The notes under the pieces were generated by a model. The model had not been told where the DNA came from. It did not search any database and saw nothing but the letters and a program-made list of their open reading frames with translations. The position numbers were made by a program, and so were the translations under genes. Shown one piece after another: positions 1-64,000 of a stretch of 64,000 nt of DNA. Every line of letters starts with the position of its first letter. Position 1 is the first letter of the stretch. Location: positions 1,408,001 to 1,472,000 of the forward strand of contig JBEPYO010000001.1 in assembly GCA_041641295.1 (NCBI GenBank), read 5' to 3'. This DNA comes from Nitrososphaerota archaeon. GTDB lineage: Archaea; Thermoproteota; Nitrososphaeria_A; Caldarchaeales; Calditenuaceae.

Positions 1-19
1 CTCTGACTCGAATAATTAG

Positions 20-691
20 CTACCTCCCCCTGGGATATATTACTCTAATGATGTTTGATATCTCCTCCATGTGGTCTGCTATTTCCTCAAGAATCTCCGC
101 GACCTCTCTGACAAGTATCATCTGAGGAAGTTTCAGCTTGCTTTGCAGTATCTCCACGTCAAAACCCCTATACAGCTCGTCAACGATCTTTTCATACTGC
201 TCTAGCTCGTCGAGCTTTTCGTGGAGGGCCGTAACCTGAAGCATCAGGGCCCTGAGACACTCTCTAAGCATCTCAGTCCCAGCATATACTTTTTCGGTCA
301 TCTGAGTTAGTCCCGTTATTGATACGTTGTCCAATCCCTTCAGCTTGTAGAGAGTTAGGGTTCTGTAGGCGGCTCCCTCAATTTTGTCGAGGATCTTGTC
401 GAGAAGGGCTATGACCCTTATGTACTCCGCCCTCTGAACTAAGAGGGCTCCATAACTCATAACCTGCTGCTCAGCGCTTCTTTTAAGACCTTTACACTCC
501 TCGTCTATCTTTAATATTTCGGAGAATCCTCTCTCGACGCTTTCTGGCGGGCCATTAGATACCAGGGATGAAAGCATCGAAGTGTATATCCGCATACAGT
601 TGTTGATCTTTAGGGTGTACTCATGTGTTATTTGGATAAGAACATTTTCAATATCGTCTTGGCGCGACTTAGTTACCATAAGTGTCCACAT
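20..691 (-). CDS. DUF47 / PhoU-like phosphate transport regulator
   Basis: 223 aa, all-helical, with two repeats of the E..xD...(L/I)E.IAD..E type (e.g. YEKIVDELYR ... ILEEIADHMEE) typical of DUF47. Confidence 0.7.
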   Translation of the reverse strand: MWTLMVTKSRQDDIENVLIQITHEYTLKINNCMRIYTSMLSSLVSNGPPESVERGFSEILKIDEECKGLKRSAEQQVMSYGALLVQRAEYIRVIALLDKILDKIEGAAYRTLTLYKLKGLDNVSITGLTQMTEKVYAGTEMLRECLRALMLQVTALHEKLDELEQYEKIVDELYRGFDVEILQSKLKLPQMILVREVAEILEEIADHMEEISNIIRVIYPRGR

Positions 692-718
692 ATAACGTGC
701 TCTCCTACTTTATAAAAA

Positions 719-1399
719 TTAACCCTCTCTCGTGCTCTCCTCCCAGCCCAAATACTCTCCTAGGGTGGGCATAACTCTGTCCAGAGTCCTCCAAGACCTC
801 CTAACCACGTCTGTGGGGCCTTTCTGCCTGACCAGCCTGTGTAGGAAGGCGAGGGTCTTGGGGTCTGAGGGATACCCTGAACCGATATCGCCCAAGATCT
901 TTGCTAGGTCAGATAGGGCTGCGTCGCGTATAACCTTCGCCACTATCGAGGCTGCTGCGACTACAGGGTATTCCTCATCTGCGTGGCACTGGCATAATAC
1001 CCTGACGCCGGCCAAGTGCTTGGATATTTTCGATCTTATTGGTTCTGTGTTTTTGGCGGGGCAGTCGACTATCAGGATATCTGGCTTAAGCGTCTTTGCG
1101 ATTGATATTATGGCCTCTATTTCTAGCGTGTTGATTCCGGGGCCTCCCCTCCTTCTAGTGTATGTGTCAATCCTCTGCGGCTCTATTATCTCTAACGTAT
1201 TCTCGATGCCATTAGAAGTGATCCAATTGTATAACTCCTCTCTGCGTTTTCTGGTCAGCTTTTTGGAGTCCTTAACACCCGCTTCCTCGAGCCGTTGGAT
1301 CATGTCTTCGCTTACTGCCACACCGGCCACGACTAGCGGGCCTAGAACCGCTCCACGACCCGCCTCATCCACACCAACAATCCTGCTTAGACTACTCAT
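719..1399 (-). CDS. rnhB: Ribonuclease HII
   Basis: GVDEAGRG, DSKKL, AAASIVAKV and GSGYPSDP motifs. Confidence 0.97.
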   Translation of the reverse strand: MSSLSRIVGVDEAGRGAVLGPLVVAGVAVSEDMIQRLEEAGVKDSKKLTRKRREELYNWITSNGIENTLEIIEPQRIDTYTRRRGGPGINTLEIEAIISIAKTLKPDILIVDCPAKNTEPIRSKISKHLAGVRVLCQCHADEEYPVVAAASIVAKVIRDAALSDLAKILGDIGSGYPSDPKTLAFLHRLVRQKGPTDVVRRSWRTLDRVMPTLGEYLGWEESTREG

Positions 1400-2078
1400 A
1401 CCTCGCCCTAACCATTACGTGGTCCTCCTCGTATGGGGCGAGGTTGACCGTCTCCAATACCTTGAGACCAGAGTCCTCCATGATCCTAATCTCTCTCCGA
1501 TAGATCTTTTCAGGCTCCTCCACGCTATCGATGCTCCGAGCCTTAATCGCTATCATGACCTCCCCACCCTTCTTTAGGAAGTGCTCCGCGTTCTCTATCA
1601 GTATCCTTGACTGGTCTGGCTGTGCAATGTCGCAGTAGATGACGTCGACGAGGTCTACTAGCCCGGCGTATCTCTCCGGCATTCTTGCGTCTGCGAACAC
1701 TGCTACCACGTTGGGTCGCCTGCGCACCACTCTCTCTATTAGCTGTGAGAGTACTCGGGGTGCGAATTCTACGGCGTAGGCGAAGCCCTCACGGCCTATG
1801 ATGTCTGAGACGTGGCTGAGTGTTGTGCCTGATGCTGCGCCGAGGTATAGGATTGTCTTACCTCTGCTAATCCCCCAGTCCTTTAAGCCGCATAGTATCG
1901 CGGCTGCAAGCTTGCTCCGAAACGGTACCCACTCCCTATACTCAGCCCCCATAACCTTGAAGAGCCTCTCTCCATATACGCTGAACCCCCGGTCAAGGTT
2001 CTCAGTTACGAGGAGCTTCTGGCCCTCAGTCCTATAGACGTAGACTCCCTCGAAGGGTGGGATTTTCTCGAGACTCAT
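1392..2078 (-). CDS. flpA: Fibrillarin, box C/D RNA-guided 2'-O-methyltransferase
   Basis: YREWVPFRSKLAAA, LYLGAASGTT, DIAQPDQ and KARSID motifs. Confidence 0.97.
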   Translation of the reverse strand: MSLEKIPPFEGVYVYRTEGQKLLVTENLDRGFSVYGERLFKVMGAEYREWVPFRSKLAAAILCGLKDWGISRGKTILYLGAASGTTLSHVSDIIGREGFAYAVEFAPRVLSQLIERVVRRRPNVVAVFADARMPERYAGLVDLVDVIYCDIAQPDQSRILIENAEHFLKKGGEVMIAIKARSIDSVEEPEKIYRREIRIMEDSGLKVLETVNLAPYEEDHVMVRARYE

Positions 2079-3247
2079 CTCCCCCGCCTCCTCTTACCGA
2101 CGGTTGGTTGGCGCGCCTTTACCGGTGGTGAGGGATATTTCTGTCTTATATCCTGAACCCTCTTCTCCAGCGCCGCCCTAAGCTCGGCAGACCTGTCCTC
2201 CCTAGAATGATAGTCTATTTTAGCGGCCAAAGCTATCTTTGTGGCAAGCGCCCTAGCTATTTTGCCGCGCTGCCACTTGGGGGAGCCGTGAACGTATGGG
2301 TGCTGGAAGATTACGCCATGTTTTGGTGCTCCCCTACCCGTCTTAAAGAATCTGAAAAGCGCCTTCTCAGCCCCTAAAACCTGTATAGTGCTTGCTGGCA
2401 GCCGTGCGAGGTTGTTAAGACCGCCAGCCAGGGAGATGAGTCTCGCACCCAGTACCGGGCCAGTGATGGCTGTCAGATTCGGCGCCTCAATATCCATGAG
2501 TGTCCTAATGTATTTCTCCAGAAAGTCCCGCTGCTTTGCTAGGGAGATGACTGTAGAGGCGACCTCCCATATAACCTTCTTATCCTGCTCGGCCAGCTCC
2601 ACACCAACGCTCCGCTGAGCCGCCTCCCAGACCTTTCTCGAGAGCTCAGAGCCCAGAGCCCCCCTCTGGGCGGCCTCCGATATCCCCTCCCTGTCCCTGT
2701 ACTCATAGACAATCTCCGCATATCTCACCGGGTCGCTGACATATTCGCGGAGCTCGGGAAAGTGTGTCCCAAACCACTCCATCAGTCTCGAGGCCGTCAT
2801 GTTAATTATCTTCTGGATGTCGTCAAGGTAGTTGACGGCCTGAACGATCATCATGTCTCTTCTCTGCACCGCGCTTCTAAGGGAATCCTCCACGATTTTC
2901 AGGGCGATTCTATGGACAGACTCCCTATACTGCTCAGACCCCTTGACGATGCCCAGAGAGGTTGCCAGCCGCTCCAAAGGCTCTGTTAGCCTAACCCTCT
3001 CAAACTCCACGCCCTGAAGCAGCTGAGAGAGAAGTGTGATGAGCTGTGGCGAATGGGTGTAAACCTTGCGAACCCCCTTATCGCTTATAATCTTTGCTAT
3101 CTCTTCTACTGGGGGGCAGCGCTCCCCCGAGAGGATGTGTGTGAGGTAGTTCCGCTCCGGTGTATCAATACTAACCGAGCCGCCCCATCCGTCACTGCTC
3201 CTGTAGATGATTGCGAGGGGCGTCAGATAGAGCTCTAGGCTCACCAT
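2075..3247 (-). CDS. nop5: Nop5 (Nop56/58) box C/D RNP protein
   Basis: APNL, PASTIQVLGAEKALFR and PKHGVIFQHP; overlaps the fibrillarin start. Confidence 0.96.
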   Translation of the reverse strand: MVSLELYLTPLAIIYRSSDGWGGSVSIDTPERNYLTHILSGERCPPVEEIAKIISDKGVRKVYTHSPQLITLLSQLLQGVEFERVRLTEPLERLATSLGIVKGSEQYRESVHRIALKIVEDSLRSAVQRRDMMIVQAVNYLDDIQKIINMTASRLMEWFGTHFPELREYVSDPVRYAEIVYEYRDREGISEAAQRGALGSELSRKVWEAAQRSVGVELAEQDKKVIWEVASTVISLAKQRDFLEKYIRTLMDIEAPNLTAITGPVLGARLISLAGGLNNLARLPASTIQVLGAEKALFRFFKTGRGAPKHGVIFQHPYVHGSPKWQRGKIARALATKIALAAKIDYHSREDRSAELRAALEKRVQDIRQKYPSPPVKARQPTVGKRRRGR

Positions 3248-3367
3248 CTACACCACTCCTCAGAGCGTGGTTCTGGGATTTAAACTCCCCAGCCTCGAGG
3301 AGTCGTGGAGGGCCGAGGAAAAATAGTTACACCTCAGAGTAATAGTATCCTCTGTGTGGGACTGGCC

Positions 3368-3931
3368 ATGGCATCGGTTGTTAAGGTTGTGACGACGAAT
3401 CCTGGTAAATGGGCTGAGCTGTCTGCCATGCTCTCCAGCCGAGGCATCCAGTGCGTATGGATTAGGGGGGAGACAAGGGAGATACAGTCCGACGACTTGG
3501 CCGAGATTGTGAAAGTCTCGGCCCATGAGGCTTATGATCGGTGGGGGGAGAATGTCTTGGTTGAGGACTCGGGGCTGTTTGTCCAAGCGCTCGGAGGGTT
3601 CCCGGGCCCCTACTCGTCCTACGTGTATAGGACAATCGGCCTCAGGGGTCTTCTCAAACTCTTAGAGGGGGTCTCTGATAGGGTGGCGCTGTTTAGGTCG
3701 GCTTTATGCTATGTGGAGGCGGGTGGAAAGCAGCTCATTTTTACAGGCGAGGTGAGGGGCATCATCGCATTGGGGGCGCGCGGGACAGGAGGCTTCGGCT
3801 TCGACCCAATATTCATCCCGGAGGAGGGCGACGGCAGAACCTTTGCCGAGATGACGTTAAGCGAGAAGAACCTTTACTCCCATAGGGCAAGGGCGCTCCA
3901 GGGTCTTCTCAGACACTTCGGCGTAACTTGA
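3368..3931 (+). CDS. rdgB: Non-canonical purine NTP pyrophosphatase (RdgB/HAM1 family)
   Basis: TTNPGK, EDSGL, GFPGPYS, GFGFDPIF and SHRARAL; start set at ATG 3368 (ORF open from 3305). Confidence 0.93.
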   Translation: MASVVKVVTTNPGKWAELSAMLSSRGIQCVWIRGETREIQSDDLAEIVKVSAHEAYDRWGENVLVEDSGLFVQALGGFPGPYSSYVYRTIGLRGLLKLLEGVSDRVALFRSALCYVEAGGKQLIFTGEVRGIIALGARGTGGFGFDPIFIPEEGDGRTFAEMTLSEKNLYSHRARALQGLLRHFGVT

Positions 3932-3932
3932 A

Positions 3933-4586
3933 CTATGGCGCGCCGCGCTCAACATATCTCGCACGAGCCCTTATCTCCTCTATCCTCTCCTCAATCTCCC
4001 TAAGCCTCGAACTACCCGCCACATCCTCATACCCGGCCTTCAAAGCCTCCATCATGTTTTTGGAGATGGAGGGGTGGGATGCGGCAACCCCCCTCTCAAA
4101 CAGGTGTACGTCCACTGCCTGCTCCTCAACATCGCTGGAGAAACCGCTCAGCCCAAAGTCAATCAAGATGGGCCTATCGCCTACAACCAGTACGTTGGAT
4201 GGGACGAAGTCTCCATGGTATATACCCGCCATGTGTAATCTGGCTAGAGAGGAGCCAAGCCTCCTAACTACTTGGCCCAAGCCCGAGTGATGTTCTGAGA
4301 GGAGTGCCCGCAGGTCGGGTCCATCAATGAACTGCATATAGATCGCTGACTCTTCCAAGTCTACGTGAATAATGGCTGGACATGTGACGCCCACCTCTTT
4401 GGCCCTTATCATTATCCTCGCCTCCCTTAGTGTCCGTGAGGTTCTAATCTCCCTGTCGAGTTGGGGGTGTCTGTAGGGCTTGGGTATCCTCTTCTTCTCG
4501 ACCAGTGTTAATCCCAGCCACGAGACCTTCCTGAGGACTGCCTCAGCCCCTATCTTTATCAAGCCCAGGTCCTGAATCTCTCTCAT
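3933..4586 (-). CDS. bud32: KEOPS kinase Bud32
   Basis: GAEA, KPYRHPQLD, HGDF..N, IDFGL and RARY; ATG at 4586 overlaps the kae1 stop (TGATG). Confidence 0.93.
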   Translation of the reverse strand: MREIQDLGLIKIGAEAVLRKVSWLGLTLVEKKRIPKPYRHPQLDREIRTSRTLREARIMIRAKEVGVTCPAIIHVDLEESAIYMQFIDGPDLRALLSEHHSGLGQVVRRLGSSLARLHMAGIYHGDFVPSNVLVVGDRPILIDFGLSGFSSDVEEQAVDVHLFERGVAASHPSISKNMMEALKAGYEDVAGSSRLREIEERIEEIRARARYVERGAP

Positions 4587-5575
4587 CACTGCCAGGCCAC
4601 CTCTGTCTCGTCTATCCTGAGCCTCGGCCTGACGATGCTCTGCTCTATCGCCGTGACTTGGCCGTGCTGGAGCATCTTGATACCGGTCCAAGCAATCATC
4701 GCACCATTATCGCCCAGATACTCGTCAGGTATTGGCCTGAACTCTGCTCCATGCGTCTTCACCATCTCCCCAACCATCTCCTGTAGACGCCTACTCCTCG
4801 CTAAGCCTCCGACTAGAAGTACCTCCTTCTTTAGAGTGAGGGCGAGGGCCCTTTCGAGAACCTCAGTCAGCATGGCATAGACAGCCTCGGTCACCGAGAG
4901 CGACACATCCTCCACCGGAACCCCTCCAGCCAGTAGCCTCTCAGCCGAGGTGAGAATCCCGGAGAAGGAGACGTCCATCCCCTTGACGTTGAAGGGCATG
5001 CTGTGGAGGTTCTTGCCGCGTCTTGCGTATTGTTCTGGGGCGGGCATAGGGCCTATCCCGGCCGCTATGCCGAAAGCGTCTAGACAGTTGCCGGCCGCAA
5101 TGTCTAGTGTCTCGCCCAAGATCCTGTAACGGCCTTCGTGCAGGGTTGTTACGAGGGTGTTACCGCCGGCGACGTATAGGACTACCGGGTCCCTAAAACC
5201 TGTGAGGAGCTTCCCAATCTCGATGTGCGCCACTCCATGGTTCACTGCTATTAAGGGGCGTCCTAGCCTCAGGGCAAGAGCCCGCGCAAGGGTAGCGCCT
5301 GTCCTGAGACATGGCCCCAGACCTGGGCCGTAGGAGAATGCCACAGCGTCTATCTCGGGGATGGTTACTCCCGCCTTTCTCAGCGCCCTCTCCAATACTT
5401 GATGGGCGACAGATGCGTGGTGTTGGGCCGCCTCTCGGGGATGAATCCCGCCCCTTAGTGGTCTATAGGTCTCGAGCTCGTTTGCGAGGATGCGGCCGCT
5501 GGAGGCCACTACCCCCACACCGATGGTATGGGCGGTCGACTCAATCCCCAAGCAGACTAGTTCTCCTTCTCGCAC
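4586..5575 (-). CDS. kae1: KEOPS t6A37 threonylcarbamoyltransferase Kae1
   Basis: GIESTAHT, GGIHPREAA, GPGLGPCL, NHGVAH and DNGAMIA. Confidence 0.97.
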   Translation of the reverse strand: MREGELVCLGIESTAHTIGVGVVASSGRILANELETYRPLRGGIHPREAAQHHASVAHQVLERALRKAGVTIPEIDAVAFSYGPGLGPCLRTGATLARALALRLGRPLIAVNHGVAHIEIGKLLTGFRDPVVLYVAGGNTLVTTLHEGRYRILGETLDIAAGNCLDAFGIAAGIGPMPAPEQYARRGKNLHSMPFNVKGMDVSFSGILTSAERLLAGGVPVEDVSLSVTEAVYAMLTEVLERALALTLKKEVLLVGGLARSRRLQEMVGEMVKTHGAEFRPIPDEYLGDNGAMIAWTGIKMLQHGQVTAIEQSIVRPRLRIDETEVAWQ

Positions 5576-5621
5576 CCTTAAGATATCTTCGAAGTTGAGA
5601 CTTATAGATGCGACCCCACTA

Positions 5622-6284
5622 CTACCCTAGGACCGCCCCGACGTATTTGAGGACTGTCTCCTTAGCCTCCGCCAGCGTTGACTGCGCCACACCCGGCACA
5701 CCACACACCACAATTATCGCCGACTTGGTGGAGCTGTCTGTCTTCGAGTGTTCAGAGTCTCGATACGGATATATCGACAGGACCGCAGCCTCATCCCTCA
5801 GAACCACTTCCCTTCCCTCCAGAACAATCTCCTTCTCCATGCCTATTCCCCGGAAGCGCTCCCCACGCCTACTCCATGTCAGACTGAGCTGGCCGAAGAC
5901 CTTCGAGTCGTCGTAGGCAGCCATGGTTACACCCGTCTTTGCCGAGGCTAGGTTGTAGAGGTCCACGAGGGGGTTTATGCGGGGGAACCCTCGGCCCAGC
6001 AGGATGCGCCTGACGAGGGCCTCAGAAGATGGCCTCATCTTAGTTGGGTCAATGCCTATCCGCCAGAAGAAATCCCTGTAGGCGCGAAATATTGGAACAT
6101 CCTTCAACGTCTCCAAGCTATAGCTCCGCCTAACCTCGTCAACAACCTCATCTATGAGCTGCTCAATCCGCCCACTTCCTCTAGAGAGATCCAGCCCCCC
6201 GAGCCTGAAGGCGAGGACAGATATTCCTGGGAAGCTTTCAGCGAGGCTGGGCTCAACCCACACATGAACATCCTCAACCTGCAT
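5622..6284 (-). CDS. Stand-alone B3/B4 (PheRS beta-like) tRNA editing domain protein
   Basis: YRDFFWRIGIDPTKMRPSSEALVRR and INPLVDLYN motifs. Confidence 0.88.
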   Translation of the reverse strand: MQVEDVHVWVEPSLAESFPGISVLAFRLGGLDLSRGSGRIEQLIDEVVDEVRRSYSLETLKDVPIFRAYRDFFWRIGIDPTKMRPSSEALVRRILLGRGFPRINPLVDLYNLASAKTGVTMAAYDDSKVFGQLSLTWSRRGERFRGIGMEKEIVLEGREVVLRDEAAVLSIYPYRDSEHSKTDSSTKSAIIVVCGVPGVAQSTLAEAKETVLKYVGAVLG

Positions 6285-6348
6285 TGGCTAACCATGGTTT
6301 AGGATTTCAGATTTATGTAGCTTTGTTGCAAGGTAGTGTGGGGCAGGG

Positions 6349-7560
6349 TTGGAGAAGAGTGGGGTCAGGGAAGGTGCATTCAGATTCATCTCGCTTACAG
6401 AGCAACATGCGGGTAGGCCTCCCTACCTAGTAGCCTCCGCGCCGGGACGCATGGACTTCCTCAACACACACCAAGACTACAAAGGACTCCCCGTAGTGCC
6501 AATAGCGGTCAACCTTAGGACCTACATAGGTGTGGTCGGGAAGCGCCCCGATACCTTCAGGGTGCAAAGCCTAACGCTCAAGGAGCGGGGCGAGGAGTAC
6601 GTCGACGAGTTCAGTGTCAAGGATCCTCCTCTGGTGGGAGGGGGGTGGTTTGGCGACTATCTGAGAGCTGTTGTGAAGGTGATTAACGAGAGGATTGGAG
6701 GGGCTTCTATCGGCGGCGACATCGTGGTCCATAGCGACGTACCTATTGGGAGCGGCCTAGCAAGTAGCGCGGCCTTGGAGGTGGCGTTCGCAGAGTTCCT
6801 CAACAACTATTGGGCCCTGAACCTCGAGAAGGTGGATCTGGCCGAGATATGCTTCAGGGCTGAGAAAGAAGTCATGGGAATACCCTGCGGGAGGCTGGAC
6901 CAGTACAGTGCAGCCCTCGGCGGAGCAATCCTCCTCTACCCCAGACCGCCTGTGAGATACGAGACTCTCCAGATCGGTGATGTCAGCCTGGTAGCCGTAG
7001 ACTCGGGAATAAGGCACAGCGTCAGCAGCATACACCCTGTCAGGCAGAGGGAGCTGAACGAGGGACTTGAGGCGCTCAGAGGCATGGACATAAGCCCAAG
7101 GCTTAAGGAGCTTCTGGGAGAGAGTTTTGACAATACTAGATGGGAGGAGCTGACATACGACGAGCTGCTCCCATACCTCTCACGCCTAGGCGACAAGCCG
7201 GCCAAAAGGATAGCCTACACGCTACTGGCCAACGAGTCGACCAAAAGAGCCCTCGAACTAATGCGGAAAGGGTCAAAAGACCCATCCCAGCTCGCCCGCA
7301 TAATCAATGAGCAGCACGAGCTTCTCCGAGACCTATACGACGTAAGCCTGCCAGAGCTGGAGAGGATCAGGGACGCAATGCTGGAGAACGGGGCCTTAGG
7401 CGTGAAGATAAGCGGAGCAGGGCTGGGCGGCTGCCTCATAGCCCTCTGCAGGGATGCTGAGTCTTCAAGATCGGCGCTTGAGGCTGCTTTGGCCGCAGGT
7501 GCGGTCAAGGGCTGGCGGTTAAGAATAGATAGTGGGTCAACTCTTGACTACACCGAATGA
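6349..7560 (+). CDS. galK: Galactokinase (GHMP kinase)
   Basis: APGR.D..H.DY, P.GSGLASSAA, CGRLDQ and GAGLGG; adjacent to galT. Confidence 0.88.
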   Translation: MEKSGVREGAFRFISLTEQHAGRPPYLVASAPGRMDFLNTHQDYKGLPVVPIAVNLRTYIGVVGKRPDTFRVQSLTLKERGEEYVDEFSVKDPPLVGGGWFGDYLRAVVKVINERIGGASIGGDIVVHSDVPIGSGLASSAALEVAFAEFLNNYWALNLEKVDLAEICFRAEKEVMGIPCGRLDQYSAALGGAILLYPRPPVRYETLQIGDVSLVAVDSGIRHSVSSIHPVRQRELNEGLEALRGMDISPRLKELLGESFDNTRWEELTYDELLPYLSRLGDKPAKRIAYTLLANESTKRALELMRKGSKDPSQLARIINEQHELLRDLYDVSLPELERIRDAMLENGALGVKISGAGLGGCLIALCRDAESSRSALEAALAAGAVKGWRLRIDSGSTLDYTE

Positions 7561-8558
7561 GCATAAACGAGATTCGCTGGCACCCACTGCTAGGCACGTG
7601 GGTCATAGTCGCGAGTGGCAGAGCAACTAGGCCTTGGAGGGATGCGAAGTGCCCATTTTGCCCAGGATCCCCCGAGACTGGACATGGCTGGGATGTCATA
7701 TCACTTGACAATAGATACCCCTCTCTCTCAACAACGCCAACGGTCTCGACCAACCCCCCGAGCTTCTCAAAACTCGAGCCAGGCTATGGCAGGTGTAAGG
7801 TAGTTATAGAGACGCCGGAGCATGAGGGCGACCTCGACACAATTCCCTTCAAAAACCTCGTCAAATACGTGGACATACTAGGGCGCGAGACAGAAGAGCT
7901 GGGCAGAGACCCGGGCATTAAATATGTAGCTCCCTTTAGGAATAAGGGCGAGCTTATAGGCGTGTCAATCCATCACCCACACTCGCAGATATACGCCCTC
8001 CCATTCATACCGCTCAGGATTGAGAGGGAGCTGGAGTCCATGTCCAACTACCATAGGGAGAGGGGGTCTTGCCTAGTCTGCGACATAGTCAAGGAAGAGG
8101 AGAGAGGTGAAAGGATACTGTATTCAAACAGGGACTTCATTCTGATCCTCCCGTTCTACGCACAGTGGCCCCACGAGTGCCACATCTATCCTAGGAGGCA
8201 CTTCCAGCTCCTCTCAGAACTAAGTGGAGAGGAGAAGGAGAATCTAGCGGACACACTAGCAGTCGCCGTCTCGATGTATAACTCCCTCTTCAGCTTCAGC
8301 CTCCCCTACATGATGGTCACCCACCAAGCACCCGTGAAAGGGCACTACCCCCATTACCACCTCCACATCGAGTTCTACACAATCCACCGATACGCCGACA
8401 AGCTGAAGTACGCGGCCGGGATCGAATGGGGATACTGGGCCTTCACATACGACGAACTCCAAGAAAACCGCGTAAAAGAACTCAAACAGGCACTGCAGAG
8501 AGGCATCAAAAAGCTGGAGGAGCGAGGGTACTCCCCACAAGGAGAGCCACACTTCTAA
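7557..8558 (+). CDS. galT: Galactose-1-phosphate uridylyltransferase
   Basis: RW.PL.G.WV, CPFCPG, NRYP and the catalytic HPH (HHPHSQ). Confidence 0.93.
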   Translation: MSINEIRWHPLLGTWVIVASGRATRPWRDAKCPFCPGSPETGHGWDVISLDNRYPSLSTTPTVSTNPPSFSKLEPGYGRCKVVIETPEHEGDLDTIPFKNLVKYVDILGRETEELGRDPGIKYVAPFRNKGELIGVSIHHPHSQIYALPFIPLRIERELESMSNYHRERGSCLVCDIVKEEERGERILYSNRDFILILPFYAQWPHECHIYPRRHFQLLSELSGEEKENLADTLAVAVSMYNSLFSFSLPYMMVTHQAPVKGHYPHYHLHIEFYTIHRYADKLKYAAGIEWGYWAFTYDELQENRVKELKQALQRGIKKLEERGYSPQGEPHF

Positions 8559-8638
8559 AGCTCAATAGCAACGTTCAGGACGGAGCCAGCGCCACATCGA
8601 GAACTATTTATCACCGGGTAAGTAGCGTCTGGGCTGAG

Positions 8639-9304
8639 ATGGACCTAGTCCGGCTAAGGAGTCGTCTAAGCCAGCTCTACGTACCAGCAGTTGCGGACAT
8701 CCTAGACGACATGGGATACACTGAGCAGGTTATGAAAGGCAACCTCCGTCCCCTCTACAGCGATGTTAAGTTATGCGGCCCCGCAGTAACGGTCTCAACG
8801 TACTGGTATTCAACCTACAGGAGGGGTGAGAGGAACATAGAGTCGCTAGCAGCTATCTTCGACTCCTGTTATAATGGATGCGTAGTCGTCGTGGCGTGTG
8901 GAGGAAACATGGGAGCCGCATGCTGGGGCGAACTAATGTCCAACGCCGCTAGGGCACGGGGAGCAGTCGGAGCCGTAGTCGACGGAGCTATTAGGGACGT
9001 CCCAAAAATCCTCGAGATAAACCCGCCATTCCAAGTATACTCGGCCGGCTTCACACCGGCAGACTCAAAGGGACGCGTAGAATTCTCAGAGACTGAAGTA
9101 GAGATCGTCTGCGGAGGAGTTAGAATAAGGCCAGGAGACATAGTCTACGGCGACTACGACGGCGTCGTAGTAATACCCAAACAAGTAGTGTGGGAGGTCC
9201 TAGAGGAGGCTGAGAAAAAAGTCGAAAAGGAGGCCGAGTTCCGGAAGTCCATCAGACAAGGCATGAACTTCAGAGAAGCAGTGCAAAGATACAAGGTCGT
9301 CTAG
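8639..9304 (+). CDS. RraA / HMG-CHA aldolase family protein
   Basis: GPAVTV, WGELM, DGAIRD and PGDIVYGDYDGVVVIP; ATG 8639 follows TATA-like TATTTAT. Confidence 0.85.
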   Translation: MDLVRLRSRLSQLYVPAVADILDDMGYTEQVMKGNLRPLYSDVKLCGPAVTVSTYWYSTYRRGERNIESLAAIFDSCYNGCVVVVACGGNMGAACWGELMSNAARARGAVGAVVDGAIRDVPKILEINPPFQVYSAGFTPADSKGRVEFSETEVEIVCGGVRIRPGDIVYGDYDGVVVIPKQVVWEVLEEAEKKVEKEAEFRKSIRQGMNFREAVQRYKVV

Positions 9305-9312
9305 GGGCTGAA

Positions 9313-9386
9313 AGCCTCGGGCGGGATTTGAACCCGCGACCCCCGGCTTACCAAGCCGGTGCTCCACCCGGCTGAGCTACCGAGGC
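9313..9386 (-). tRNA. tRNA-Thr(GGT)
   Basis: Reverse complement folds as a cloverleaf: GCCTCGG acceptor stem, CCGGC-TT-GGT-AA-GCCGG anticodon arm, GGTTCAAATCC T-arm. Confidence 0.96.
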
Positions 9387-9467
9387 ACACTTCCAATACC
9401 GAGAGATCGTGAATTTAGGTTTTAAGTGTTCTGTAGCCAATTTCGGATTCAATGTGTCGCCGATTTA

Positions 9468-9917
9468 CTACTGCGTTTTACGTCTCAATTTAAGCGCTGG
9501 TCTATGGAATCTCTCCCTCGCCACTGCTAAGTTAAGTAGGGCGGCTGAAAAATAGAACCAGAAAACTTGAGGGGCGTCAACCTCGTTCCATGGACACCTA
9601 CAAAATGAGAACGTTAGTAGAAGATTAGTGGCTATTGCAAATCCTATTAAGGCAGCAATCCTTGGATAAAGGCCCAGAATAATCATCACACCGATTACCG
9701 TTTCCATGATGGTGATGAATAATGTAAGTAGTTCCCAGTGGGGCAACAGTATTCTCAGAAGGTCGCCGTAAATTGGCAGGTAATTCCCCATTGCTGCAGT
9801 CTGCAAGAGTTCTTTTACCCAAGCCCTACTTATCCATCTCTGGCTTGAAAAGAACAGCCAAAACCCTCCTACCGTCAACCTCAATATGATGGACCAGACT
9901 ATGATGGAGACAGACAA
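9468..9917 (-). CDS. DoxX/DoxD-like membrane protein
   Basis: About 4 TM segments, LRLTVG..W near the N-terminus, E..IG...LG..R.A pattern. Confidence 0.65.
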   Translation of the reverse strand: MSVSIIVWSIILRLTVGGFWLFFSSQRWISRAWVKELLQTAAMGNYLPIYGDLLRILLPHWELLTLFITIMETVIGVMIILGLYPRIAALIGFAIATNLLLTFSFCRCPWNEVDAPQVFWFYFSAALLNLAVARERFHRPALKLRRKTQ

Positions 9918-10032
9918 GTCTTATTCAGCTATCCGCCATTCTTATTTAAGAATAATTAAGAATTTATGAGCTATAAATGGCTTGGTGTAGCTAAGCAATT
10001 TTTATAAAGGGTCCTCAGGCGAGATTCACAAC

Positions 10033-11943
10033 ATGATTATCTACCAGCTCCTCACGCTTACCCTATGGGCCTCTAGTATAGCCATGCTAATTTATCTGAT
10101 TAACTATCTATACTTAGCAGGTGTTGCCCTCTTCAAGAATTATACCCCATCGAAGGCCACAGTGACAGAATGGCCACCTGTCTCAATCCACATTCCAATC
10201 TATAATGAGAGGTATGTGGCGGAGAGGTTGATAGAAGCAGTGATCAGGCTCGATTACCCCCCAGACAAACTCCAAGTTATCATAATAGACGACTCTAATG
10301 ACGATACATCAGACATAATAGCGAGGACATTGCAACGACACAACTCTTCCCCCGTAGAGATCTTGCATGTAAAAAGGGAGGGGCGAATCGGGTTTAAGGC
10401 TGGAGCACTACAAGAAGCTCTAAAACGAACAAAGGGAGAGTATGTGGCGATCTTTGATGCTGATTTTTTACCGGCTCCAGATTTTCTGAAGAATGTCTTA
10501 CCATATTTGCTAAGCGATGAGAGGATAGGATGTGTGCAGGTTCGATGGGAGCATCTAAACCGAGACCATTCTTTCTTAACATTAGGGCAAGCTATCAATC
10601 TCGACCTACATTTTGAAGTGGAGCAGAGAGCTAGGTCGTCAGCCGGTCTTTTTCTCAATTTCAACGGGACGGCCGGTGTCTGGCGTAGAAAATGCCTGGA
10701 AGACATTGAGGGTTGGCGGGCATATCTTGCTGAGGATCTGGAGGCGAGCATTAGGGCGCAGCTCAAGGGATGGAAGTTAATCTATATACCGGATGTGTCC
10801 TGTCCTGGGGAGATCCCACCCCAAATGGAGGCCGTCAAGAGGCAGCAGCACAGGTGGGCATATGGTGCAATTGAGGTGGCGAAAGATTATTTGGCTCCCA
10901 TTCTAAAGTCAGGGATTCCTGCGCGGGTCAAGGTACAGGCTTTTTTTCACTTTACCAGACATATCCCACAGCTGATGTCCTTGATGGTCCTATCAGTCAT
11001 ACCCCTAGCTATACTATTGTCCATATATTCACCTCCCCGAAACGCGGTATTGTCGCTTACGTGGACACTATTCACTGCAGGCATACTAGTATCTACCGCA
11101 GGATTCAGTAGCATAAGATATCTCCCAAGCCTAATCGTATTCACAACATCGATGATTGTAAATAATTCGATAGCTGTTATTGAAGCATTAATAGGTAGAA
11201 AGAGAGGCTTTGCTAGGACTCCGAAGTTTGGAGAGGGTGATTGGCGTAATAAGCGTTATGTATTACCACTCGATACCCAGTCTTATTTCGAGCTTTCATT
11301 TGGAGTTCTATTGGTGGCCACGGCGCTTTTCGCTATCCTGAGAGGCCTCATAGGATATATGCCCTTTCTCCTAATAGCTGGATGCTCACTAATCTATGCA
11401 GGCTGGTTATCAATAAGACATGCTCCAAAAGATAAGCGTCAACCAGCCAAGAGGCCCCAAGCATTGAAGCTCTTAATCATAGCGGTGGTGGCTCTCACGC
11501 TAGTAGGAATCGTATACGGGTATTCCCAGACTTACTATAGGCTTGACGTTGCGAGTGCATATGTGTTTCGTGGTGCGTCTACTGGAGACGCGAGAGAAAT
11601 TGTAAGTTATATCGAAGAGTCGCTTAAAATTCTACCCGAGTCAGGAAACCCAGTATGGCTATTTCCAACTCCAAGGACTGACTTCGCCCTGATACGCCGG
11701 GACTTAAACACGTTGAGGGAACTCGCAATACGTCTATCTGGGATGGATGCGGGGACTCCTGAGTACCAGCAGGGAATTGATCAGATCAAGGACAGCCTGC
11801 GTACAATTTATGAACAGATACTGGAGGCTGCCCCCTTCTACTTCATAAGCCCTATCTCACTCCTCCTAACTATACTTTGGCTTGCAGCATTTATCTACTT
11901 GATTAGGCTCTATGGAAGGGCGCGTAGGGGAGTGGAGGGGTAG
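10033..11943 (+). CDS. Processive GT2 glycosyltransferase (cellulose synthase-like) with an extra C-terminal TM/extracellular domain
   Basis: IPIYNE, DDSND, KAGAL, FDAD, AED and QQHRW (QxxRW) motifs; multiple TM helices. Confidence 0.92.
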   Translation: MIIYQLLTLTLWASSIAMLIYLINYLYLAGVALFKNYTPSKATVTEWPPVSIHIPIYNERYVAERLIEAVIRLDYPPDKLQVIIIDDSNDDTSDIIARTLQRHNSSPVEILHVKREGRIGFKAGALQEALKRTKGEYVAIFDADFLPAPDFLKNVLPYLLSDERIGCVQVRWEHLNRDHSFLTLGQAINLDLHFEVEQRARSSAGLFLNFNGTAGVWRRKCLEDIEGWRAYLAEDLEASIRAQLKGWKLIYIPDVSCPGEIPPQMEAVKRQQHRWAYGAIEVAKDYLAPILKSGIPARVKVQAFFHFTRHIPQLMSLMVLSVIPLAILLSIYSPPRNAVLSLTWTLFTAGILVSTAGFSSIRYLPSLIVFTTSMIVNNSIAVIEALIGRKRGFARTPKFGEGDWRNKRYVLPLDTQSYFELSFGVLLVATALFAILRGLIGYMPFLLIAGCSLIYAGWLSIRHAPKDKRQPAKRPQALKLLIIAVVALTLVGIVYGYSQTYYRLDVASAYVFRGASTGDAREIVSYIEESLKILPESGNPVWLFPTPRTDFALIRRDLNTLRELAIRLSGMDAGTPEYQQGIDQIKDSLRTIYEQILEAAPFYFISPISLLLTILWLAAFIYLIRLYGRARRGVEG

Positions 11944-12017
11944 GGTGGGATCATACTGGGAACAGTTAGAAGGGTAGTCCGACGATGTATATGTCTCCAA
12001 GAGGATAAAAAGGCGAA

Positions 12018-12629
12018 TTGGCATACAATCTAGATTCTACTAAATTTTGGGCGATATATGGGCTATACCTCTTCAGCTCTATAGTGCTTTTCAGCTGGTA
12101 TGACTTCGTGGCGATATCCTCTCTGGGTAGAGTGTCGAGGGATACTGCTGGAAATATCGTCTTCATTCATGATGGCTCGCCAATTTATCCCTTCACAGTC
12201 GTCGCAGCCATCCTAGGTATCTTAGGCACTGCATACTATGTGTGGAGAGCGGTTGGTGGTGTTAAGGGTATGGTGTTGGGGCTTTTAGTAGGTAGAGCTG
12301 CAACTTTAGCAGTTTTCGAGATATACGAGTTTATGTTTACAGGGTTGGGCGAGACCTTTTACGGATGGGCGTCTTGGACCGCTATTTATTCGCAAACGAT
12401 TCCGTGGTTTCTGTTGAAGGCAAGCTATCTGGGCGTCCTAACACCTTGGACAAGGCGCAAAAACATCAGAATCGCTTCAACAATATTACTATGTTCGATA
12501 ATAGCGTTTCTCATATGGGTGATTTTAGGCTACAGGCTACCGGACTCAGGCGACCCCATATCATATGGCCTGAACGCGATTACAAGAATGTTATTCGCTA
12601 TGCTTCCAGTCGCGATTGTCAGGCGGTAA
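12018..12629 (+). CDS. Hypothetical multi-pass membrane protein
   Basis: 203 aa with about 6 hydrophobic segments, downstream of the GT2 gene; start uncertain. Confidence 0.6.
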   Translation: MAYNLDSTKFWAIYGLYLFSSIVLFSWYDFVAISSLGRVSRDTAGNIVFIHDGSPIYPFTVVAAILGILGTAYYVWRAVGGVKGMVLGLLVGRAATLAVFEIYEFMFTGLGETFYGWASWTAIYSQTIPWFLLKASYLGVLTPWTRRKNIRIASTILLCSIIAFLIWVILGYRLPDSGDPISYGLNAITRMLFAMLPVAIVRR

Positions 12630-13475
12630 ATGCGAAATTGTATTGTCCGAACTTTCAGTATAGAGCTCTCTGCTGACAGTTATCTTGTAGCTGATGTTTT
12701 TGCTTTCTTCTGGCATGAAGATATCCACCCCAGCCCAGTCAAGTCTAGGGGGTAAAACTTCCCGCCCAACGTAGACCTCATACCCCGGGGGCAGCTCCAC
12801 AGTTATCGCAGCGGGAAGGAAGCTAGAAATCAGTGTGACTCTGTTAGAATGGCACCTCGCCCAAGGCGGAGGAACTATCATCCTACCATGTATAACCATT
12901 CTGTCGAATATCCTACCGGAAAACTCATTCGCAACTATTATCCCACATGAACCCTCTACGCGGGTAAGACTTACAAGAATATAGTCGTCTAGGAATCGAT
13001 ATCTAACCTCCACAGACCCTATGCTATCTACCCTACGATAGCGTGTTTTAACAAGTTGTCCACGCAGAATCATTAAGAGTCTGAACAGCTTCGATAAGTT
13101 CGAGCCAGCTAGGTAGTGTGGCGCTAGGTAGTCGCGTAAAGTTCGATGAAGCATAGTCACGTCTAGGGGGCCAATGTATTTCTTTGATACACCGTTTAGT
13201 TGAAATAATCTTGAGAGCGTGTCTCCGGATGCATTGTCTGTGCAGTGGAGGGGAAAATATGTCACTCCCCCCTTCCTCGCAACGAGCCCTCCTATTCCAA
13301 CCCCCTCGCCCACCAGATCGAGGCTCCCTAGCCTCAGTCCTAGGCCCCGCCAAATCCCTGAAATCTCCATTTCATCTCCACCTCTTGGAAGCATGTAAGC
13401 GTAGATATTGCCGCCAAGATGAATCGACCGCTCCCCCATCATCATTTTCTGTGGCATAATTGAGTAATAATTCAA
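12591..13475 (-). CDS. Hypothetical protein (beta-rich), divergent from the radical SAM gene
   Basis: 294-aa ORF filling the interval; true start probably one of the ATGs near 13440. Confidence 0.6.
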   Translation of the reverse strand: MNYYSIMPQKMMMGERSIHLGGNIYAYMLPRGGDEMEISGIWRGLGLRLGSLDLVGEGVGIGGLVARKGGVTYFPLHCTDNASGDTLSRLFQLNGVSKKYIGPLDVTMLHRTLRDYLAPHYLAGSNLSKLFRLLMILRGQLVKTRYRRVDSIGSVEVRYRFLDDYILVSLTRVEGSCGIIVANEFSGRIFDRMVIHGRMIVPPPWARCHSNRVTLISSFLPAAITVELPPGYEVYVGREVLPPRLDWAGVDIFMPEESKNISYKITVSRELYTESSDNTISHLPPDNRDWKHSE

Positions 13476-13508
13476 GTATTATAAGCTAATTGCGATCCCA
13501 GCGTATCA

Positions 13509-14876
13509 ATGGGAGTAGATCTGCTACTTATCTTTCCATATTTTTACGATGGCCGGTCTAGGCACTGGCAGTTTCCCCCTCTTGGTATAGGCTATATCGC
13601 GGCTTATGCCAAAACGCTTGGCTACAGGGTGGAGATTCTAGACTGCACTTTTCTGTCTCAGGATGAGGCGGTGAGGAGGATAGAATCCGCCAAGCCTAGG
13701 GTGGCGGGGATCTATAGCATGCTTTCAATGGTAAATCAGGCTAAGCAGCTTGCCAAAGTGTGTAGAGAGTCCGCCGAAGTTGTTATCGCAGGCGGTCCCA
13801 TGCCCTCAGCATACCCCGAGATTTTTCTCGACGATTTTGACATAGTTGTCCAAGGTGAAGGAGAGTTAAGTGTCTCTGAGATCTTGGAGAAGCTTGATGG
13901 GAGAGGCGAATCCAACCTAGGAAATGTGAAGGGGCTGTGGTTAAATGGTAGATTCAACGGGGGCAAAAAGTCGTTTACAGGTCCGAGACAGTTGATCAAC
14001 AACCTAGATATCCTTCCATTCCCCGCGCGTGAACTCTATGACAATGAAAAATACAAAGCCCACTATAGGAGAAACTACAAATACACAATGACGTCAATGA
14101 TCGCAAGTAGGGGCTGCCCCTTCAGCTGCGACTTTTGCTGGAGGCCGGATTACGGCAGGGTGTATAGACATAGGTCTCCAGCGAATATAGCCGAGGAGAT
14201 GGAAGAGATACGATACAAGTGGAGATACGATAGAATATGGTTTGCTGATGAGATCTTCATAGTAGATAAAAAACATGTCATGCGTTTATGTGATGAGATA
14301 GTTGGACGCGGAATCGACATTGAATGGGAGTGCCTCTCTAGAGTAGACCTATTCGATTCTGAGTTAGCTAGGAAGTTGAGAAAGGCTGGGTGCTATAAGG
14401 TAATATTCGGTTTAGAATCAGGTGACGATTACGTTCTCAACAAATTGATGAATAAGAGGATTAAGGTTTCACAGTCGGTGTCTGCAGTTAAAGCTGCGAA
14501 GGGTGCGGGAATTAAAGTGGGGGCTTTCTTCATACTGGGTTATCCAGGAGAAAACAATGAAACTATGTTAAAAACAATAAAGCTTGCCTCGTCTCTACCA
14601 CTCGACTATTTCAGCATGACTATACCATATCCTCTCCCCGGAACAGGTCTATATGACAGGGTCAAGGATAAGATGGATACATTCGAGTGGGAGAAACCCA
14701 TTCATGGTTGGGATCACAAGCTACTGTTTAAACACGAGTTTTCACTTATGAAGCTCAAGTACGGTATATGGAAGGCGCGATTTCACTGGAGGATGCGGAG
14801 GAAACTAGGCCCACTATACTGGCTATTCAAGCCTTACGAGTTCTATACAGATTGGAGGTTTAAGTCGATGAAATAA
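13509..14876 (+). CDS. B12-binding radical SAM protein (BchE/class B-like)
   Basis: PPLGIGYIAA and GGPMPS B12 domain; SRGCPFSCDFC (CxxxCxxC); FGLESG; GYPGE. Confidence 0.92.
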   Translation: MGVDLLLIFPYFYDGRSRHWQFPPLGIGYIAAYAKTLGYRVEILDCTFLSQDEAVRRIESAKPRVAGIYSMLSMVNQAKQLAKVCRESAEVVIAGGPMPSAYPEIFLDDFDIVVQGEGELSVSEILEKLDGRGESNLGNVKGLWLNGRFNGGKKSFTGPRQLINNLDILPFPARELYDNEKYKAHYRRNYKYTMTSMIASRGCPFSCDFCWRPDYGRVYRHRSPANIAEEMEEIRYKWRYDRIWFADEIFIVDKKHVMRLCDEIVGRGIDIEWECLSRVDLFDSELARKLRKAGCYKVIFGLESGDDYVLNKLMNKRIKVSQSVSAVKAAKGAGIKVGAFFILGYPGENNETMLKTIKLASSLPLDYFSMTIPYPLPGTGLYDRVKDKMDTFEWEKPIHGWDHKLLFKHEFSLMKLKYGIWKARFHWRMRRKLGPLYWLFKPYEFYTDWRFKSMK

Positions 14877-15564
14877 CTAGTTTATTCCCAAGCCTAGCAT
14901 ATTCTAGAGAGGCCGCTATGAGAGCTATGTTCTGTGGAAGAGCCAGTGGGTAGCTCGCAACTACTGCGAAAAGGGTGAGTAACACTGCTGAGGTTATCCC
15001 TGTAATCCTATTCAGCTTCCCGGAGATAATCATCACGGCCAAACCTAACTCGACAGCGAAGATGAGAAAAACAGTGGTGTCTAGTCCAAAGAGGGAAGAG
15101 AAGACGAGGGCTGGAATATTCCCAGAAATGTATTGCTTAAAGTGTGCTGGATTTCTGTAGGCATCCAGGCCCCACTCTAGAAACGGGTAGGCTATACCAC
15201 CCCTAAAAAGTAGTCCCATCATCCCAGCGAGCCACGATTTTTCCCATGAGAGGCGGGACACTCTCTGAATAGATACGAGTGTGACAAATGCTGCCAGAGC
15301 CGCTATCCCAACCGTCTGGGGCTCTGCTATGGGTTCAAACGGCTTCACCATATAGGCATAGTAAGTTGTAGTAGCACACATTGCTAGTCCCGCCCAACGC
15401 GTTGCCCCAGGGGGATAAAGGAGTGCTATGCCTATGGACAAGTGTATGACAAGCATTATGACTGGATGTGGGAGTGTAGGGTTGGCAGTCAGGCGCGGAT
15501 CGAGGAGAAACGCAAGCCCCCACAACAGACTAGTAGCTGAAAGACCTAGGACTGTTAGCCTCAA
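14860..15564 (-). CDS. Membrane protein with a DoxX-like C-terminal half
   Basis: Many TM segments; FRGGIAYPFLEWG and ELGLA.MIISG..R pattern. Confidence 0.55.
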   Translation of the reverse strand: MRLTVLGLSATSLLWGLAFLLDPRLTANPTLPHPVIMLVIHLSIGIALLYPPGATRWAGLAMCATTTYYAYMVKPFEPIAEPQTVGIAALAAFVTLVSIQRVSRLSWEKSWLAGMMGLLFRGGIAYPFLEWGLDAYRNPAHFKQYISGNIPALVFSSLFGLDTTVFLIFAVELGLAVMIISGKLNRITGITSAVLLTLFAVVASYPLALPQNIALIAASLEYARLGNKLVISST

Positions 15565-16723
15565 CCCGCATTACACCGTATACTTCACGGATATAATAAA
15601 AGTAAAAAGCAGTAGACGCGGCAAAGCGAGCCAAGAGCCTGTACCCGTCGAATAACCAAGTGGCGTTATACAGGTCAACTGTAACATTGGGCCACACTGG
15701 ATATAGGAGCTGGGGAATAGAGAAGTTGAGTATGGAGTATGCCAAAAGTGTAAGCCATAACACTCGACCTGCAGGCTTCCCGGTGGCTAGGTGTAGCATA
15801 ACGAATAGCATGATGATGTTTTGCTCAGAGACGTGAGGCCGGCCGAGTATGAAGAGGGACGAATATGCGAGGGAGAGGCTCCAGAGCCTGTCCTCATGTA
15901 GGGGTGCCTTGATTAAGAGGAGTATTGATGCGGCAGAAAAAACTATGAGCCAAACAATGCCTAATGGGATTGTATCGAGCCTATAGCCACCGTAACTCCA
16001 TCCATAGAAGTATTCTAAGATGTTGAGTGGAGACACTCCTCCGACCTGTCGCAGCCAGCTGGTAGCACCTCCCAGCGGCGTATCTAGACTCCATCCCATC
16101 AATAGGAAGGGGGCTAGGAAGATGGAGAGTGAGAGTAAAACGGTTAGCAACAGGTAGAGTATGCCTCTCTTAGGGCCGAGTGATGCCGCAACTACTGGTA
16201 CAAGCCCGAGGGCCAGCGGCTTTATGTTCAGCGAGATAGAGAAAAGGATCGCGGATATAGCAGGCCTTACCCTGCTGAATAGGGCTAAAAGAGCGATCAC
16301 TGTAGCCAGAGAGTCAGGCTTCCCCCATAAAACGCTAATGGCAACTATTAACGGATTTGTAAGATAGAAAAAGGGGTTTCCCAATCCTCTCTTCAGCAAG
16401 AGTAAGGAGAGAAAGACATTAGCCAATATTACCGGAACTTTCATGAAGATATTAAAAACGAATATGTCTCCGCCGGACGCGTAGTGGACCGCTCCGAGAA
16501 ATAGCGGCCATATAGGGGTCTCTCCTATCCCTTGCACATGAGATGGATATGATGGATTGTGGAAAATTCCACCATCATAAGGGCTTTTCCCCTCAGCCAC
16601 GTTTTTGCCGGCCACGTACGCGACTAAAAGGTCATAGCCATGAGATGTGAAGGGAAAGGCTAAAACCTGTAATATTAGCGCCGCAAACAATGTGACGCGA
16701 TTGTCAGCGGTTATTCGCCGCAT
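15530..16723 (-). CDS. GT-C fold membrane glycosyltransferase (PIG-M/DUF2029-like)
   Basis: HGYD, G.SPY, K.P.ILA, NPL...S..WG..D and IKP motifs; about 10 TM segments. Confidence 0.72.
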   Translation of the reverse strand: MRRITADNRVTLFAALILQVLAFPFTSHGYDLLVAYVAGKNVAEGKSPYDGGIFHNPSYPSHVQGIGETPIWPLFLGAVHYASGGDIFVFNIFMKVPVILANVFLSLLLLKRGLGNPFFYLTNPLIVAISVLWGKPDSLATVIALLALFSRVRPAISAILFSISLNIKPLALGLVPVVAASLGPKRGILYLLLTVLLSLSIFLAPFLLMGWSLDTPLGGATSWLRQVGGVSPLNILEYFYGWSYGGYRLDTIPLGIVWLIVFSAASILLLIKAPLHEDRLWSLSLAYSSLFILGRPHVSEQNIIMLFVMLHLATGKPAGRVLWLTLLAYSILNFSIPQLLYPVWPNVTVDLYNATWLFDGYRLLARFAASTAFYFYYIREVYGVMRVEANSPRSFSY

Positions 16724-16895
16724 GTAAACCAGCTGTACAACACTTCTATCTCAAAAATAATACTTTAATACAATGACACCTATGTGGAGATACTTCAGCC
16801 CTATTATAGCTCGTCAGTATTCCCGCAGTGCCAAGTTCGATGGGGGGTTCGAAGGTTGGAATTGTGTTGAACAGCAATTCTTATAGCCTATTCAT

Positions 16896-17363
16896 ATGCG
16901 TGTTCTTGTAAGCTTGAGGCGCTTGGAGGTTATTGTTCTAACATTTTTGCTCATCTCTGCTATACTTGGTGGACTTATACTTGCCTTTGACGGGCTGTTA
17001 TGGCTGGATAACCCGAAAACAGGGCATGCATATGGCTTAATAGGGTTTGTCGTTCTTGATGTAGTTTTTATTGCTTCTATAGCTTTGCTGCCTAGGAGGC
17101 AGCGCTTATACCTAGCCTTATCTATCTGGGGGGCCCTCAAAATAATATTTCTAATCCTGAACCCGCTGACGGGGCCACAAATCGGCATAACCCCTTCAGA
17201 GTTTGCCGCGTACCTTTTCGGCCTAACCCCCATCACTGGCCCAAGTTGCCCCTTCGAATGCCCGCCATTCAGATTCACATATCTACTTCTTCTACTGGTC
17301 CATATCCCAATAGTATACAGCTCTGTAAGGCTCAGAAAAACAGCAACACCTAGAGAGGAGTAA
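16896..17363 (+). CDS. Hypothetical 4-TM membrane protein
   Basis: 155 aa with four hydrophobic segments and a CPFEC loop. Confidence 0.6.
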   Translation: MRVLVSLRRLEVIVLTFLLISAILGGLILAFDGLLWLDNPKTGHAYGLIGFVVLDVVFIASIALLPRRQRLYLALSIWGALKIIFLILNPLTGPQIGITPSEFAAYLFGLTPITGPSCPFECPPFRFTYLLLLLVHIPIVYSSVRLRKTATPREE

Positions 17364-17462
17364 ACAGTTAATATTGACCTGCGATCCCCCTCGCCCAGAG
17401 AAGGCTAATCTAAGTGCGACAAACTTATGAGTGGCTTGATTCTGTAGGAGAAAAGTGGGGCT

Positions 17463-17537
17463 GCGGCCGTGGTCTAGCCTGGACTAGGACGTGGGCTTTC
17501 CGAGCCCAATACCCGGGTTCAAATCCCGGCGGCCGCA
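17463..17537 (+). tRNA. tRNA-Gly(TCC)
   Basis: GCGGCCG/CGGCCGC acceptor stem, TGGGC-TT-TCC-GA-GCCCA anticodon arm, GGTTCAAATCC. Confidence 0.95.
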
Positions 17538-18331
17538 CTTCCTGTCCTTCTCTTCGCGACGAACATGCATAACTCTGACCCACTTGCTACACATTCAACT
17601 TCAATGACATCCCATTCTCCACCAGTTATCTCTGATATGTAGCCTGCCAAGAATCCACGTATGAGCTGCGATGCTGGTTCAAATATTCTTTCTTTGAGTA
17701 ATTGGCATTCGATGAGTTCTTTAACCTTGATTTTGTAAGTACCTTCGTCTGTTTGCTCAATATCAATGTGGCCGCACCAGCCGAGAGAGATGAGTGGTAT
17801 GATCTCGATAGGCTCTGTCTTTCCCATCTCTACGAAGATTTTTTTAATGTATCGAGCATCTGAAGCTCCCATTGGTTGGCCTAGATGGTATAGGAGAGCC
17901 TCTGCTGAGGATTTACCAAGCTTTGCATATATGTCGTGTAGTAGTCCCCTGAGCTCGCTGTCAGTTAATATAACAGCCCTAAGGTCGTATACTCCTAGCT
18001 GGTCATAGAATGGCGCGATTGATGTATGTGGCGGATATTGCTTATGCATTCTGATCCTCTTCACACCCTTCTTCTTCGCAATCAGTTTTATGAAGAAGTT
18101 TAGCTGATCCTCAGTGTATCCATTTACATCGATGAATATTAGCACATGTAACGTTTGGTCAATATTCATCGCTATGTTAGAGACAATTCCGAGGACTTTT
18201 AGATCTGCCGCGGAGATTACATTAAGTGCTGAAGTAAGTGCGCCTGGTGTATTCTTAAGCTCAAGGAAGAGGCTCCTTAACTCCGTATCGGGAATCGATG
18301 CGATGAAAGGTAAAACGAACCTACGTACCAT
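17519..18331 (-). CDS. ACT + V4R domain protein (small-ligand-binding regulator)
   Basis: N-terminal L.N.PGAL..AL ACT pattern; C-terminal RGFLAG...EVECVASGSELCMF V4R motif. Confidence 0.85.
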   Translation of the reverse strand: MVRRFVLPFIASIPDTELRSLFLELKNTPGALTSALNVISAADLKVLGIVSNIAMNIDQTLHVLIFIDVNGYTEDQLNFFIKLIAKKKGVKRIRMHKQYPPHTSIAPFYDQLGVYDLRAVILTDSELRGLLHDIYAKLGKSSAEALLYHLGQPMGASDARYIKKIFVEMGKTEPIEIIPLISLGWCGHIDIEQTDEGTYKIKVKELIECQLLKERIFEPASQLIRGFLAGYISEITGGEWDVIEVECVASGSELCMFVAKRRTGSAAAGI

Positions 18332-18661
18332 GTGTATATATACTCAATGGATCTATTAAGTATTGATCAACACTTAGACTGTATTTAAATGAAAGTAAGT
18401 TTTGATTAATTTGGCACGGTGATAGTGCTGTCAGCTCCTTCGATAGGAATATCGTCCACCTTAGCTGACAGGCTAGCAGAGGATAGACAGGAAGACTGGT
18501 CTTGTAGAGAACATGAAGATAAAGGAGGCTGCGGGAACAGTTCTTCACCATATATACCTCGGTGCTCTAAATAAGACTGTCTGGGGGAAGTTTACGTATT
18601 TTTTAAAGCTTATAAGCGCCGATCAGAAGCAATGAGGTGTAAAGATGTTGGTGGATGATTT

Positions 18662-18994
18662 TTGAGTAAGAGATACTTCAGGAGGGATGAGATTGTAGGT
18701 AAAGACATTATATCGGATTCCGCCGTAAGGCTTGGAAAAGTTAAGGACATTGGTTATGATCCGGAGGGGAAAATCGTTCTGATATATGATAAGACGGGTG
18801 AAGGGGGTGAAGAGGCAATACCCTCATCCCAAATAATAGCTATGGGGGATGTGATTCTCGTCAAGTCAGCCACATTAGAAAAGATTCCAACTCCAGCCAG
18901 CTCACCGTCATTGAAGATTTGCCCCAAATGTGGAAAGGAGAATGCGCCAGACATGCTATACTGTACTAGTTGCGGCTCGAGGCTGGGAGGGTGA
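18662..18994 (+). CDS. PRC-barrel protein with a C-terminal zinc ribbon
   Basis: IVGK.I......LGKVKDI..D and IP...I.A.GDVILVK PRC pattern; CPKC-x10-CTSCG. Confidence 0.85.
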   Translation: MSKRYFRRDEIVGKDIISDSAVRLGKVKDIGYDPEGKIVLIYDKTGEGGEEAIPSSQIIAMGDVILVKSATLEKIPTPASSPSLKICPKCGKENAPDMLYCTSCGSRLGG

Positions 18995-18998
18995 GGGT

Positions 18999-19757
18999 AT
19001 GAGAATTGAGGAAAATTTAGGGGATGCATACAACTACACTGTCAAGCTATTCAAAGATATTGGAAGACTCGTAATCCTCATAGTCTTGAACATAATACCG
19101 ATAGTGAACTTCATTGTGATTGGATACTTCGCAAGGGTAATCAGAGAGTCGCCGAGAAGTGAAGCCCCACCGCCTCTCGAGAAGTATGGTGACCTCTGGA
19201 TTGAGGGTGCAAAAATTTTCGTCGTCTCACTGGTCTACATGATAGTACCTATTGTCTTGGTCTCTGTGGGTGCAGCTTCGGCGATAGTTGCTGGTGCGCT
19301 TTTTCCTTTCGGAGGCCTCGGAATCGTTGGTAGTGCACTAGTAGTGTTAGGGTTGGTTCTGATATTCTTAATAATGATAATAGCGTTGATGGCGATTGTA
19401 AATATGGTCAAGAGGGGGAGGCTGGGTGCAGCATTTGATTTCGATCAAATATTATCAAAAATTAGGGCAGTTGGTTGGGCAAGATACATTCTTTGGATAG
19501 TCGTAATATTCGTGATAGGGCTGGTGCTTGCTGGTCTTTCTGCTATCCCATTCATCGGCTGGCTCATATCCCTCGTAATTTCGCCCGTCTTCTTGGTCTT
19601 CATAGGTAGGTCAGCTGCAAACATATACGAGTCAGCCACAACCGCTACTCCAGCTCCAGCTGGAGTTACTCCCGTGGGCCTTTTCTGTGGCTACTGCGGA
19701 AACCCGCTTCAGCCCGGCGACAAGTTCTGCGGCAAGTGTGGAAGGCCGGTAAAATAG
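18999..19757 (+). CDS. DUF4013-like membrane protein with a C-terminal zinc ribbon
   Basis: IIPIVNF..GY..RVIR, P....G.L...G.K and AAFDF; CGYC-x10-CGKCG; ATG 18999 follows the PRC gene. Confidence 0.8.
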   Translation: MRIEENLGDAYNYTVKLFKDIGRLVILIVLNIIPIVNFIVIGYFARVIRESPRSEAPPPLEKYGDLWIEGAKIFVVSLVYMIVPIVLVSVGAASAIVAGALFPFGGLGIVGSALVVLGLVLIFLIMIIALMAIVNMVKRGRLGAAFDFDQILSKIRAVGWARYILWIVVIFVIGLVLAGLSAIPFIGWLISLVISPVFLVFIGRSAANIYESATTATPAPAGVTPVGLFCGYCGNPLQPGDKFCGKCGRPVK

Positions 19758-19964
19758 TCCGCGTACTGAAAGGATTTTTTCGATATACGTCGAGGCTGGT
19801 CAGCATATTGCCTGCGGCTAGGATGGTCTATGTCAGCGGCCCAATCCTTAAAAACCAAACAGGTCCCTCCATGACTGGCTAGGGCTGCCCCGTCTCTTCA
19901 AGGATTAATAGAGGCTTGTTACTTCCTTGTATTGCCGGCGGGTTGGGGTTTGGCTGGCCAGAAT

Positions 19965-20038
19965 GCCGGCGTAGCTCAGCCTGGTAGAGCGCGGGACTCA
20001 TAATCCCGTCGCCGTGGGTTCGAATCCCACCGCCGGCA
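19965..20038 (+). tRNA. tRNA-Met(CAT), probably elongator
   Basis: GCCGGCG acceptor stem, CGGGA-CT-CAT-AA-TCCCG anticodon arm, GGTTCGAATCC; G1:C72 argues against initiator; Ile2 not formally excluded. Confidence 0.93.
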
Positions 20039-20047
20039 TTTTTATTT
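20039..20047 (+). terminator. T-rich tract after tRNA-Met
   Basis: TTTTTATTT directly 3' of the tRNA, typical of archaeal intrinsic terminators. Confidence 0.5.
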
Positions 20048-20108
20048 ACAAAATTCTCCCTGGATATGGGTTTGTGTAAAATATCTTGTCGAGGGTTTAG
20101 TGGCTGGG

Positions 20109-20450
20109 TTATCGTGCGGCGTCTCTTAGGATTGTGGCCAGTTCTTGGGCGTCGAATAGGCTGCCCTGTACCTTGACGCGGCCGGCGAAGAAGAGCTGCA
20201 CCGGGTCTACAGTTCCTTTTATTATTCCTGCAAGGTCGTCGTCTGAGGCTATTATCGTGGCTACAGGGTTGCTTGTCTCACCCTCTCCCACCTTTAAAAC
20301 TCCGTTGACTACCTCGAGATAGAAGGGCGGTGCGTCAGAGGGCTTGAACTGGAAGGTCTTGACCATTCTCGCTGTGCGCATTTTTATCATGGGCTTCTCG
20401 GATGCGAGTGCGACGAGTTCGCGGAGTGCTAACAGAGACTTGTTAGCCAC
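20109..20450 (-). CDS. SCP2 sterol/lipid-binding domain protein
   Basis: TI......L..II.G..DP...F..G..KVQG pattern. Confidence 0.85.
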   Translation of the reverse strand: MANKSLLALRELVALASEKPMIKMRTARMVKTFQFKPSDAPPFYLEVVNGVLKVGEGETSNPVATIIASDDDLAGIIKGTVDPVQLFFAGRVKVQGSLFDAQELATILRDAAR

Positions 20451-20547
20451 GTAGTATTCCGCATCAAACTGGGTATATATTTTTTTGTTATCCTTTGAAC
20501 GCCCGCGGCAATAATCTTAAAAAACATCGGAGTGTGCTGGTTGAATC

Positions 20548-21744
20548 ATGAAGGTTGCCCTAGCCTACAGTGGAGGGCTCGATACAACTGTCTCAATTCC
20601 TTGGTTGAAGGAGAGGTATGGCGCCGAGGTCATAACCGTCACGGTCGATGTCGGTCAGAGCGAGAATTTCGAAGAGATTGAGGAGAGGGCCCTCTCCGCA
20701 GGAGCATCAAAGCACTTTTTCATCGACGCGAAGAGAGAATTTGTTGAACACTATATCAAGCCGTGCATCAAGGCAAATGGACTCTACGAAGACGAATACC
20801 CGCTCGGGACTGCCTTGGCGAGGCCGCTTATCGCCTCGAAGGTGGTGGAGGTCGCTTTGAGGGAGGGATGCGATGCTGTTGCCCACGGATGCACTGGCAA
20901 GGGAAATGACCAGCTGAGGTTCGATACCACGATATCGGTATTGGCGCCCCAGCTGAAAATCATCGCGCCTATCAGGGAGTGGGACCTGAGTAGAGACGAG
21001 GAGATAGAGTATGCGAGGCGTAAGGGTCTGAAGCTGGACTTTAGGCAGAGCAGGTTCAGCATAGACGAGAATCTTTGGAGCCGCTCAATCGAGGCTGCCG
21101 AGCTGGAGGACCCCTGGGTCAAGCCACCCTACGAGGCCTTCAAATACGTTGTCAACCCCCAGCAGGCACCAGACAAGGTTGAGGTGGTTGAGATAGAGTT
21201 TGAGAGGGGGGTCCCAGTAGGGCTAAATGGGCGGGACATGCCGCTAGGCGAGCTGATACATGAGCTCAACATACTTGGAGGGCGCACCGGCTTCGGAATC
21301 ATAGACCACATAGAGGATAGGGCGGTGGGAATAAAGTCGAGGGAGGTCTACGAGGCTCCCGCAGCCCTCATACTCATCAAAGCCCATAAAGACTTGGAGA
21401 AGATAACGCTCAACGGTAAGACGTTATCCTTTAAGGCCTTGGTCGAGAGGATGTGGAGTCAGATGGTCTACCAGGGCTTCTGGCTAGACCCACTCATGGA
21501 CGCGCTCCACGCCTTCATAGATAGCACCCAAGAGAATGTGACCGGGCGTGTGAAGCTGGAGCTTTACAAGGGCTCCGCCAGAATTGTCGGCAGAGTGGCT
21601 GAGAATCCTCTCTACTCCCATGAGATAGCAACATATGCCAAGGGAAGCGTTTTCCAGCAAAGGGCTGGTGAGGGCTTCAGCAAGATCTGGGGACTGGACA
21701 CGGTGATAAGCGCAACGCGGCTAGCCAGGCGAAAAACCGGCTAA
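20548..21744 (+). CDS. argG: Argininosuccinate synthase
   Basis: LAYSGGLDT, HGCTGKGNDQ.RF, SIDENLW and KSREVYEAP. Confidence 0.97.
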   Translation: MKVALAYSGGLDTTVSIPWLKERYGAEVITVTVDVGQSENFEEIEERALSAGASKHFFIDAKREFVEHYIKPCIKANGLYEDEYPLGTALARPLIASKVVEVALREGCDAVAHGCTGKGNDQLRFDTTISVLAPQLKIIAPIREWDLSRDEEIEYARRKGLKLDFRQSRFSIDENLWSRSIEAAELEDPWVKPPYEAFKYVVNPQQAPDKVEVVEIEFERGVPVGLNGRDMPLGELIHELNILGGRTGFGIIDHIEDRAVGIKSREVYEAPAALILIKAHKDLEKITLNGKTLSFKALVERMWSQMVYQGFWLDPLMDALHAFIDSTQENVTGRVKLELYKGSARIVGRVAENPLYSHEIATYAKGSVFQQRAGEGFSKIWGLDTVISATRLARRKTG

Positions 21745-21747
21745 GAG

Positions 21748-22719
21748 CTACTTTTCTCGCCTAAGCCCTTCATGGGGAACCGTCAAGACCTCGGCGGGGA
21801 ACTTAGTTGAGATAATTTTAGCAACCTCCTTGACCCTATTTTGAGGAGCTATCGCTATGACGCAGCCCCCTCCACCAGCTCCAGTAAGCTTTGCCCCCAA
21901 GGCCCCTCCCTTAAGCGCATACTCAACAGCCTCGTCTAAAGTCTTATTCGAGACCCCAATTGTCTTAAGAAGGTTGTGCTGAATCGTAAAGAGAGAACCC
22001 AACCTCTCAAACCTGAGATTCCTCAGGGCGACCTCCATCTCGGAGGCAACCTCATCATTCACCAGTCTAAGCCTGTCGAAGACGTTGATGAACTGCTCTC
22101 TAAGAGTTGAGACCTGCTTAACGATGCTGCCAGTCCTCCTACCCTTCTTCGTGCTTACAAGTATGATGTTAAATTTCTCGCCGACGGGGATAGGTCGCGG
22201 CCTCTCTCCCCTGACATAGGATATGAATCCGCCCGTCAGAGACGCAGCCAAGTCCACACCCGACGCCCTATAATGTATCTCGGATTCAGACACCGAGGCA
22301 ATCTCTAAAATTTCGGACTGACTAGCTTCATGACCAATCGCGGTGAGACATGCAGAGGCTACGGCGAGTGAAACCGAGGCCGAGGAGCCTAGCCCCATCC
22401 CTCGGGGGATTTGGGACTTGATGACGATGGAGAATCCCTTGACGCCATACATCTCGGATATGCGGTCAATCATTATCTTGAGGGGGCGCAGCCTCGTGGG
22501 CGCGCTCTGATCCGAGCTCTTAACCAGCTTGTCTCCCTTCCAGACTGCCGATATCTTTGCGTCCTGCGACTCAATGGATAACAGCGAGTCGTTTCTACGG
22601 GTAACTGTGGCGTAAGCTCTTTTCGGAATCGCACATGCAATGGCCCTGCCTCCGTAGACGACGTAGTGTTCGCCGCAGAAAATGACCTTCGCGGGGGCCG
22701 AGTATGTTACAGACTCCAT
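21748..22719 (-). CDS. mvk: Mevalonate kinase
   Basis: APAKVIFCGEHYVVYG, P.GMGLGSSAS, SGVD and GAKLTGAGGGG. Confidence 0.9.
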   Translation of the reverse strand: MESVTYSAPAKVIFCGEHYVVYGGRAIACAIPKRAYATVTRRNDSLLSIESQDAKISAVWKGDKLVKSSDQSAPTRLRPLKIMIDRISEMYGVKGFSIVIKSQIPRGMGLGSSASVSLAVASACLTAIGHEASQSEILEIASVSESEIHYRASGVDLAASLTGGFISYVRGERPRPIPVGEKFNIILVSTKKGRRTGSIVKQVSTLREQFINVFDRLRLVNDEVASEMEVALRNLRFERLGSLFTIQHNLLKTIGVSNKTLDEAVEYALKGGALGAKLTGAGGGGCVIAIAPQNRVKEVAKIISTKFPAEVLTVPHEGLRREK

Positions 22720-22843
22720 ACTAGTCTCTCTAACCTGCTATTATATCGCCACCAAATATATATTAAATTTTTAGGCTTTAGGCTGGTGAAATATCAATTT
22801 ATCGAATAGTGTTGGACAGGGTTAAAAGTTTTATAATACGCGT

Positions 22844-23944
22844 TTGGAGGACGGGGCAGTGAGCGGCCCTATAGCCTGCCTAGACATAGACTATTTCTAC
22901 GCGCAGGCCGAGGAGCTCCGCAACCCTGCCATCCGGGATAAGCCCGTAGTTGTCTGTGTCTATTCAGGCAGGACACCAGACTCTGGAGTTGTCGCCACCA
23001 GCAACTATGTTGCCAGGCGGTACGGGGTGAAGTCCGGGATTCCGATTAGGCGGGCCAAGGAACTTCTACGCAGCGTGGAAGCCGCCTTCCTCCCGGTTGA
23101 TATGCCCTACTACTCCGAGCTCTCCCGCCAAGTCTTCGAGATAGCTAGCGGATTCGCAGATGTTATTGAGGTGGCGAGTATTGATGAGGCGTTCCTAGGC
23201 CTACAGGAGGTAACGGCGGGCTCCTTCGAAAATGCCTCTAATCTAATGGTGTCCTTGAAAAAGGAGATAAGAGAGAGGGTTGGTCTGACCTGCAGTATAG
23301 GGATTGCGAAGAACAAGCTATTAGCCAAGATGGCTGCCGACGACTCAAAGCCTGACGGGCTGCTCGTTGTGAGACCCGGAACAGAAGCCGAGTATCTAAG
23401 GCCTAAACCCATAGAGGACATACCCTACGTAGGAGCGAAGACGGCCAAAAAGCTCAGGGAGATGGGGATAAATACGATAGGCGACCTCGCCAACACTCCA
23501 TCCGATAGGCTTATCGAGGTTTTCGGATTCAGGGTTGGTCGGTTTATCTACCTCGCAGGCCGTGGCGAGTATTCTGAGCAGGTCACTCCGAGGGGTGAGG
23601 CCAAACAGGTGAGCAGGATGATAACGCTAAGGCGTCAGACTCTGGATGAGGCTGAGATATGGGAGCAGCTGGCGCGGGCTATTCGCGAACTGCATAAAAG
23701 GGTTGTCGAACTGGGCTACGGATTCAGAGGCGTATCCGTAATGGGTGTAACAAGGAGTATGAAGCCGGTTACCAAGAGTATGGCCCTCCCACACCACACG
23801 CAGGAGGTAGCCGAGTTGGAGAGCGTCTCCCGCCACCTCTTAAAGGCCCTGCTAAGCGGTCTCGAGGAGGAGCTTCGAAGGATCGGGGTCCGGGTCTACG
23901 ACCTGAGCAGCGAGCGGGGTCAGAGCAGGCTCACCGACTTTTAA
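22844..23944 (+). CDS. dinB: Y-family DNA polymerase IV (DinB/Dpo4)
   Basis: D.DYFYAQ, NYVAR.YGVKSG, SIDEAF and AKMA....KPDG. Confidence 0.95.
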   Translation: MEDGAVSGPIACLDIDYFYAQAEELRNPAIRDKPVVVCVYSGRTPDSGVVATSNYVARRYGVKSGIPIRRAKELLRSVEAAFLPVDMPYYSELSRQVFEIASGFADVIEVASIDEAFLGLQEVTAGSFENASNLMVSLKKEIRERVGLTCSIGIAKNKLLAKMAADDSKPDGLLVVRPGTEAEYLRPKPIEDIPYVGAKTAKKLREMGINTIGDLANTPSDRLIEVFGFRVGRFIYLAGRGEYSEQVTPRGEAKQVSRMITLRRQTLDEAEIWEQLARAIRELHKRVVELGYGFRGVSVMGVTRSMKPVTKSMALPHHTQEVAELESVSRHLLKALLSGLEEELRRIGVRVYDLSSERGQSRLTDF

Positions 23945-23958
23945 CCAGTATCTTAGTC

Positions 23959-24555
23959 TCAGAAGAGGGTCTCGAGGAGGATGATAAGTCCTGCAGCGGC
24001 TAGTCCCGCTCCTATCATTTGGCCTGCGGTTTTTAGCACATTTATCCCTGCGGCCCGCCCCACTATCGCGCCCGCTGCCAGTAGTAGGGCTGCGGTTACT
24101 GCGAGGGATGATATCAATCCATACACCGCTTCACCTCCCAAGTAGGTTGTTATCATGTAGGGTAGTGAAACGGTAAGCAGTGCTGCTACTGGTGAGAGTG
24201 CATTTACTAGGGCGACAAGAATCACCGCGATAGAGCCCACCTTGGTGTGGAGGGTGTTTCTCAAGGCTGTGAGCGTCGCCAGCTCAAGCCTCCTTATCCT
24301 AGCCTCCTGCTCTGCCTTCTCCGAGATTAGAGCCCCAGTCCACCCCGAGATAACCATGGCAATAACTACTGCGACAACCGTCTGGGCGATAACCCTGAAA
24401 GGGTGGGGACCTGATAGGTGGAGGCCGAAGACAAGTCCGACGCCCACCATTGCGCCGTCAAAGACCTGGAGAGAGAAATACCTTCTAGCAACACCGCGCG
24501 TCTCTGTGACAGCGAACACGGTCTTTAAACGATTGCGGAGCCAGCCGAAAACCAT
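23959..24555 (-). CDS. VIT1/CCC1-like membrane transporter
   Basis: RRYF....FDG and SG..GA..SE.AE patterns; about 5 TM; paired with the DUF211 gene. Confidence 0.7.
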   Translation of the reverse strand: MVFGWLRNRLKTVFAVTETRGVARRYFSLQVFDGAMVGVGLVFGLHLSGPHPFRVIAQTVVAVVIAMVISGWTGALISEKAEQEARIRRLELATLTALRNTLHTKVGSIAVILVALVNALSPVAALLTVSLPYMITTYLGGEAVYGLISSLAVTAALLLAAGAIVGRAAGINVLKTAGQMIGAGLAAAGLIILLETLF

Positions 24556-24564
24556 CGTAGGCCA

Positions 24565-24852
24565 CTACCTCTTCCGCTCTACCTTCTCCACGACAGTTGC
24601 GTCGACGCTGTGTATGGCTCCTCCCAAGGCCTTAATCGCCTCGCCTATCACTTCTACATCAAGGTCATTACCGTCGATGATCAGCTTGACTGTCTCGGTC
24701 TCCGCATCCATCTCGAGGACAGAGGAATCCACTCTCTTTACCCCTTTGACCCCTGCTAACCTCTTACTGAACTCGACAATATCCGGCTGGTGGGGTTTCA
24801 AGACGTCCAATACCAGCCTAGTGATCAGGACACTCTCACGGGCCTCCGACAT
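24565..24852 (-). CDS. DUF211 family protein
   Basis: RLVLDVLKPHQP and GGAIHSVD motifs. Confidence 0.88.
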   Translation of the reverse strand: MSEARESVLITRLVLDVLKPHQPDIVEFSKRLAGVKGVKRVDSSVLEMDAETETVKLIIDGNDLDVEVIGEAIKALGGAIHSVDATVVEKVERKR

Positions 24853-24977
24853 CTACTTGGCAGACACCCATACCCATGAGACCAGACCCATACATATTAG
24901 GATTTTGTATTAATGCTACTAAAATGCGGAAAAAGGGCTGTAATAGCCGTATTTTCAGACATTTCTAGATATTTAAA

Positions 24978-25037
24978 GGGGCTCCGCGCTCAAGATCCCA
25001 ATCATCAACTCAGCCTGGCCAGACACTTCATTGCCCT
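24978..25037 (-). ncRNA. Box C/D guide sRNA (predicted to target tRNA-Leu)
   Basis: Minus strand reads GGGC-A-[C: ATGAAGT]-GTCTGGCCAGG-[D': CTGA]-GT-[C': TGATGA]-TTGGGATCTTGAGCG-[D: CGGA]-GCCC, with a terminal GGGC/GCCC stem and its own BRE-TATA about 25 nt upstream. Confidence 0.78.
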
Positions 25038-25059
25038 AAACACCGCTCACATTTCTCGG

Positions 25060-25073
25060 TTTATAGGTTTTTC
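25060..25073 (-). promoter_or_regulatory. BRE-TATA promoter of the C/D sRNA
   Basis: Minus-strand GGAAAAACCTATAAA positioned about 25 nt before the sRNA 5' stem. Confidence 0.6.
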
Positions 25074-25180
25074 CTACCATTGAGATTGGCCGAGCCATAT
25101 TCGTGGAAGCTCTTCCAAGTAGAGCTGGGCGGAAGTTGTTGGGAATCTTTTTTAATTTAACGGACGCTTAGTTTCTGGGC

Positions 25181-26137
25181 ATGATTACGTTCAGGCAAGT
25201 TATTGAGGCCTCACAAATATTGGAGAAGTATCTTAAGCCCACTCCACTCGTCTATTCTAGGGGTCTCTCGAGGGAGTTGGGCTGTGATGTCTGGGTTAAG
25301 CTCGAGAACCTGAACCCCACACACTCCTTCAAGGTCAGGGGCGGGATTTACTACATGTACAAGATGTTTGAGGAGGTGAAGAGGACAGGTGTTATAACAG
25401 CCTCAATGGGGAATCATGCCCAGTCAATCGCTTATGCTGGAAGCCTATTTGGGGTTGACGTGCATGTAGTGGTGCCCAGCTGGGTATCTGACGTCAAGAA
25501 GGAGTCACTCCAACAGCTCGGCGCCCACGTCATAACATATGGCAACTTCTTCGACGAGGCTGCCCTCTATGCGGAGGCGCTAGCTAGGGAGAAGGGCTAC
25601 CGATACATCCACGCAATAAACGAGACGATGCTCTACCCGGGCGTGGCTACCATGCACCTGGAGGTACTGAGGGAGCTCCCGGGAGTGGATGTGGTTTTCA
25701 ACCCGATAGGAGGGGGCTCCGGCGCAATAGGCGCTTGCATAGTGTATAAGACGGTCGACCCCTCGATAAGGGTGATAGGTGTACAGGCCGAGGGCGCCCC
25801 GGCCTTCTACGAGTCTCTAAAGCAGGGGCGGATAGTCTCGAGGGACAAGGTGGAGACGAGGGCTGAGGGACTCGCTGTGGCCAAGGCATACGAGGTCCCC
25901 TTCTCAATCCTCCGTGGACGGATTGATGATGTCGTGCTTGTCTCGGATGGCGAGATGGAGAGGGCTATAAGGAAGCTCTACCGCCACGTCCGCCAGATAG
26001 CAGAGCACGCAGGCGCGGCAGCCACCGCCGCCGCATACAAGATGAGTAGCAACATAGCGGGCAAGAAAGTTGTATTGATGTTGACTGGTGGAAACATTGA
26101 CGAGGCCCAGATAGCTCGGATACTTTCAGAGAAGTAA
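25181..26137 (+). CDS. PLP-dependent threonine/serine dehydratase (no ACT domain)
   Basis: KLEN.NPTHSFKVRG, ASMGNHAQ, PIGGGSG and TGGN. Confidence 0.9.
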   Translation: MITFRQVIEASQILEKYLKPTPLVYSRGLSRELGCDVWVKLENLNPTHSFKVRGGIYYMYKMFEEVKRTGVITASMGNHAQSIAYAGSLFGVDVHVVVPSWVSDVKKESLQQLGAHVITYGNFFDEAALYAEALAREKGYRYIHAINETMLYPGVATMHLEVLRELPGVDVVFNPIGGGSGAIGACIVYKTVDPSIRVIGVQAEGAPAFYESLKQGRIVSRDKVETRAEGLAVAKAYEVPFSILRGRIDDVVLVSDGEMERAIRKLYRHVRQIAEHAGAAATAAAYKMSSNIAGKKVVLMLTGGNIDEAQIARILSEK

Positions 26138-26160
26138 TAGACGCATAGTCTTCAAGATAC

Positions 26161-27327
26161 TTAGGATGAGGAGACTATCCTGATTGCTAGTGGCTCAAAA
26201 AGCCGCGTCGTAGAGACGTAGATAATATCCCTGTCCTTCACACCAACTTTGGCTAGTACGTCCTCGTCATCTAGTCTCCTCCCAGCGTATAACACTTCAG
26301 GGTCAGGGAATCCGAAGACGGATGCCAGTGTCTCTTTAAGCTTCAAGACCGTCTCATTCAAGTCAAACGAGAACTCGAGGGGGGCTGAGTGGTTTTCACT
26401 ACATACTATACAGTTTGGGTCTCGTGAAATTTTGACGCGGGAGAGGCGAGAGTTGAGGGCGTCATAAACGATGAGGCCTGTTGGCGGCTTTCCGAGACGC
26501 CCTTGATGAAGTATCTGCATGCCAATGGTTGTCATGATTCCGGCTACCACCGAGGCCACAGACTGGACCGCAGGCATAGGTGGCATTAACCGCGAACGCA
26601 ACTCCTCTATCAGTTTTAATATCTGGTCATCAGCCAGCTCGGCTATCATGTCTAGCCTAGTGTACTTTATGTCGTAGATTGTCTTTATATTGAGTTGGAA
26701 GAGCTTCTCAGCCTCCTCCAGCCCCACCGTGATTCCGTGCTCCTTTAGATCGTTGACGAGGTGCTCAGGCCTCCTCCTCTTAAGCGTGCATTCTGCCAGC
26801 TTCTCCTCTCTTGGTATGAGGTTTATGCTCTGGCACTCCAGGCATGCCGTCTTTCTTGGGAAAACCACTTGCACGTTTCCGTAAAACCCGTTCATGGCGC
26901 CGTCCACTAAGGGTTTTTCAAGGCTGACTGCAACGGAGTTCAGCCATCTCCTCGATGCCCAGTTGTCTAGGCATGAGAAGATTATGTCTGTCCTGCCGAG
27001 CACCTCCTCTCCTAGCTCTCTAATGTCTTGGCCGTAGGCCTCGACTGATACGTGGGGGTTGATCTCGCGTAGCCTCTCGGCTGCAACAACAGCCTTTCCC
27101 TTGCCTATGTCTTGGTCCCTGAATAGGAGCTGGCGGCTCAGATTGCTTAGCTCGACGTAGTCGTAGTCGGCGAGTATCAACTTGCCTACACCCATCATCG
27201 CGAGGTTCTTCGCCACTTCACCGCCTATGGCTCCGACGCCAGCAATAAATACGGTTGAGGATAGGAGGATGTTCTGGTCCCACCCCTCTACGCGGAGCTG
27301 CCGGTCGTACCTCTCCATTCCGGTCAT
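26161..27327 (-). CDS. Ubiquitin-activating enzyme E1-like (ThiF domain, catalytic-Cys insert, C-terminal ubiquitin-fold domain)
   Basis: RYDRQ, GVGAIG, D.D.VELSNLSRQ, CLEC...CIVC Zn site, AECTL catalytic Cys, C-terminal ETV..LK...LYAGRRLDD Ub-like fold. Confidence 0.92.
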   Translation of the reverse strand: MTGMERYDRQLRVEGWDQNILLSSTVFIAGVGAIGGEVAKNLAMMGVGKLILADYDYVELSNLSRQLLFRDQDIGKGKAVVAAERLREINPHVSVEAYGQDIRELGEEVLGRTDIIFSCLDNWASRRWLNSVAVSLEKPLVDGAMNGFYGNVQVVFPRKTACLECQSINLIPREEKLAECTLKRRRPEHLVNDLKEHGITVGLEEAEKLFQLNIKTIYDIKYTRLDMIAELADDQILKLIEELRSRLMPPMPAVQSVASVVAGIMTTIGMQILHQGRLGKPPTGLIVYDALNSRLSRVKISRDPNCIVCSENHSAPLEFSFDLNETVLKLKETLASVFGFPDPEVLYAGRRLDDEDVLAKVGVKDRDIIYVSTTRLFEPLAIRIVSSS

Positions 27328-27827
27328 ATCCCGGCAAGCTTCTCTAGGGACCGCTCCTGGGTTGCGTAGAGCCTGATATACTCTCTAACACGGGCCACAA
27401 AACGCTCGGGATATAGCTTCAGTTCCTGGGCTGCCCAGACGTTGAGTGGGTCATCAGGGTTTGGATTGGCGAGTAGGTTCTTCAGAGCCTCAATAACCGA
27501 GACAATATGCATGTTGGGATACCAGTCCTTATTCAGTATTGATTCGCAGATTCTGGCCGGCTCCTCATCCGTGAAGTTCGGATGCCATATCCGGGTGTGC
27601 CAGACCACCTCGGGGGGAACAAATGGGAATGAGCGCGGCAGAATAATCTCCACCACGAAAACCCCCCCATCATACACTCCGGAACCGATAATTATTCCCT
27701 TATAGTGTGTCAGGTCGCCGCCTACGGCGTCGAAGTTGGGCTCATAGTTCCTGATGAGCTGGTATTCTTGGGCCAGCCGCCTGACCCACCTGCTCTCAGG
27801 CAGATACCCAACCTCCGACGCCTCCAA
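27324..27827 (-). CDS. Ubiquitin-conjugating enzyme E2-like
   Basis: RRL..E, G.YDGGVF, FPFVPP, WHPN...IC.SIL (HPN plus catalytic Cys), W.P, NPNPDDPLN. Confidence 0.95.
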   Translation of the reverse strand: MEASEVGYLPESRWVRRLAQEYQLIRNYEPNFDAVGGDLTHYKGIIIGSGVYDGGVFVVEIILPRSFPFVPPEVVWHTRIWHPNFTDEEPARICESILNKDWYPNMHIVSVIEALKNLLANPNPDDPLNVWAAQELKLYPERFVARVREYIRLYATQERSLEKLAGI

Positions 27828-27829
27828 AA

Positions 27830-28066
27830 CTACCCACCAACCGTCCTAGTAATCAAGACTAGCTTATCTCCCTCAGTAACTCCCGCGGACGATATTGTCT
27901 CAGAGTCGCTTAACGCCCTCCCCTTAAAAGTGAGCCTTGCATCCTCCGGCCTCAACTTCTTAATCGCGCAAACCCTCATCTTCACAGCACCGATGCTCGC
28001 GTTGGGCGGGACATCCAGTTCGATCGGTGGGCCACCACCCACCGCAGGAACTATTCTAATCTTCAT
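27830..28066 (-). CDS. Eukaryote-like ubiquitin (78 aa, ends in RTVGG)
   Basis: Beta-grasp pattern ARLTFKGRALSDSETI, C-terminal GG followed immediately by TAG; closely resembles Caldiarchaeum ubiquitin as recalled. Confidence 0.95.
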   Translation of the reverse strand: MKIRIVPAVGGGPPIELDVPPNASIGAVKMRVCAIKKLRPEDARLTFKGRALSDSETISSAGVTEGDKLVLITRTVGG

Positions 28067-28290
28067 ATTTCCCGCATCGCCTACTCCAGTTTATTGGATG
28101 GGCTATAAATAGATTAACTGTAGCGAGTGTGGTGTGCACATATACGTAACAAATACGCGCTCCGAAAAATGTGGTACAGCGTTGGGCTGCCCTTGAAGGG
28201 CTTTTAAAGGAATTGAGGCTTGTGGACCCAAGTGGAGGCCAGAGGGCTTGTAGGTAAGGGGTTTATAGGCAGGTAGTTACATGTTACGGG

Positions 28291-28908
28291 GTGAAAATGA
28301 GGGTTAGGCTGCTCCCGCCGGCGCTAGCTAAAATAATCAACCACGCCCTCTCCAACCCCAAGATCGAGGTGGCTGGTCTCCTTCTTGGGACTGAGGAGAA
28401 TGGGGTTGTAGAGGTGTGGGATGCTGTTACCGGCAGTCAGACCGGCTCCCCCGGCTTTGTCGTCCTAAGTGAGGAGGTGATGGCGAGGGTTGCGGAATTC
28501 CTTCACGATCACAAAATCCCCCTTTTTATCGTTGGGTGGTACCACTCCCACCCATCCCTAGGTCTATTCCTCTCCCCCATAGATATCAGGACACAGCTGA
28601 CATATCAGGCACTATACCAGAACGCAATAGCCCTAGTAATAGATCCCTCAAGATATGGAGGCTCTAAGAAGTTCTCGGATGGGCTATTCAAGGTCTTCAG
28701 AGTTGGGCCCAATAACCAAGTAATAGAGCTTCCAGTAACCTTCGGGGCTGGAACCCGTAAGATGCTAGAATCCACACTCATCAGCCTCACAACAACATCC
28801 ATCTTCCAATATGAAGAACATAACATGCCCGTCCCAAAACCCTTCAAAGTTATCAGTAACTTTCTATTACATGGCTTAAGGGCAGAGGGTGTTAGGAGGC
28901 ATGAGTGA
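28291..28908 (+). CDS. Rpn11-like JAMM/MPN+ metalloprotease (deubiquitinase)
   Basis: EVAGLLLG ... VGWYHSHP.LGLFLS.ID, an intact E-HSH-S-D JAMM motif, plus ALVIDP. Confidence 0.93.
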   Translation: MKMRVRLLPPALAKIINHALSNPKIEVAGLLLGTEENGVVEVWDAVTGSQTGSPGFVVLSEEVMARVAEFLHDHKIPLFIVGWYHSHPSLGLFLSPIDIRTQLTYQALYQNAIALVIDPSRYGGSKKFSDGLFKVFRVGPNNQVIELPVTFGAGTRKMLESTLISLTTTSIFQYEEHNMPVPKPFKVISNFLLHGLRAEGVRRHE

Positions 28909-29689
28909 TAAGAAGCGGATAGTTATCAAGAGGCGGCTAATACCTGAGCCTACCCAGCCAGAGCAGCAGGTAGGCGAACTCACAGGGGCACAGGAGGTTG
29001 AGAAGCAGGGTCCAGAGCCTCAGGAAATACAGGTACAGCCGACGGCCCAGCAGCCCACTGACAACTATGAGGAGGCAATTAAGAGTTTCGACAACATTCA
29101 AGCAAAGCTGAGAGAGATCCGGGAGATGGACCGCTCGATCCAGAGGGTTTTCAAGAAGTGGGATGAGGTTGACCTTCGCTCCGTGAAGAAGAAGCTCAAT
29201 CAACTCTCTGACGAGAGGAACGCCCTCTTGAGCGAGGCGCAGACCTGCGAGAATCTGCTTAACGAGGCTCTCGGCCTCTTAGAGTCGAGGATGAGTGAGC
29301 TGGAAGAGCAGCTTTTCGACAGGCTCGTAGAGGTTGAGTTCCTAAGGTCGCGGGAGAGCTCGCTGAGTGGGGCAGAGAGTGAGCGGCTAAAAGCACTGGA
29401 GGCCGAGGTTGAAGAGTATCGAAACAGGATTGCAGAGATTAAGAAGCAGATATCCGACCTCCAAGTGAAACTAGACAATATCAGGTCTCTGCCACGCACA
29501 ATAGTCAAGCTAACCACAAGCACAGAGGAGGCTGAGCCATTATACAAGGAGCTAGTGGCCAAATACAGGGACGAGGCCCGAGTAGCCTCCGCGATCGAGA
29601 AGATAATGCAGGACGAGGGTGTCTCGAGGCCCTACGCCATCATCCACCTCTGGAAGGCTGCACTAAAACCTCGGGTATCTGGGCAGTAA
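28901..29689 (+). CDS. Hypothetical long coiled-coil protein, translationally coupled to the JAMM gene
   Basis: ATG at 28901 overlaps the JAMM stop; Q/P/E-rich linker, heptad-rich region of about 150 aa, small helical C-terminal domain. Confidence 0.8.
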   Translation: MSDKKRIVIKRRLIPEPTQPEQQVGELTGAQEVEKQGPEPQEIQVQPTAQQPTDNYEEAIKSFDNIQAKLREIREMDRSIQRVFKKWDEVDLRSVKKKLNQLSDERNALLSEAQTCENLLNEALGLLESRMSELEEQLFDRLVEVEFLRSRESSLSGAESERLKALEAEVEEYRNRIAEIKKQISDLQVKLDNIRSLPRTIVKLTTSTEEAEPLYKELVAKYRDEARVASAIEKIMQDEGVSRPYAIIHLWKAALKPRVSGQ

Positions 29690-29794
29690 TGGGGACAGGC
29701 GGCGGGGTCAAGACACTTTAAATAGAGCCTCCGACAAAGGATTTAGGAATACCCGGGGGATATCCTGGGGAGTTAAAAGACTTACTGTGTAAGG

Positions 29795-31708
29795 GTGGAA
29801 AATGGAATGCTATCCAAGCTGAGGGCAGACATATTCAACTACTTGGTTACACTGGGTAAGGGCGAGCGAGTAGTTACGCGGATAGATTTTGAAGGGCCTC
29901 GGATAGCGATATACACTGCAGAGCCCTCTGTTTTCGCAGAGAGGAACTCTATTGCTAGAGATCTTGTGAATTTGATCAAGAAGAGGGTGGTTATTCGGCC
30001 GGACGAGTCTATCAGGATGCCTCAGGATGAGGCTAAGAGGCTTTTGAAGGAGGCGCTGAACAACTCTCCTGCAAATATCACTTTTGACAACCTTCTCGGC
30101 GAGGTTGTGATTGAGAGTAGCGACCAGCAACTCTTCAACCTCCTGACTCCTGAGAGGTTGGCGGCCCTCGAGCGTCAGATAAACTGGCTGATCACGGTCT
30201 CAAGGACGCCACTTATTCCTTCAAAAACCTTAGAGAAGGTCAAGAAGTATCTCTATGGAGACGGCGAGGAGAGGATTGATATCCTGCGAAAGATTGGGGA
30301 GAGGATATTTAGGGAGCAGCTGTTTGAGCCGGGAGAGGTCTCGATAACCGTTCTTGGGGGTGGGATGCAGGTTGGGCGCTCCGCACTCCTAGTCAGGACG
30401 CGCGAGAGCTGTGTCCTGATGGATTTCGGCATAAGCGCAGGAGCGAGCAAGCCGGTGGAGATGCTGCCGAGGATGGACTTTTTCCCCGAATTAGTCGATA
30501 TGCTCGACGCTGTCATAATCACGCACTCACACATGGACCACCACGGCGCTCTGCCCTTCTTATTCAAGTACGGTTACCGGGGGCCAGTCTACATGACCGA
30601 GCCCACACTACCGCTAATGGTTATGGAGCACATCGACTATCTTAACCTGGCGGCTAAGACCGGGCAGTACCCACTCTACGGCGAGCACGAGGTCAGACTC
30701 GCGGCACGTCATGTGGTACCACTCCGGTACGGGGTTGTAACCAATATTACCCCCGACATCAGGGTAACATTCTACAATGCGGGGCACATTCTAGGCTCCG
30801 CCATCGCGCACCTACACATAGGCGAGGGATTCCACAACATAGTCTACACCGGCGACTTTAAGTATGAGAGAACACGTATGCTCGATCCCGCCACATCAAA
30901 ATTCCCCAGAATGGAGACCCTCATAATAGAAAGCACCTACGGAGCCACGCCCGTCCCCTTCACGAGGGAGGAGACTGAACGTATATTCGCAGAACACATC
31001 ACTCGCACGGTTAATTCGGGTGGTAGTGTCTTGATTCCTGTGCCGGCTGTTGGGAGGGCTCAAGAAATAATGCTGGTGATTAAGAACCTGATTGAGTCTA
31101 AGATGATTCCCGAGGTTCCGGTCATACTTGACGGCCTGCTGATAGAGTCTACATCCATCTACAGCTGTTTCCCTGAATATTTCTCGGCAGAGAGTCGTGA
31201 TGAGTTTCTGAGGGGTGACTCACTCTTCTTCTCCGACTATTTCATAAGCGTGAAGAGTCAGAGCCACAGAGAAGAGATACTTGAGAGCAGGGAGCCCATG
31301 ATCGTTATGGCTACATCGGGCATGCTTGAGGGCGGCCCTGTCCTCTCTTATCTGAGGAGCATGTCTGAGAGTGATAAGAACCTGCTGCTGTTTGTGAGTT
31401 ATCAGGTTGAGGGGACGCTCGGTAGGAAGATTCTAAAGGGCTTGAGAGAGGTCACGCTGATTAATGAGGAGGGGAAGCAGGAGGTGTTTAAGCTCGCCAC
31501 CGCTGTTGAGAAGGTTGATGGTTTCTCAGGACATTCTAGCAGGCAGCAGATACTCTCATATCTTAAGAGGGTTTCTCCAAAGCCTCAGAATGTCATATTT
31601 GTCCACGGGGAGCCGGAGGCCGTCAACTCGATTGCGGGGGCGGCCAGAAGGGTTTTGGACGCCGCCATATACACGCCGAGGAACTTGGACACAATAGTGG
31701 TCGGCTAG
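29795..31708 (+). CDS. fttA: aCPSF1/FttA: KH-domain beta-CASP ribonuclease and transcription termination factor
   Basis: FEGP.I.IY, VGRS, THSHMDH, AGHILGS, ESTYG, FSGHS and HGE. Confidence 0.93.
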   Translation: MENGMLSKLRADIFNYLVTLGKGERVVTRIDFEGPRIAIYTAEPSVFAERNSIARDLVNLIKKRVVIRPDESIRMPQDEAKRLLKEALNNSPANITFDNLLGEVVIESSDQQLFNLLTPERLAALERQINWLITVSRTPLIPSKTLEKVKKYLYGDGEERIDILRKIGERIFREQLFEPGEVSITVLGGGMQVGRSALLVRTRESCVLMDFGISAGASKPVEMLPRMDFFPELVDMLDAVIITHSHMDHHGALPFLFKYGYRGPVYMTEPTLPLMVMEHIDYLNLAAKTGQYPLYGEHEVRLAARHVVPLRYGVVTNITPDIRVTFYNAGHILGSAIAHLHIGEGFHNIVYTGDFKYERTRMLDPATSKFPRMETLIIESTYGATPVPFTREETERIFAEHITRTVNSGGSVLIPVPAVGRAQEIMLVIKNLIESKMIPEVPVILDGLLIESTSIYSCFPEYFSAESRDEFLRGDSLFFSDYFISVKSQSHREEILESREPMIVMATSGMLEGGPVLSYLRSMSESDKNLLLFVSYQVEGTLGRKILKGLREVTLINEEGKQEVFKLATAVEKVDGFSGHSSRQQILSYLKRVSPKPQNVIFVHGEPEAVNSIAGAARRVLDAAIYTPRNLDTIVVG

Positions 31709-31718
31709 ACTAGGGTCC

Positions 31719-33020
31719 CTAGAAGTAGTCCTCCAGTGTACTGCTCTTATCCTGCCAGGCCTTCTCCCTCTTCCCAGACGACTTACCTCTCGGTAGAATT
31801 TTCCCATAGACTCCATCGTAGCCCGGCACTATCTCCAGCTCTCCACTCCGCATGTCATTTACGAGGGAGGCTAGATGCTCGTTCGAGGCCCTTGCTATCT
31901 CTTGTACGGGCGCTTCGAGGAGTAGCTTGTATTCACTGCCGAACTTGTTTACCAGTCTGCTATACTCGGTCCAGATTTTCTTGCTCTGTAGCAGTGTCTC
32001 GGAAGTGTAGTCTATGTTCATCGATAATGCTAGGAGTTCTTGCATCGGTATAACGTACATGAAGTCTATTGCATCGGGGGGCCTGTATCCTCTGGGGCGG
32101 TCTGCCAGCTCCTCCACCCTGTCCTCAACCCCCTTGGTAAGCCTCCTACCACACCGGGGACACCTGTAATCCATCTCCTTCGCCTTCTCGGGGGGGATTG
32201 GGCCCACACCACACCTCCTATGCCCAGACCAGTGATATTTGCCGTAGCTGGGCGGGACCTCCAGTGTCATCAAGACTTTGCTCCTGTCCTTGGTCCGCAG
32301 AGCCTTGACGAGCTCCTCGTATGATGGTGTCTCTAGGTTGAGGACGACGGCCTCTCTCCCCAGCCGGTAGGGGTAGGGGCTGTGGGAGTCTGAAGAGCTT
32401 AGGAGTATGTACTTGTCTAGGCTGCTCACCCTCCAGTTCATGGGCGGGTCAGAGCTCAGCCCCGTCTCTATGGCGTATATCTTGTCAGCCCTATCCTCGT
32501 AGCATTCCTCCACCTTGTCTACCCCTCCTATGGCTCCGAAAATCGACCACCACGGAGTCCAGGCGTGTGCCGGAAAGATGAAACAGTCCTCGTCAACCTC
32601 CAGTAGCTTCTCCACCAGCTCGACAGGTCTAATGTTCAGGACAGGCCGTCCATCGGAGGATATGTCGCCGTAGCGTGAGAGCGACTCTGCTGCCACCTTT
32701 GAGGTCTCAAGGTCTCGGAAGAGTATTACGTGGTGTATTCTCCTGGCTTTCCCTTGGAACTCGTGGACCGTCGCCACCTCAGTCTGTATTATGAAGAATA
32801 TGTCGCTGGGGCCTGACTTTAGCTTGTAGATGCCTGTGCCGTCAATCTCTTGGAGCTCGGATCTCAGCTCCCTAAACCACTGGGGATGGAGCGAATCCCC
32901 TGTCCCCAAGAGGTTCAGCCCCTTCAGGGAGGCGTGGTATCCTATCTCGCTGAGCATCATCCGCGGCGACGTTGCTCCACTAAACCTAGAGTGGATCTGA
33001 AGGTCTGCAATAATCCTCAT
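31719..33020 (-). CDS. Endonuclease Q family (PHP domain plus Zn finger)
   Basis: ADLQIHSRFS.ATS, GTGD..HP, PAHAWTPW, ETGLSSDP, SDSHS, LGREA, GKYH..GHR.C and CPRCG..LT.GV. Confidence 0.9.
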   Translation of the reverse strand: MRIIADLQIHSRFSGATSPRMMLSEIGYHASLKGLNLLGTGDSLHPQWFRELRSELQEIDGTGIYKLKSGPSDIFFIIQTEVATVHEFQGKARRIHHVILFRDLETSKVAAESLSRYGDISSDGRPVLNIRPVELVEKLLEVDEDCFIFPAHAWTPWWSIFGAIGGVDKVEECYEDRADKIYAIETGLSSDPPMNWRVSSLDKYILLSSSDSHSPYPYRLGREAVVLNLETPSYEELVKALRTKDRSKVLMTLEVPPSYGKYHWSGHRRCGVGPIPPEKAKEMDYRCPRCGRRLTKGVEDRVEELADRPRGYRPPDAIDFMYVIPMQELLALSMNIDYTSETLLQSKKIWTEYSRLVNKFGSEYKLLLEAPVQEIARASNEHLASLVNDMRSGELEIVPGYDGVYGKILPRGKSSGKREKAWQDKSSTLEDYF

Positions 33021-33082
33021 CAGAGACTCTAAGCCAAAACAACTGTGATTGGATTTAACTCTTCCATCCGACTCGGAAGATA

Positions 33083-35758
33083 CTATTCCTCCCTACCCCT
33101 TCTCTCAGCGATCCGCGCCCTAACCCGGCCGATGATTGCGGCGACTAGGGCTATAGCCGTCGCTACTGCGAGGGCCCCCACCATCAGGGTGGCGGGGATA
33201 GCTGTCCCCCCTACTACGAGAGAGTTTAGGCCGAATCTCAGAACTCCAGCTGGAGCATAAACCTCAAACCTCTCATCACCATAAACTACCTCAACACGGT
33301 ATGGTCCAAGGGCTTCGGGCAGCCTAGTGAATAAAGCCCTTCCATCACCTCCTGTATTTCCTGACGCTGCCAATAGGCCGGGCCGGCGGAGAGAATAGAT
33401 TGAGACTTTAGCACCCTCCACCGGTCTCAGAAACACATCCTGCACGATTACTACGATTTGTGTCTGTGGGACTGTTACTTGTATTTCCTTTCCTGTGTGC
33501 TGCACCTCTTGTCTGAGAAGCTCTACTCCTTCGGTGGTCTCGAGGGATATGTTGAGTGTCCTGTGGACAAGCTTTCCAATCCTAGGTATCCCGCCCGAAA
33601 TCGGGTATCTTTCGCCGTCGAGAACAAGCGTCCCGTTGAATGGCTCTCCATCGCTCCAAACGATCCTCAACTTCGCTGTGCTGATCGGGAGTGTTAGGCT
33701 CTCACCTCTGTACTCTGACGGGAGTATCTCCTCATCAAGGGCCAGTATTGGTTTTCCTGTCTCGCGGAAATAAACGGTTAGCCTGTGGGGTGCTTCGGGT
33801 AGTAGGGGAGCGTATAGTCTGTTGCCCGTACCGCTGTAGTTCCCACCAGGGCCGCTGAGGATCCACTCAACCACTATAGGTGAACCATCACCATCTACGA
33901 GTGTCAAGTCCACGTCATAGACCTGTACATGTATGTCGAGGACCGTGTTTCCCTCTATTCTCGCCTCCCCGGAGAAGACAGTGATGCCATGGTGGCGTAC
34001 AGATAGGCGGTATGACCCGCTTGGTACGCCAGGGATGGTTATTCCGCCATAAGTGTCGCTCCTAAACGCGAGTGTGTGGAGTGTGATCTCAGCACCCGGC
34101 ACCGGCTTCCCGTCCATTGAGAGTATCTTGAGGCTGAGGCTGTAGATTGGCAGGATGATTTTTACAGGCTCGCCGGGTCTCACACTCGAGCTGGCACTCA
34201 CCCTCGAGTTGAATGCGGCAGACTCGTTAACAGCGGATACAAGATAGGTGGCGAGGGGCTGCTGAGGAATAACCAGTACGCCATCCCTCCTTGCAAGATT
34301 TGAGAAGCTAGTCTCGGGTGTTGGCCCCCTTACTTCGAAGACTGCTCCGACAGGGTTTCCAGCCATGTCTACAGCAGAGACGATCAGATTCGAGACAGCT
34401 GTCTTCGCCTCAAAGCTTAGTGGGCTAAATCCTTGGGTCGGGTGATAGCCGATGTATCGTGGTGCTGAGAAAACCTCGACTCCTCTCCAATGGATTGTGA
34501 TTGAGTAGTTTCCGGTCGGAAGTAGGTAGAAGCTGGCGTAGCCGCCGGTGGACTGGTTTAGGGCCTGGGCTGTCCTTCCTGTCTGAGGCTCCTCAACCAG
34601 CTGCAACAATACTGTAGCATTTATGAGTAGTCTTCCGCTCTGGTCTATCGGATAGACCCTGAGGGTGTAGAGTTCTGTGCGAATCGTCTTCGCCGAGGCC
34701 AAGTCTAACGCCTCATGAGACGATACGTAGACTCTGATTTCCTCACCCACGAGGGGTGGTGTATAGGTGATAACCACATCGTAGCTGTAAAAGTCTGGAA
34801 GCCTCTTAAACTGGACGACTCCCTCACTGTCCGCCGTAAGTCTAACCTCGTAGGTGTACATGTGGGCGTCGAGTAAGAGCTTTGCCCCGCCAAGCGGTAT
34901 TACCCCATCATGGTCAGTTACTGTCAAGTTGAAGGTCCTGTAGGGGCTAAGCCTGAACGGTCCATAAACTGCACCCTCAAGCCCCCACAACCACCACTGG
35001 CTATCACTGCCTAGAGGCCCATACCTGTAATCATAGACGAATCCGCTTGGGTATCTAAGCGTGAGTGTGACTGTGGGCTGCATCTCGAATAGCTGTGAGG
35101 ATATTTCAGGGGGGAAGCTAAAGGGCAAGGTGAATAGTAGAGTCCATCCACGAGTTTCGCCCTCGAAGATGTATTTAATGGGGTCTACGGCGTCTAGCCT
35201 CTTTTTCAGCGATATCGTTGAGCTGAGGGACTCTCCATACCCGGGCCAAGCATACCAGACCTTTGCAGACTCCACTTGGATAGGCTGACCAACACAGTAC
35301 CCTACAACAGTCACTTTCCAGTCCGCGAGCTTCCTGTCACCATAAACAACAGCGTTCGAATCCTCCACCACATAGTCTTGGATATAGCCGGTCCTGTTCA
35401 TTGCATCAAGCCTCTCGATGATTGGCCTCAGCTCATCCTCCCACTTCTGCGTAAACTCTCGCACATAGGGGTCTCTAGCCCGAGAGCTACAGTCGGTATT
35501 AACCAGCTGGAAGGTTAGGTTGCCGATCTCCCCCGGAAAATACCTGTCTCCGTACCTGTCGAGCCATTGGGGCTCTCCCACCCCACCCTGCTCCCCTAGC
35601 GGGAGGAAGTAGACTTGGATACTCCACTGCGGGGGCTGCGCACTAGCTGTTGATGACAGGCTGGCTAGGGTGAGGAGTAGTACTACTATAAATGACGCTC
35701 CAAAGATGAGGGTTGAGAAGCCGATCTGCACACTTAAGACCCGCATGTAAATGACCAT
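33083..35758 (-). CDS. Large cell-surface protein with tandem Ig-like/carboxypeptidase-regulatory-like repeats and a C-terminal TM anchor
   Basis: Signal peptide (ASA|Q), repeated V.D..G.P..GA.V and LP.G.Y units, TM helix followed by a basic tail. Confidence 0.8.
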   Translation of the reverse strand: MVIYMRVLSVQIGFSTLIFGASFIVVLLLTLASLSSTASAQPPQWSIQVYFLPLGEQGGVGEPQWLDRYGDRYFPGEIGNLTFQLVNTDCSSRARDPYVREFTQKWEDELRPIIERLDAMNRTGYIQDYVVEDSNAVVYGDRKLADWKVTVVGYCVGQPIQVESAKVWYAWPGYGESLSSTISLKKRLDAVDPIKYIFEGETRGWTLLFTLPFSFPPEISSQLFEMQPTVTLTLRYPSGFVYDYRYGPLGSDSQWWLWGLEGAVYGPFRLSPYRTFNLTVTDHDGVIPLGGAKLLLDAHMYTYEVRLTADSEGVVQFKRLPDFYSYDVVITYTPPLVGEEIRVYVSSHEALDLASAKTIRTELYTLRVYPIDQSGRLLINATVLLQLVEEPQTGRTAQALNQSTGGYASFYLLPTGNYSITIHWRGVEVFSAPRYIGYHPTQGFSPLSFEAKTAVSNLIVSAVDMAGNPVGAVFEVRGPTPETSFSNLARRDGVLVIPQQPLATYLVSAVNESAAFNSRVSASSSVRPGEPVKIILPIYSLSLKILSMDGKPVPGAEITLHTLAFRSDTYGGITIPGVPSGSYRLSVRHHGITVFSGEARIEGNTVLDIHVQVYDVDLTLVDGDGSPIVVEWILSGPGGNYSGTGNRLYAPLLPEAPHRLTVYFRETGKPILALDEEILPSEYRGESLTLPISTAKLRIVWSDGEPFNGTLVLDGERYPISGGIPRIGKLVHRTLNISLETTEGVELLRQEVQHTGKEIQVTVPQTQIVVIVQDVFLRPVEGAKVSIYSLRRPGLLAASGNTGGDGRALFTRLPEALGPYRVEVVYGDERFEVYAPAGVLRFGLNSLVVGGTAIPATLMVGALAVATAIALVAAIIGRVRARIAERRGREE

Positions 35759-35929
35759 ACGCTTGGCTCATTTAAGCCCTTTTGGGTCTTTTAAGCCATC
35801 CACTCCCATTCTTCACGTTCTATTGTTTGTCTGATAGTTGGAAAAGGATAAGTAGGAGGAAGTAAGCGTCTTTCCGATTGACAGAGAATGCCTCCTCCAC
35901 CTATGACGTGTCCCTCGAGGAGATATTGA

Positions 35930-36760
35930 ATGCGTCCCAGGGGTATTTCCCCTGTTGTTGTCGTCTCTTCTAGGCAACCAGCCCTAGTGGCGGCTGGCCT
36001 GCTAGCCTCTCAGGAGGCCACCCACGTTGTTGTGGCTGACTATGGCCAATCTGAGGGGCATTACGTTATAGAGGGTGTTATAACTGGGCGTGAAATACTC
36101 GGTTTACTTGTCAAGGACAGCGAGGTCTGGAGGCATGTGATGAGGGTGAGTTCGGGGGAGATTTCCCGGCCCGTGCCATATGCGAATAGGCGAGACAGCC
36201 TATTGATGCTCTTCGCGCGGATGTCAGAGTTTGGAGTCGGCTTCGCCTTGGTGGACGATACGAGGCCCCGGGTTGTCGACCTTCTGGCTGTGCTGAAATA
36301 CTCAGCTACCAATAGGTCTTTGCGGTCCTTCTTCAGAAATTACAAGGCGTCCGACATCAGCTCGGGCCCGGAGGTCTTATCCGTTAATACAGACCAGACG
36401 GTCCTCGAATGCATCCATTTGATGCTAAATAAGGGTGTCAGGAGGCTGGTCGTCGAGGGGAGCCGCATGATTTTGAGCGATAGGACGGTTGTGAGGTTCT
36501 TGTTTGGCTCCACTGACAGTATGGAGTTGGTTAGAGATAATCCTGAGAGGCTTTTCAACATGTCTGTAGGCGAGTTGGGTGAGCTCCTTCAGCATCCCGC
36601 TGTTGTCGCTAGCGGCGACGACTTGGAAGTCGTTTTAGACAGGCTCGTCACAAGCGAGGCTAAGTGCTGCCTACTCCGGGACGGAGATGGAATAATAACT
36701 CCTTGGGACTTGACCGTAAAGCTCTTCCAGAGGGCCGGCCCAGCGGCGAGGCCTATGTAA
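35930..36760 (+). CDS. CBS-domain protein (true 5' end uncertain)
   Basis: GVITGREIL, M...GVRRL.V and GIITPWDL CBS patterns. Confidence 0.75.
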   Translation: MRPRGISPVVVVSSRQPALVAAGLLASQEATHVVVADYGQSEGHYVIEGVITGREILGLLVKDSEVWRHVMRVSSGEISRPVPYANRRDSLLMLFARMSEFGVGFALVDDTRPRVVDLLAVLKYSATNRSLRSFFRNYKASDISSGPEVLSVNTDQTVLECIHLMLNKGVRRLVVEGSRMILSDRTVVRFLFGSTDSMELVRDNPERLFNMSVGELGELLQHPAVVASGDDLEVVLDRLVTSEAKCCLLRDGDGIITPWDLTVKLFQRAGPAARPM

Positions 36761-36834
36761 TACCGTGGATTGATTACTTTCGCCGAGGTGTCCATAGGCA
36801 GATATAACTCTGCTCCCTAAGGGCTCTCAGGGGT

Positions 36835-37350
36835 ATGCCCGAACACGCGGCGCGTATTGAGCAGATAGTGTCCCAAGTCAGGGTTAAGCTGATCAAGGAC
36901 GTAGCCCGGCTGAGGGTTGGTGGCCGGGAATTAGCCGACCTTAGGCAGGGGTCGCAGATAACTCTTCCGCTCTGGGCGATGGAGAAGCTCTGGGAATCGG
37001 GCCTAGCTGAGCCGGTTGGCGGTGTCATTGACCTGCCAAAGCTGACCCAGCTTCTATGGAGGGAGCGGAAGAGCCCCGTCGAGTTGGTGGAGCTTCCTGA
37101 GAGGTTTTACTACAGCATGGCATCCGCACTCGCCGGGCAGAGGGATAGGGACCCTGAGTCGCACAAGGCGCTATTGCAGGCTTACCGCGACCTAGTCTCG
37201 CTCAGAATGTCTAAATTACTATCCTTCGCCCTCCGGGGCCTAGACCCATCCCTAATCCGCAACATGGTTGACGAGGAGAAGGAGCTGTATCTGCGGGTCC
37301 GCGAGGCTGTCGAGTCTTGGCTCGAATCTATAGGCTTGGGGGTGAGATGA
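36835..37350 (+). CDS. GINS subunit (Gins23/Psf2-like)
   Basis: G..I.LPLW..E.L...G.A, L.ELP..FY, R..K and EE..Y; directly upstream of mcm. Confidence 0.88.
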   Translation: MPEHAARIEQIVSQVRVKLIKDVARLRVGGRELADLRQGSQITLPLWAMEKLWESGLAEPVGGVIDLPKLTQLLWRERKSPVELVELPERFYYSMASALAGQRDRDPESHKALLQAYRDLVSLRMSKLLSFALRGLDPSLIRNMVDEEKELYLRVREAVESWLESIGLGVR

Positions 37351-39351
37351 GTGGCTGAGACAATCGAGGAGGAGCTGGCCCGATTCTTCAAGCAGGAGAA
37401 GTACAGGGACATGATCTCGAGGGCTGTCGTGTCGGGCCGAAAGACGGTCCCCGTTGATTTCAGCGACCTCTTGATATTCAACAGGGACTTCGCAGAGAAG
37501 GTTCAGGCAGAACCTCTCACCTACCTCCCACTACTCGACAACGCTGCATACAAACAGCTTGAGCTCGAGTATCCTGAGTACGCCGCACTGGTCAGGTCCT
37601 TTAAGACAGCGGTCAGAGGCCTCCCAGACTCTATCCCGATCAGGAAGATACGCTCAGAGCACCTCCGGAAGCTCATAGCCGTGGATGGCATAGTTGTGAG
37701 GGCCTCAGCCGTCAGACCCCTGCTGGAGAGGGCCGCCTTCAGGTGCCGTTACTGCGGAAACATCTACACTGTTGAAGGCTCCAAGCAACCCCCACGCTGC
37801 AGAAACCCCAGATGCCTCGAGAAGCGGCCATCATTCGAGCTGGTCGAGGAGGAGTCCGTCTTCGCAGATTTCCAGACACTCGGCGTCCAGGAGAAGCCGG
37901 AGGACCTGCCGCCTGGACAGCTTCCACGCATCATCGATGTTCGGGTTAAGGGCGACTTCGTCGACGTGGCGGCGCCTGGCGACAGAGTCACTGTAACAGG
38001 CATACTCATGCTCTCGGCTGAGCAGGGTGAGCATGCGGCTCAGCCCCGGAAAGTCTTCCTCGACGCAGTCTCTATCGAGCCCCGTGGTAAGGAGCTGGAG
38101 TCCCTCTTGATCACTCCTGAGGAGGAGAAGATGTTTAAGGAGATGGCTGCGGATCCGCAGAACTATCAGAGGCTGATAGAGTCTGTCGCGCCCTCTATCG
38201 AGGGGCTGGAACACATCAAGGAGGCGGTCCTACTACTGCTGTTCGGAGGGAGGAGTAAGGTCTTCCCGGACGGCGTAAGGGTGAGGGGAGATGTTCACGT
38301 CCTCTTGGTCGGAGACCCTGGGACAGCCAAGTCAACCCTACTACTCTACGCGGCCCAGATTGCTCCGCGGGGAGTGTACACCTCTGGGAGAGGCAGTACT
38401 GCTGCTGGATTGACTGCTGCGGTTGTTAGGGATGCGGGGGGAGGGCTAGTGTTGGAGGCGGGGGCGAGTGTACTCGCGGATATGGGGGTTTGCGTGATTG
38501 ATGAGATTGACAAGATGAGGCCTGAGGACCGGGTTGCGATGCACGAGGTCATGGCTCAGCAGACGGTGAGCATAGCTAAGGGCGGAATAGTAGCCACGCT
38601 CAACGCCCGGTGCAGCATACTTGCGGCCGCAAACCCAGAGCTAGGCAGATACGATGTCTACAGGCCCTTCAACGAGAACGTCAACCTCCCAATAACCCTC
38701 CTCTCAAGGTTTGACCTGATCTTCGTCCTGAGGGATGAGCCGAGCCCAGAGGCTGATAAGAAGGTATCAAGCCACATAGTCTCTCTACACATTGAGGGCG
38801 GGGTTAAGAAGGAGCCGCCAATCCCGCCAAACATACTGAAGAAATACATCGCATACTCCAAGAAGATCGAGCCGGTACTGACGCAGGAGGCTGCCGAGGT
38901 CCTCCAGCAGTTCTACCTTAACATGAGGGCTGTCTACGAGAAGACCTCCACCGTCTCCATTACCGCGCGGCAGCTCGAGTCTCTGATAAGGCTGGCCGAG
39001 GCACGCGCGAGAGCGTGTCTCCGAAATGTGGTCACTGTCGACGATGCGCAGGTGGCTGTTAGGCTCATGAAGAGGAGCCTCTCTGAGGTTGGGATAGACG
39101 TTGAGACAGGCAGGCCTGACATTGATGTCATCATGACTGGGAAGCCTCGTAGCGTGCGCGAGAAGCTGAGCCTCGTCCTAGACGTGATTCGGGAGTTGCA
39201 GGAGCAGCACGGGTACGCCGATGATGAGGCTTTGAAGAAGGAGCTGCAGGAGCAGGGGCTCACAAAGGCTGAGATTGACCGTATACTTAACAGGATGATT
39301 ACTGAGGGTAGGATTTATACGCCCAAGCCAGGTGCCTACAGGCTGGCGTAA
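37351..39351 (+). CDS. mcm: MCM replicative helicase (no intein)
   Basis: QE.PE..P.GQLPR, GDPGTAKS, IDEIDKM, AAANP, LLSRFD and C-terminal WH domain. Confidence 0.97.
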   Translation: MAETIEEELARFFKQEKYRDMISRAVVSGRKTVPVDFSDLLIFNRDFAEKVQAEPLTYLPLLDNAAYKQLELEYPEYAALVRSFKTAVRGLPDSIPIRKIRSEHLRKLIAVDGIVVRASAVRPLLERAAFRCRYCGNIYTVEGSKQPPRCRNPRCLEKRPSFELVEEESVFADFQTLGVQEKPEDLPPGQLPRIIDVRVKGDFVDVAAPGDRVTVTGILMLSAEQGEHAAQPRKVFLDAVSIEPRGKELESLLITPEEEKMFKEMAADPQNYQRLIESVAPSIEGLEHIKEAVLLLLFGGRSKVFPDGVRVRGDVHVLLVGDPGTAKSTLLLYAAQIAPRGVYTSGRGSTAAGLTAAVVRDAGGGLVLEAGASVLADMGVCVIDEIDKMRPEDRVAMHEVMAQQTVSIAKGGIVATLNARCSILAAANPELGRYDVYRPFNENVNLPITLLSRFDLIFVLRDEPSPEADKKVSSHIVSLHIEGGVKKEPPIPPNILKKYIAYSKKIEPVLTQEAAEVLQQFYLNMRAVYEKTSTVSITARQLESLIRLAEARARACLRNVVTVDDAQVAVRLMKRSLSEVGIDVETGRPDIDVIMTGKPRSVREKLSLVLDVIRELQEQHGYADDEALKKELQEQGLTKAEIDRILNRMITEGRIYTPKPGAYRLA

Positions 39352-39356
39352 ACGTT

Positions 39357-41516
39357 ATGAGGGTTGAGGAGGCCGGGCTGTCGGAGTGGCTTCTCGAGTC
39401 CCTGAAGCGCGAGGGAATAGAGACCCTCTACCCACCTCAGGCCGAGGCCCTTCGGAAGGGTCTCCTGCAGGGCCGGAACCTCGTGGTCTCCTCACCCACC
39501 GCATCGGGGAAGACGCTCATAGCCATAATGGCGGCCCACCGACACCTCGAGAACAGGCGGAAGATACTATACCTCACACCCCTCAGGGCCCTGACCTATG
39601 AGAAGTCGGTGGAGTTCAGGAGGATACTTGCTGAAAATGGTCCAGGGTTTAGGGTGGTGGCTGTCTCCGGCGACTATGATGACCCAGGCGAATGGATAGG
39701 GAGCAACGACGTCATAGTCTCTACCTATGAGAAGGCCGACAGCCTAGTCCGCCACCGCGCCAAATGGCTCTCAAGCATAGGGCTAATAGTCGTTGATGAG
39801 GCCCACATGATAGGCGACCCTGACAGAGGACCTACACTTGAGATGACGATAGCCAAGCTCCTCGAAACGCTTGAGGCGCCCCAGATACTCTGCCTCAGCG
39901 CAACCGTCAGAAATATAGGGGACATAGCGGAGTGGCTTGAGGCCGTCCCAGTCCAGAGCGACTTCAGGCCTGTCCCGCTCAGGGAGGGTGTTCTACAGGG
40001 GGGCCGCATCTTCTTCTCGGATGGTGAGACCCGAGTTTTGAGGGCTGGCGCCGACCCCCTCAGCGGGCTTGTCGCCGAGTGTCTCATGGATGGTGGACAG
40101 GTCCTAGTCTTCGCTTTGACGAGGAGGAAGGCTGAGAGCTATGCTGAGAGGCTGGCACAAGCTCTCACAAGCCTCAACCTTCTTGACAGCGCCGACAGGG
40201 AGAGGCTGGAGGAGGCCTCGCGCAGAGTATTGGAGGAGGCCGAGTCTCCCTTCTCCGAGAGGCTGGCCAGGCTGATCTCGCGGGGTGTTGCCTTCCACCA
40301 TGCGGGGCTCGGTCACATCCATAGGAGGCTGATAGAGGATGCTTTTCGAGAGGGCGTGATCTCGGTGCTGTGCGCAACACCCACGCTCGCTGCCGGCGTC
40401 AACCTGCCCGCAAGGATGGTAGTCATCCCTGAGTATCGCCGCTTCGACTCGAGGAGCGGGATGAGGGCCCTGAGCGTGACGGAGTATAAACAGTTCTGTG
40501 GGCGGGCCGGTAGGCCGCTATACGATAACATAGGATACTCGATACTCGTTGCGGGCAGCAGGACTGAGGCTGAGTATCTGATGGAGAAGTATATTCAAGG
40601 GCTGCCGGAGAAGGTCTACTCTGTCCTCGGAAGCGAGAAACATCTCCGAAGCCACATACTCTCCCTAATCTCATCGGGTCTCGCCAGGTCCGAGCTCGGA
40701 TTGAGGAGGATCATCGGCAGGACGTTCTACGCCCACATCTTCGGCACACAGGGGCTCGTTGAGAAGATAAGCTCCGTCCTACAACTCCTAGAAGCCCACT
40801 CACTAATCTCTAGCGACGACGGCTTGGAGGCGACTAGGCTCGGGGCACGTGTCTCAGAACTCTACATAGATCCTTTGACCTGTGTCGAGATACTCAACTA
40901 CACTGCCGGGGTCGAGAAGCTCTCCACCCTCGGCGCCCTACAGATAATCTGCCTCACACCAGACCTGTCAGACCTCTGGGTCGCTCGGATCCGCCCCGCC
41001 ACCGTTAAACGCATCTTGGATGAGCTTGGCGAGGAGCTGTTCGTAAGTCTTCCAGACCCCGTCGAGTATCCTGAGGAGTATGAGCTGCAGCTCGACAGTC
41101 TGAAGAATGCTTTGGTGCTGTGGGCGTGGGTCAGCGAGGTTCCTGAGAGGGAGATTTATGAGAGGTTTAACGTGGAGCCGGGCGACTTTGCAGCCCTTAG
41201 AGAGAGGGCCGAGTGGATCTCCTACGCCGCCTCGAGCATCCTAGAAGTGGTGGGGCGGAGAAAGCTCGCATCATTCTACAGGATATTGACTGAGAGGCTG
41301 AGGCATGGGGTCTTGGAGGAGCTGCTAGAACTCGTCTCGCTCCCCGATATAGGTCGGGTCCGGGGTAGGATGCTTTGGCGCTCCGGCTTCAGGTCGCTTG
41401 AAGACATTAAGAGGGCAAGCATCGACGAACTCGCTAAGGTTCCAGGAATCGGCACAGCAATTGCGGGCAAGATAAAGAAGGCGGTTGAGAAGCTAGACTC
41501 TGCAACCGAGCAATAG
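39357..41516 (+). CDS. hel308: Hel308/Hjm Ski2-like DNA helicase
   Basis: LYPPQ, PTASGKT, DEAH, LSAT, FHHAGL, TLAAGVNLPA, GRAGRP and C-terminal HhH. Confidence 0.95.
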   Translation: MRVEEAGLSEWLLESLKREGIETLYPPQAEALRKGLLQGRNLVVSSPTASGKTLIAIMAAHRHLENRRKILYLTPLRALTYEKSVEFRRILAENGPGFRVVAVSGDYDDPGEWIGSNDVIVSTYEKADSLVRHRAKWLSSIGLIVVDEAHMIGDPDRGPTLEMTIAKLLETLEAPQILCLSATVRNIGDIAEWLEAVPVQSDFRPVPLREGVLQGGRIFFSDGETRVLRAGADPLSGLVAECLMDGGQVLVFALTRRKAESYAERLAQALTSLNLLDSADRERLEEASRRVLEEAESPFSERLARLISRGVAFHHAGLGHIHRRLIEDAFREGVISVLCATPTLAAGVNLPARMVVIPEYRRFDSRSGMRALSVTEYKQFCGRAGRPLYDNIGYSILVAGSRTEAEYLMEKYIQGLPEKVYSVLGSEKHLRSHILSLISSGLARSELGLRRIIGRTFYAHIFGTQGLVEKISSVLQLLEAHSLISSDDGLEATRLGARVSELYIDPLTCVEILNYTAGVEKLSTLGALQIICLTPDLSDLWVARIRPATVKRILDELGEELFVSLPDPVEYPEEYELQLDSLKNALVLWAWVSEVPEREIYERFNVEPGDFAALRERAEWISYAASSILEVVGRRKLASFYRILTERLRHGVLEELLELVSLPDIGRVRGRMLWRSGFRSLEDIKRASIDELAKVPGIGTAIAGKIKKAVEKLDSATEQ

Positions 41517-42422
41517 GCTAACGCCGATAGATGCCGCGAGGATATCAGCTGAGGATCCAGGCCTCGCGTCGATGCGTCTGAGGTATCTGTCGAGTTCTAG
41601 GACTGCTTTTAGGCCCTCCGATGTGTAGGCTCCGCCAAGGCCTAGGGCAGCTTCAGCCATCGACTGCGCGATACGGGCAACCACAACGCCACGACGCCTA
41701 ACAATATGAGTATCAGGCCTACATGCCATTACGGAGAGAAGAGCGTTAACACATGCCTTCTCAAAGGAGCCAGTCTCCTCCCTCCACCTGGAGAGTGTTT
41801 TGAGGGCGACGTCGAAGGTTAGTGGAAATCCTTCGAGGAGTTCGTCAGCTACCACATCTCTGCCGCGATATGGTTCGAGCGCCTCTAAAAGCCCCACTCC
41901 ACGCCTCCTCAGATAAACATAGGTCTCGGGGCTCGTGACATCTAGGAATGGGACGCGGCCTAGGCCGCCTGGCCTGACATGATCTATCGCCCTGAAGATG
42001 TGGAGAGTGTCGGACGGGCCCATGCTTTTGACAGTAGAGACCGCGGCCCGTCTCAAAGCATTGGTTCCCACTCTTCCCTCGAGACTTCCAGCTGCGGCTG
42101 CGAGGGGCATAGCCAGCAGTATCGCTCCAAGGTGCGTGTTTCCACCCTTCTGAACCCTCAGCATCTCCCTCACGGCCTCAAAGACTAGAGGGCCCAGACA
42201 GCCCCGCAACCTTCCCCTCCTCCCAAAAGCCGCGGCCTTAGCGAAGTGGGGGTAAAGTGAAGTGGCGCTCGCGGAGAACCTGAAGATATCTAGTTCTTTA
42301 AGGGGGTTTACGCGGTCGACGAGTCCGGGCTTGGGGTGGGCTGCGGCCTCGAATATGAGTCCGGTGGTAAGGCACCTCGCAACCTCTAGGTCCCAGTTGG
42401 TGAAGGTGTTAGGGCTGGTCAA
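41493..42422 (-). CDS. CitG-like triphosphoribosyl-dephospho-CoA synthase family protein
   Basis: E....PKPGLVD, NTHLGAI, DTHI.RR.G and PGSSAD. Confidence 0.85.
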   Translation of the reverse strand: MTSPNTFTNWDLEVARCLTTGLIFEAAAHPKPGLVDRVNPLKELDIFRFSASATSLYPHFAKAAAFGRRGRLRGCLGPLVFEAVREMLRVQKGGNTHLGAILLAMPLAAAAGSLEGRVGTNALRRAAVSTVKSMGPSDTLHIFRAIDHVRPGGLGRVPFLDVTSPETYVYLRRRGVGLLEALEPYRGRDVVADELLEGFPLTFDVALKTLSRWREETGSFEKACVNALLSVMACRPDTHIVRRRGVVVARIAQSMAEAALGLGGAYTSEGLKAVLELDRYLRRIDARPGSSADILAASIGVSLLLGCRV

Positions 42423-43336
42423 GGCGCTACCCTCCGCTTGTAGGCTATGACGACTCTTTGCTCAGGGTCCCATCTCGCCTCGAAGCCCACCGCCCGGAGC
42501 CTCTCCAACACCCCCCTATAGAGCCTAAGACCCCTAGACTTCTCACCAGGCCTCCCAACATAGTGGACCAGAATCCCGCGAGGCTTGAGAATCCTGAAGA
42601 GCTCAGCGTAGAACTCCCCCGAGTAGAGCTCACCCGCCAGAGAGAATCTAGGTGGGTCGTGGATAACAGCCTGAAAGGCTTCTGACGGTAGGCTGTATAT
42701 CAGACGAGAGGTGTCGTCGTTCACAATTGTTATCTTCTCCGACTCGAGGTCCCATGACCAGGGGTTGATCTCCGCTATCTTGAGGACGTTGACGTCTTTC
42801 TCAACTGTTATGACAGATGAGGCGCCCAGCCGGGCAGCCCAGATCGCCGAATAGCCAAGACCCGTACACGTATCTAAGACGACGCCGTTTCTTAACCTAC
42901 TTGAGGCGACCCTCACCTTCAGGTATGCGTCCTCCTCAGGGTAGACGCCCTTGACCCGGTGCATGTGTATGCCGTCAATCTCCAGTGTGGGTGCGTGCCC
43001 CTTCATGCTCTTGACCAGCTTGTAGAAATGCTCAGCCCTAACCTCGACCTTCCTCAACTCTCCTGATACGAGGGCGAATACAGACCTCTCATCCCGGGCA
43101 ACCCTCCTAAACTCTTCTAAAGGTATAGCCTCCCCCCTAACAACCACCTTTTCTCCCGAAACCTCCACCAACTCCTTGCTACGCCACAGGTCAAGACTGA
43201 CCTCCACCATCCCCCCTCCCCCTTCAGCGGCGTGAAGCAGGTCAAGCGCCACCTCGCTGGTGAACAACGGATAGGCCTGACGCCTGAAGGGATAAGTGTT
43301 GAAACGGCTGAGATCAATTCCGACCGGCCTATCCAC
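42419..43336 (-). CDS. Class I SAM-dependent methyltransferase (archaeal, spermidine synthase-like)
   Basis: PTLEIDGIHMH, LDTCTGLGY, NPWS and HDPPRF. Confidence 0.85.
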   Translation of the reverse strand: MDRPVGIDLSRFNTYPFRRQAYPLFTSEVALDLLHAAEGGGGMVEVSLDLWRSKELVEVSGEKVVVRGEAIPLEEFRRVARDERSVFALVSGELRKVEVRAEHFYKLVKSMKGHAPTLEIDGIHMHRVKGVYPEEDAYLKVRVASSRLRNGVVLDTCTGLGYSAIWAARLGASSVITVEKDVNVLKIAEINPWSWDLESEKITIVNDDTSRLIYSLPSEAFQAVIHDPPRFSLAGELYSGEFYAELFRILKPRGILVHYVGRPGEKSRGLRLYRGVLERLRAVGFEARWDPEQRVVIAYKRRVAP

Positions 43337-43400
43337 GCCCCCACTACAGACCGGCTGCTAGAGGATTTTTAGTCTGCCTCCAGCCTCACCTACACGCAGT

Positions 43401-43417
43401 TTTTTACGGTGTAAAAA
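43401..43417. promoter_or_regulatory. Inverted repeat TTTTTAC-GGT-GTAAAAA, a candidate operator
   Basis: Perfect 7-bp arms just upstream of the TATA-like ATATTTTTA of the HTH gene. Confidence 0.5.
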
Positions 43418-43446
43418 TATTTTTAGACGGAGCCCCATCTCAAGAC

Positions 43447-44172
43447 ATGCCAAGCCGAGTAGAGCAGCTCATCCCCGCCCTGAGGGCTGCACTGGCCATC
43501 AGGCTAGTAGACAAGTATAGGCTGAAGAAGAGCCACGTCGCCAAAGCCCTAGGAGTCAGCCCAGCCGCAATTACCCAGTATGTCTCCGGGTCTAGGGGGC
43601 TCCGCCTGCCAACCGGAGACATCTCTGTCGAGGAGATAGACGCACTTGCCGAGCGTATCGCTAGGAAGATCTCCCTTGGCATGATTGATTCAGCATCGAC
43701 CGAGCTTACAGTCTTCCTCAACCAGTTGATAGCTCCGCGGATTTCTCAGGAGCTTAGAGCGGGGGCCGGGATAGATGCCTCTGTTATCAAGTCCTTGATG
43801 GACCGCATAACGCTGGAGGAGGAGGCAGCAAAGCGAGCCCTAGAGCTCTCAACAAGTGCAAGTTCCCAGCTCGCGAAAATGGTCTTGAAGCAGATGGCCG
43901 TCGATAGCATGAGGCACGCCGACATCCTCGCAACACTCATCCACGCAATAGAGAACAACGAGGATGTCAGCCTAACCAAGGACGACCTCGTACTCATAGC
44001 CGAGATGTCTAAGTTTGAGAGTAAGGCGGAGGAGCAGAGGCTTGCCGAGATACCGCTAAGAGAGATGAAACCAGTCATCAAGGCCCTACTAACCTCCATA
44101 GACATGGACGAAGAGAAGCATGAGATGCTCTTGAAGATAGTCCTCGGTGGAGAAGATAAATTAGGGAATTAG
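43447..44172 (+). CDS. HTH transcriptional regulator fused to a ferritin-like domain
   Basis: IPALRA...VAKALGVSPAAITQY.SG.RG HTH; EEEA...DSMRH and E...DEEKH carboxylate/His pairs. Confidence 0.8.
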   Translation: MPSRVEQLIPALRAALAIRLVDKYRLKKSHVAKALGVSPAAITQYVSGSRGLRLPTGDISVEEIDALAERIARKISLGMIDSASTELTVFLNQLIAPRISQELRAGAGIDASVIKSLMDRITLEEEAAKRALELSTSASSQLAKMVLKQMAVDSMRHADILATLIHAIENNEDVSLTKDDLVLIAEMSKFESKAEEQRLAEIPLREMKPVIKALLTSIDMDEEKHEMLLKIVLGGEDKLGN

Positions 44173-44192
44173 GATAGAGTGTGTAGGGGTCT

Positions 44193-44702
44193 TTGGATAG
44201 GCTCTGGTCTCCCTGGCGGATGGAGTATATCAAGAGGGCTGCTAAGAGTGGTGGCTGTATTTTCTGCGAAAAGCCCCGCGAACGTAGGGACCGTTCAAAC
44301 CTCATACTGGCTCGGGGGAGATACTGTTTCGTCATGCTCAACGCCTACCCCTACAACTCGGGACACCTAATGATAGCCCCCTACCGCCACGTAGGCCAGC
44401 CCACCCTCCTCAGGGAAGCCGAATTTGTAGAGATATTCCGCCTCCTCCGAACCTTTCTAACTGCTTTGGACAAGACATACTCCCCATCAGGCTACAACAT
44501 TGGAATGAATGTGGGTAGGGCCTCAGGCGCGGGGATTCCCGGTCACATACACTTGCATGTTGTGCCTCGATGGACAGGCGACACAAACTTCATGCCCGTG
44601 ATATCAGACACTAAGGTCCTACCCGAGACGCTTGACCAAACATATGAGAAGATCTACGCCGTCCTCGACGACTCCGTAAAGTCGAGGCTATTCAACGAGT
44701 AA
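44193..44702 (+). CDS. HIT family nucleotide hydrolase (Ap4A phosphorylase-like)
   Basis: LWSPWRMEYI, CIFC, N.YPYN.GH and HIHLHVVPRW. Confidence 0.92.
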   Translation: MDRLWSPWRMEYIKRAAKSGGCIFCEKPRERRDRSNLILARGRYCFVMLNAYPYNSGHLMIAPYRHVGQPTLLREAEFVEIFRLLRTFLTALDKTYSPSGYNIGMNVGRASGAGIPGHIHLHVVPRWTGDTNFMPVISDTKVLPETLDQTYEKIYAVLDDSVKSRLFNE

Positions 44703-44710
44703 TATATTCC

Positions 44711-45763
44711 TTAGAGAATATTCTCTCCGCAAGAGACTGCCACTTCTCCCCCACCAGTGGTTTGAGCCTTGTTCAGCCTTTCCCTCGCCTCGATGTAGTA
44801 GGGTGACGCTGGGTTTGCCAGTAGGACTACCTTGCTCACCTCGTCGTGTGTCGCGTAGACGTACCCTGTCAGGTGGGCAAGCTCTTGGGCGAATGTCATG
44901 AGATCCTCAATCGTGGGCATGTGCTCCTTCTTGAGGCGTTTCTGAGACTCGCCCACGTGGACATAGCCCTTACACTCTACGAAGTCGGGCTTGGCGAGCC
45001 TTATCGCCTCCGCATACTTTTCGGGTGATTTGAGGTTGAGATACTTGACGAGTGTAAGCCTGATTACTTTTCTGCACTTGAACCGAGGCATGATGCTGAG
45101 GCTTCTCCATACCCTCTCCCAGCTATCAGGTATCAGGGGCTTGTTGACGCTCAGGTGGGTCTCCTTGTCGGGTCCGTAGAAGCTTATGTAGAGGTTAGTG
45201 GGCTCTGCATCCTTCTCCAGTAGCTCCTCCAGCCTCTCAGGCATAGTCCCATTGGTGACAAGGAAGGTTGTCATGCCCCTGCTCCGGGCAAGCTTGATGA
45301 ACTCGGCGAGGTAGGGGTAGATGGTTGGCTCACCGTCCAAGCTAATAGCGATGTTCGTCGGCGTCATTGCCTCGAGGAACTTCTTCTTATCTACGCGTGG
45401 ATTACCTTTGAAGCCTGAGAGGAGTTGTCTCTGCTCCTTGATCATGGCGTCGAGTAGGACTTCTGGCGGGTCCCACTCGCCAGAGTAGGGCTGGCCACGG
45501 TTTATTGTGTGGAATCTCCAGCAGAAGACGCAGGCCATGTTGCAGTACTGGAGGCTGGGGGTCATTTGGAGGCATCTATGACTCTCTACGCCGTACCAAG
45601 ACTTGTAGCAGGCCTTTCCACCCCTGAGGGCCGACTTGGTCCAGTGGCAAATCTTTACCGCGCTGTGCCCGCCTACCAGCCGATACCCGCTACGGATGAA
45701 TTTCTCAGCCCCCTTAACCTCCAGCCTAACTATTCTCCTCGGCTCAGACAGCGTCTCAGCCAT
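44711..45763 (-). CDS. taw1: 4-demethylwyosine synthase Tyw1/Taw1 (radical SAM)
   Basis: HSAVKICHWT, CYK..YG..SHRC.QMTP, CNMACVFCWR and ISLDGEPT. Confidence 0.95.
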   Translation of the reverse strand: MAETLSEPRRIVRLEVKGAEKFIRSGYRLVGGHSAVKICHWTKSALRGGKACYKSWYGVESHRCLQMTPSLQYCNMACVFCWRFHTINRGQPYSGEWDPPEVLLDAMIKEQRQLLSGFKGNPRVDKKKFLEAMTPTNIAISLDGEPTIYPYLAEFIKLARSRGMTTFLVTNGTMPERLEELLEKDAEPTNLYISFYGPDKETHLSVNKPLIPDSWERVWRSLSIMPRFKCRKVIRLTLVKYLNLKSPEKYAEAIRLAKPDFVECKGYVHVGESQKRLKKEHMPTIEDLMTFAQELAHLTGYVYATHDEVSKVVLLANPASPYYIEARERLNKAQTTGGGEVAVSCGENIL

Positions 45764-45877
45764 ACGCTAATAGTCAATTTGAATGAAAGCGGGATTTAAG
45801 CTTGGAGGAACAGCACAGAGCCATGTAGATTAGATATAAAAGCTTGGACAATATATCTGAGCAACGCCTAAGAGGGC

Positions 45878-47272
45878 ATGCGGCTTGTCTTCAAGTTCGG
45901 GGGAACCTCGCTAGGCGATGGTGAGCGTATCAGGAATGCTTGCAATATTGTCCGCTCATACCGCGAGCGTGGAGACAATATAGTTGTGGTCTGCTCAGCA
46001 ATGGGTGATACAACCGATATTCTGCTCGAACTGATGGACTCGGCTGTCAGGGGTGAGAGAGGGAGGCTTGAGGACGGGCTAGAGAGGCTGAGATCCGCCC
46101 ACATAGAGGCTGTAGAATACGTATTGAGGGGGGATGGGCTGAAGAGTGAGGCTCTGAAAGTGATTGAGGAGAGGCTGAGCGATCTCACCCACATCTTATC
46201 AAGCATCTACTTCCTCCGCGAAGTTACCCCTAGGACCAGGGACTTGGTCCTATCCTTCGGCGAGAGACTGTCAACATGGATTTTCACATGTGCGCTCCGT
46301 GGTCTAGGAATAGCTGCAAAGTACCTCGAGGGCGGCGACGCTGGCATAATCACCGACTCTGACTTCGGATACGCCACACCACTCATGGAGGAAACACTCA
46401 ACAACATCAAGAATACGATACTGCCACTGCTCGGTCAGGGGGTCGTGCCTGTAGTCACAGGCTTTATCGGACGTACGCGCGATGGAGCCATCACTACGCT
46501 GGGGAGGGGAGGCTCTGACTTCACTGCAACGCTTCTTGGGAGCGGCATCAAGGCCGACGAGGTCGTGTTGTGGAGCGATGTCGATGGACTGCTTACTGCA
46601 GACCCTAGGATAGTGAGGGGGGTCAAGGTTATTCCCCAGCTCTCATACGAGGAGGCCCTCGAGATGGCTGTCTTCGGAGCTAAAGGCCTCCACCCCCGCG
46701 CAATAGAAGCGGCCCAAAACGGAGGCGTAAAGGTCCGCATAAAGAACACCTTCAACCCCTCCGCCCCGGGAACACTCATCACTGACCGGGGCCTAAGTAC
46801 CGATTCCGTCGTCAAAGGAGTACTCTTGGTGAGGGATGTCGCAATGATTACTGTCCGGGGCGCAACGGCGGTTGGAAAGCCGGGAAGCGCCGCACGAATA
46901 CTCCAGAGCATATCCAGCCGCGGAATAAATGTCATGATGATCTCGCAGAGCGTCTCGGAGTCTAGCATATCGCTGATAGTTAGGCGGGAGTCTGCGGACG
47001 CGGCCTTGGAGGCTATTCGGGACTCGAATCCGCCTAGCTTGATTAGGGGTGTTGAGTGTGAGAAGGATGTGGTAGTGGTCGCGGTTGTTGGTGAGGGGAT
47101 GAAGGGGACGCCGGGCGTAGCCAGCAGGGTCTTCGGCGCGGTGGCCCGTAGGGGGATAAATGTTAGGATGATAGCTCAGGGTAGCTCGGAGCTCAACATC
47201 TCCTTCGTCGTAAAGGAGGCTGACGGCGTCGAGGCTGTCCGCGCAATACATGAAGACTACGGGCTAGGCTAA
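45878..47272 (+). CDS. lysC: Aspartate kinase with two ACT domains
   Basis: KFGGTS, SFGERLS, TTLGRGGSD, DVDG..TADPR and GSSE.NIS. Confidence 0.95.
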   Translation: MRLVFKFGGTSLGDGERIRNACNIVRSYRERGDNIVVVCSAMGDTTDILLELMDSAVRGERGRLEDGLERLRSAHIEAVEYVLRGDGLKSEALKVIEERLSDLTHILSSIYFLREVTPRTRDLVLSFGERLSTWIFTCALRGLGIAAKYLEGGDAGIITDSDFGYATPLMEETLNNIKNTILPLLGQGVVPVVTGFIGRTRDGAITTLGRGGSDFTATLLGSGIKADEVVLWSDVDGLLTADPRIVRGVKVIPQLSYEEALEMAVFGAKGLHPRAIEAAQNGGVKVRIKNTFNPSAPGTLITDRGLSTDSVVKGVLLVRDVAMITVRGATAVGKPGSAARILQSISSRGINVMMISQSVSESSISLIVRRESADAALEAIRDSNPPSLIRGVECEKDVVVVAVVGEGMKGTPGVASRVFGAVARRGINVRMIAQGSSELNISFVVKEADGVEAVRAIHEDYGLG

Positions 47273-47291
47273 TGCCCACTGCGCGTTGACA

Positions 47292-48581
47292 TCAGGCCTC
47301 TAGTGTGGCAAGCCCTCTGGATATGAGATAAACGGCAGCATATACTGGAAGCTCGGTCGAGCGCGGCTCAGCTATCTCATCAAACTCCTCGCCCCCCAGC
47401 CTGAAGCCGGGCGAATAAGCAATCCTCACCCTCACCTTCCTATCTCGCGGGAGAACCACACACTCGTTGAGAGGGTCGAAGTCGTCAAGCATATCTAATG
47501 GCACTTTCCTAGCGAGGAGGCCCGTCTTCCCATTCAGCGTGCCCGAAAGCCTTAACAGCCTATGGATGTCTGTTGTGACTACAGGGTCTATTCTGAGGGC
47601 CTCTTGTCTGACCGCCTCCTCAACAAGGAGGGTCCAGAATCCGAGTGGGGCCACAGCCCAATCAGGCTCCATGGACCAGGCCTCTCTCACCTTCTCGGCT
47701 AGGTCGCCGTATTTGGCAAGGCCTTGGACAGAACTCGGTCTCTGTAGTAGCGAGTAAATTCTTCTTACTATTCTGCCCCGCCATCCCGGTTCATGTAGCA
47801 TAGGCGGTGGCAGTAGGTTTAGCCTAGGCCTCCCCCGTCCCTCTCGCCTCCAAGGCAGCCCCAAGAGTCCTGGGACGAGCCCCACGCATGTCAAGTAGCC
47901 CACCAAGTCTTTTCTCGCCATCTGGTCGAGGGACAGGTGATCTTGCGAATAGGCCACGATGTGGTATCCCCTGTTCCCCGAAAAGCCAACTTCAACTTCC
48001 CCCTCATCGACGCCCAGCTCCTCGACAAGTATCTCGACAAGCCTTACCGCCTCTGCTCTAGCCGCGCCGAGGCAGGTGTCGCAGACCCACTCAACTTCCC
48101 TTCCAGCCGAGCCACACTTAGGACAGGTCTCACCCCCATCCTCTAGGAGCCCGTGAACAATACAGACTCTGTAAACATGCTGGGACACGCATGGCACGTC
48201 CAGATGGTCGGCGTCGATGTCGAAGATAAGGTCTGCAGCCATCCACCCCTTCTCCTCCATAGGCGCCGCGGGGTACTGGTAGTAGGCAGCCGAGCGATAA
48301 GCATGTAGCGGCGCAACCCGCGCTATCTCGGCCCTAACCTCCTCAGCAGACCTGAAAGACAAATGCCTAACCATCTCACCCCTCTCAAACGACCAGTATC
48401 CAAACTCCCTCGCCTCGGGTTTTGGGGGTGGTGAGATAAGGCTGGCATTTTCCCTGTAATAATCTCTGAAAACCTGCCTTACAAACGCTGACGAGCGGTC
48501 GACTAACGTTGACAATCCCGAGAGGCCGATCAGGCTGGAGGAATAAAAACTAAGCTCGTCCACAATAAAGCCACCTCCCAT
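47292..48581 (-). CDS. priS: DNA primase small (catalytic) subunit with a Zn-binding insert
   Basis: REFG, DLIFDIDAD, FSGNRGYH and D..VT.D.HRL.RL..TL; start uncertain. Confidence 0.92.
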   Translation of the reverse strand: MGGGFIVDELSFYSSSLIGLSGLSTLVDRSSAFVRQVFRDYYRENASLISPPPKPEAREFGYWSFERGEMVRHLSFRSAEEVRAEIARVAPLHAYRSAAYYQYPAAPMEEKGWMAADLIFDIDADHLDVPCVSQHVYRVCIVHGLLEDGGETCPKCGSAGREVEWVCDTCLGAARAEAVRLVEILVEELGVDEGEVEVGFSGNRGYHIVAYSQDHLSLDQMARKDLVGYLTCVGLVPGLLGLPWRREGRGRPRLNLLPPPMLHEPGWRGRIVRRIYSLLQRPSSVQGLAKYGDLAEKVREAWSMEPDWAVAPLGFWTLLVEEAVRQEALRIDPVVTTDIHRLLRLSGTLNGKTGLLARKVPLDMLDDFDPLNECVVLPRDRKVRVRIAYSPGFRLGGEEFDEIAEPRSTELPVYAAVYLISRGLATLEA

Positions 48582-48590
48582 AGGTCTTCT

Positions 48591-49214
48591 CTAGACGTGG
48601 AGGCTGAGGCGGGTTAAGATACGCTGCCAGTCAAGGCGGGTTACAATATAGACTAGGACCATGGCCGCACCCGCGCTCATCAAGGCGAATATTATGGTAG
48701 ACTCGGGGCTGAGTCCCGCCGGCCCGCACTCGACCAGCAGACAGGCTAAGTCTGACCAATACAAAGCCGCAAATGCGACGACAGTGGTTATGAATAGCTT
48801 CCCAGCGAAGACTAGTGGCCAGAAATACATGTTACGATACCCGCCCACAGCAATCAAGAGGTAAACAACGTCATCAGGCACAGGCGTAGCGGCGGTCAGC
48901 AATATCGCTATCCAGCCATACTTCCTGATGAGCCTCTCAAGGGGGGCGAGCCTCTCGAGTGACTCCTTGCTTAGAAGCCTCCTACCACCCTTGAAGACGT
49001 TGAAGAGTATTAGCTTACCCGAAGCCGCGCCTGCAGCACTTATGAGTGCTGTGGGAATCGGCTCGAGCTTACCCGCTATGATTCCTATGAGTATGGGCGG
49101 GATATATGGCCCCGAGACGAAGGGAAGCAGGCTTCCCAGAAAGCTCGCGGAAAAAACACCCGCATAACCGAGCATAGTCAGACTAGTCCAGAACTCGGGG
49201 TCAAAAAGGCTCAA
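48591..49214 (-). CDS. DedA/VTT (SNARE-associated) membrane protein
   Basis: GYAGVF..SFLG...PF, GA..GK and ATPVPDD. Confidence 0.8.
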   Translation of the reverse strand: MSLFDPEFWTSLTMLGYAGVFSASFLGSLLPFVSGPYIPPILIGIIAGKLEPIPTALISAAGAASGKLILFNVFKGGRRLLSKESLERLAPLERLIRKYGWIAILLTAATPVPDDVVYLLIAVGGYRNMYFWPLVFAGKLFITTVVAFAALYWSDLACLLVECGPAGLSPESTIIFALMSAGAAMVLVYIVTRLDWQRILTRLSLHV

Positions 49215-49342
49215 ACACTTATGAACGGACTATTCAGGCCAATATTTAAAAATGCATCACACGTCAACCCATCCTATCAGCCCATGGAATCTGTGATTAA
49301 TCTTAAAGAGTCGCTCATATCAACTGATACGGGGCACCGGGG

Positions 49343-49645
49343 TTGAAGGTGGTCATACAGATTCCCTCCGCTCTAAGGGCGCTCACCGGCAACACAAACC
49401 AAGTGGAGGTGGAGGCTCAGACAGTGGGCGAGGCCCTAGCAGCGCTCCTAGAACTCTATCCCAGCATTGGGCGATACATCTTCGACGACCAGCAGAGGCT
49501 GCGAAGCTTCATCAACATCTTCATCAACGACCGGGACATAAAAACACTCAACGGCCTCGAGACCCGCCTCAAAGACTCGGACAGAATCCTGATACTCCCA
49601 GCCATCGCAGGTGGACTCTCCCGGGGAATATGCAAATATATTTAA
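49343..49645 (+). CDS. SAMP/MoaD-like ubiquitin-fold sulfur carrier with a 9-aa extension after GG
   Basis: IP..LR..TG, TV.EAL..L, INIFIND.DI..L.G..T.L...D.I.ILPAIAGG followed by LSRGICKYI. Confidence 0.9.
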   Translation: MKVVIQIPSALRALTGNTNQVEVEAQTVGEALAALLELYPSIGRYIFDDQQRLRSFINIFINDRDIKTLNGLETRLKDSDRILILPAIAGGLSRGICKYI

Positions 49646-49676
49646 AAGGCAGCCGCGAATCAGGAATCATCGAGGT

Positions 49677-50864
49677 GTGTCTGACCTAGTCCAGCGTGAG
49701 GTCGTGAAGGGTTCAAACTATACTAGCTTCACGATGGAGGAGATAAGGCGGTACGGCCGGCACCTGATAATGCCTGAGGTGGGATTAGAGGGGCAGAGAA
49801 GGCTCAAGGCGGCGCGAGTTCTTGTCGTTGGTGTCGGAGGACTCGGTGCGCCAGTCTCGCTCTATCTTGCTGCAGCGGGTGTGGGAAAGATCGGGCTACT
49901 TGACTTTGACGAAATCGACGAGACGAATCTTCAGCGCCAAGTAATCTTCTCCACACCTGACGTTGGGAGAAAGAAGGTGGAGGTCGCGAAGGAGCGGCTA
50001 CTCAAGCTAAACCCCCACATAGAGGTCGAAACACACGATACTCTAATCAACTCTGAGAACGCCCTCGACATAATAAGGGAATACGACATAGTTGTCGACG
50101 CCACCGACAACTTCCCAACCCGATACCTCCTCAACGACGCCTGCGTCATGCTTGGGAAGCCCCTAATCTACGGCAGCATATTCAGGTTCGACGGCCAAGT
50201 AAGCGTCTTCTACGCCGGGAAAGGCCCATGCTACAGGTGCCTATACCCAGAGCCGCCGCCACCAGGCCTAGTCCCCTCATGCGCCGAGGGCGGGGTACTG
50301 GGCGTCCTCCCAGGCATCGTGGGCTCGCTACAGGCAAATGAGGCCCTCAAACTGATAATAGGGATTGGGGAGCCACTCATAGGCAGGCTACTACTAGTAG
50401 ATGCTCTATCTATGACCTTCAGAGAACTCCGCATCAGCAGGGATAGGAACTGCCCTGTGTGCGGCGACAACCCGACTATCAAAGAGCTGATAGACTACGA
50501 GCAGTTCTGCGGGACAAGGGTTTCCGGCGAGGCCTTGGACGCAGCACGCAACTCTATCACCCCGCTCGAGCTGAAGAAACTCTTGGAGCGCGGTGAGGAG
50601 ATCCAGCTCATCGACGTGAGAGAGCCTGTCGAGTGGGAGATATGCAGAATACCCGGAGCCAAGCTCATCCCTCTCGGCCAGCTCACCTCTAGACTCCACG
50701 AGATAGACCAAACAAGAAAAGTGATAGTCTACTGCCACTCAGGCCAGAGAAGCGCCCTAGCCGTCAAACTACTCAGAGAACTAGGCCTAACAAACACCTA
50801 CAACCTCGCAGGGGGAATCGACGCCTACGCAGAACAGGTCGACCCATCAATCCCCCGCTATTAG
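49677..50864 (+). CDS. moeB: MoeB/UbaA-type E1 adenylyltransferase fused to rhodanese (MoeZ-like)
   Basis: RYGRH, GVGGLG, NLQRQ, CYRC, PSCAEGG and CPVC; rhodanese CHSGQR; GTG 49677 lies after TATA-like ATATATTTAAAA (ORF open from 49611). Confidence 0.92.
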   Translation: MSDLVQREVVKGSNYTSFTMEEIRRYGRHLIMPEVGLEGQRRLKAARVLVVGVGGLGAPVSLYLAAAGVGKIGLLDFDEIDETNLQRQVIFSTPDVGRKKVEVAKERLLKLNPHIEVETHDTLINSENALDIIREYDIVVDATDNFPTRYLLNDACVMLGKPLIYGSIFRFDGQVSVFYAGKGPCYRCLYPEPPPPGLVPSCAEGGVLGVLPGIVGSLQANEALKLIIGIGEPLIGRLLLVDALSMTFRELRISRDRNCPVCGDNPTIKELIDYEQFCGTRVSGEALDAARNSITPLELKKLLERGEEIQLIDVREPVEWEICRIPGAKLIPLGQLTSRLHEIDQTRKVIVYCHSGQRSALAVKLLRELGLTNTYNLAGGIDAYAEQVDPSIPRY

Positions 50865-50919
50865 CACCCCACCCCCCAAAAAACCTAAAAACCCGCCCAA
50901 AACAAGTGAAGCCGGAGAG

Positions 50920-51027
50920 GCGGGGGTCGCCAAGCCTGGTCAAAGGCGCAGGGCTCAGGATCCACGTCTAAATGGATGAGAACCCCTGTCCCGTAGGGGT
51001 TCGTGGGTTCAAATCCCACCCCCCGCA
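50920..51027 (+). tRNA. tRNA-Leu(CAG) with a 23-nt intron at 37/38
   Basis: GCGGGGG/CCCCCGC acceptor stem, CAGGG-CT-CAG-G|intron|C-CCCTG, long variable arm, GGTTCAAATCC. Confidence 0.95.
50960..50982 (+). other. tRNA intron with a canonical bulge-helix-bulge motif
   Basis: CTCA(32-35) pairs with intronic TGAG; 3-nt bulges GGA and AAC; flanking TCCA/TGGA helix. Confidence 0.9.
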
Positions 51028-51120
51028 TGGATTTTTACAACATTAAGCTCATTATTGGTAGCACGGGAACGCTCTACAACCTATTAACATAGTATTAGCC
51101 GCCAATTTTCTAGAAGGTTC

Positions 51121-52143
51121 TCACGGCTTCACTACCGCTTTTATGGCAGCTCTCTTCTGTACCGCATCAATTGCCTCACCTATCTTTTCGAGTGGGAATG
51201 TATGAGTGACTATTGCTGAGGGTTTGACTGCCCCTTTCTCCATTAGGCTCAGCGCCTCATGGTAGTTCTTTCTTAGGGCGTCGGCGCTGCCTGTTATTGT
51301 TAGCTCGCTATAGTGTATCTTGTTGGGGCTGATGCTTATCTCGTAGTCTGGGTGCGCACCGGCGAATATGTTTATGCGTCCGCCCTTTGATACGAGTCTC
51401 AGGGCAGTTGACATGGCGTCCCTATTGTTTATAGCTAGGATGACTGCGTCGGCCCCGTAACCATCTGTGGCCTCCATAACGGCTTTGTAGGGGTCGATCT
51501 CGAGCGAGTTTATAACTAGGTCCGCACCAAGTGTGTTTGCCATCTTGAGCCTCCCTTCATGATGCCCAATCATGATTACTTTCGATCTGAGATTTCTTAT
51601 GAGCTGGAGATGTAGGAGACCCATGGGGCCGTCGCCTATGATTGCGACTGTGTCTTCAGACTTTAGGTCCAGTTGCTCGATAGCGTGGAGGCAGCATGCT
51701 GTAGGTTCTGTCAGGCATGCATCCTCGACCCTAATGTTTTCTGGTATTCTAATCAGGTTCTGTTCGGGGACCTTGATGTATTCTGCAAACCCTCCGTGAA
51801 CATATCTTTTTTCAGCGCAGAGGTTCTCCCTCCCAGCCCTACAATACTTGCATAAACCACATGATGTGATTATGTATGGTACCACCCTATCCCCCTCTCT
51901 GATCGTTTTGACGTCTTGGCCCGTGCTGACGACCACGCCCGCCCACTCGTGGCCTGTAAAACCTGGGCTGGACTTCCCGAATGAAGTCTCTCGATAACTC
52001 TTCAACCCGTTGAAGAACTTTATATCGCTCGCACATATCCCACATGCCTCCACGCGGACCAGTACTTCACGTTCTCTTGGAACCGGTATAGCGGCATCCT
52101 CGATGACGACTTTGTGGGGTGATAGGACGAAGGCCGCCTTCAT
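51121..52143 (-). CDS. Zn-dependent MDR dehydrogenase (sorbitol/L-iditol DH-like)
   Basis: CGIC.SD, GHEW.G, CGLCKYC...C and GDGPMG; ATG 52143. Confidence 0.9.
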   Translation of the reverse strand: MKAAFVLSPHKVVIEDAAIPVPREREVLVRVEACGICASDIKFFNGLKSYRETSFGKSSPGFTGHEWAGVVVSTGQDVKTIREGDRVVPYIITSCGLCKYCRAGRENLCAEKRYVHGGFAEYIKVPEQNLIRIPENIRVEDACLTEPTACCLHAIEQLDLKSEDTVAIIGDGPMGLLHLQLIRNLRSKVIMIGHHEGRLKMANTLGADLVINSLEIDPYKAVMEATDGYGADAVILAINNRDAMSTALRLVSKGGRINIFAGAHPDYEISISPNKIHYSELTITGSADALRKNYHEALSLMEKGAVKPSAIVTHTFPLEKIGEAIDAVQKRAAIKAVVKP

Positions 52144-52295
52144 CACAGCAGAATACTTACTCGCCTCTATCGCTATATAACTTAGCCGCATATCCTCCTC
52201 TCTTCTCTCTGGTTCTCCGATGGAGAGGGATAGGACAGAATCCACGCGGGGTAGTTATTTTAACTCCCACGAGGGTCTGGAGGTGTGGGGGAATT

Positions 52296-53303
52296 ATGAG
52301 GTGGAAAATAGCGATTGTGAACTCGGCAACTTTTGGGGCGTATACGGGGGTTCTTGAGAGGCTAAGCAAGGTGGGTGAGGTTGTGAGAATAAATGTGCCG
52401 AGGGAGATTAGTGGGGAGAAGCTAGCCTCCCGTCTAGCGGGGTTCCAGTTTGTCGTAGCCAGCACGAATCCGCGGTACGACGAGAAGTTCTTCAGGGCAA
52501 ATACTGACGTGGTTTTGCTGGCGAGGAATGGTATTGGCCTAGATAACATAGACGTGAAGGCTGCTACGGAGTGCGGTGTTGTTGTAACCAGGGTGCCTGG
52601 AGAGGTGGAGAGAGAGGCCGTGGCGGAACTCGCCATTGCACTGATGCTTGACGCTGCACGCTCAGTCTCCGCAGCCTACAACGCCGTAAGGGAGGGGAGA
52701 TGGCATGAGAGGGGCCGGTTCATCGGGCTTGAACTAAAGGGGAGGACAGTGGGCATCATAGGTCTCGGAAACATTGGGCGGAGGGTCGCCGAGATACTGT
52801 CTAAAGGGTTCGGAGCCCGGGTTCTCGCCTACGACCCTTACATCTCCGAAGACGCTGCGGCCAGTATCGGGGTGAAACTTACGGACTTGGAAACGCTCCT
52901 GAGAGAATCAGATATCGTGACGCTCCACGCCCCTCTTACAGAGGAGACGCGCCACATCATAAACGTGAAGACGATTGCGTTGATGAAGAATGGCTCTATA
53001 CTGGTCAACACGGCTAGAGGAGGTCTCGTCGATACTAATGCATTAGTTGAGGCCCTTAAGGCCGGCAAGCTGAGATATGCAGCATTAGACGTCGTGGAGG
53101 GGGATTATGTAATGCCTGGAAACCCACTCTTACAGTTTGAGAATATTGTAGTTACGCCTCACATTGGCGCCTACACCTACGAGTCGTTCGGCGGGATAGA
53201 TGAGTGTGTCGCCGAGGCTATCGAGGCTGTTGCTAAGGGTGAGAAGCCAAAGTACGTGGTTAATCCAGAAGTGTATGAGGGGCGGGTGAGGAGGCTGGAG
53301 TAA
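52296..53303 (+). CDS. D-isomer-specific 2-hydroxyacid dehydrogenase
   Basis: GLGNIG, H.PLT, NTARG, LDV and TPHIG; ATG 52296. Confidence 0.9.
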   Translation: MRWKIAIVNSATFGAYTGVLERLSKVGEVVRINVPREISGEKLASRLAGFQFVVASTNPRYDEKFFRANTDVVLLARNGIGLDNIDVKAATECGVVVTRVPGEVEREAVAELAIALMLDAARSVSAAYNAVREGRWHERGRFIGLELKGRTVGIIGLGNIGRRVAEILSKGFGARVLAYDPYISEDAAASIGVKLTDLETLLRESDIVTLHAPLTEETRHIINVKTIALMKNGSILVNTARGGLVDTNALVEALKAGKLRYAALDVVEGDYVMPGNPLLQFENIVVTPHIGAYTYESFGGIDECVAEAIEAVAKGEKPKYVVNPEVYEGRVRRLE

Positions 53304-53351
53304 AATCAAATTTATATGGATCGATTGAGCATAGACAAATTGTAAGCGTCC

Positions 53352-53915
53352 ATGTTATTCTCCGCAAAAATTGATTTGGCTAAAAGAATGATTGAACCAC
53401 ATACAAAACACAACGTGGTGAGGCTCTCTGCTCTAAAGGAATACTTCAATGATCAAGTCGAGGTGGAGAGAATGATTAACAGCCTTGGGGACTTGGTCGT
53501 CTATGAGTATTTTGAGAATAGTTTCGGGGATGAGGAAGAAAATGTGAACTTTGGGCTGACGGTGTTGTATCCGGGGAAGGTTGGGCGGGAGTATTTCCTG
53601 ACCCGTGGACATTTCCATGAGAAGCGGGCTGCTGAGATCTATATTGGCTTGGAGGGTGAGGGGGTCATCTTAATGCAGTCGGAGGATGGGAAGGTGGAGT
53701 GGCGCCCTCTCGAACCAAACACTGTCGTTTACGTGCCGCCGGGGTGGGGGCATCGGACAATAAACACGGGCAATCAGAGGCTAACTTTCTTCTTCGCCTA
53801 TCCCTCAGACGCAGGGCATGACTATGAGATTGTTAGGAGGAAGGGCTTCGCAAAGCTGGTTGTAGAGGAGAATGGGCGACCGGTTTTAATCGACAACCCT
53901 AAGTATCGTACGTGA
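53352..53915 (+). CDS. Cupin-type glucose-6-phosphate isomerase-like protein
   Basis: PG.VG.EYF.TRGHFH....EIY and VPPGWGHRTIN.G. Confidence 0.88.
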   Translation: MLFSAKIDLAKRMIEPHTKHNVVRLSALKEYFNDQVEVERMINSLGDLVVYEYFENSFGDEEENVNFGLTVLYPGKVGREYFLTRGHFHEKRAAEIYIGLEGEGVILMQSEDGKVEWRPLEPNTVVYVPPGWGHRTINTGNQRLTFFFAYPSDAGHDYEIVRRKGFAKLVVEENGRPVLIDNPKYRT

Positions 53916-53959
53916 GATTTCGCTTCGTGATTAATTAATCTCTTTTAGGGCTATAGTAT

Positions 53960-54994
53960 CTATGGGTTGAGAATTACTCGGAGGTTTTCAAGCTTCTGTG
54001 CTTCGCTGAAGCCGTTAACACCCTCTATCAGTGGGAGGCGCATGCTTATCAGCTGCTTAAGGTCCACCCTGCCTGAAGCCACTATGTCCAGAGCTTTCTT
54101 AAACTCGACTGGTGTTGACATAGATGTTCCGAGCACCCTTATCTGCTTATAGTGTATGATATTCGTATCTATTTCGACTCCTTTGACGCCGGCAGGTAGT
54201 CCAGCAAAGTAGTTGACTGCTCCCCCAGGCCTAACAACTCTCAAGGCATCCCTCTGCGCATCAGGTACGCCGACGGCCACTACTACTGCATCTACCCCCT
54301 CACCGCCCGTTAGCCTCTGAACCTCCTTTGCAACATCTACCCCCTCGCTCAGCAAGACTACGTGGTCAGCCCCCAGACGCTCAGCAAATCTTGCTCTAGC
54401 CTCGCTCTTCTCACACATGATTATTTTGCTGAGGCCGAGCGCCTTGGCTAATAAAAGATGCATGAGCCCAATTGGACCAGCGCCAAATATTGCCAGGCTA
54501 TCTCCAGCGCTCAATCCAAGCTTTAGCTGCCCCCTCAGACAGTCTGACAGGGGCTCTACAAGGGCGGCCTCCTCCATGCTCAGCCAGTCCGGAATCTCTT
54601 GGACACATCCAACGGAGAAGGCTGCGGCTGGAACGACCATGTATTCTGCAAACCCTCCGTCAACGTCTATGCCGATAGCATACCTCTTGGGACATAGAAC
54701 ATGCTCCCCTCGCAGACAGTAGAAACAGCTCCCGCAGAAGATGTTTGGATTCAGTGTTACACGCTTATTCAACAGCTCCTCCCTGCCCTTACCCGCGTCC
54801 ACGACTACACCCGCAACTTCATGCCCGAGGGTCACAGGAACTTTAGTCCTTGAGCCATAATTGTATGCCTTCAGGTCTGTCGCACATATGCCGGCGGCTG
54901 CAACTTTCAGAACAACCTCTCCTTCTCTCGGAACCGGTCTATCAACCTCTTCGAGCCGAAGATCCTTTACGCCATATAGCCTGAGCGCCTTCAT
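53960..54994 (-). CDS. Zn-dependent MDR dehydrogenase (L-iditol DH-like)
   Basis: GIC.TD, GHEVAG, CGSCFYC...C and GAGPIG. Confidence 0.9.
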   Translation of the reverse strand: MKALRLYGVKDLRLEEVDRPVPREGEVVLKVAAAGICATDLKAYNYGSRTKVPVTLGHEVAGVVVDAGKGREELLNKRVTLNPNIFCGSCFYCLRGEHVLCPKRYAIGIDVDGGFAEYMVVPAAAFSVGCVQEIPDWLSMEEAALVEPLSDCLRGQLKLGLSAGDSLAIFGAGPIGLMHLLLAKALGLSKIIMCEKSEARARFAERLGADHVVLLSEGVDVAKEVQRLTGGEGVDAVVVAVGVPDAQRDALRVVRPGGAVNYFAGLPAGVKGVEIDTNIIHYKQIRVLGTSMSTPVEFKKALDIVASGRVDLKQLISMRLPLIEGVNGFSEAQKLENLRVILNP

Positions 54995-55000
54995 CCCACA

Positions 55001-56032
55001 TCACGCGAGAGGTAGTGCAACGGGTCTACCTGTCTCCACTGACTTATGTGCCGCAAGAACTGCCTCTAAAGCCTTCCTCCCATCCACGCCGGTTACGGAA
55101 GGCTCTTTATCATGGATTATGCAATCGGCGAAGTGTTCGATCTCGTTTATGTATCCATCTCTAAACCTGTCTCTCCAGCTCTTGAAGCTCTCCGTTAGTA
55201 CGCGCATATCTTTTGTTACACGGGTCAGGGTTGTGCCTCTTATTTCTCCAACGGTAATTACTCCTTCAGTGCCCAAGATCTCAATCCTAGCATCATAACC
55301 ATAACCAACAGGGCATGCCCCATCAATGACCCCCAGACCATTGTTCCTAAACCTCGCTAAAACGACGGCCACATCATAAAAGTTAGGATACTTCTCCCTA
55401 AGGTCTGGACGTATGAGAGCTGAGACATCGCAGCAAATAGATGAATACTCATCACCCATAATCCATCTAAGTGTATCAAAATCATGGCTATTGACTTCTG
55501 CCAAGAATCCAATTCCCGTCTTTGGGTCCAGTGCCCAAGGAGGCGGCAAACCAGGTCCGCGACCCACCGACTTGACAAGGATAGGCCTCCCAATCTCTCC
55601 AGACTCTACTATTTTTTTAGCGGATGTAAACTCGGGGTCAAAACGCCTCATGAACCCAATCTGAAGCTTCACACCATATCGCTTGGTTACAGAGATCATT
55701 TTATCAGCCTCTTCAAGCGTCAAGGCCATGGGCTTCTCGCAGAAGACGTGCTTCCCAGCCTCAGCCGCCTCAATGGTTAGTGAGGTGTGAGTGAAAGTTG
55801 GTGTTGTTATCACTACAGCATCGAATTCGGACTTCCTCAGAGCTGTCGTGAGGTCTTTAAAGACTGCTAATCCGCCCAGCTCTTCCCCTAGCTTCGTCGC
55901 AGCGGCCAAATCACTGTCCACAATAGCTACGAGCTCTGCATTCTTTACCCTCGTCATAATGTTTCTCGCATGCACAGTGCCTGCCCTCCCAGCACCAATC
56001 ACGCAAAAGTTGACAATCTTTTGTGCAGGCAT
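55001..56032 (-). CDS. Gfo/Idh/MocA oxidoreductase (inositol 2-dehydrogenase-like)
   Basis: IGAGRAG..H, CEKP, GFMRRFD and SHDFD. Confidence 0.9.
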   Translation of the reverse strand: MPAQKIVNFCVIGAGRAGTVHARNIMTRVKNAELVAIVDSDLAAATKLGEELGGLAVFKDLTTALRKSEFDAVVITTPTFTHTSLTIEAAEAGKHVFCEKPMALTLEEADKMISVTKRYGVKLQIGFMRRFDPEFTSAKKIVESGEIGRPILVKSVGRGPGLPPPWALDPKTGIGFLAEVNSHDFDTLRWIMGDEYSSICCDVSALIRPDLREKYPNFYDVAVVLARFRNNGLGVIDGACPVGYGYDARIEILGTEGVITVGEIRGTTLTRVTKDMRVLTESFKSWRDRFRDGYINEIEHFADCIIHDKEPSVTGVDGRKALEAVLAAHKSVETGRPVALPLA

Positions 56033-56073
56033 TTCGGAGACCTAAAGGCTTATAGGACCTATTTACTTTTCCC

Positions 56074-56868
56074 TTAAAAGTCTCCTCCCACTACAATCAC
56101 CTCACCTGATATGTATGAAGCCTCATCCGAAGCGAGGAATAGTATCGCCCTTGAAACCTCCTCAGGTTTTCCAAGCCTTCCGAAGAGGTAGCGCTTCTTG
56201 ATATCCTCCTCCGTTAAACCCCTTGCTTCGAGGTATCTTCTAAAGAGAGGTGTGTCTATCGCCCTTGGGGCCACAGCATTGACCCGTATCCCATAGGGTG
56301 CTAACTCGAGAGCTAGAGCCTTGGTGAAGCCGATAATGCCAGCCTTTGACGCCGCATATGCCGTTGACAATAACCCGCCACGGATGCCTTGTATCGACGA
56401 TACATTGACTATCGAGCCTCTTATAGAATTGCTTATCATATGTGAGACAACATATTTGCAGAACAGATAAACAGATTTTAGATTAACATCAATTGTTTTC
56501 TGCCAAGCGTCTGTGGTAGTCTCAAGAAGCGTGGCAATCAAGTGAATAGCGGCATTGTTCACAAGAATGTCTACTCGCCCATATCTATTCACTACGCTCT
56601 CTACGCATCTCTTCACATCTTCCTCGTTGGAGACATCCGCTTTTACGAAAAGGGCAGCCCCCTGACCATGTATGTCGGTGATCTCTTTCTCTAAATGCCT
56701 CCCAGCATCTTCATTGATGTCTACCAACACTACCCTGCACCCCTCATCTACAAACAAGGTCGAGGTCGAGCTACCAATCCCACTGGCTGCCCCAGTAATT
56801 ATCGCTACACGATCTTTTAGCCTGTATCTGCTCAAGCTAACACATCCTCGAAGAAGTTTTCTATCCAT
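56074..56868 (-). CDS. Short-chain dehydrogenase/reductase
   Basis: TGAASGIG, NNAA, YAASK and IRVNAVAP; start may be TTG 56835. Confidence 0.92.
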   Translation of the reverse strand: MDRKLLRGCVSLSRYRLKDRVAIITGAASGIGSSTSTLFVDEGCRVVLVDINEDAGRHLEKEITDIHGQGAALFVKADVSNEEDVKRCVESVVNRYGRVDILVNNAAIHLIATLLETTTDAWQKTIDVNLKSVYLFCKYVVSHMISNSIRGSIVNVSSIQGIRGGLLSTAYAASKAGIIGFTKALALELAPYGIRVNAVAPRAIDTPLFRRYLEARGLTEEDIKKRYLFGRLGKPEEVSRAILFLASDEASYISGEVIVVGGDF

Positions 56869-57868
56869 CTTTATAGGTTTCCTTGATGTAGGGAATAACC
56901 TTCGTACCCATGAACCTAATGAACTTTCTCTGGTCTGGGCTTGTACTTAGAAACTCGATCTCGTTTACACCCATTCTGACCCACTTCTCAATACGCTTAA
57001 TGGCATCTTCCTCACATGTTATTATGAACCTCTTCTGGAGGACTTGCTCCCGCGTAATTGTACTTCCCAGCCTCTCGAGCTCGCGTGGGTCGTAAATATC
57101 TGAGTCGAAAATACCTGGCACCATAGTCGGGTTCCAGAATCTGCACCCCTCAATAGCCCTGTCCAAGTCTTCGTCATATGATACAACACTATGAACTATC
57201 TTCTTAATCTTAGAGACATCGCGTCCCGCATCTGCCGCCCCCCTTTCCATCGCAGGTAATACCTCACTCACAAAAACTTGCTCAAACACGCGGGCGGAAA
57301 CCACAACCCCGTCGGCGTAGTAGCCCGCTACATAGCCGGACTTCTTTCCACTCGCAACCATGAATATGGGAATCTTAGTCTTGGGTTTTGTGTAAAGATT
57401 TGCCTGCCTAAGCTTATAGTACTTTCCATCATAATCAATAAAATCTCTCGTCCAGAGGGCCCTGATTATTTCAAAAGACTCTCGCACACGCATAAGTCTT
57501 TCATTATAAGGAGGCCACGGCAGCCCCAGAGGCATCTCATTCATTGCCTCGCCCGTTGCAAGACATAAAAACACTCGGCCTGGAAATATGTAGTCTAGTG
57601 TCGCATATGCTTGAGCAATAAGTGCTGGATGATAGCGCATTATTGTCGCACATACAGAGCCTATCCTCATTCTATGAGTCTTCACAGCCGCTATTCCAAG
57701 CCAGCTAAGTGCGAAGCCGGAGTGCGCATTTGTATGGCTCCACGGGTGGAAATGGTCACTAGACCATATCGTGTCGAAGTTGTAGCGCTCAGCCTCCACA
57801 GAGAATTCCAGAAGACTTACAGGGTCGTATTGTTCGTGTGCGCAGTAAAAGCCAAACTCGATAGTCAA
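56861..57868 (-). CDS. F420-dependent luciferase-like oxidoreductase (FGD/G6PDH-F420 family)
   Basis: HEQY, SDHFHPW, RYHPA..AQA.ATL, TGEAMNE and LYT.P; TTG start 57868. Confidence 0.88.
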   Translation of the reverse strand: MTIEFGFYCAHEQYDPVSLLEFSVEAERYNFDTIWSSDHFHPWSHTNAHSGFALSWLGIAAVKTHRMRIGSVCATIMRYHPALIAQAYATLDYIFPGRVFLCLATGEAMNEMPLGLPWPPYNERLMRVRESFEIIRALWTRDFIDYDGKYYKLRQANLYTKPKTKIPIFMVASGKKSGYVAGYYADGVVVSARVFEQVFVSEVLPAMERGAADAGRDVSKIKKIVHSVVSYDEDLDRAIEGCRFWNPTMVPGIFDSDIYDPRELERLGSTITREQVLQKRFIITCEEDAIKRIEKWVRMGVNEIEFLSTSPDQRKFIRFMGTKVIPYIKETYKDG

Positions 57869-58150
57869 CGAGGAAAAAATATGTAAGGAGATATTTAGAG
57901 ATAACCCGATATTCTGCGAGCATAGAGTAATGCGCGCGTTCATAAACCATTAGAGAATCATCCATTAATCTCCCACTGTCTACTGGCCAGTTAAAAAAAT
58001 TTCATGAACCCGTGAAATTATGTGATCCTAGGTGCCGGCCAAGTGTATTTAAAAGATTTTATGATATTGGAGACAAAAACAATCATATAAGATAGCAGCC
58101 ATATTCTGCGTGCGGAAAAATTTTTAAGTAGGCGAAAGTATTGCAGCTCT

Positions 58151-58918
58151 GTGAGACTAAAGGATAAGGTAGCTATAGTTACAGGCGGCGCTCGAGGTAT
58201 AGGATTTGCAATAGCTTCAAGGTTTGCGAAAGAAGGTGGGAAGGTAGCGATATTGGATATAGATTTGGAGAAGGCTGAAAAAGCTGTAAATACCATTAAA
58301 AATGAAGTCAGTGGGGCGGAAGTCATAGCGCTCCAAGCAGATGTGAGCAATGTTGACTCCGTTAAGAGATGTGTTGACGAGGTCGTTAAAAGGTTTGGAA
58401 AAATCGACATATTAGTGAACAATGCGGCAATCCACCTTGGAAAACCATTCCATGAAGAGCCGCTGGAATATTGGGAGAAACAATTCAGAATAAACGTGCT
58501 TGGTACAGTTATACCCTCCCAGCTAGTTGTGCCTCACATGATTAAGGCGGGAGGCGGCTCAATCATCAATATCTCGTCGAAGGCTGCGATCACGGGTGAG
58601 CCGGGGCACGCCGCCTATAGTGCACTGAAGGGCGCAGTACTCTCACTAACACTTGCGATGGCCGTTGACTTGGCACCATACAACATCCGGGTCAATGCTA
58701 TATGCCCAGGACCTACAGAGACAGACCTATTGTACTCGGCCACAACAGAAGAGGAGCGGAAAAGAATGGCTGCTAGAGCTCCTTTGAAGAGGCTGGCGAA
58801 GCCCGAGGATATAGCGGCAGCCGCCCTCTACCTCGCGTCTGATGATTCTGCATATGTGACTGGGCAGAAGTTCGTCGTGGATGGCGGCATGACGATCGTC
58901 GCTGTCGAGAGAGTGTAG
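58151..58918 (+). CDS. Short-chain dehydrogenase/reductase
   Basis: TGGARGIG, NNAA, YSALK and IRVNAICPG. Confidence 0.93.
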   Translation: MRLKDKVAIVTGGARGIGFAIASRFAKEGGKVAILDIDLEKAEKAVNTIKNEVSGAEVIALQADVSNVDSVKRCVDEVVKRFGKIDILVNNAAIHLGKPFHEEPLEYWEKQFRINVLGTVIPSQLVVPHMIKAGGGSIINISSKAAITGEPGHAAYSALKGAVLSLTLAMAVDLAPYNIRVNAICPGPTETDLLYSATTEEERKRMAARAPLKRLAKPEDIAAAALYLASDDSAYVTGQKFVVDGGMTIVAVERV

Positions 58919-58987
58919 CAGGCGTAATACACCCGCTAATACCTTTAATAAGCCCATGCAATAACAATGGTTACGGGTCCCTGATTT

Positions 58988-60619
58988 ATGTCTAGAAAGT
59001 TCATTATCCGCGACCCATTCGCACTGCATAGGGAGGGTGTATTAAAGAGTCGCGGTTACGCGGCGTGGAGGAGTAACATCTACGTGGCTGAAGCCATCTC
59101 TGATGTGTTGAAACCGTGTTTTGGCCCCAAAGGCATGTCTAAGCTGGTTATCGACAAGTTTACTGAAGGGACGCTCACGAGTCATGGTGCGGAGATACTG
59201 GAAAAGCTTGACCTTCACCACCCCGTAGCTAGGCTTCTCAGTGAGGCATCCAAGACCGTCGACAAAACGGTAGGGGATGGCACCAAGACAACAATTATAT
59301 TGATTGGGGAATTATTAAGAAAAGCTGCAGATCTGGCAACTAAGCAGCTAAAAGTCAATACAATAATACAGGGATACTCGATAGCATATAACACTGCATT
59401 GAAAAATCTACGGTCGTTTAGTATGGCGGTCAACACGGTCGATAGTAATTCAATTAAAAAATTTGTATCCGCAATGTTCACCGCTAGGACTTTAGGTAAT
59501 GCCGATCACCTCTCAGAACTAGCAACCCAGGCTATAGCCACAACCATTAGAAAAAACGGTGATAACAAGGTCCTAGATAGGGATGCTGTAAAAATTGTTA
59601 AAAAAGCCGGAGGAAGCATCATGGAGAGCAAGGTACTAGATGGTGTTATCATCGAGAAAGGGGTTGCTCATCCAGCTATGCCGCGAATTATAAAAAATCC
59701 GAGAATCGCGATGCTAAATATGGCCTTAAAAATAGATGAATTCAAGCATCTACAGCCGTTTAAGTATCATATAGATATCAACAAGTCTGGCAGCATCAAT
59801 CAGTTCCTACAGGAAGAGGAGAGGATTGTTCGAAGTATGGTTGAGAGGGTGTTATCGGTTGGCGCAAATGTTGTCATATGTAGAAAGAGGATGGGGGACG
59901 TTGCAAAACAATTGCTTGCAAAGGCCGGCGTTATGGGAGTAAGCCGGCTACTCAATGAGAAGGAGTTTACTAGCGTCGCAAAGATCACGGGCGCTAGAAT
60001 AGTTTCCAGCATAGATGATATCAGGGAGGAGGACTTGGGCAGAGCGGGGCTCATTAGAGAGATGCAGATAGGAAGTGAGCGGGTCCTAGCTATCGAGGGA
60101 TGTAATAGTTCAGGAGGTGTTACGGTTCTGTTGAGAGGTTTTTCAGAGAACGTACTAAATGACATCGAACACGCATTCAAAGACGCGATAACTTATGTTT
60201 CCTCGATGTTAGAGGGGCCAGCCTACTTGCCGGGGGGAGGGGCTGTAGAGGAGTCGCTAGCCATAGCTATTAGAAAGGAGGCTTTAGAGCATGTGGGAAA
60301 AGAGCAGGAAGCTATCATCTCATGTGCAGACGCTCTAGAAACTATTCCGCGGCTTCTTGCAGAAAACTCTGGGCATGACCCATTAGAAGTGCTGACTGAG
60401 CTAAGAGCAAAACATGAGAAAGGCGAGAACCAGTACGGATTTGACGCCTTTACTGGCGAAGTATGTGACATGATTAAACTTGGCATAGTTGAGTCTCATA
60501 GAATGAAGGAGCAGGTGTTAAAGACAGCATTTGAGACAGCTATTATGCTGTTAAGGGTGGATGAGTTGGTTGATAGACGGTATGCTAAGAGGCATGAGGG
60601 TGAGCTTGGCGGGGAATAA
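58988..60619 (+). CDS. Divergent group II chaperonin (thermosome subunit paralogue)
   Basis: GPKGM.K, HP.A, GDGT, GGGA.E, E.IPR.LAENSG.D and LLRVD; several ATP-site positions are altered. Confidence 0.93.
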   Translation: MSRKFIIRDPFALHREGVLKSRGYAAWRSNIYVAEAISDVLKPCFGPKGMSKLVIDKFTEGTLTSHGAEILEKLDLHHPVARLLSEASKTVDKTVGDGTKTTIILIGELLRKAADLATKQLKVNTIIQGYSIAYNTALKNLRSFSMAVNTVDSNSIKKFVSAMFTARTLGNADHLSELATQAIATTIRKNGDNKVLDRDAVKIVKKAGGSIMESKVLDGVIIEKGVAHPAMPRIIKNPRIAMLNMALKIDEFKHLQPFKYHIDINKSGSINQFLQEEERIVRSMVERVLSVGANVVICRKRMGDVAKQLLAKAGVMGVSRLLNEKEFTSVAKITGARIVSSIDDIREEDLGRAGLIREMQIGSERVLAIEGCNSSGGVTVLLRGFSENVLNDIEHAFKDAITYVSSMLEGPAYLPGGGAVEESLAIAIRKEALEHVGKEQEAIISCADALETIPRLLAENSGHDPLEVLTELRAKHEKGENQYGFDAFTGEVCDMIKLGIVESHRMKEQVLKTAFETAIMLLRVDELVDRRYAKRHEGELGGE

Positions 60620-60744
60620 GCTCCCACCAGCCACACAGTTAATGGGTAAGTTTATGTGAGCATAGCACTGCATTGGACTCTGCTCGTAGCATATAGTCGG
60701 AAAAATATTATTTAAGGGCCGCTGGTTGGAGTTTGGGAGGGTTT

Positions 60745-62292
60745 ATGAGCCCTCAGTACCTTATTGGTGTCGATATTGGGACAGCTGGAACGAAAGCAGC
60801 TATATTTGACGTTGAGGGCAACCAGTTGGCCGTATCATATGAAGAGTCTAAACTTTATTATCCGAGGGTGGGATGGGTTGAACAGGTTCCCGAAGACTTC
60901 TATATTTCGACGGTTAACACTGTCAGGGAGGTTGTTAAGAAGTCTAGGATCGACCCGCGCCAAGTCGCGTCAATTGCTTTCAGCGGACAGATGGCCGGCA
61001 TATTGGCGATAGATAAGGACTGGAACCCCGTGATGCCATACGACTCGTGGCTTGACATTAGGTGTGAAAAATACATCGATTATTTGAAGGCGAACCATGA
61101 AGAGTTGCTCATAGATAGGACTGGCGTGCCGCCGACTGTTGACCATCTCCCTAAAATGATGTGGTGGAAGAACGAGAGGCGCGAAACTTTCGAGAAGATA
61201 TGCAAATTTACCGTCCCCGCAGTGTATGTGGCCGGCAGACTAGCAGGGCTTAAGGGTGAAGACGCATTCTATGACTACACGTATGTAACTTTTACAGGGT
61301 TATTCGATATCCACAGGATGGATTGGTCTGAAGAGCTTGCCGAGATTTTCAAATTGCCGTTGGACAAGATGCCCAGGGTGGTTAAACCTTGGGAAGTGAT
61401 CGGAGAGCTCACGCAGGAGTCGGCTGAGAAAATGGGGCTTGTAAAGGGGATACCTATTGTAGCGGGGGCTGGAGATGGTATGGCTTGCGCGTTTGGTGCC
61501 GGATTGACGCAGCCCGGCCTATGCCTAGACATCGCTGGAACGGCCTCTGCCTTCTACGTCTCAACCGATAAAATTGCCCCAGATGTCAAACATAGGACGC
61601 TACTACACCTCAAGTCTGTCGTCCCAGATCAGTGGTGTGTTGGGGCGTATATTAATGGTGGTGGCCTATGTCTAAGATGGTTCAGGGACGAGATTGCTAA
61701 AGAGGAGAAGACAATAGCCCAACAGCAGGGGAGAGACCCGTATGAAATCTTGGATGAGAGAGCTTCAGAAATCTCCCCTGGTAGCGAGGGGGTATTCTTC
61801 ATCCCCCACCTTGGCGGAAGGGCATATCCTTACAACCCGCGCATCAGAGGTGTGTGGGTAGGCTTCAGCTGGAAACACACCAAAGGGCACCTCTACAGAT
61901 CCATACTAGAATCCATAGCGTTTGAATATAATCACTACTTGAAAATCCTCCGCGAGCTGTTAAGTAACATCAGGATAGGTGAGGTTAGGGGGATAGGAGG
62001 TGGGAGCAAGAGCCGGATTTGGTGTCAGATAAAGGCCGATATCTTAGGAGTCCCATACGTCTTGCTTAACAGAGAAGAATATGCCGTCACCGCATTGGCC
62101 GTTATCGGTGGATATGGTGTTAAAGTGTTAAAAGACTACAAGAAGACGATTGATGAATGGGTCAAGCCCGTTAAAAGGGTTGAACCAAGAGAGGAGGTGG
62201 CCAGCGTCTATCGTAAGTATTCAGAGTATTATGAAAAACTGGTTGCGCGAATCGATTACTTGATGGAAGACCATAGCAAACTATTCTCATAG
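60745..62292 (+). CDS. FGGY-family carbohydrate kinase (xylulokinase-like)
   Basis: GVDIGT, GWVEQ.P, SGQM.G, W.D.R, GAGD, GT, P.L.G and GGGSKS..W.QI.AD. Confidence 0.92.
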   Translation: MSPQYLIGVDIGTAGTKAAIFDVEGNQLAVSYEESKLYYPRVGWVEQVPEDFYISTVNTVREVVKKSRIDPRQVASIAFSGQMAGILAIDKDWNPVMPYDSWLDIRCEKYIDYLKANHEELLIDRTGVPPTVDHLPKMMWWKNERRETFEKICKFTVPAVYVAGRLAGLKGEDAFYDYTYVTFTGLFDIHRMDWSEELAEIFKLPLDKMPRVVKPWEVIGELTQESAEKMGLVKGIPIVAGAGDGMACAFGAGLTQPGLCLDIAGTASAFYVSTDKIAPDVKHRTLLHLKSVVPDQWCVGAYINGGGLCLRWFRDEIAKEEKTIAQQQGRDPYEILDERASEISPGSEGVFFIPHLGGRAYPYNPRIRGVWVGFSWKHTKGHLYRSILESIAFEYNHYLKILRELLSNIRIGEVRGIGGGSKSRIWCQIKADILGVPYVLLNREEYAVTALAVIGGYGVKVLKDYKKTIDEWVKPVKRVEPREEVASVYRKYSEYYEKLVARIDYLMEDHSKLFS

Positions 62293-62438
62293 ATGATATT
62301 CCGGCGTTAACTTTCTTTATACTGTCGTGCTTCTAATTAAGCTATCGACTGACGAGGTAAAAAGGTATGAAACGCTACGTATCGATATGTATCGTGCTAT
62401 AAATGTTTATATGTAGGCATTTCGATCTAATCTCCGCT

Positions 62439-64000
62439 ATGGAAAAGGAAAAGCCTTCTGAGAAAGCAATATCGAGGAGGGCTGCTATCAGTCAAACGGC
62501 CAAGATCGCAGGCGTTGCTGCGGCTGGGCTCGTTGTGGGTGGGGTCGCAGGTTATTTGTCAGGAACAGCAGCGCAGCCTAGGCCGGCCACTGTTACTGTC
62601 GAGAGGCCAGTGGAGAGGACTGTAACCCTTCCAGGCGGAACAGTCACAGTTGAAAGGGAGAGAACTCTCACGGTCACCGCGACCGCCCCAGGTGCGCCCA
62701 CCGGTGTTGCCGAGCTTAGAGCCCAGCTAGCAAAAAGATACGCGACAGGTAAGCCTGGGGACAAATTCCTTGTCGGATATGTTACCTGGACCTTGGCCCA
62801 AGAGGCGCCAAAGTATGACTATCAGGGCGCCGATCAAGCAGCTAGGCAGCTTGAACTTGACTTCAAGGGTATAGAGATAGGGGCCGAGGCATTAAAGGCT
62901 GTAGAGGCTACTGACTCGCTAATTGCGGCAGGCGCTAAGGGGATTGTTTACTGGGCCCCCGCCATAGCTGCTATGCAAGAGATAGTGAGGCTCTGTGAGG
63001 AGAACAAGGTGTTTGCATCCACAGCTTGGTGCAGGGATCCAGCCCTACTACCGGGAGACAAGGGGCCATACTGGTTCCTAGAGTTCAGCACGATGTCGGA
63101 TGAGATGAGCTTCCACTGCATGACACTACTCTATGAGAAGATGAGGAAGTATGGAAGGAGCAAAGTCCTTCACGTGCAGTCTTCAAAGACTATTGCACCC
63201 GACTCTACCGCGCTCATCAATCAGGGAATAGCACTAGCGTGGAGAAGGTATCCATTCATACAGAACCTCGGGCATTACTGGGGTGAATGGGCGTATCCTG
63301 GAGGTAGAAAGGCTGGAGAGGATGCATTGGCAGTCAGAACAGACTACGAAGCGGTCTGGGGACACAACGACGACCAAGCGATGGGCACCGTCTCAGTATT
63401 CAAGGAGAGAGGGATAGATATTGGCCCATTCACGGCAGCTAGAGACGCAATAGTAGCCTATGTAGACCTAGTGATAAAGGGTGAGTTGTTCGTAACGTCA
63501 CTCACGGAATTCCAGTATTTCGGCGGCAAACGCGTCACCGCTATCTACGATGCCGTTACAGGGGCCTCATATCCGCTCAGAGACGAGATGGTTCAGTCAC
63601 CATGGGTCACCACCGTTCTCAACCTCTCAACACCAGGAATCAAGGAGGAGAACGAGGAACTAATCAGAAGCTCTGGTCTTGAGTGGCATCCAAACTTCGT
63701 AGTAGTTGACGCTGCCAAGCTCTTAGACTTCCTGAAGATAAGCGAGGTATATCCGTCAAGGATGTATCCATACGACTTCAGGACTCTGTCAGTGGGTAAG
63801 GTTAGAGAGCTTGGACTCACATTTGACAGGCACGCGAAGAACTACCTAACGGCAAACGACTACTACTACGTTCCGATGATGGAGAGGATGAAGGTGACAG
63901 ATGACAGGACGAAGGGAGAAAACTTAGAGTCATTCAGGAAGCAATTCGGATTAACAATGAAATACTTCTTGGACCTGAACTGGGATACGTGGAAAGATAA
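62439..64000 (+). CDS. Tat-exported sugar ABC transporter substrate-binding protein (partial, runs off the window)
   Basis: Absent from the ORF track because no stop is reached. Reads MEKEKPSEKAISRRAAI (twin-Arg), TM helix, TVTV-rich stalk, then a PBP type I pattern (GA..AA..L, LIAAGAKGI, HNDDQAMG). Confidence 0.85.
   Translation, partial: MEKEKPSEKAISRRAAISQTAKIAGVAAAGLVVGGVAGYLSGTAAQPRPATVTVERPVERTVTLPGGTVTVERERTLTVTATAPGAPTGVAELRAQLAKRYATGKPGDKFLVGYVTWTLAQEAPKYDYQGADQAARQLELDFKGIEIGAEALKAVEATDSLIAAGAKGIVYWAPAIAAMQEIVRLCEENKVFASTAWCRDPALLPGDKGPYWFLEFSTMSDEMSFHCMTLLYEKMRKYGRSKVLHVQSSKTIAPDSTALINQGIALAWRRYPFIQNLGHYWGEWAYPGGRKAGEDALAVRTDYEAVWGHNDDQAMGTVSVFKERGIDIGPFTAARDAIVAYVDLVIKGELFVTSLTEFQYFGGKRVTAIYDAVTGASYPLRDEMVQSPWVTTVLNLSTPGIKEENEELIRSSGLEWHPNFVVVDAAKLLDFLKISEVYPSRMYPYDFRTLSVGKVRELGLTFDRHAKNYLTANDYYYVPMMERMKVTDDRTKGENLESFRKQFGLTMKYFLDLNWDTWKD

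Follow-up and report, generated by a model that had tools for sequence, protein, structure and literature searches.

RING E3 genes unlinked from a Caldiarchaeum-type ubiquitin operon in a family of Caldarchaeales

The ubiquitin operon and its neighbors

The window (i.e., the whole 64-kb stretch of DNA that was analyzed, C1:1408001-1472000) carries genes for ubiquitin (Ub; positions 27830 to 28066, minus strand, 78 aa), an E2 with a UBC fold (27324 to 27827, minus strand, 167 aa), and an E1 (26161 to 27327, minus strand, 388 aa), and, divergent from these, the gene for an Rpn11-like JAMM deubiquitinase (28291 to 28908, plus strand, 205 aa). The Ub stop lies 2 nt from the E2 start, the E2 and E1 genes overlap by 4 nt, and 224 nt separate the start of Ub from that of JAMM. 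All four open reading frames (ORFs) have clear Pfam matches, to PF00240 (ubiquitin; 4.7e-12), PF00179 (UQ_con; 1.4e-27), PF00899 (ThiF; 4.4e-61), and PF01398 (JAB; 1.2e-16), respectively, which bears out the original prediction of a tight Ub-E2-E1 operon divergent from an intact JAMM gene. The Ub frame ends in TRTVGG followed directly by the stop codon, without a propeptide.

The E2 carries the HPN motif (as WHPNF) and its catalytic Cys94 (within ARICES), and residues H82, P83, N84, and C94 were invariant in 12 of 12 aligned sequences. A single UQ_con match was obtained in the whole genome, which makes this protein the genome's sole E2; an E2 was found in all 41 relatives and in 75 of the 76 genomes of the class. 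Of the solved sequences, those of eukaryotic UBA1, UBA7, and UBA6 came closest to the E1 (1.4e-39). The Cys of its "AECT" motif, which we take to be the catalytic Cys, was matched in the alignment by the "PICTLKN" Cys of human UBA1 (Ala in one UBA1 crystal variant), and a second Pfam match (PF00240, 2.9e-7) over residues 318 to 372 marked a C-terminal ubiquitin-fold domain. The JAMM motif E...HSHPx7SPID was intact in the translation.

Among the relatives, genome G024 stands for the published species, "Candidatus Caldiarchaeum subterraneum," because its sequences match the published numbering: its 75-aa small RING protein has I30, W58, and R69 exactly as given for srfp in PMC5654768, and its Ub has 87 aa with Gly78, as in PMC6043591. 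Proteins of the window were 69% (Ub), 59% (E2), 46% (E1), and 52% (JAMM) identical to those of G024. Together with the small RING protein described below, these components constitute the known Caldiarchaeum-type, eukaryote-like archaeal ubiquitin system.

As originally noted, the E1 gene ends at position 26161, with a 23-nt gap to the stop of a convergent gene (26137). The latter encodes a PALP-family enzyme (25181 to 26137, plus strand; PF00291, 7.7e-78) and stands where sister families have the small RING gene. The E1-PALP junction was collinear in five independent assemblies of the same genus, with identities across it of 87% (L007), 85% (L005), 74% (L009), 70% (L010), and 65% (L008); a sixth (L011) aligned over the PALP end only. 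Beyond the PALP gene lie VIT-like and DUF211 genes (23959 to 24852, minus strand; PF02680, 1.6e-27; VIT1 below the cutoff). The same pair stands directly upstream of the small RING gene in G008 (L041) and G011 (L049), which belong to genus g2 of the same family, so the pair may mark a shared breakpoint.

On the other side, the JAMM stop is overlapped by 20 nt by a gene for a conserved coiled-coil protein of 266 aa (cc266; 28889 to 29689, plus strand), which adjoined JAMM in 7 of 8 JAMM-containing loci of relatives (L034, L035, L037, L044, L046, L050, and L051); no match at E values of ≤1e-3 was found in L036, and none followed JAMM in L047. A C-terminal block of cc266, I..I.Q.EG.P.(E/Q)YAII.LWK, is conserved (alignment A3). 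Pfam gave only subthreshold coiled-coil matches to cc266, which thus belongs to no known family there, and an Atlas structure search returned only generic coiled-coil look-alikes (best feature score of 0.75, below the meaningful level). Paralogy between cc266 and cc282, a protein encoded beside the RING genes, was undetectable (best E value of 0.026 over 26 residues).

RING genes and synteny across Caldarchaeales

Neither PF13639 (zf-RING_2) at E values of ≤10 nor a loose cross-brace regular expression applied to all frames of ≥30 aa detected a RING ORF in the window, as the original prediction had stated. Across the whole genome, PF13639 at the same E value returned two matches, both outside the window and both above the cutoff (37.7 and 36.2 bits versus 27.3 bits); zf-RING_2 was confirmed on both ORFs by Pfam (6.9e-9 and 3.3e-8). 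The two genes are on the same contig, 83 to 86 kb upstream of the operon. One (C1:1350674-1350880, minus strand) encodes a small RING protein of the srfp type (68 aa; PF13639 match of 36.2 bits at C1:1350695-1350826), and the other (C1:1348588-1349337, minus strand) encodes a multipass membrane protein of 249 aa with a C-terminal RING (TM-RING). The loose expression recovered both among five genome-wide matches in frames of ≥30 aa, none of them in the window. A strict RING-H2 expression had no match in the genome because both RINGs carry C-x2-C at ligands 3 and 4.

The ligand pattern of srfp is C4HC3-like (C-x2-C-x12-C-x2-C-x4-H-x2-C-x10-C-x2-C). Its eight predicted cross-brace zinc ligands (C20, C23, C36, C39, H44, C47, C58, and C61) are invariant, and these, together with G11 and W13 of the N-terminal segment, were common to 12 of 12 aligned small RINGs. 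The closest solved sequences were active RING-H2 E3s, with EL5 (3.5e-7) followed by RNF4, Arkadia, AMFR, and synoviolin. Within the genus, the dN/dS ratio of srfp was 0.04 to 0.21 in the five of seven pairs with finite dS; srfp is under strong purifying selection. A TATA-like element, TTTTATATAT, is located about 28 nt upstream of the TTG start of srfp and possibly represents a promoter of its own.

The srfp of this genome was 33% identical to the small RING of G024. In blastp searches against G024 and G038, it favored the TM-RING over the small RING by a slight margin, and in G019, G020, and G033, it matched the small RING better than the TM-RING. Such values leave orthology unproven by sequence alone; since a 45-residue RING is ambiguous in reciprocal BLAST, orthology rests on architecture and synteny. 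By these, the relocated small RING protein is the srfp orthologue, although it is not close by sequence. A RING-domain tree (43 columns, 40 rows), flagged for long branches meeting and, being unrooted, indifferent to which two groups are sisters, resolved three groups, with the small RINGs of this family not nested among TM-RINGs.

In the three sister families, the genes form a supercluster in which JAMM, followed by cc266, is divergent from Ub, E2, E1, srfp, and (cc126), beyond which lie cc282 in the opposite orientation and then TM-RING and GlyRS. By blastp, E1 was followed by the small RING, cc126/cc282, TM-RING, and GlyRS in G024, G020, G033, G019, G038, G025, and G031; the order expected from Caldiarchaeum, with a small RING gene after E1, is present in G024 and in the sister families. 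In the present genome (G000), G009, and G010, the block comprising the small RING, cc126, cc282, TM-RING, and GlyRS stands alone.

A synteny comparison across Caldarchaeales, which the original prediction had proposed, revealed the extent of this separation. Of the 19 genomes in the family of the window, none had a RING match closer than 10 kb to E2; in G000, G008, G009, and G011, the RING and E2 shared a contig but were 76 to 719 kb apart, and in the remaining genomes, they were on different contigs. Among the 22 genomes of the three sister families, 20 had the small RING gene on the strand of E2 and 1.3 to 3.3 kb past it. The contrast indicates that, throughout this family, a conserved supercluster is broken at the E1-srfp joint, with both halves kept. 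All 41 genomes of the order that were searched had a PF13639 match over the cutoff. Other break points were seen between E2 and E1 in G037, and G031 has a 2-kb insertion between these two genes. We infer that the joined arrangement came first and that the event was a split rather than a fusion; the direction is a matter of inference because the class-level outgroup search (76 genomes, E2 in 75) covered one order only, the single order that the class holds.

Family-wide differences and the modeled E2-srfp interface

Two smaller differences run through this family and separate it from its sisters. The first concerns the Ub terminus, where GG is directly followed by the stop codon in all 17 genomes of the family that have Ub beside E2, in contrast to a tail of 2 to 20 aa after GG in each of the 14 genomes compared from the other families. 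With GG at the end of the frame, a Ub precursor to be trimmed by Rpn11 is lacking here. In C. subterraneum, the Ub precursor was refractory to E1, and Ub cut at GG was active, according to PMC5654768.

The second difference lies in srfp. At the position of I30 (C. subterraneum numbering), 17 sequences of this family have Ala (12), Ser (4), or Val (1) and never Ile, and at that of W58, they have Leu (16) or Ile (1) and never Trp; the other families have Ile or Val at the former and Trp at the latter in 22 of 22 cases. In this genome, the two hydrophobic E2-contact positions are occupied by A22 and L51. The linchpin after the last Cys (R62 here) is Arg or Lys in all 17 genomes of the family and in all 22 others. 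The TM-RING has kept the Ile in 10 of 10 examined rows and the Trp in 9 (Tyr in G024). At the Ile position, a switch to Ala is a classic E2-binding-defective mutation, as in BRCA1 I26A. For C. subterraneum srfp, I30Q abolished ubiquitylation and W58A impaired it, as described in PMC5654768.

Loop 7 of E2 also differs by family: it reads Y/H-P/A-N in four sequences of this family versus S/R-P-S/G in six others, and it is predicted to sit at the srfp interface. A model of E2, srfp, and two zinc ions, built from our own 12-row alignments with zinc carried along, scored 0.75 versus 0.00 for the best of three controls, although a textbook E2-RING pair may pass by its likeness to solved complexes; among solved complexes, 58 of 80 attained the score mark used, and among mismatched pairs, 2 of 110 did. 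The runs agreed in at least 93% of contacts, with a partner pLDDT of at least 74. In the model, E2 residues 5 to 20, 66 to 70, and 103 to 105 would face srfp residues 21 to 25 and 44 to 62, which puts srfp at helix 1, loop 4, and loop 7, the canonical surface of E2, with A22, L51, and K60 in contact.

With its propeptide-free Ub and altered srfp contacts, the family offers natural variants against which two published findings, the gating by Rpn11 and the reliance on I30 and W58, could be tested.

Interpretation and comparison with known systems

The genes, their domains, their synteny, and the purifying selection on srfp are observations, and the explanation that we favor, with a probability of about 85%, is a complete Caldiarchaeum-type Ub system whose E3 genes were parted from the Ub-E2-E1 operon by genome rearrangement. 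Both RING proteins presumably serve this E2. Ub would be synthesized already mature, its GG end free, and then be adenylated by E1, bound to it as a thioester, and passed to the single E2; the two RING proteins would promote its transfer to substrate lysines, and the Rpn11-like JAMM protein would strip it from conjugates. Counting against this explanation are the low (33%) identity of the small RING to that of G024 and the lack, in the srfps of this family, of the two hydrophobic E2-contact residues found to be important in PMC5654768.

That lack is the starting point of an alternative that we regard as unlikely, in which the cascade is rewired: the srfp-E2 contact is weakened or changed, the membrane RING acts as the main E3, and Rpn11 processing no longer gates the activation of Ub. 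It is favored by the residue counts at the Ile and Trp positions (0 of 17 for each, versus Ile or Val in 22 of 22 and Trp in 22 of 22 elsewhere), their retention in the TM-RING (10 of 10 and 9 of 10), the I30Q and W58A effects and the E1-refractory precursor given in PMC5654768, the BRCA1 I26A precedent, the family-wide mature Ub end (17 of 17, versus tails in 14 of 14), and the family-specific loop 7 at the modeled interface. However, the complex model would keep srfp on the canonical E2 surface, the linchpin Arg or Lys is retained in 17 of 17 srfps of the family, and srfp is under strong purifying selection. Moreover, active RNF4 aligns with Ser at the Trp position, so that Trp is not obligatory, and all of the differences fall on one branch of the phylogeny; their co-occurrence is therefore a single event and not a correlation.

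A related and similarly doubtful reading is that the Ub system was re-regulated in this family, with E3 genes transcribed apart from the E1/E2 operon, a remodeled srfp-E2 interface, and Ub that, being born mature, is no longer gated by Rpn11 for activation. The interface changes may comprise I30 to A/S and W58 to L in srfp and S to Y/H and S to N in loop 7 of E2. They could amount to a compensated "bump-and-hole" swap, or the membrane-anchored RING could have taken over as the main E3. As for the supercluster's three conserved coiled-coil proteins, they could be undescribed adaptors of the system.

The original prediction had held that the E3 had moved, was of a non-RING type, or was dispensable, the last amounting to a minimal ubiquitylation variant. 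Conjugation of Ub by E1 and E2 alone, with the distant RINGs unrelated to the pathway, is improbable. The operon and window are indeed without an E3 gene, and PMC5654768 describes auto-ubiquitylation of E1 and E2 without E3. Nevertheless, substrate modification required srfp in C. subterraneum (same paper), both RING genes are retained with conserved neighbors, a PF13639 match is present throughout the order (41 of 41), and srfp is under purifying selection; the modeled E2-srfp contact, that of a textbook pair that may pass by likeness, points the same way. With two RINGs above the cutoff 83 to 86 kb upstream, the minimal variant is unsupported.

Still less probable is a non-RING E3 (HECT, U-box, RBR, or a type of unknown kind) replacing the RING at the locus. 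The three coiled-coil proteins, of no known family, would be the candidates, but no Cys-rich or catalytic motif was seen in them, and they are also present in families with an adjacent srfp. Genome-wide profile searches, of which the original prediction had called for those of RING, U-box, and HECT, yielded RINGs only, namely, the two matches above: HECT had no match at E values of ≤1, the best U-box and IBR matches (13.4 and 16.9 bits) were below their cutoffs (21.4 and 24.3 bits), and no Prok-RING_4 or C3HC4_3 match reached its cutoff. An assembly artefact deleting a RING gene at the 3' end of E1 (the original prediction had named an error at positions 26140 to 26160 as grounds for its refutation) can be dismissed, with nothing found in its favor, the same junction in five independent assemblies of the genus, and the unlinked state in every one of the family's 19 genomes.

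Relocation of the E3 genes, with two RINGs beside the same neighbors, is thus the one of the three proposals that holds. The original prediction had also specified that a close orthologue of the Caldiarchaeum small RING elsewhere in the genome would leave a rearrangement; the RING block was found elsewhere, so the finding reduces to one, although the orthologue is recognized by architecture and synteny and, at 33% identity, is not close. The cascade is probably complete, with gene order alone changed. For the origin of eukaryotic ubiquitylation, no prokaryotic model is better than the archaeal Ub-E1-E2-RING system, and finding it naturally without an E3 would have revealed a notable minimal state; this locus is not one. 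Since the E3 genes are present, conserved, and only unlinked, the value of the result is corrective: that a gene is missing from an operon or a 64-kb window does not show that the pathway lacks it. The five genes of the published cluster belong to a larger conserved supercluster of 10 to 11 genes, which can come apart at different joints with all of its parts retained.

The closest known system is that of C. subterraneum, in which rpn11l, ubl, e2l, e1l, and srfp (CSUB_C1473 to CSUB_C1477) are clustered next to a second E3, the operon being "adjacent to a second E3 protein" in the wording of PMC6043591. The two systems share the five core components, the order and orientation of JAMM and Ub-E2-E1, and two RING proteins (one small and one membrane anchored) with cc282 and GlyRS beside them. 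They differ in that srfp does not follow E1 here (the E3 block is about 83 kb away), Ub is without the nine-residue tail after GG, and srfp has A22 and L51 in place of I30 and W58 and is without the linker of 9 to 18 residues before the RING.

With eukaryotic RING-H2 E3s (EL5, RNF4, Arkadia, AMFR/gp78, and synoviolin/Hrd1), srfp shares the cross-brace spacing, eight Cys/His ligands, an Arg or Lys after the last Cys, and, in the model, a probable contact through helix 1, loop 4, and loop 7 of E2. Unlike them, it has C4HC3-like ligands, as PMC3082918 reports for CSUB_C1477. It is also very small, with no evident substrate-binding domain, and has Ala and Leu at the two canonical hydrophobic E2-contact positions.

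Gene order varies among Asgard archaeal ubiquitin clusters. These resemble the present system, by description rather than by sequence, in comprising Ub, E1, E2, and a small RING, often clustered (PMC5654768). Archaeal SAMP/UbaA/JAMM systems and bacterial E1-E2-JAB operons likewise combine a GG-ending beta-grasp modifier with a ThiF-type E1 and a JAMM protease; as described in PMC6043591 and PMC3082918, they have no UBC E2 of the eukaryotic type that is partnered by a RING. Here, in contrast, the E1 is nearest, among solved proteins, to eukaryotic UBA1, UBA7, and UBA6, and the E2 matches UQ_con in full.

The ubiquitin locus and two distant RING genes

Ubiquitin (Ub; 27830-28066, minus strand), E2 (27324-27827, minus), E1 (26161-27327, minus), and JAMM (28291-28908, plus) genes were found where the original prediction had placed them, each with Pfam support (ubiquitin, 4.7e-12; UQ_con, 1.4e-27; ThiF, 4.4e-61, plus a second ubiquitin-fold match at E1 residues 318-372; and JAB, 1.2e-16, respectively). 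The operon is tightly spaced, with a Ub-E2 gap of 2 nt and an E2/E1 overlap of 4 nt, and the stops of E1 and the convergent PALP-family gene lie 23 nt apart. The cysteine of the E1 "AECT" motif, which we take to be the catalytic one, aligned with that of "PICTLKN" in human UBA1. A search of the window's own genome (G000) revealed one E2 only, and its ubiquitin-family matches over the cut-off were limited to Ub and the E1 tail. G+C was 0.46-0.47 at window positions 10001-20000 and 56001-60000, compared with 0.51-0.58 in the rest of the window.

The reported lack of a RING gene in the window was upheld. A loose cross-brace pattern (all frames of at least 30 aa, whole genome) gave five matches, all outside the window, and PF13639 at E ≤ 10 gave two genome-wide, none within it. 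An assembly error at the E1 end, named in advance as a possible refutation, was ruled out: the E1-PALP junction is collinear in five independent same-genus assemblies (65-87% identity).

Three explanations had been offered for this locus: a relocated E3, a non-RING E3, or a cascade working without E3. Only relocation stands. The proposed whole-genome search with RING, U-box, and HECT profiles yielded two zf-RING_2 matches over the curated cut-off (G000:C1:1348609-1348734 and 1350695-1350826), ~83-86 kb upstream of the E1 stop (C1:1434161) on the same 1.55-Mb contig; with two RING genes in the genome, an E3-free cascade is not borne out. A non-RING E3 fared no better, as U-box, HECT, IBR, Prok-RING_4, and C3HC4_3 gave no genome match over their cut-offs. 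The pair comprises a 68-aa small RING finger protein (srfp) and a 249-aa membrane protein (TM-RING), which has a C-terminal RING and no fewer than three strongly hydrophobic segments; Pfam values for zf-RING_2 on the ORFs are 6.9e-9 and 3.3e-8. The closest solved relatives of the small RING are active RING-H2 ligases, namely EL5 (3.5e-7), then RNF4, Arkadia, AMFR, and synoviolin.

A TATA-like TTTTATATAT lies ~28 nt upstream of the srfp TTG start (locus L003 10880-10913, minus strand), in a 130-nt spacer common to srfp and a divergent L15e gene, and the srfp stop overlaps the cc126 ATG. Separately, a Cys-rich 129-aa open frame (G000:C1:1405441-1405647, plus strand), ~2.4 kb before the window start, carries a double zinc-ribbon and, after it, a C-x2-H...C-x2-C...C-x2-C stretch. 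This frame was rejected as a RING by these tests, its C3HC4_3 match being weak (11.3 bits, under the cut-off).

Gene order across Caldarchaeales

E2 was present in 41/41 genomes sampled from the order and in 75 of 76 from the class, which contains this one order only; all 41 also had a PF13639 match over the cut-off. The suggested synteny comparison divided the order by family. Of 22 genomes from the other three families, 20 have the small RING downstream of E2 on the same strand, at a distance of 1.3-3.3 kb (the exceptions being G037 and G039, the latter not assessable, with E2 on a 3.3-kb contig). In the window's family, 0/19 genomes have a RING at 10 kb or less from E2.

Comparison of G000 proteins with relatives' locus ORFs (blastp) gave a common layout: cc266<-JAMM, divergent from Ub->E2->E1->srfp->(cc126), then <-cc282 and TM-RING->GlyRS. 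It is joined in seven relatives (G024, which stands for published C. subterraneum, G020, G033, G019, G038, G025, and G031), and its right half (srfp, cc126, cc282, TM-RING, and GlyRS) is free-standing with internal order kept in G000, G009, and G010. G037 is broken between E2 and E1, with JAMM-Ub-E2 (L047) and E1-srfp-cc282-TM-RING-GlyRS (L048) on separate contigs; G031 has a ~2-kb transporter gene (two ORFs, L051 4152-6164) inserted at that joint; and in G008 the right half is split again. The cluster thus breaks at several joints while its parts are kept. Gene order thus points to a cluster break, not a gene loss.

In G009 (L039), E2-E1 occurs without Ub or JAMM alongside. In the window's genus, a VIT-like and DUF211 pair (window 23959-24852, minus strand) neighbours the operon on its E1 side, with PALP between; in a second genus, g2, the pair is directly upstream of srfp (G008, L041 4595-5484; G011, L049 4781-5880). 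This placement hints at a shared breakpoint or inversion history.

In all four families, the ubiquitin supercluster includes three coiled-coil proteins, cc266, cc126, and cc282, that fall into no known protein family. The cc266 gene (window 28889-29689, plus strand) overlaps the JAMM stop, and its product is conserved over a C-terminal block, I..I.Q.EG.P.(E/Q)YAII.LWK; cc282 and cc126 lie between the two RING genes (L003 9459-10307, plus strand, and 10304-10684, minus strand).

Orthology and modelled contacts of the small RING

The genes flanking the relocated small RING are those flanking srfp in relatives. All 12 aligned small RINGs have all eight ligands as well as G11 and W13, the last two lying in an N-terminal stretch that is absent from TM-RINGs. 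In an unrooted RING-domain tree (43 columns), the family's small RINGs formed a separate group outside the TM-RING group, and its TM-RINGs clustered together. Within the genus, srfp dN/dS was 0.04-0.21 (5/7 pairs with finite dS). Counting against orthology, G000 srfp is only 33% identical to that of G024, and by BLAST it is no closer to the small RING than to the TM-RING of G024 or G038.

A model of E2, srfp, and two Zn, given a textbook E2-RING pair, our own 12-row alignments, and carried-along zinc, scored 0.75, compared with 0.00 for the best of three controls; its mark is reached by 58/80 solved complexes and 2/110 mismatched pairs. At least 93% of contacts agreed between runs, with a partner pLDDT of at least 74. 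The modelled interface comprises E2 helix 1 (5-20), loop 4 (66-70), and loop 7 (103-105), and srfp 21-25 and 44-62, with A22, L51, K60, and R62 in contact. Its score speaks for a resemblance to E2-RING complexes already known rather than for binding.

Family-level variants and the published system

Ub ends in GG-stop in 17/17 genomes of the window's family with Ub beside E2; tails of 2-20 residues occur in 14/14 genomes of other families. According to passages of PMC5654768, the Ub precursor was refractory to E1 and GG-truncated Ub was active. By analogy, Ub activation in the window's family should therefore be independent of Rpn11. In C. subterraneum numbering, srfp (17 genomes of this family versus 22 of the others) carries A (12), S (4), or V (1) versus I (18) or V (4) at I30, L (16) or I (1) versus W (22) at W58, and K (15) or R (2) versus L, I, or Y (22) at L67; the linchpin R69 is R or K in all 17 and all 22. 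TM-RINGs keep the Ile in 10/10 rows and the Trp in 9/10. I30Q abolished and W58A impaired ubiquitylation (passages of PMC5654768). E2 loop 7 reads Y/H-P/A-N in four sequences of the family versus S/R-P-S/G in six others. The Ub, srfp, and loop 7 changes all fall on one branch and so count as a single event. As variants at the family level, the propeptide-free Ub and the changed contact residues of srfp are modest and testable.

In the main texts covered, we found no description of a split cluster, propeptide-free Ub, or the srfp substitutions in this order. The G024 small RING (75 aa) matches C. subterraneum srfp exactly in the numbering of I30, W58, and R69 (passages of PMC5654768), and the G024 Ub is as published (87 aa, Gly78 then nine residues; passages of PMC6043591). 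Homologues of Ub, E1, E2, E3, and Dub are recorded in six further Aigarchaeota bins (passages of PMC6053391), so the component set was already known. The G000 locus belongs to the known Caldiarchaeum-type ubiquitin system, its E3 block being unlinked.
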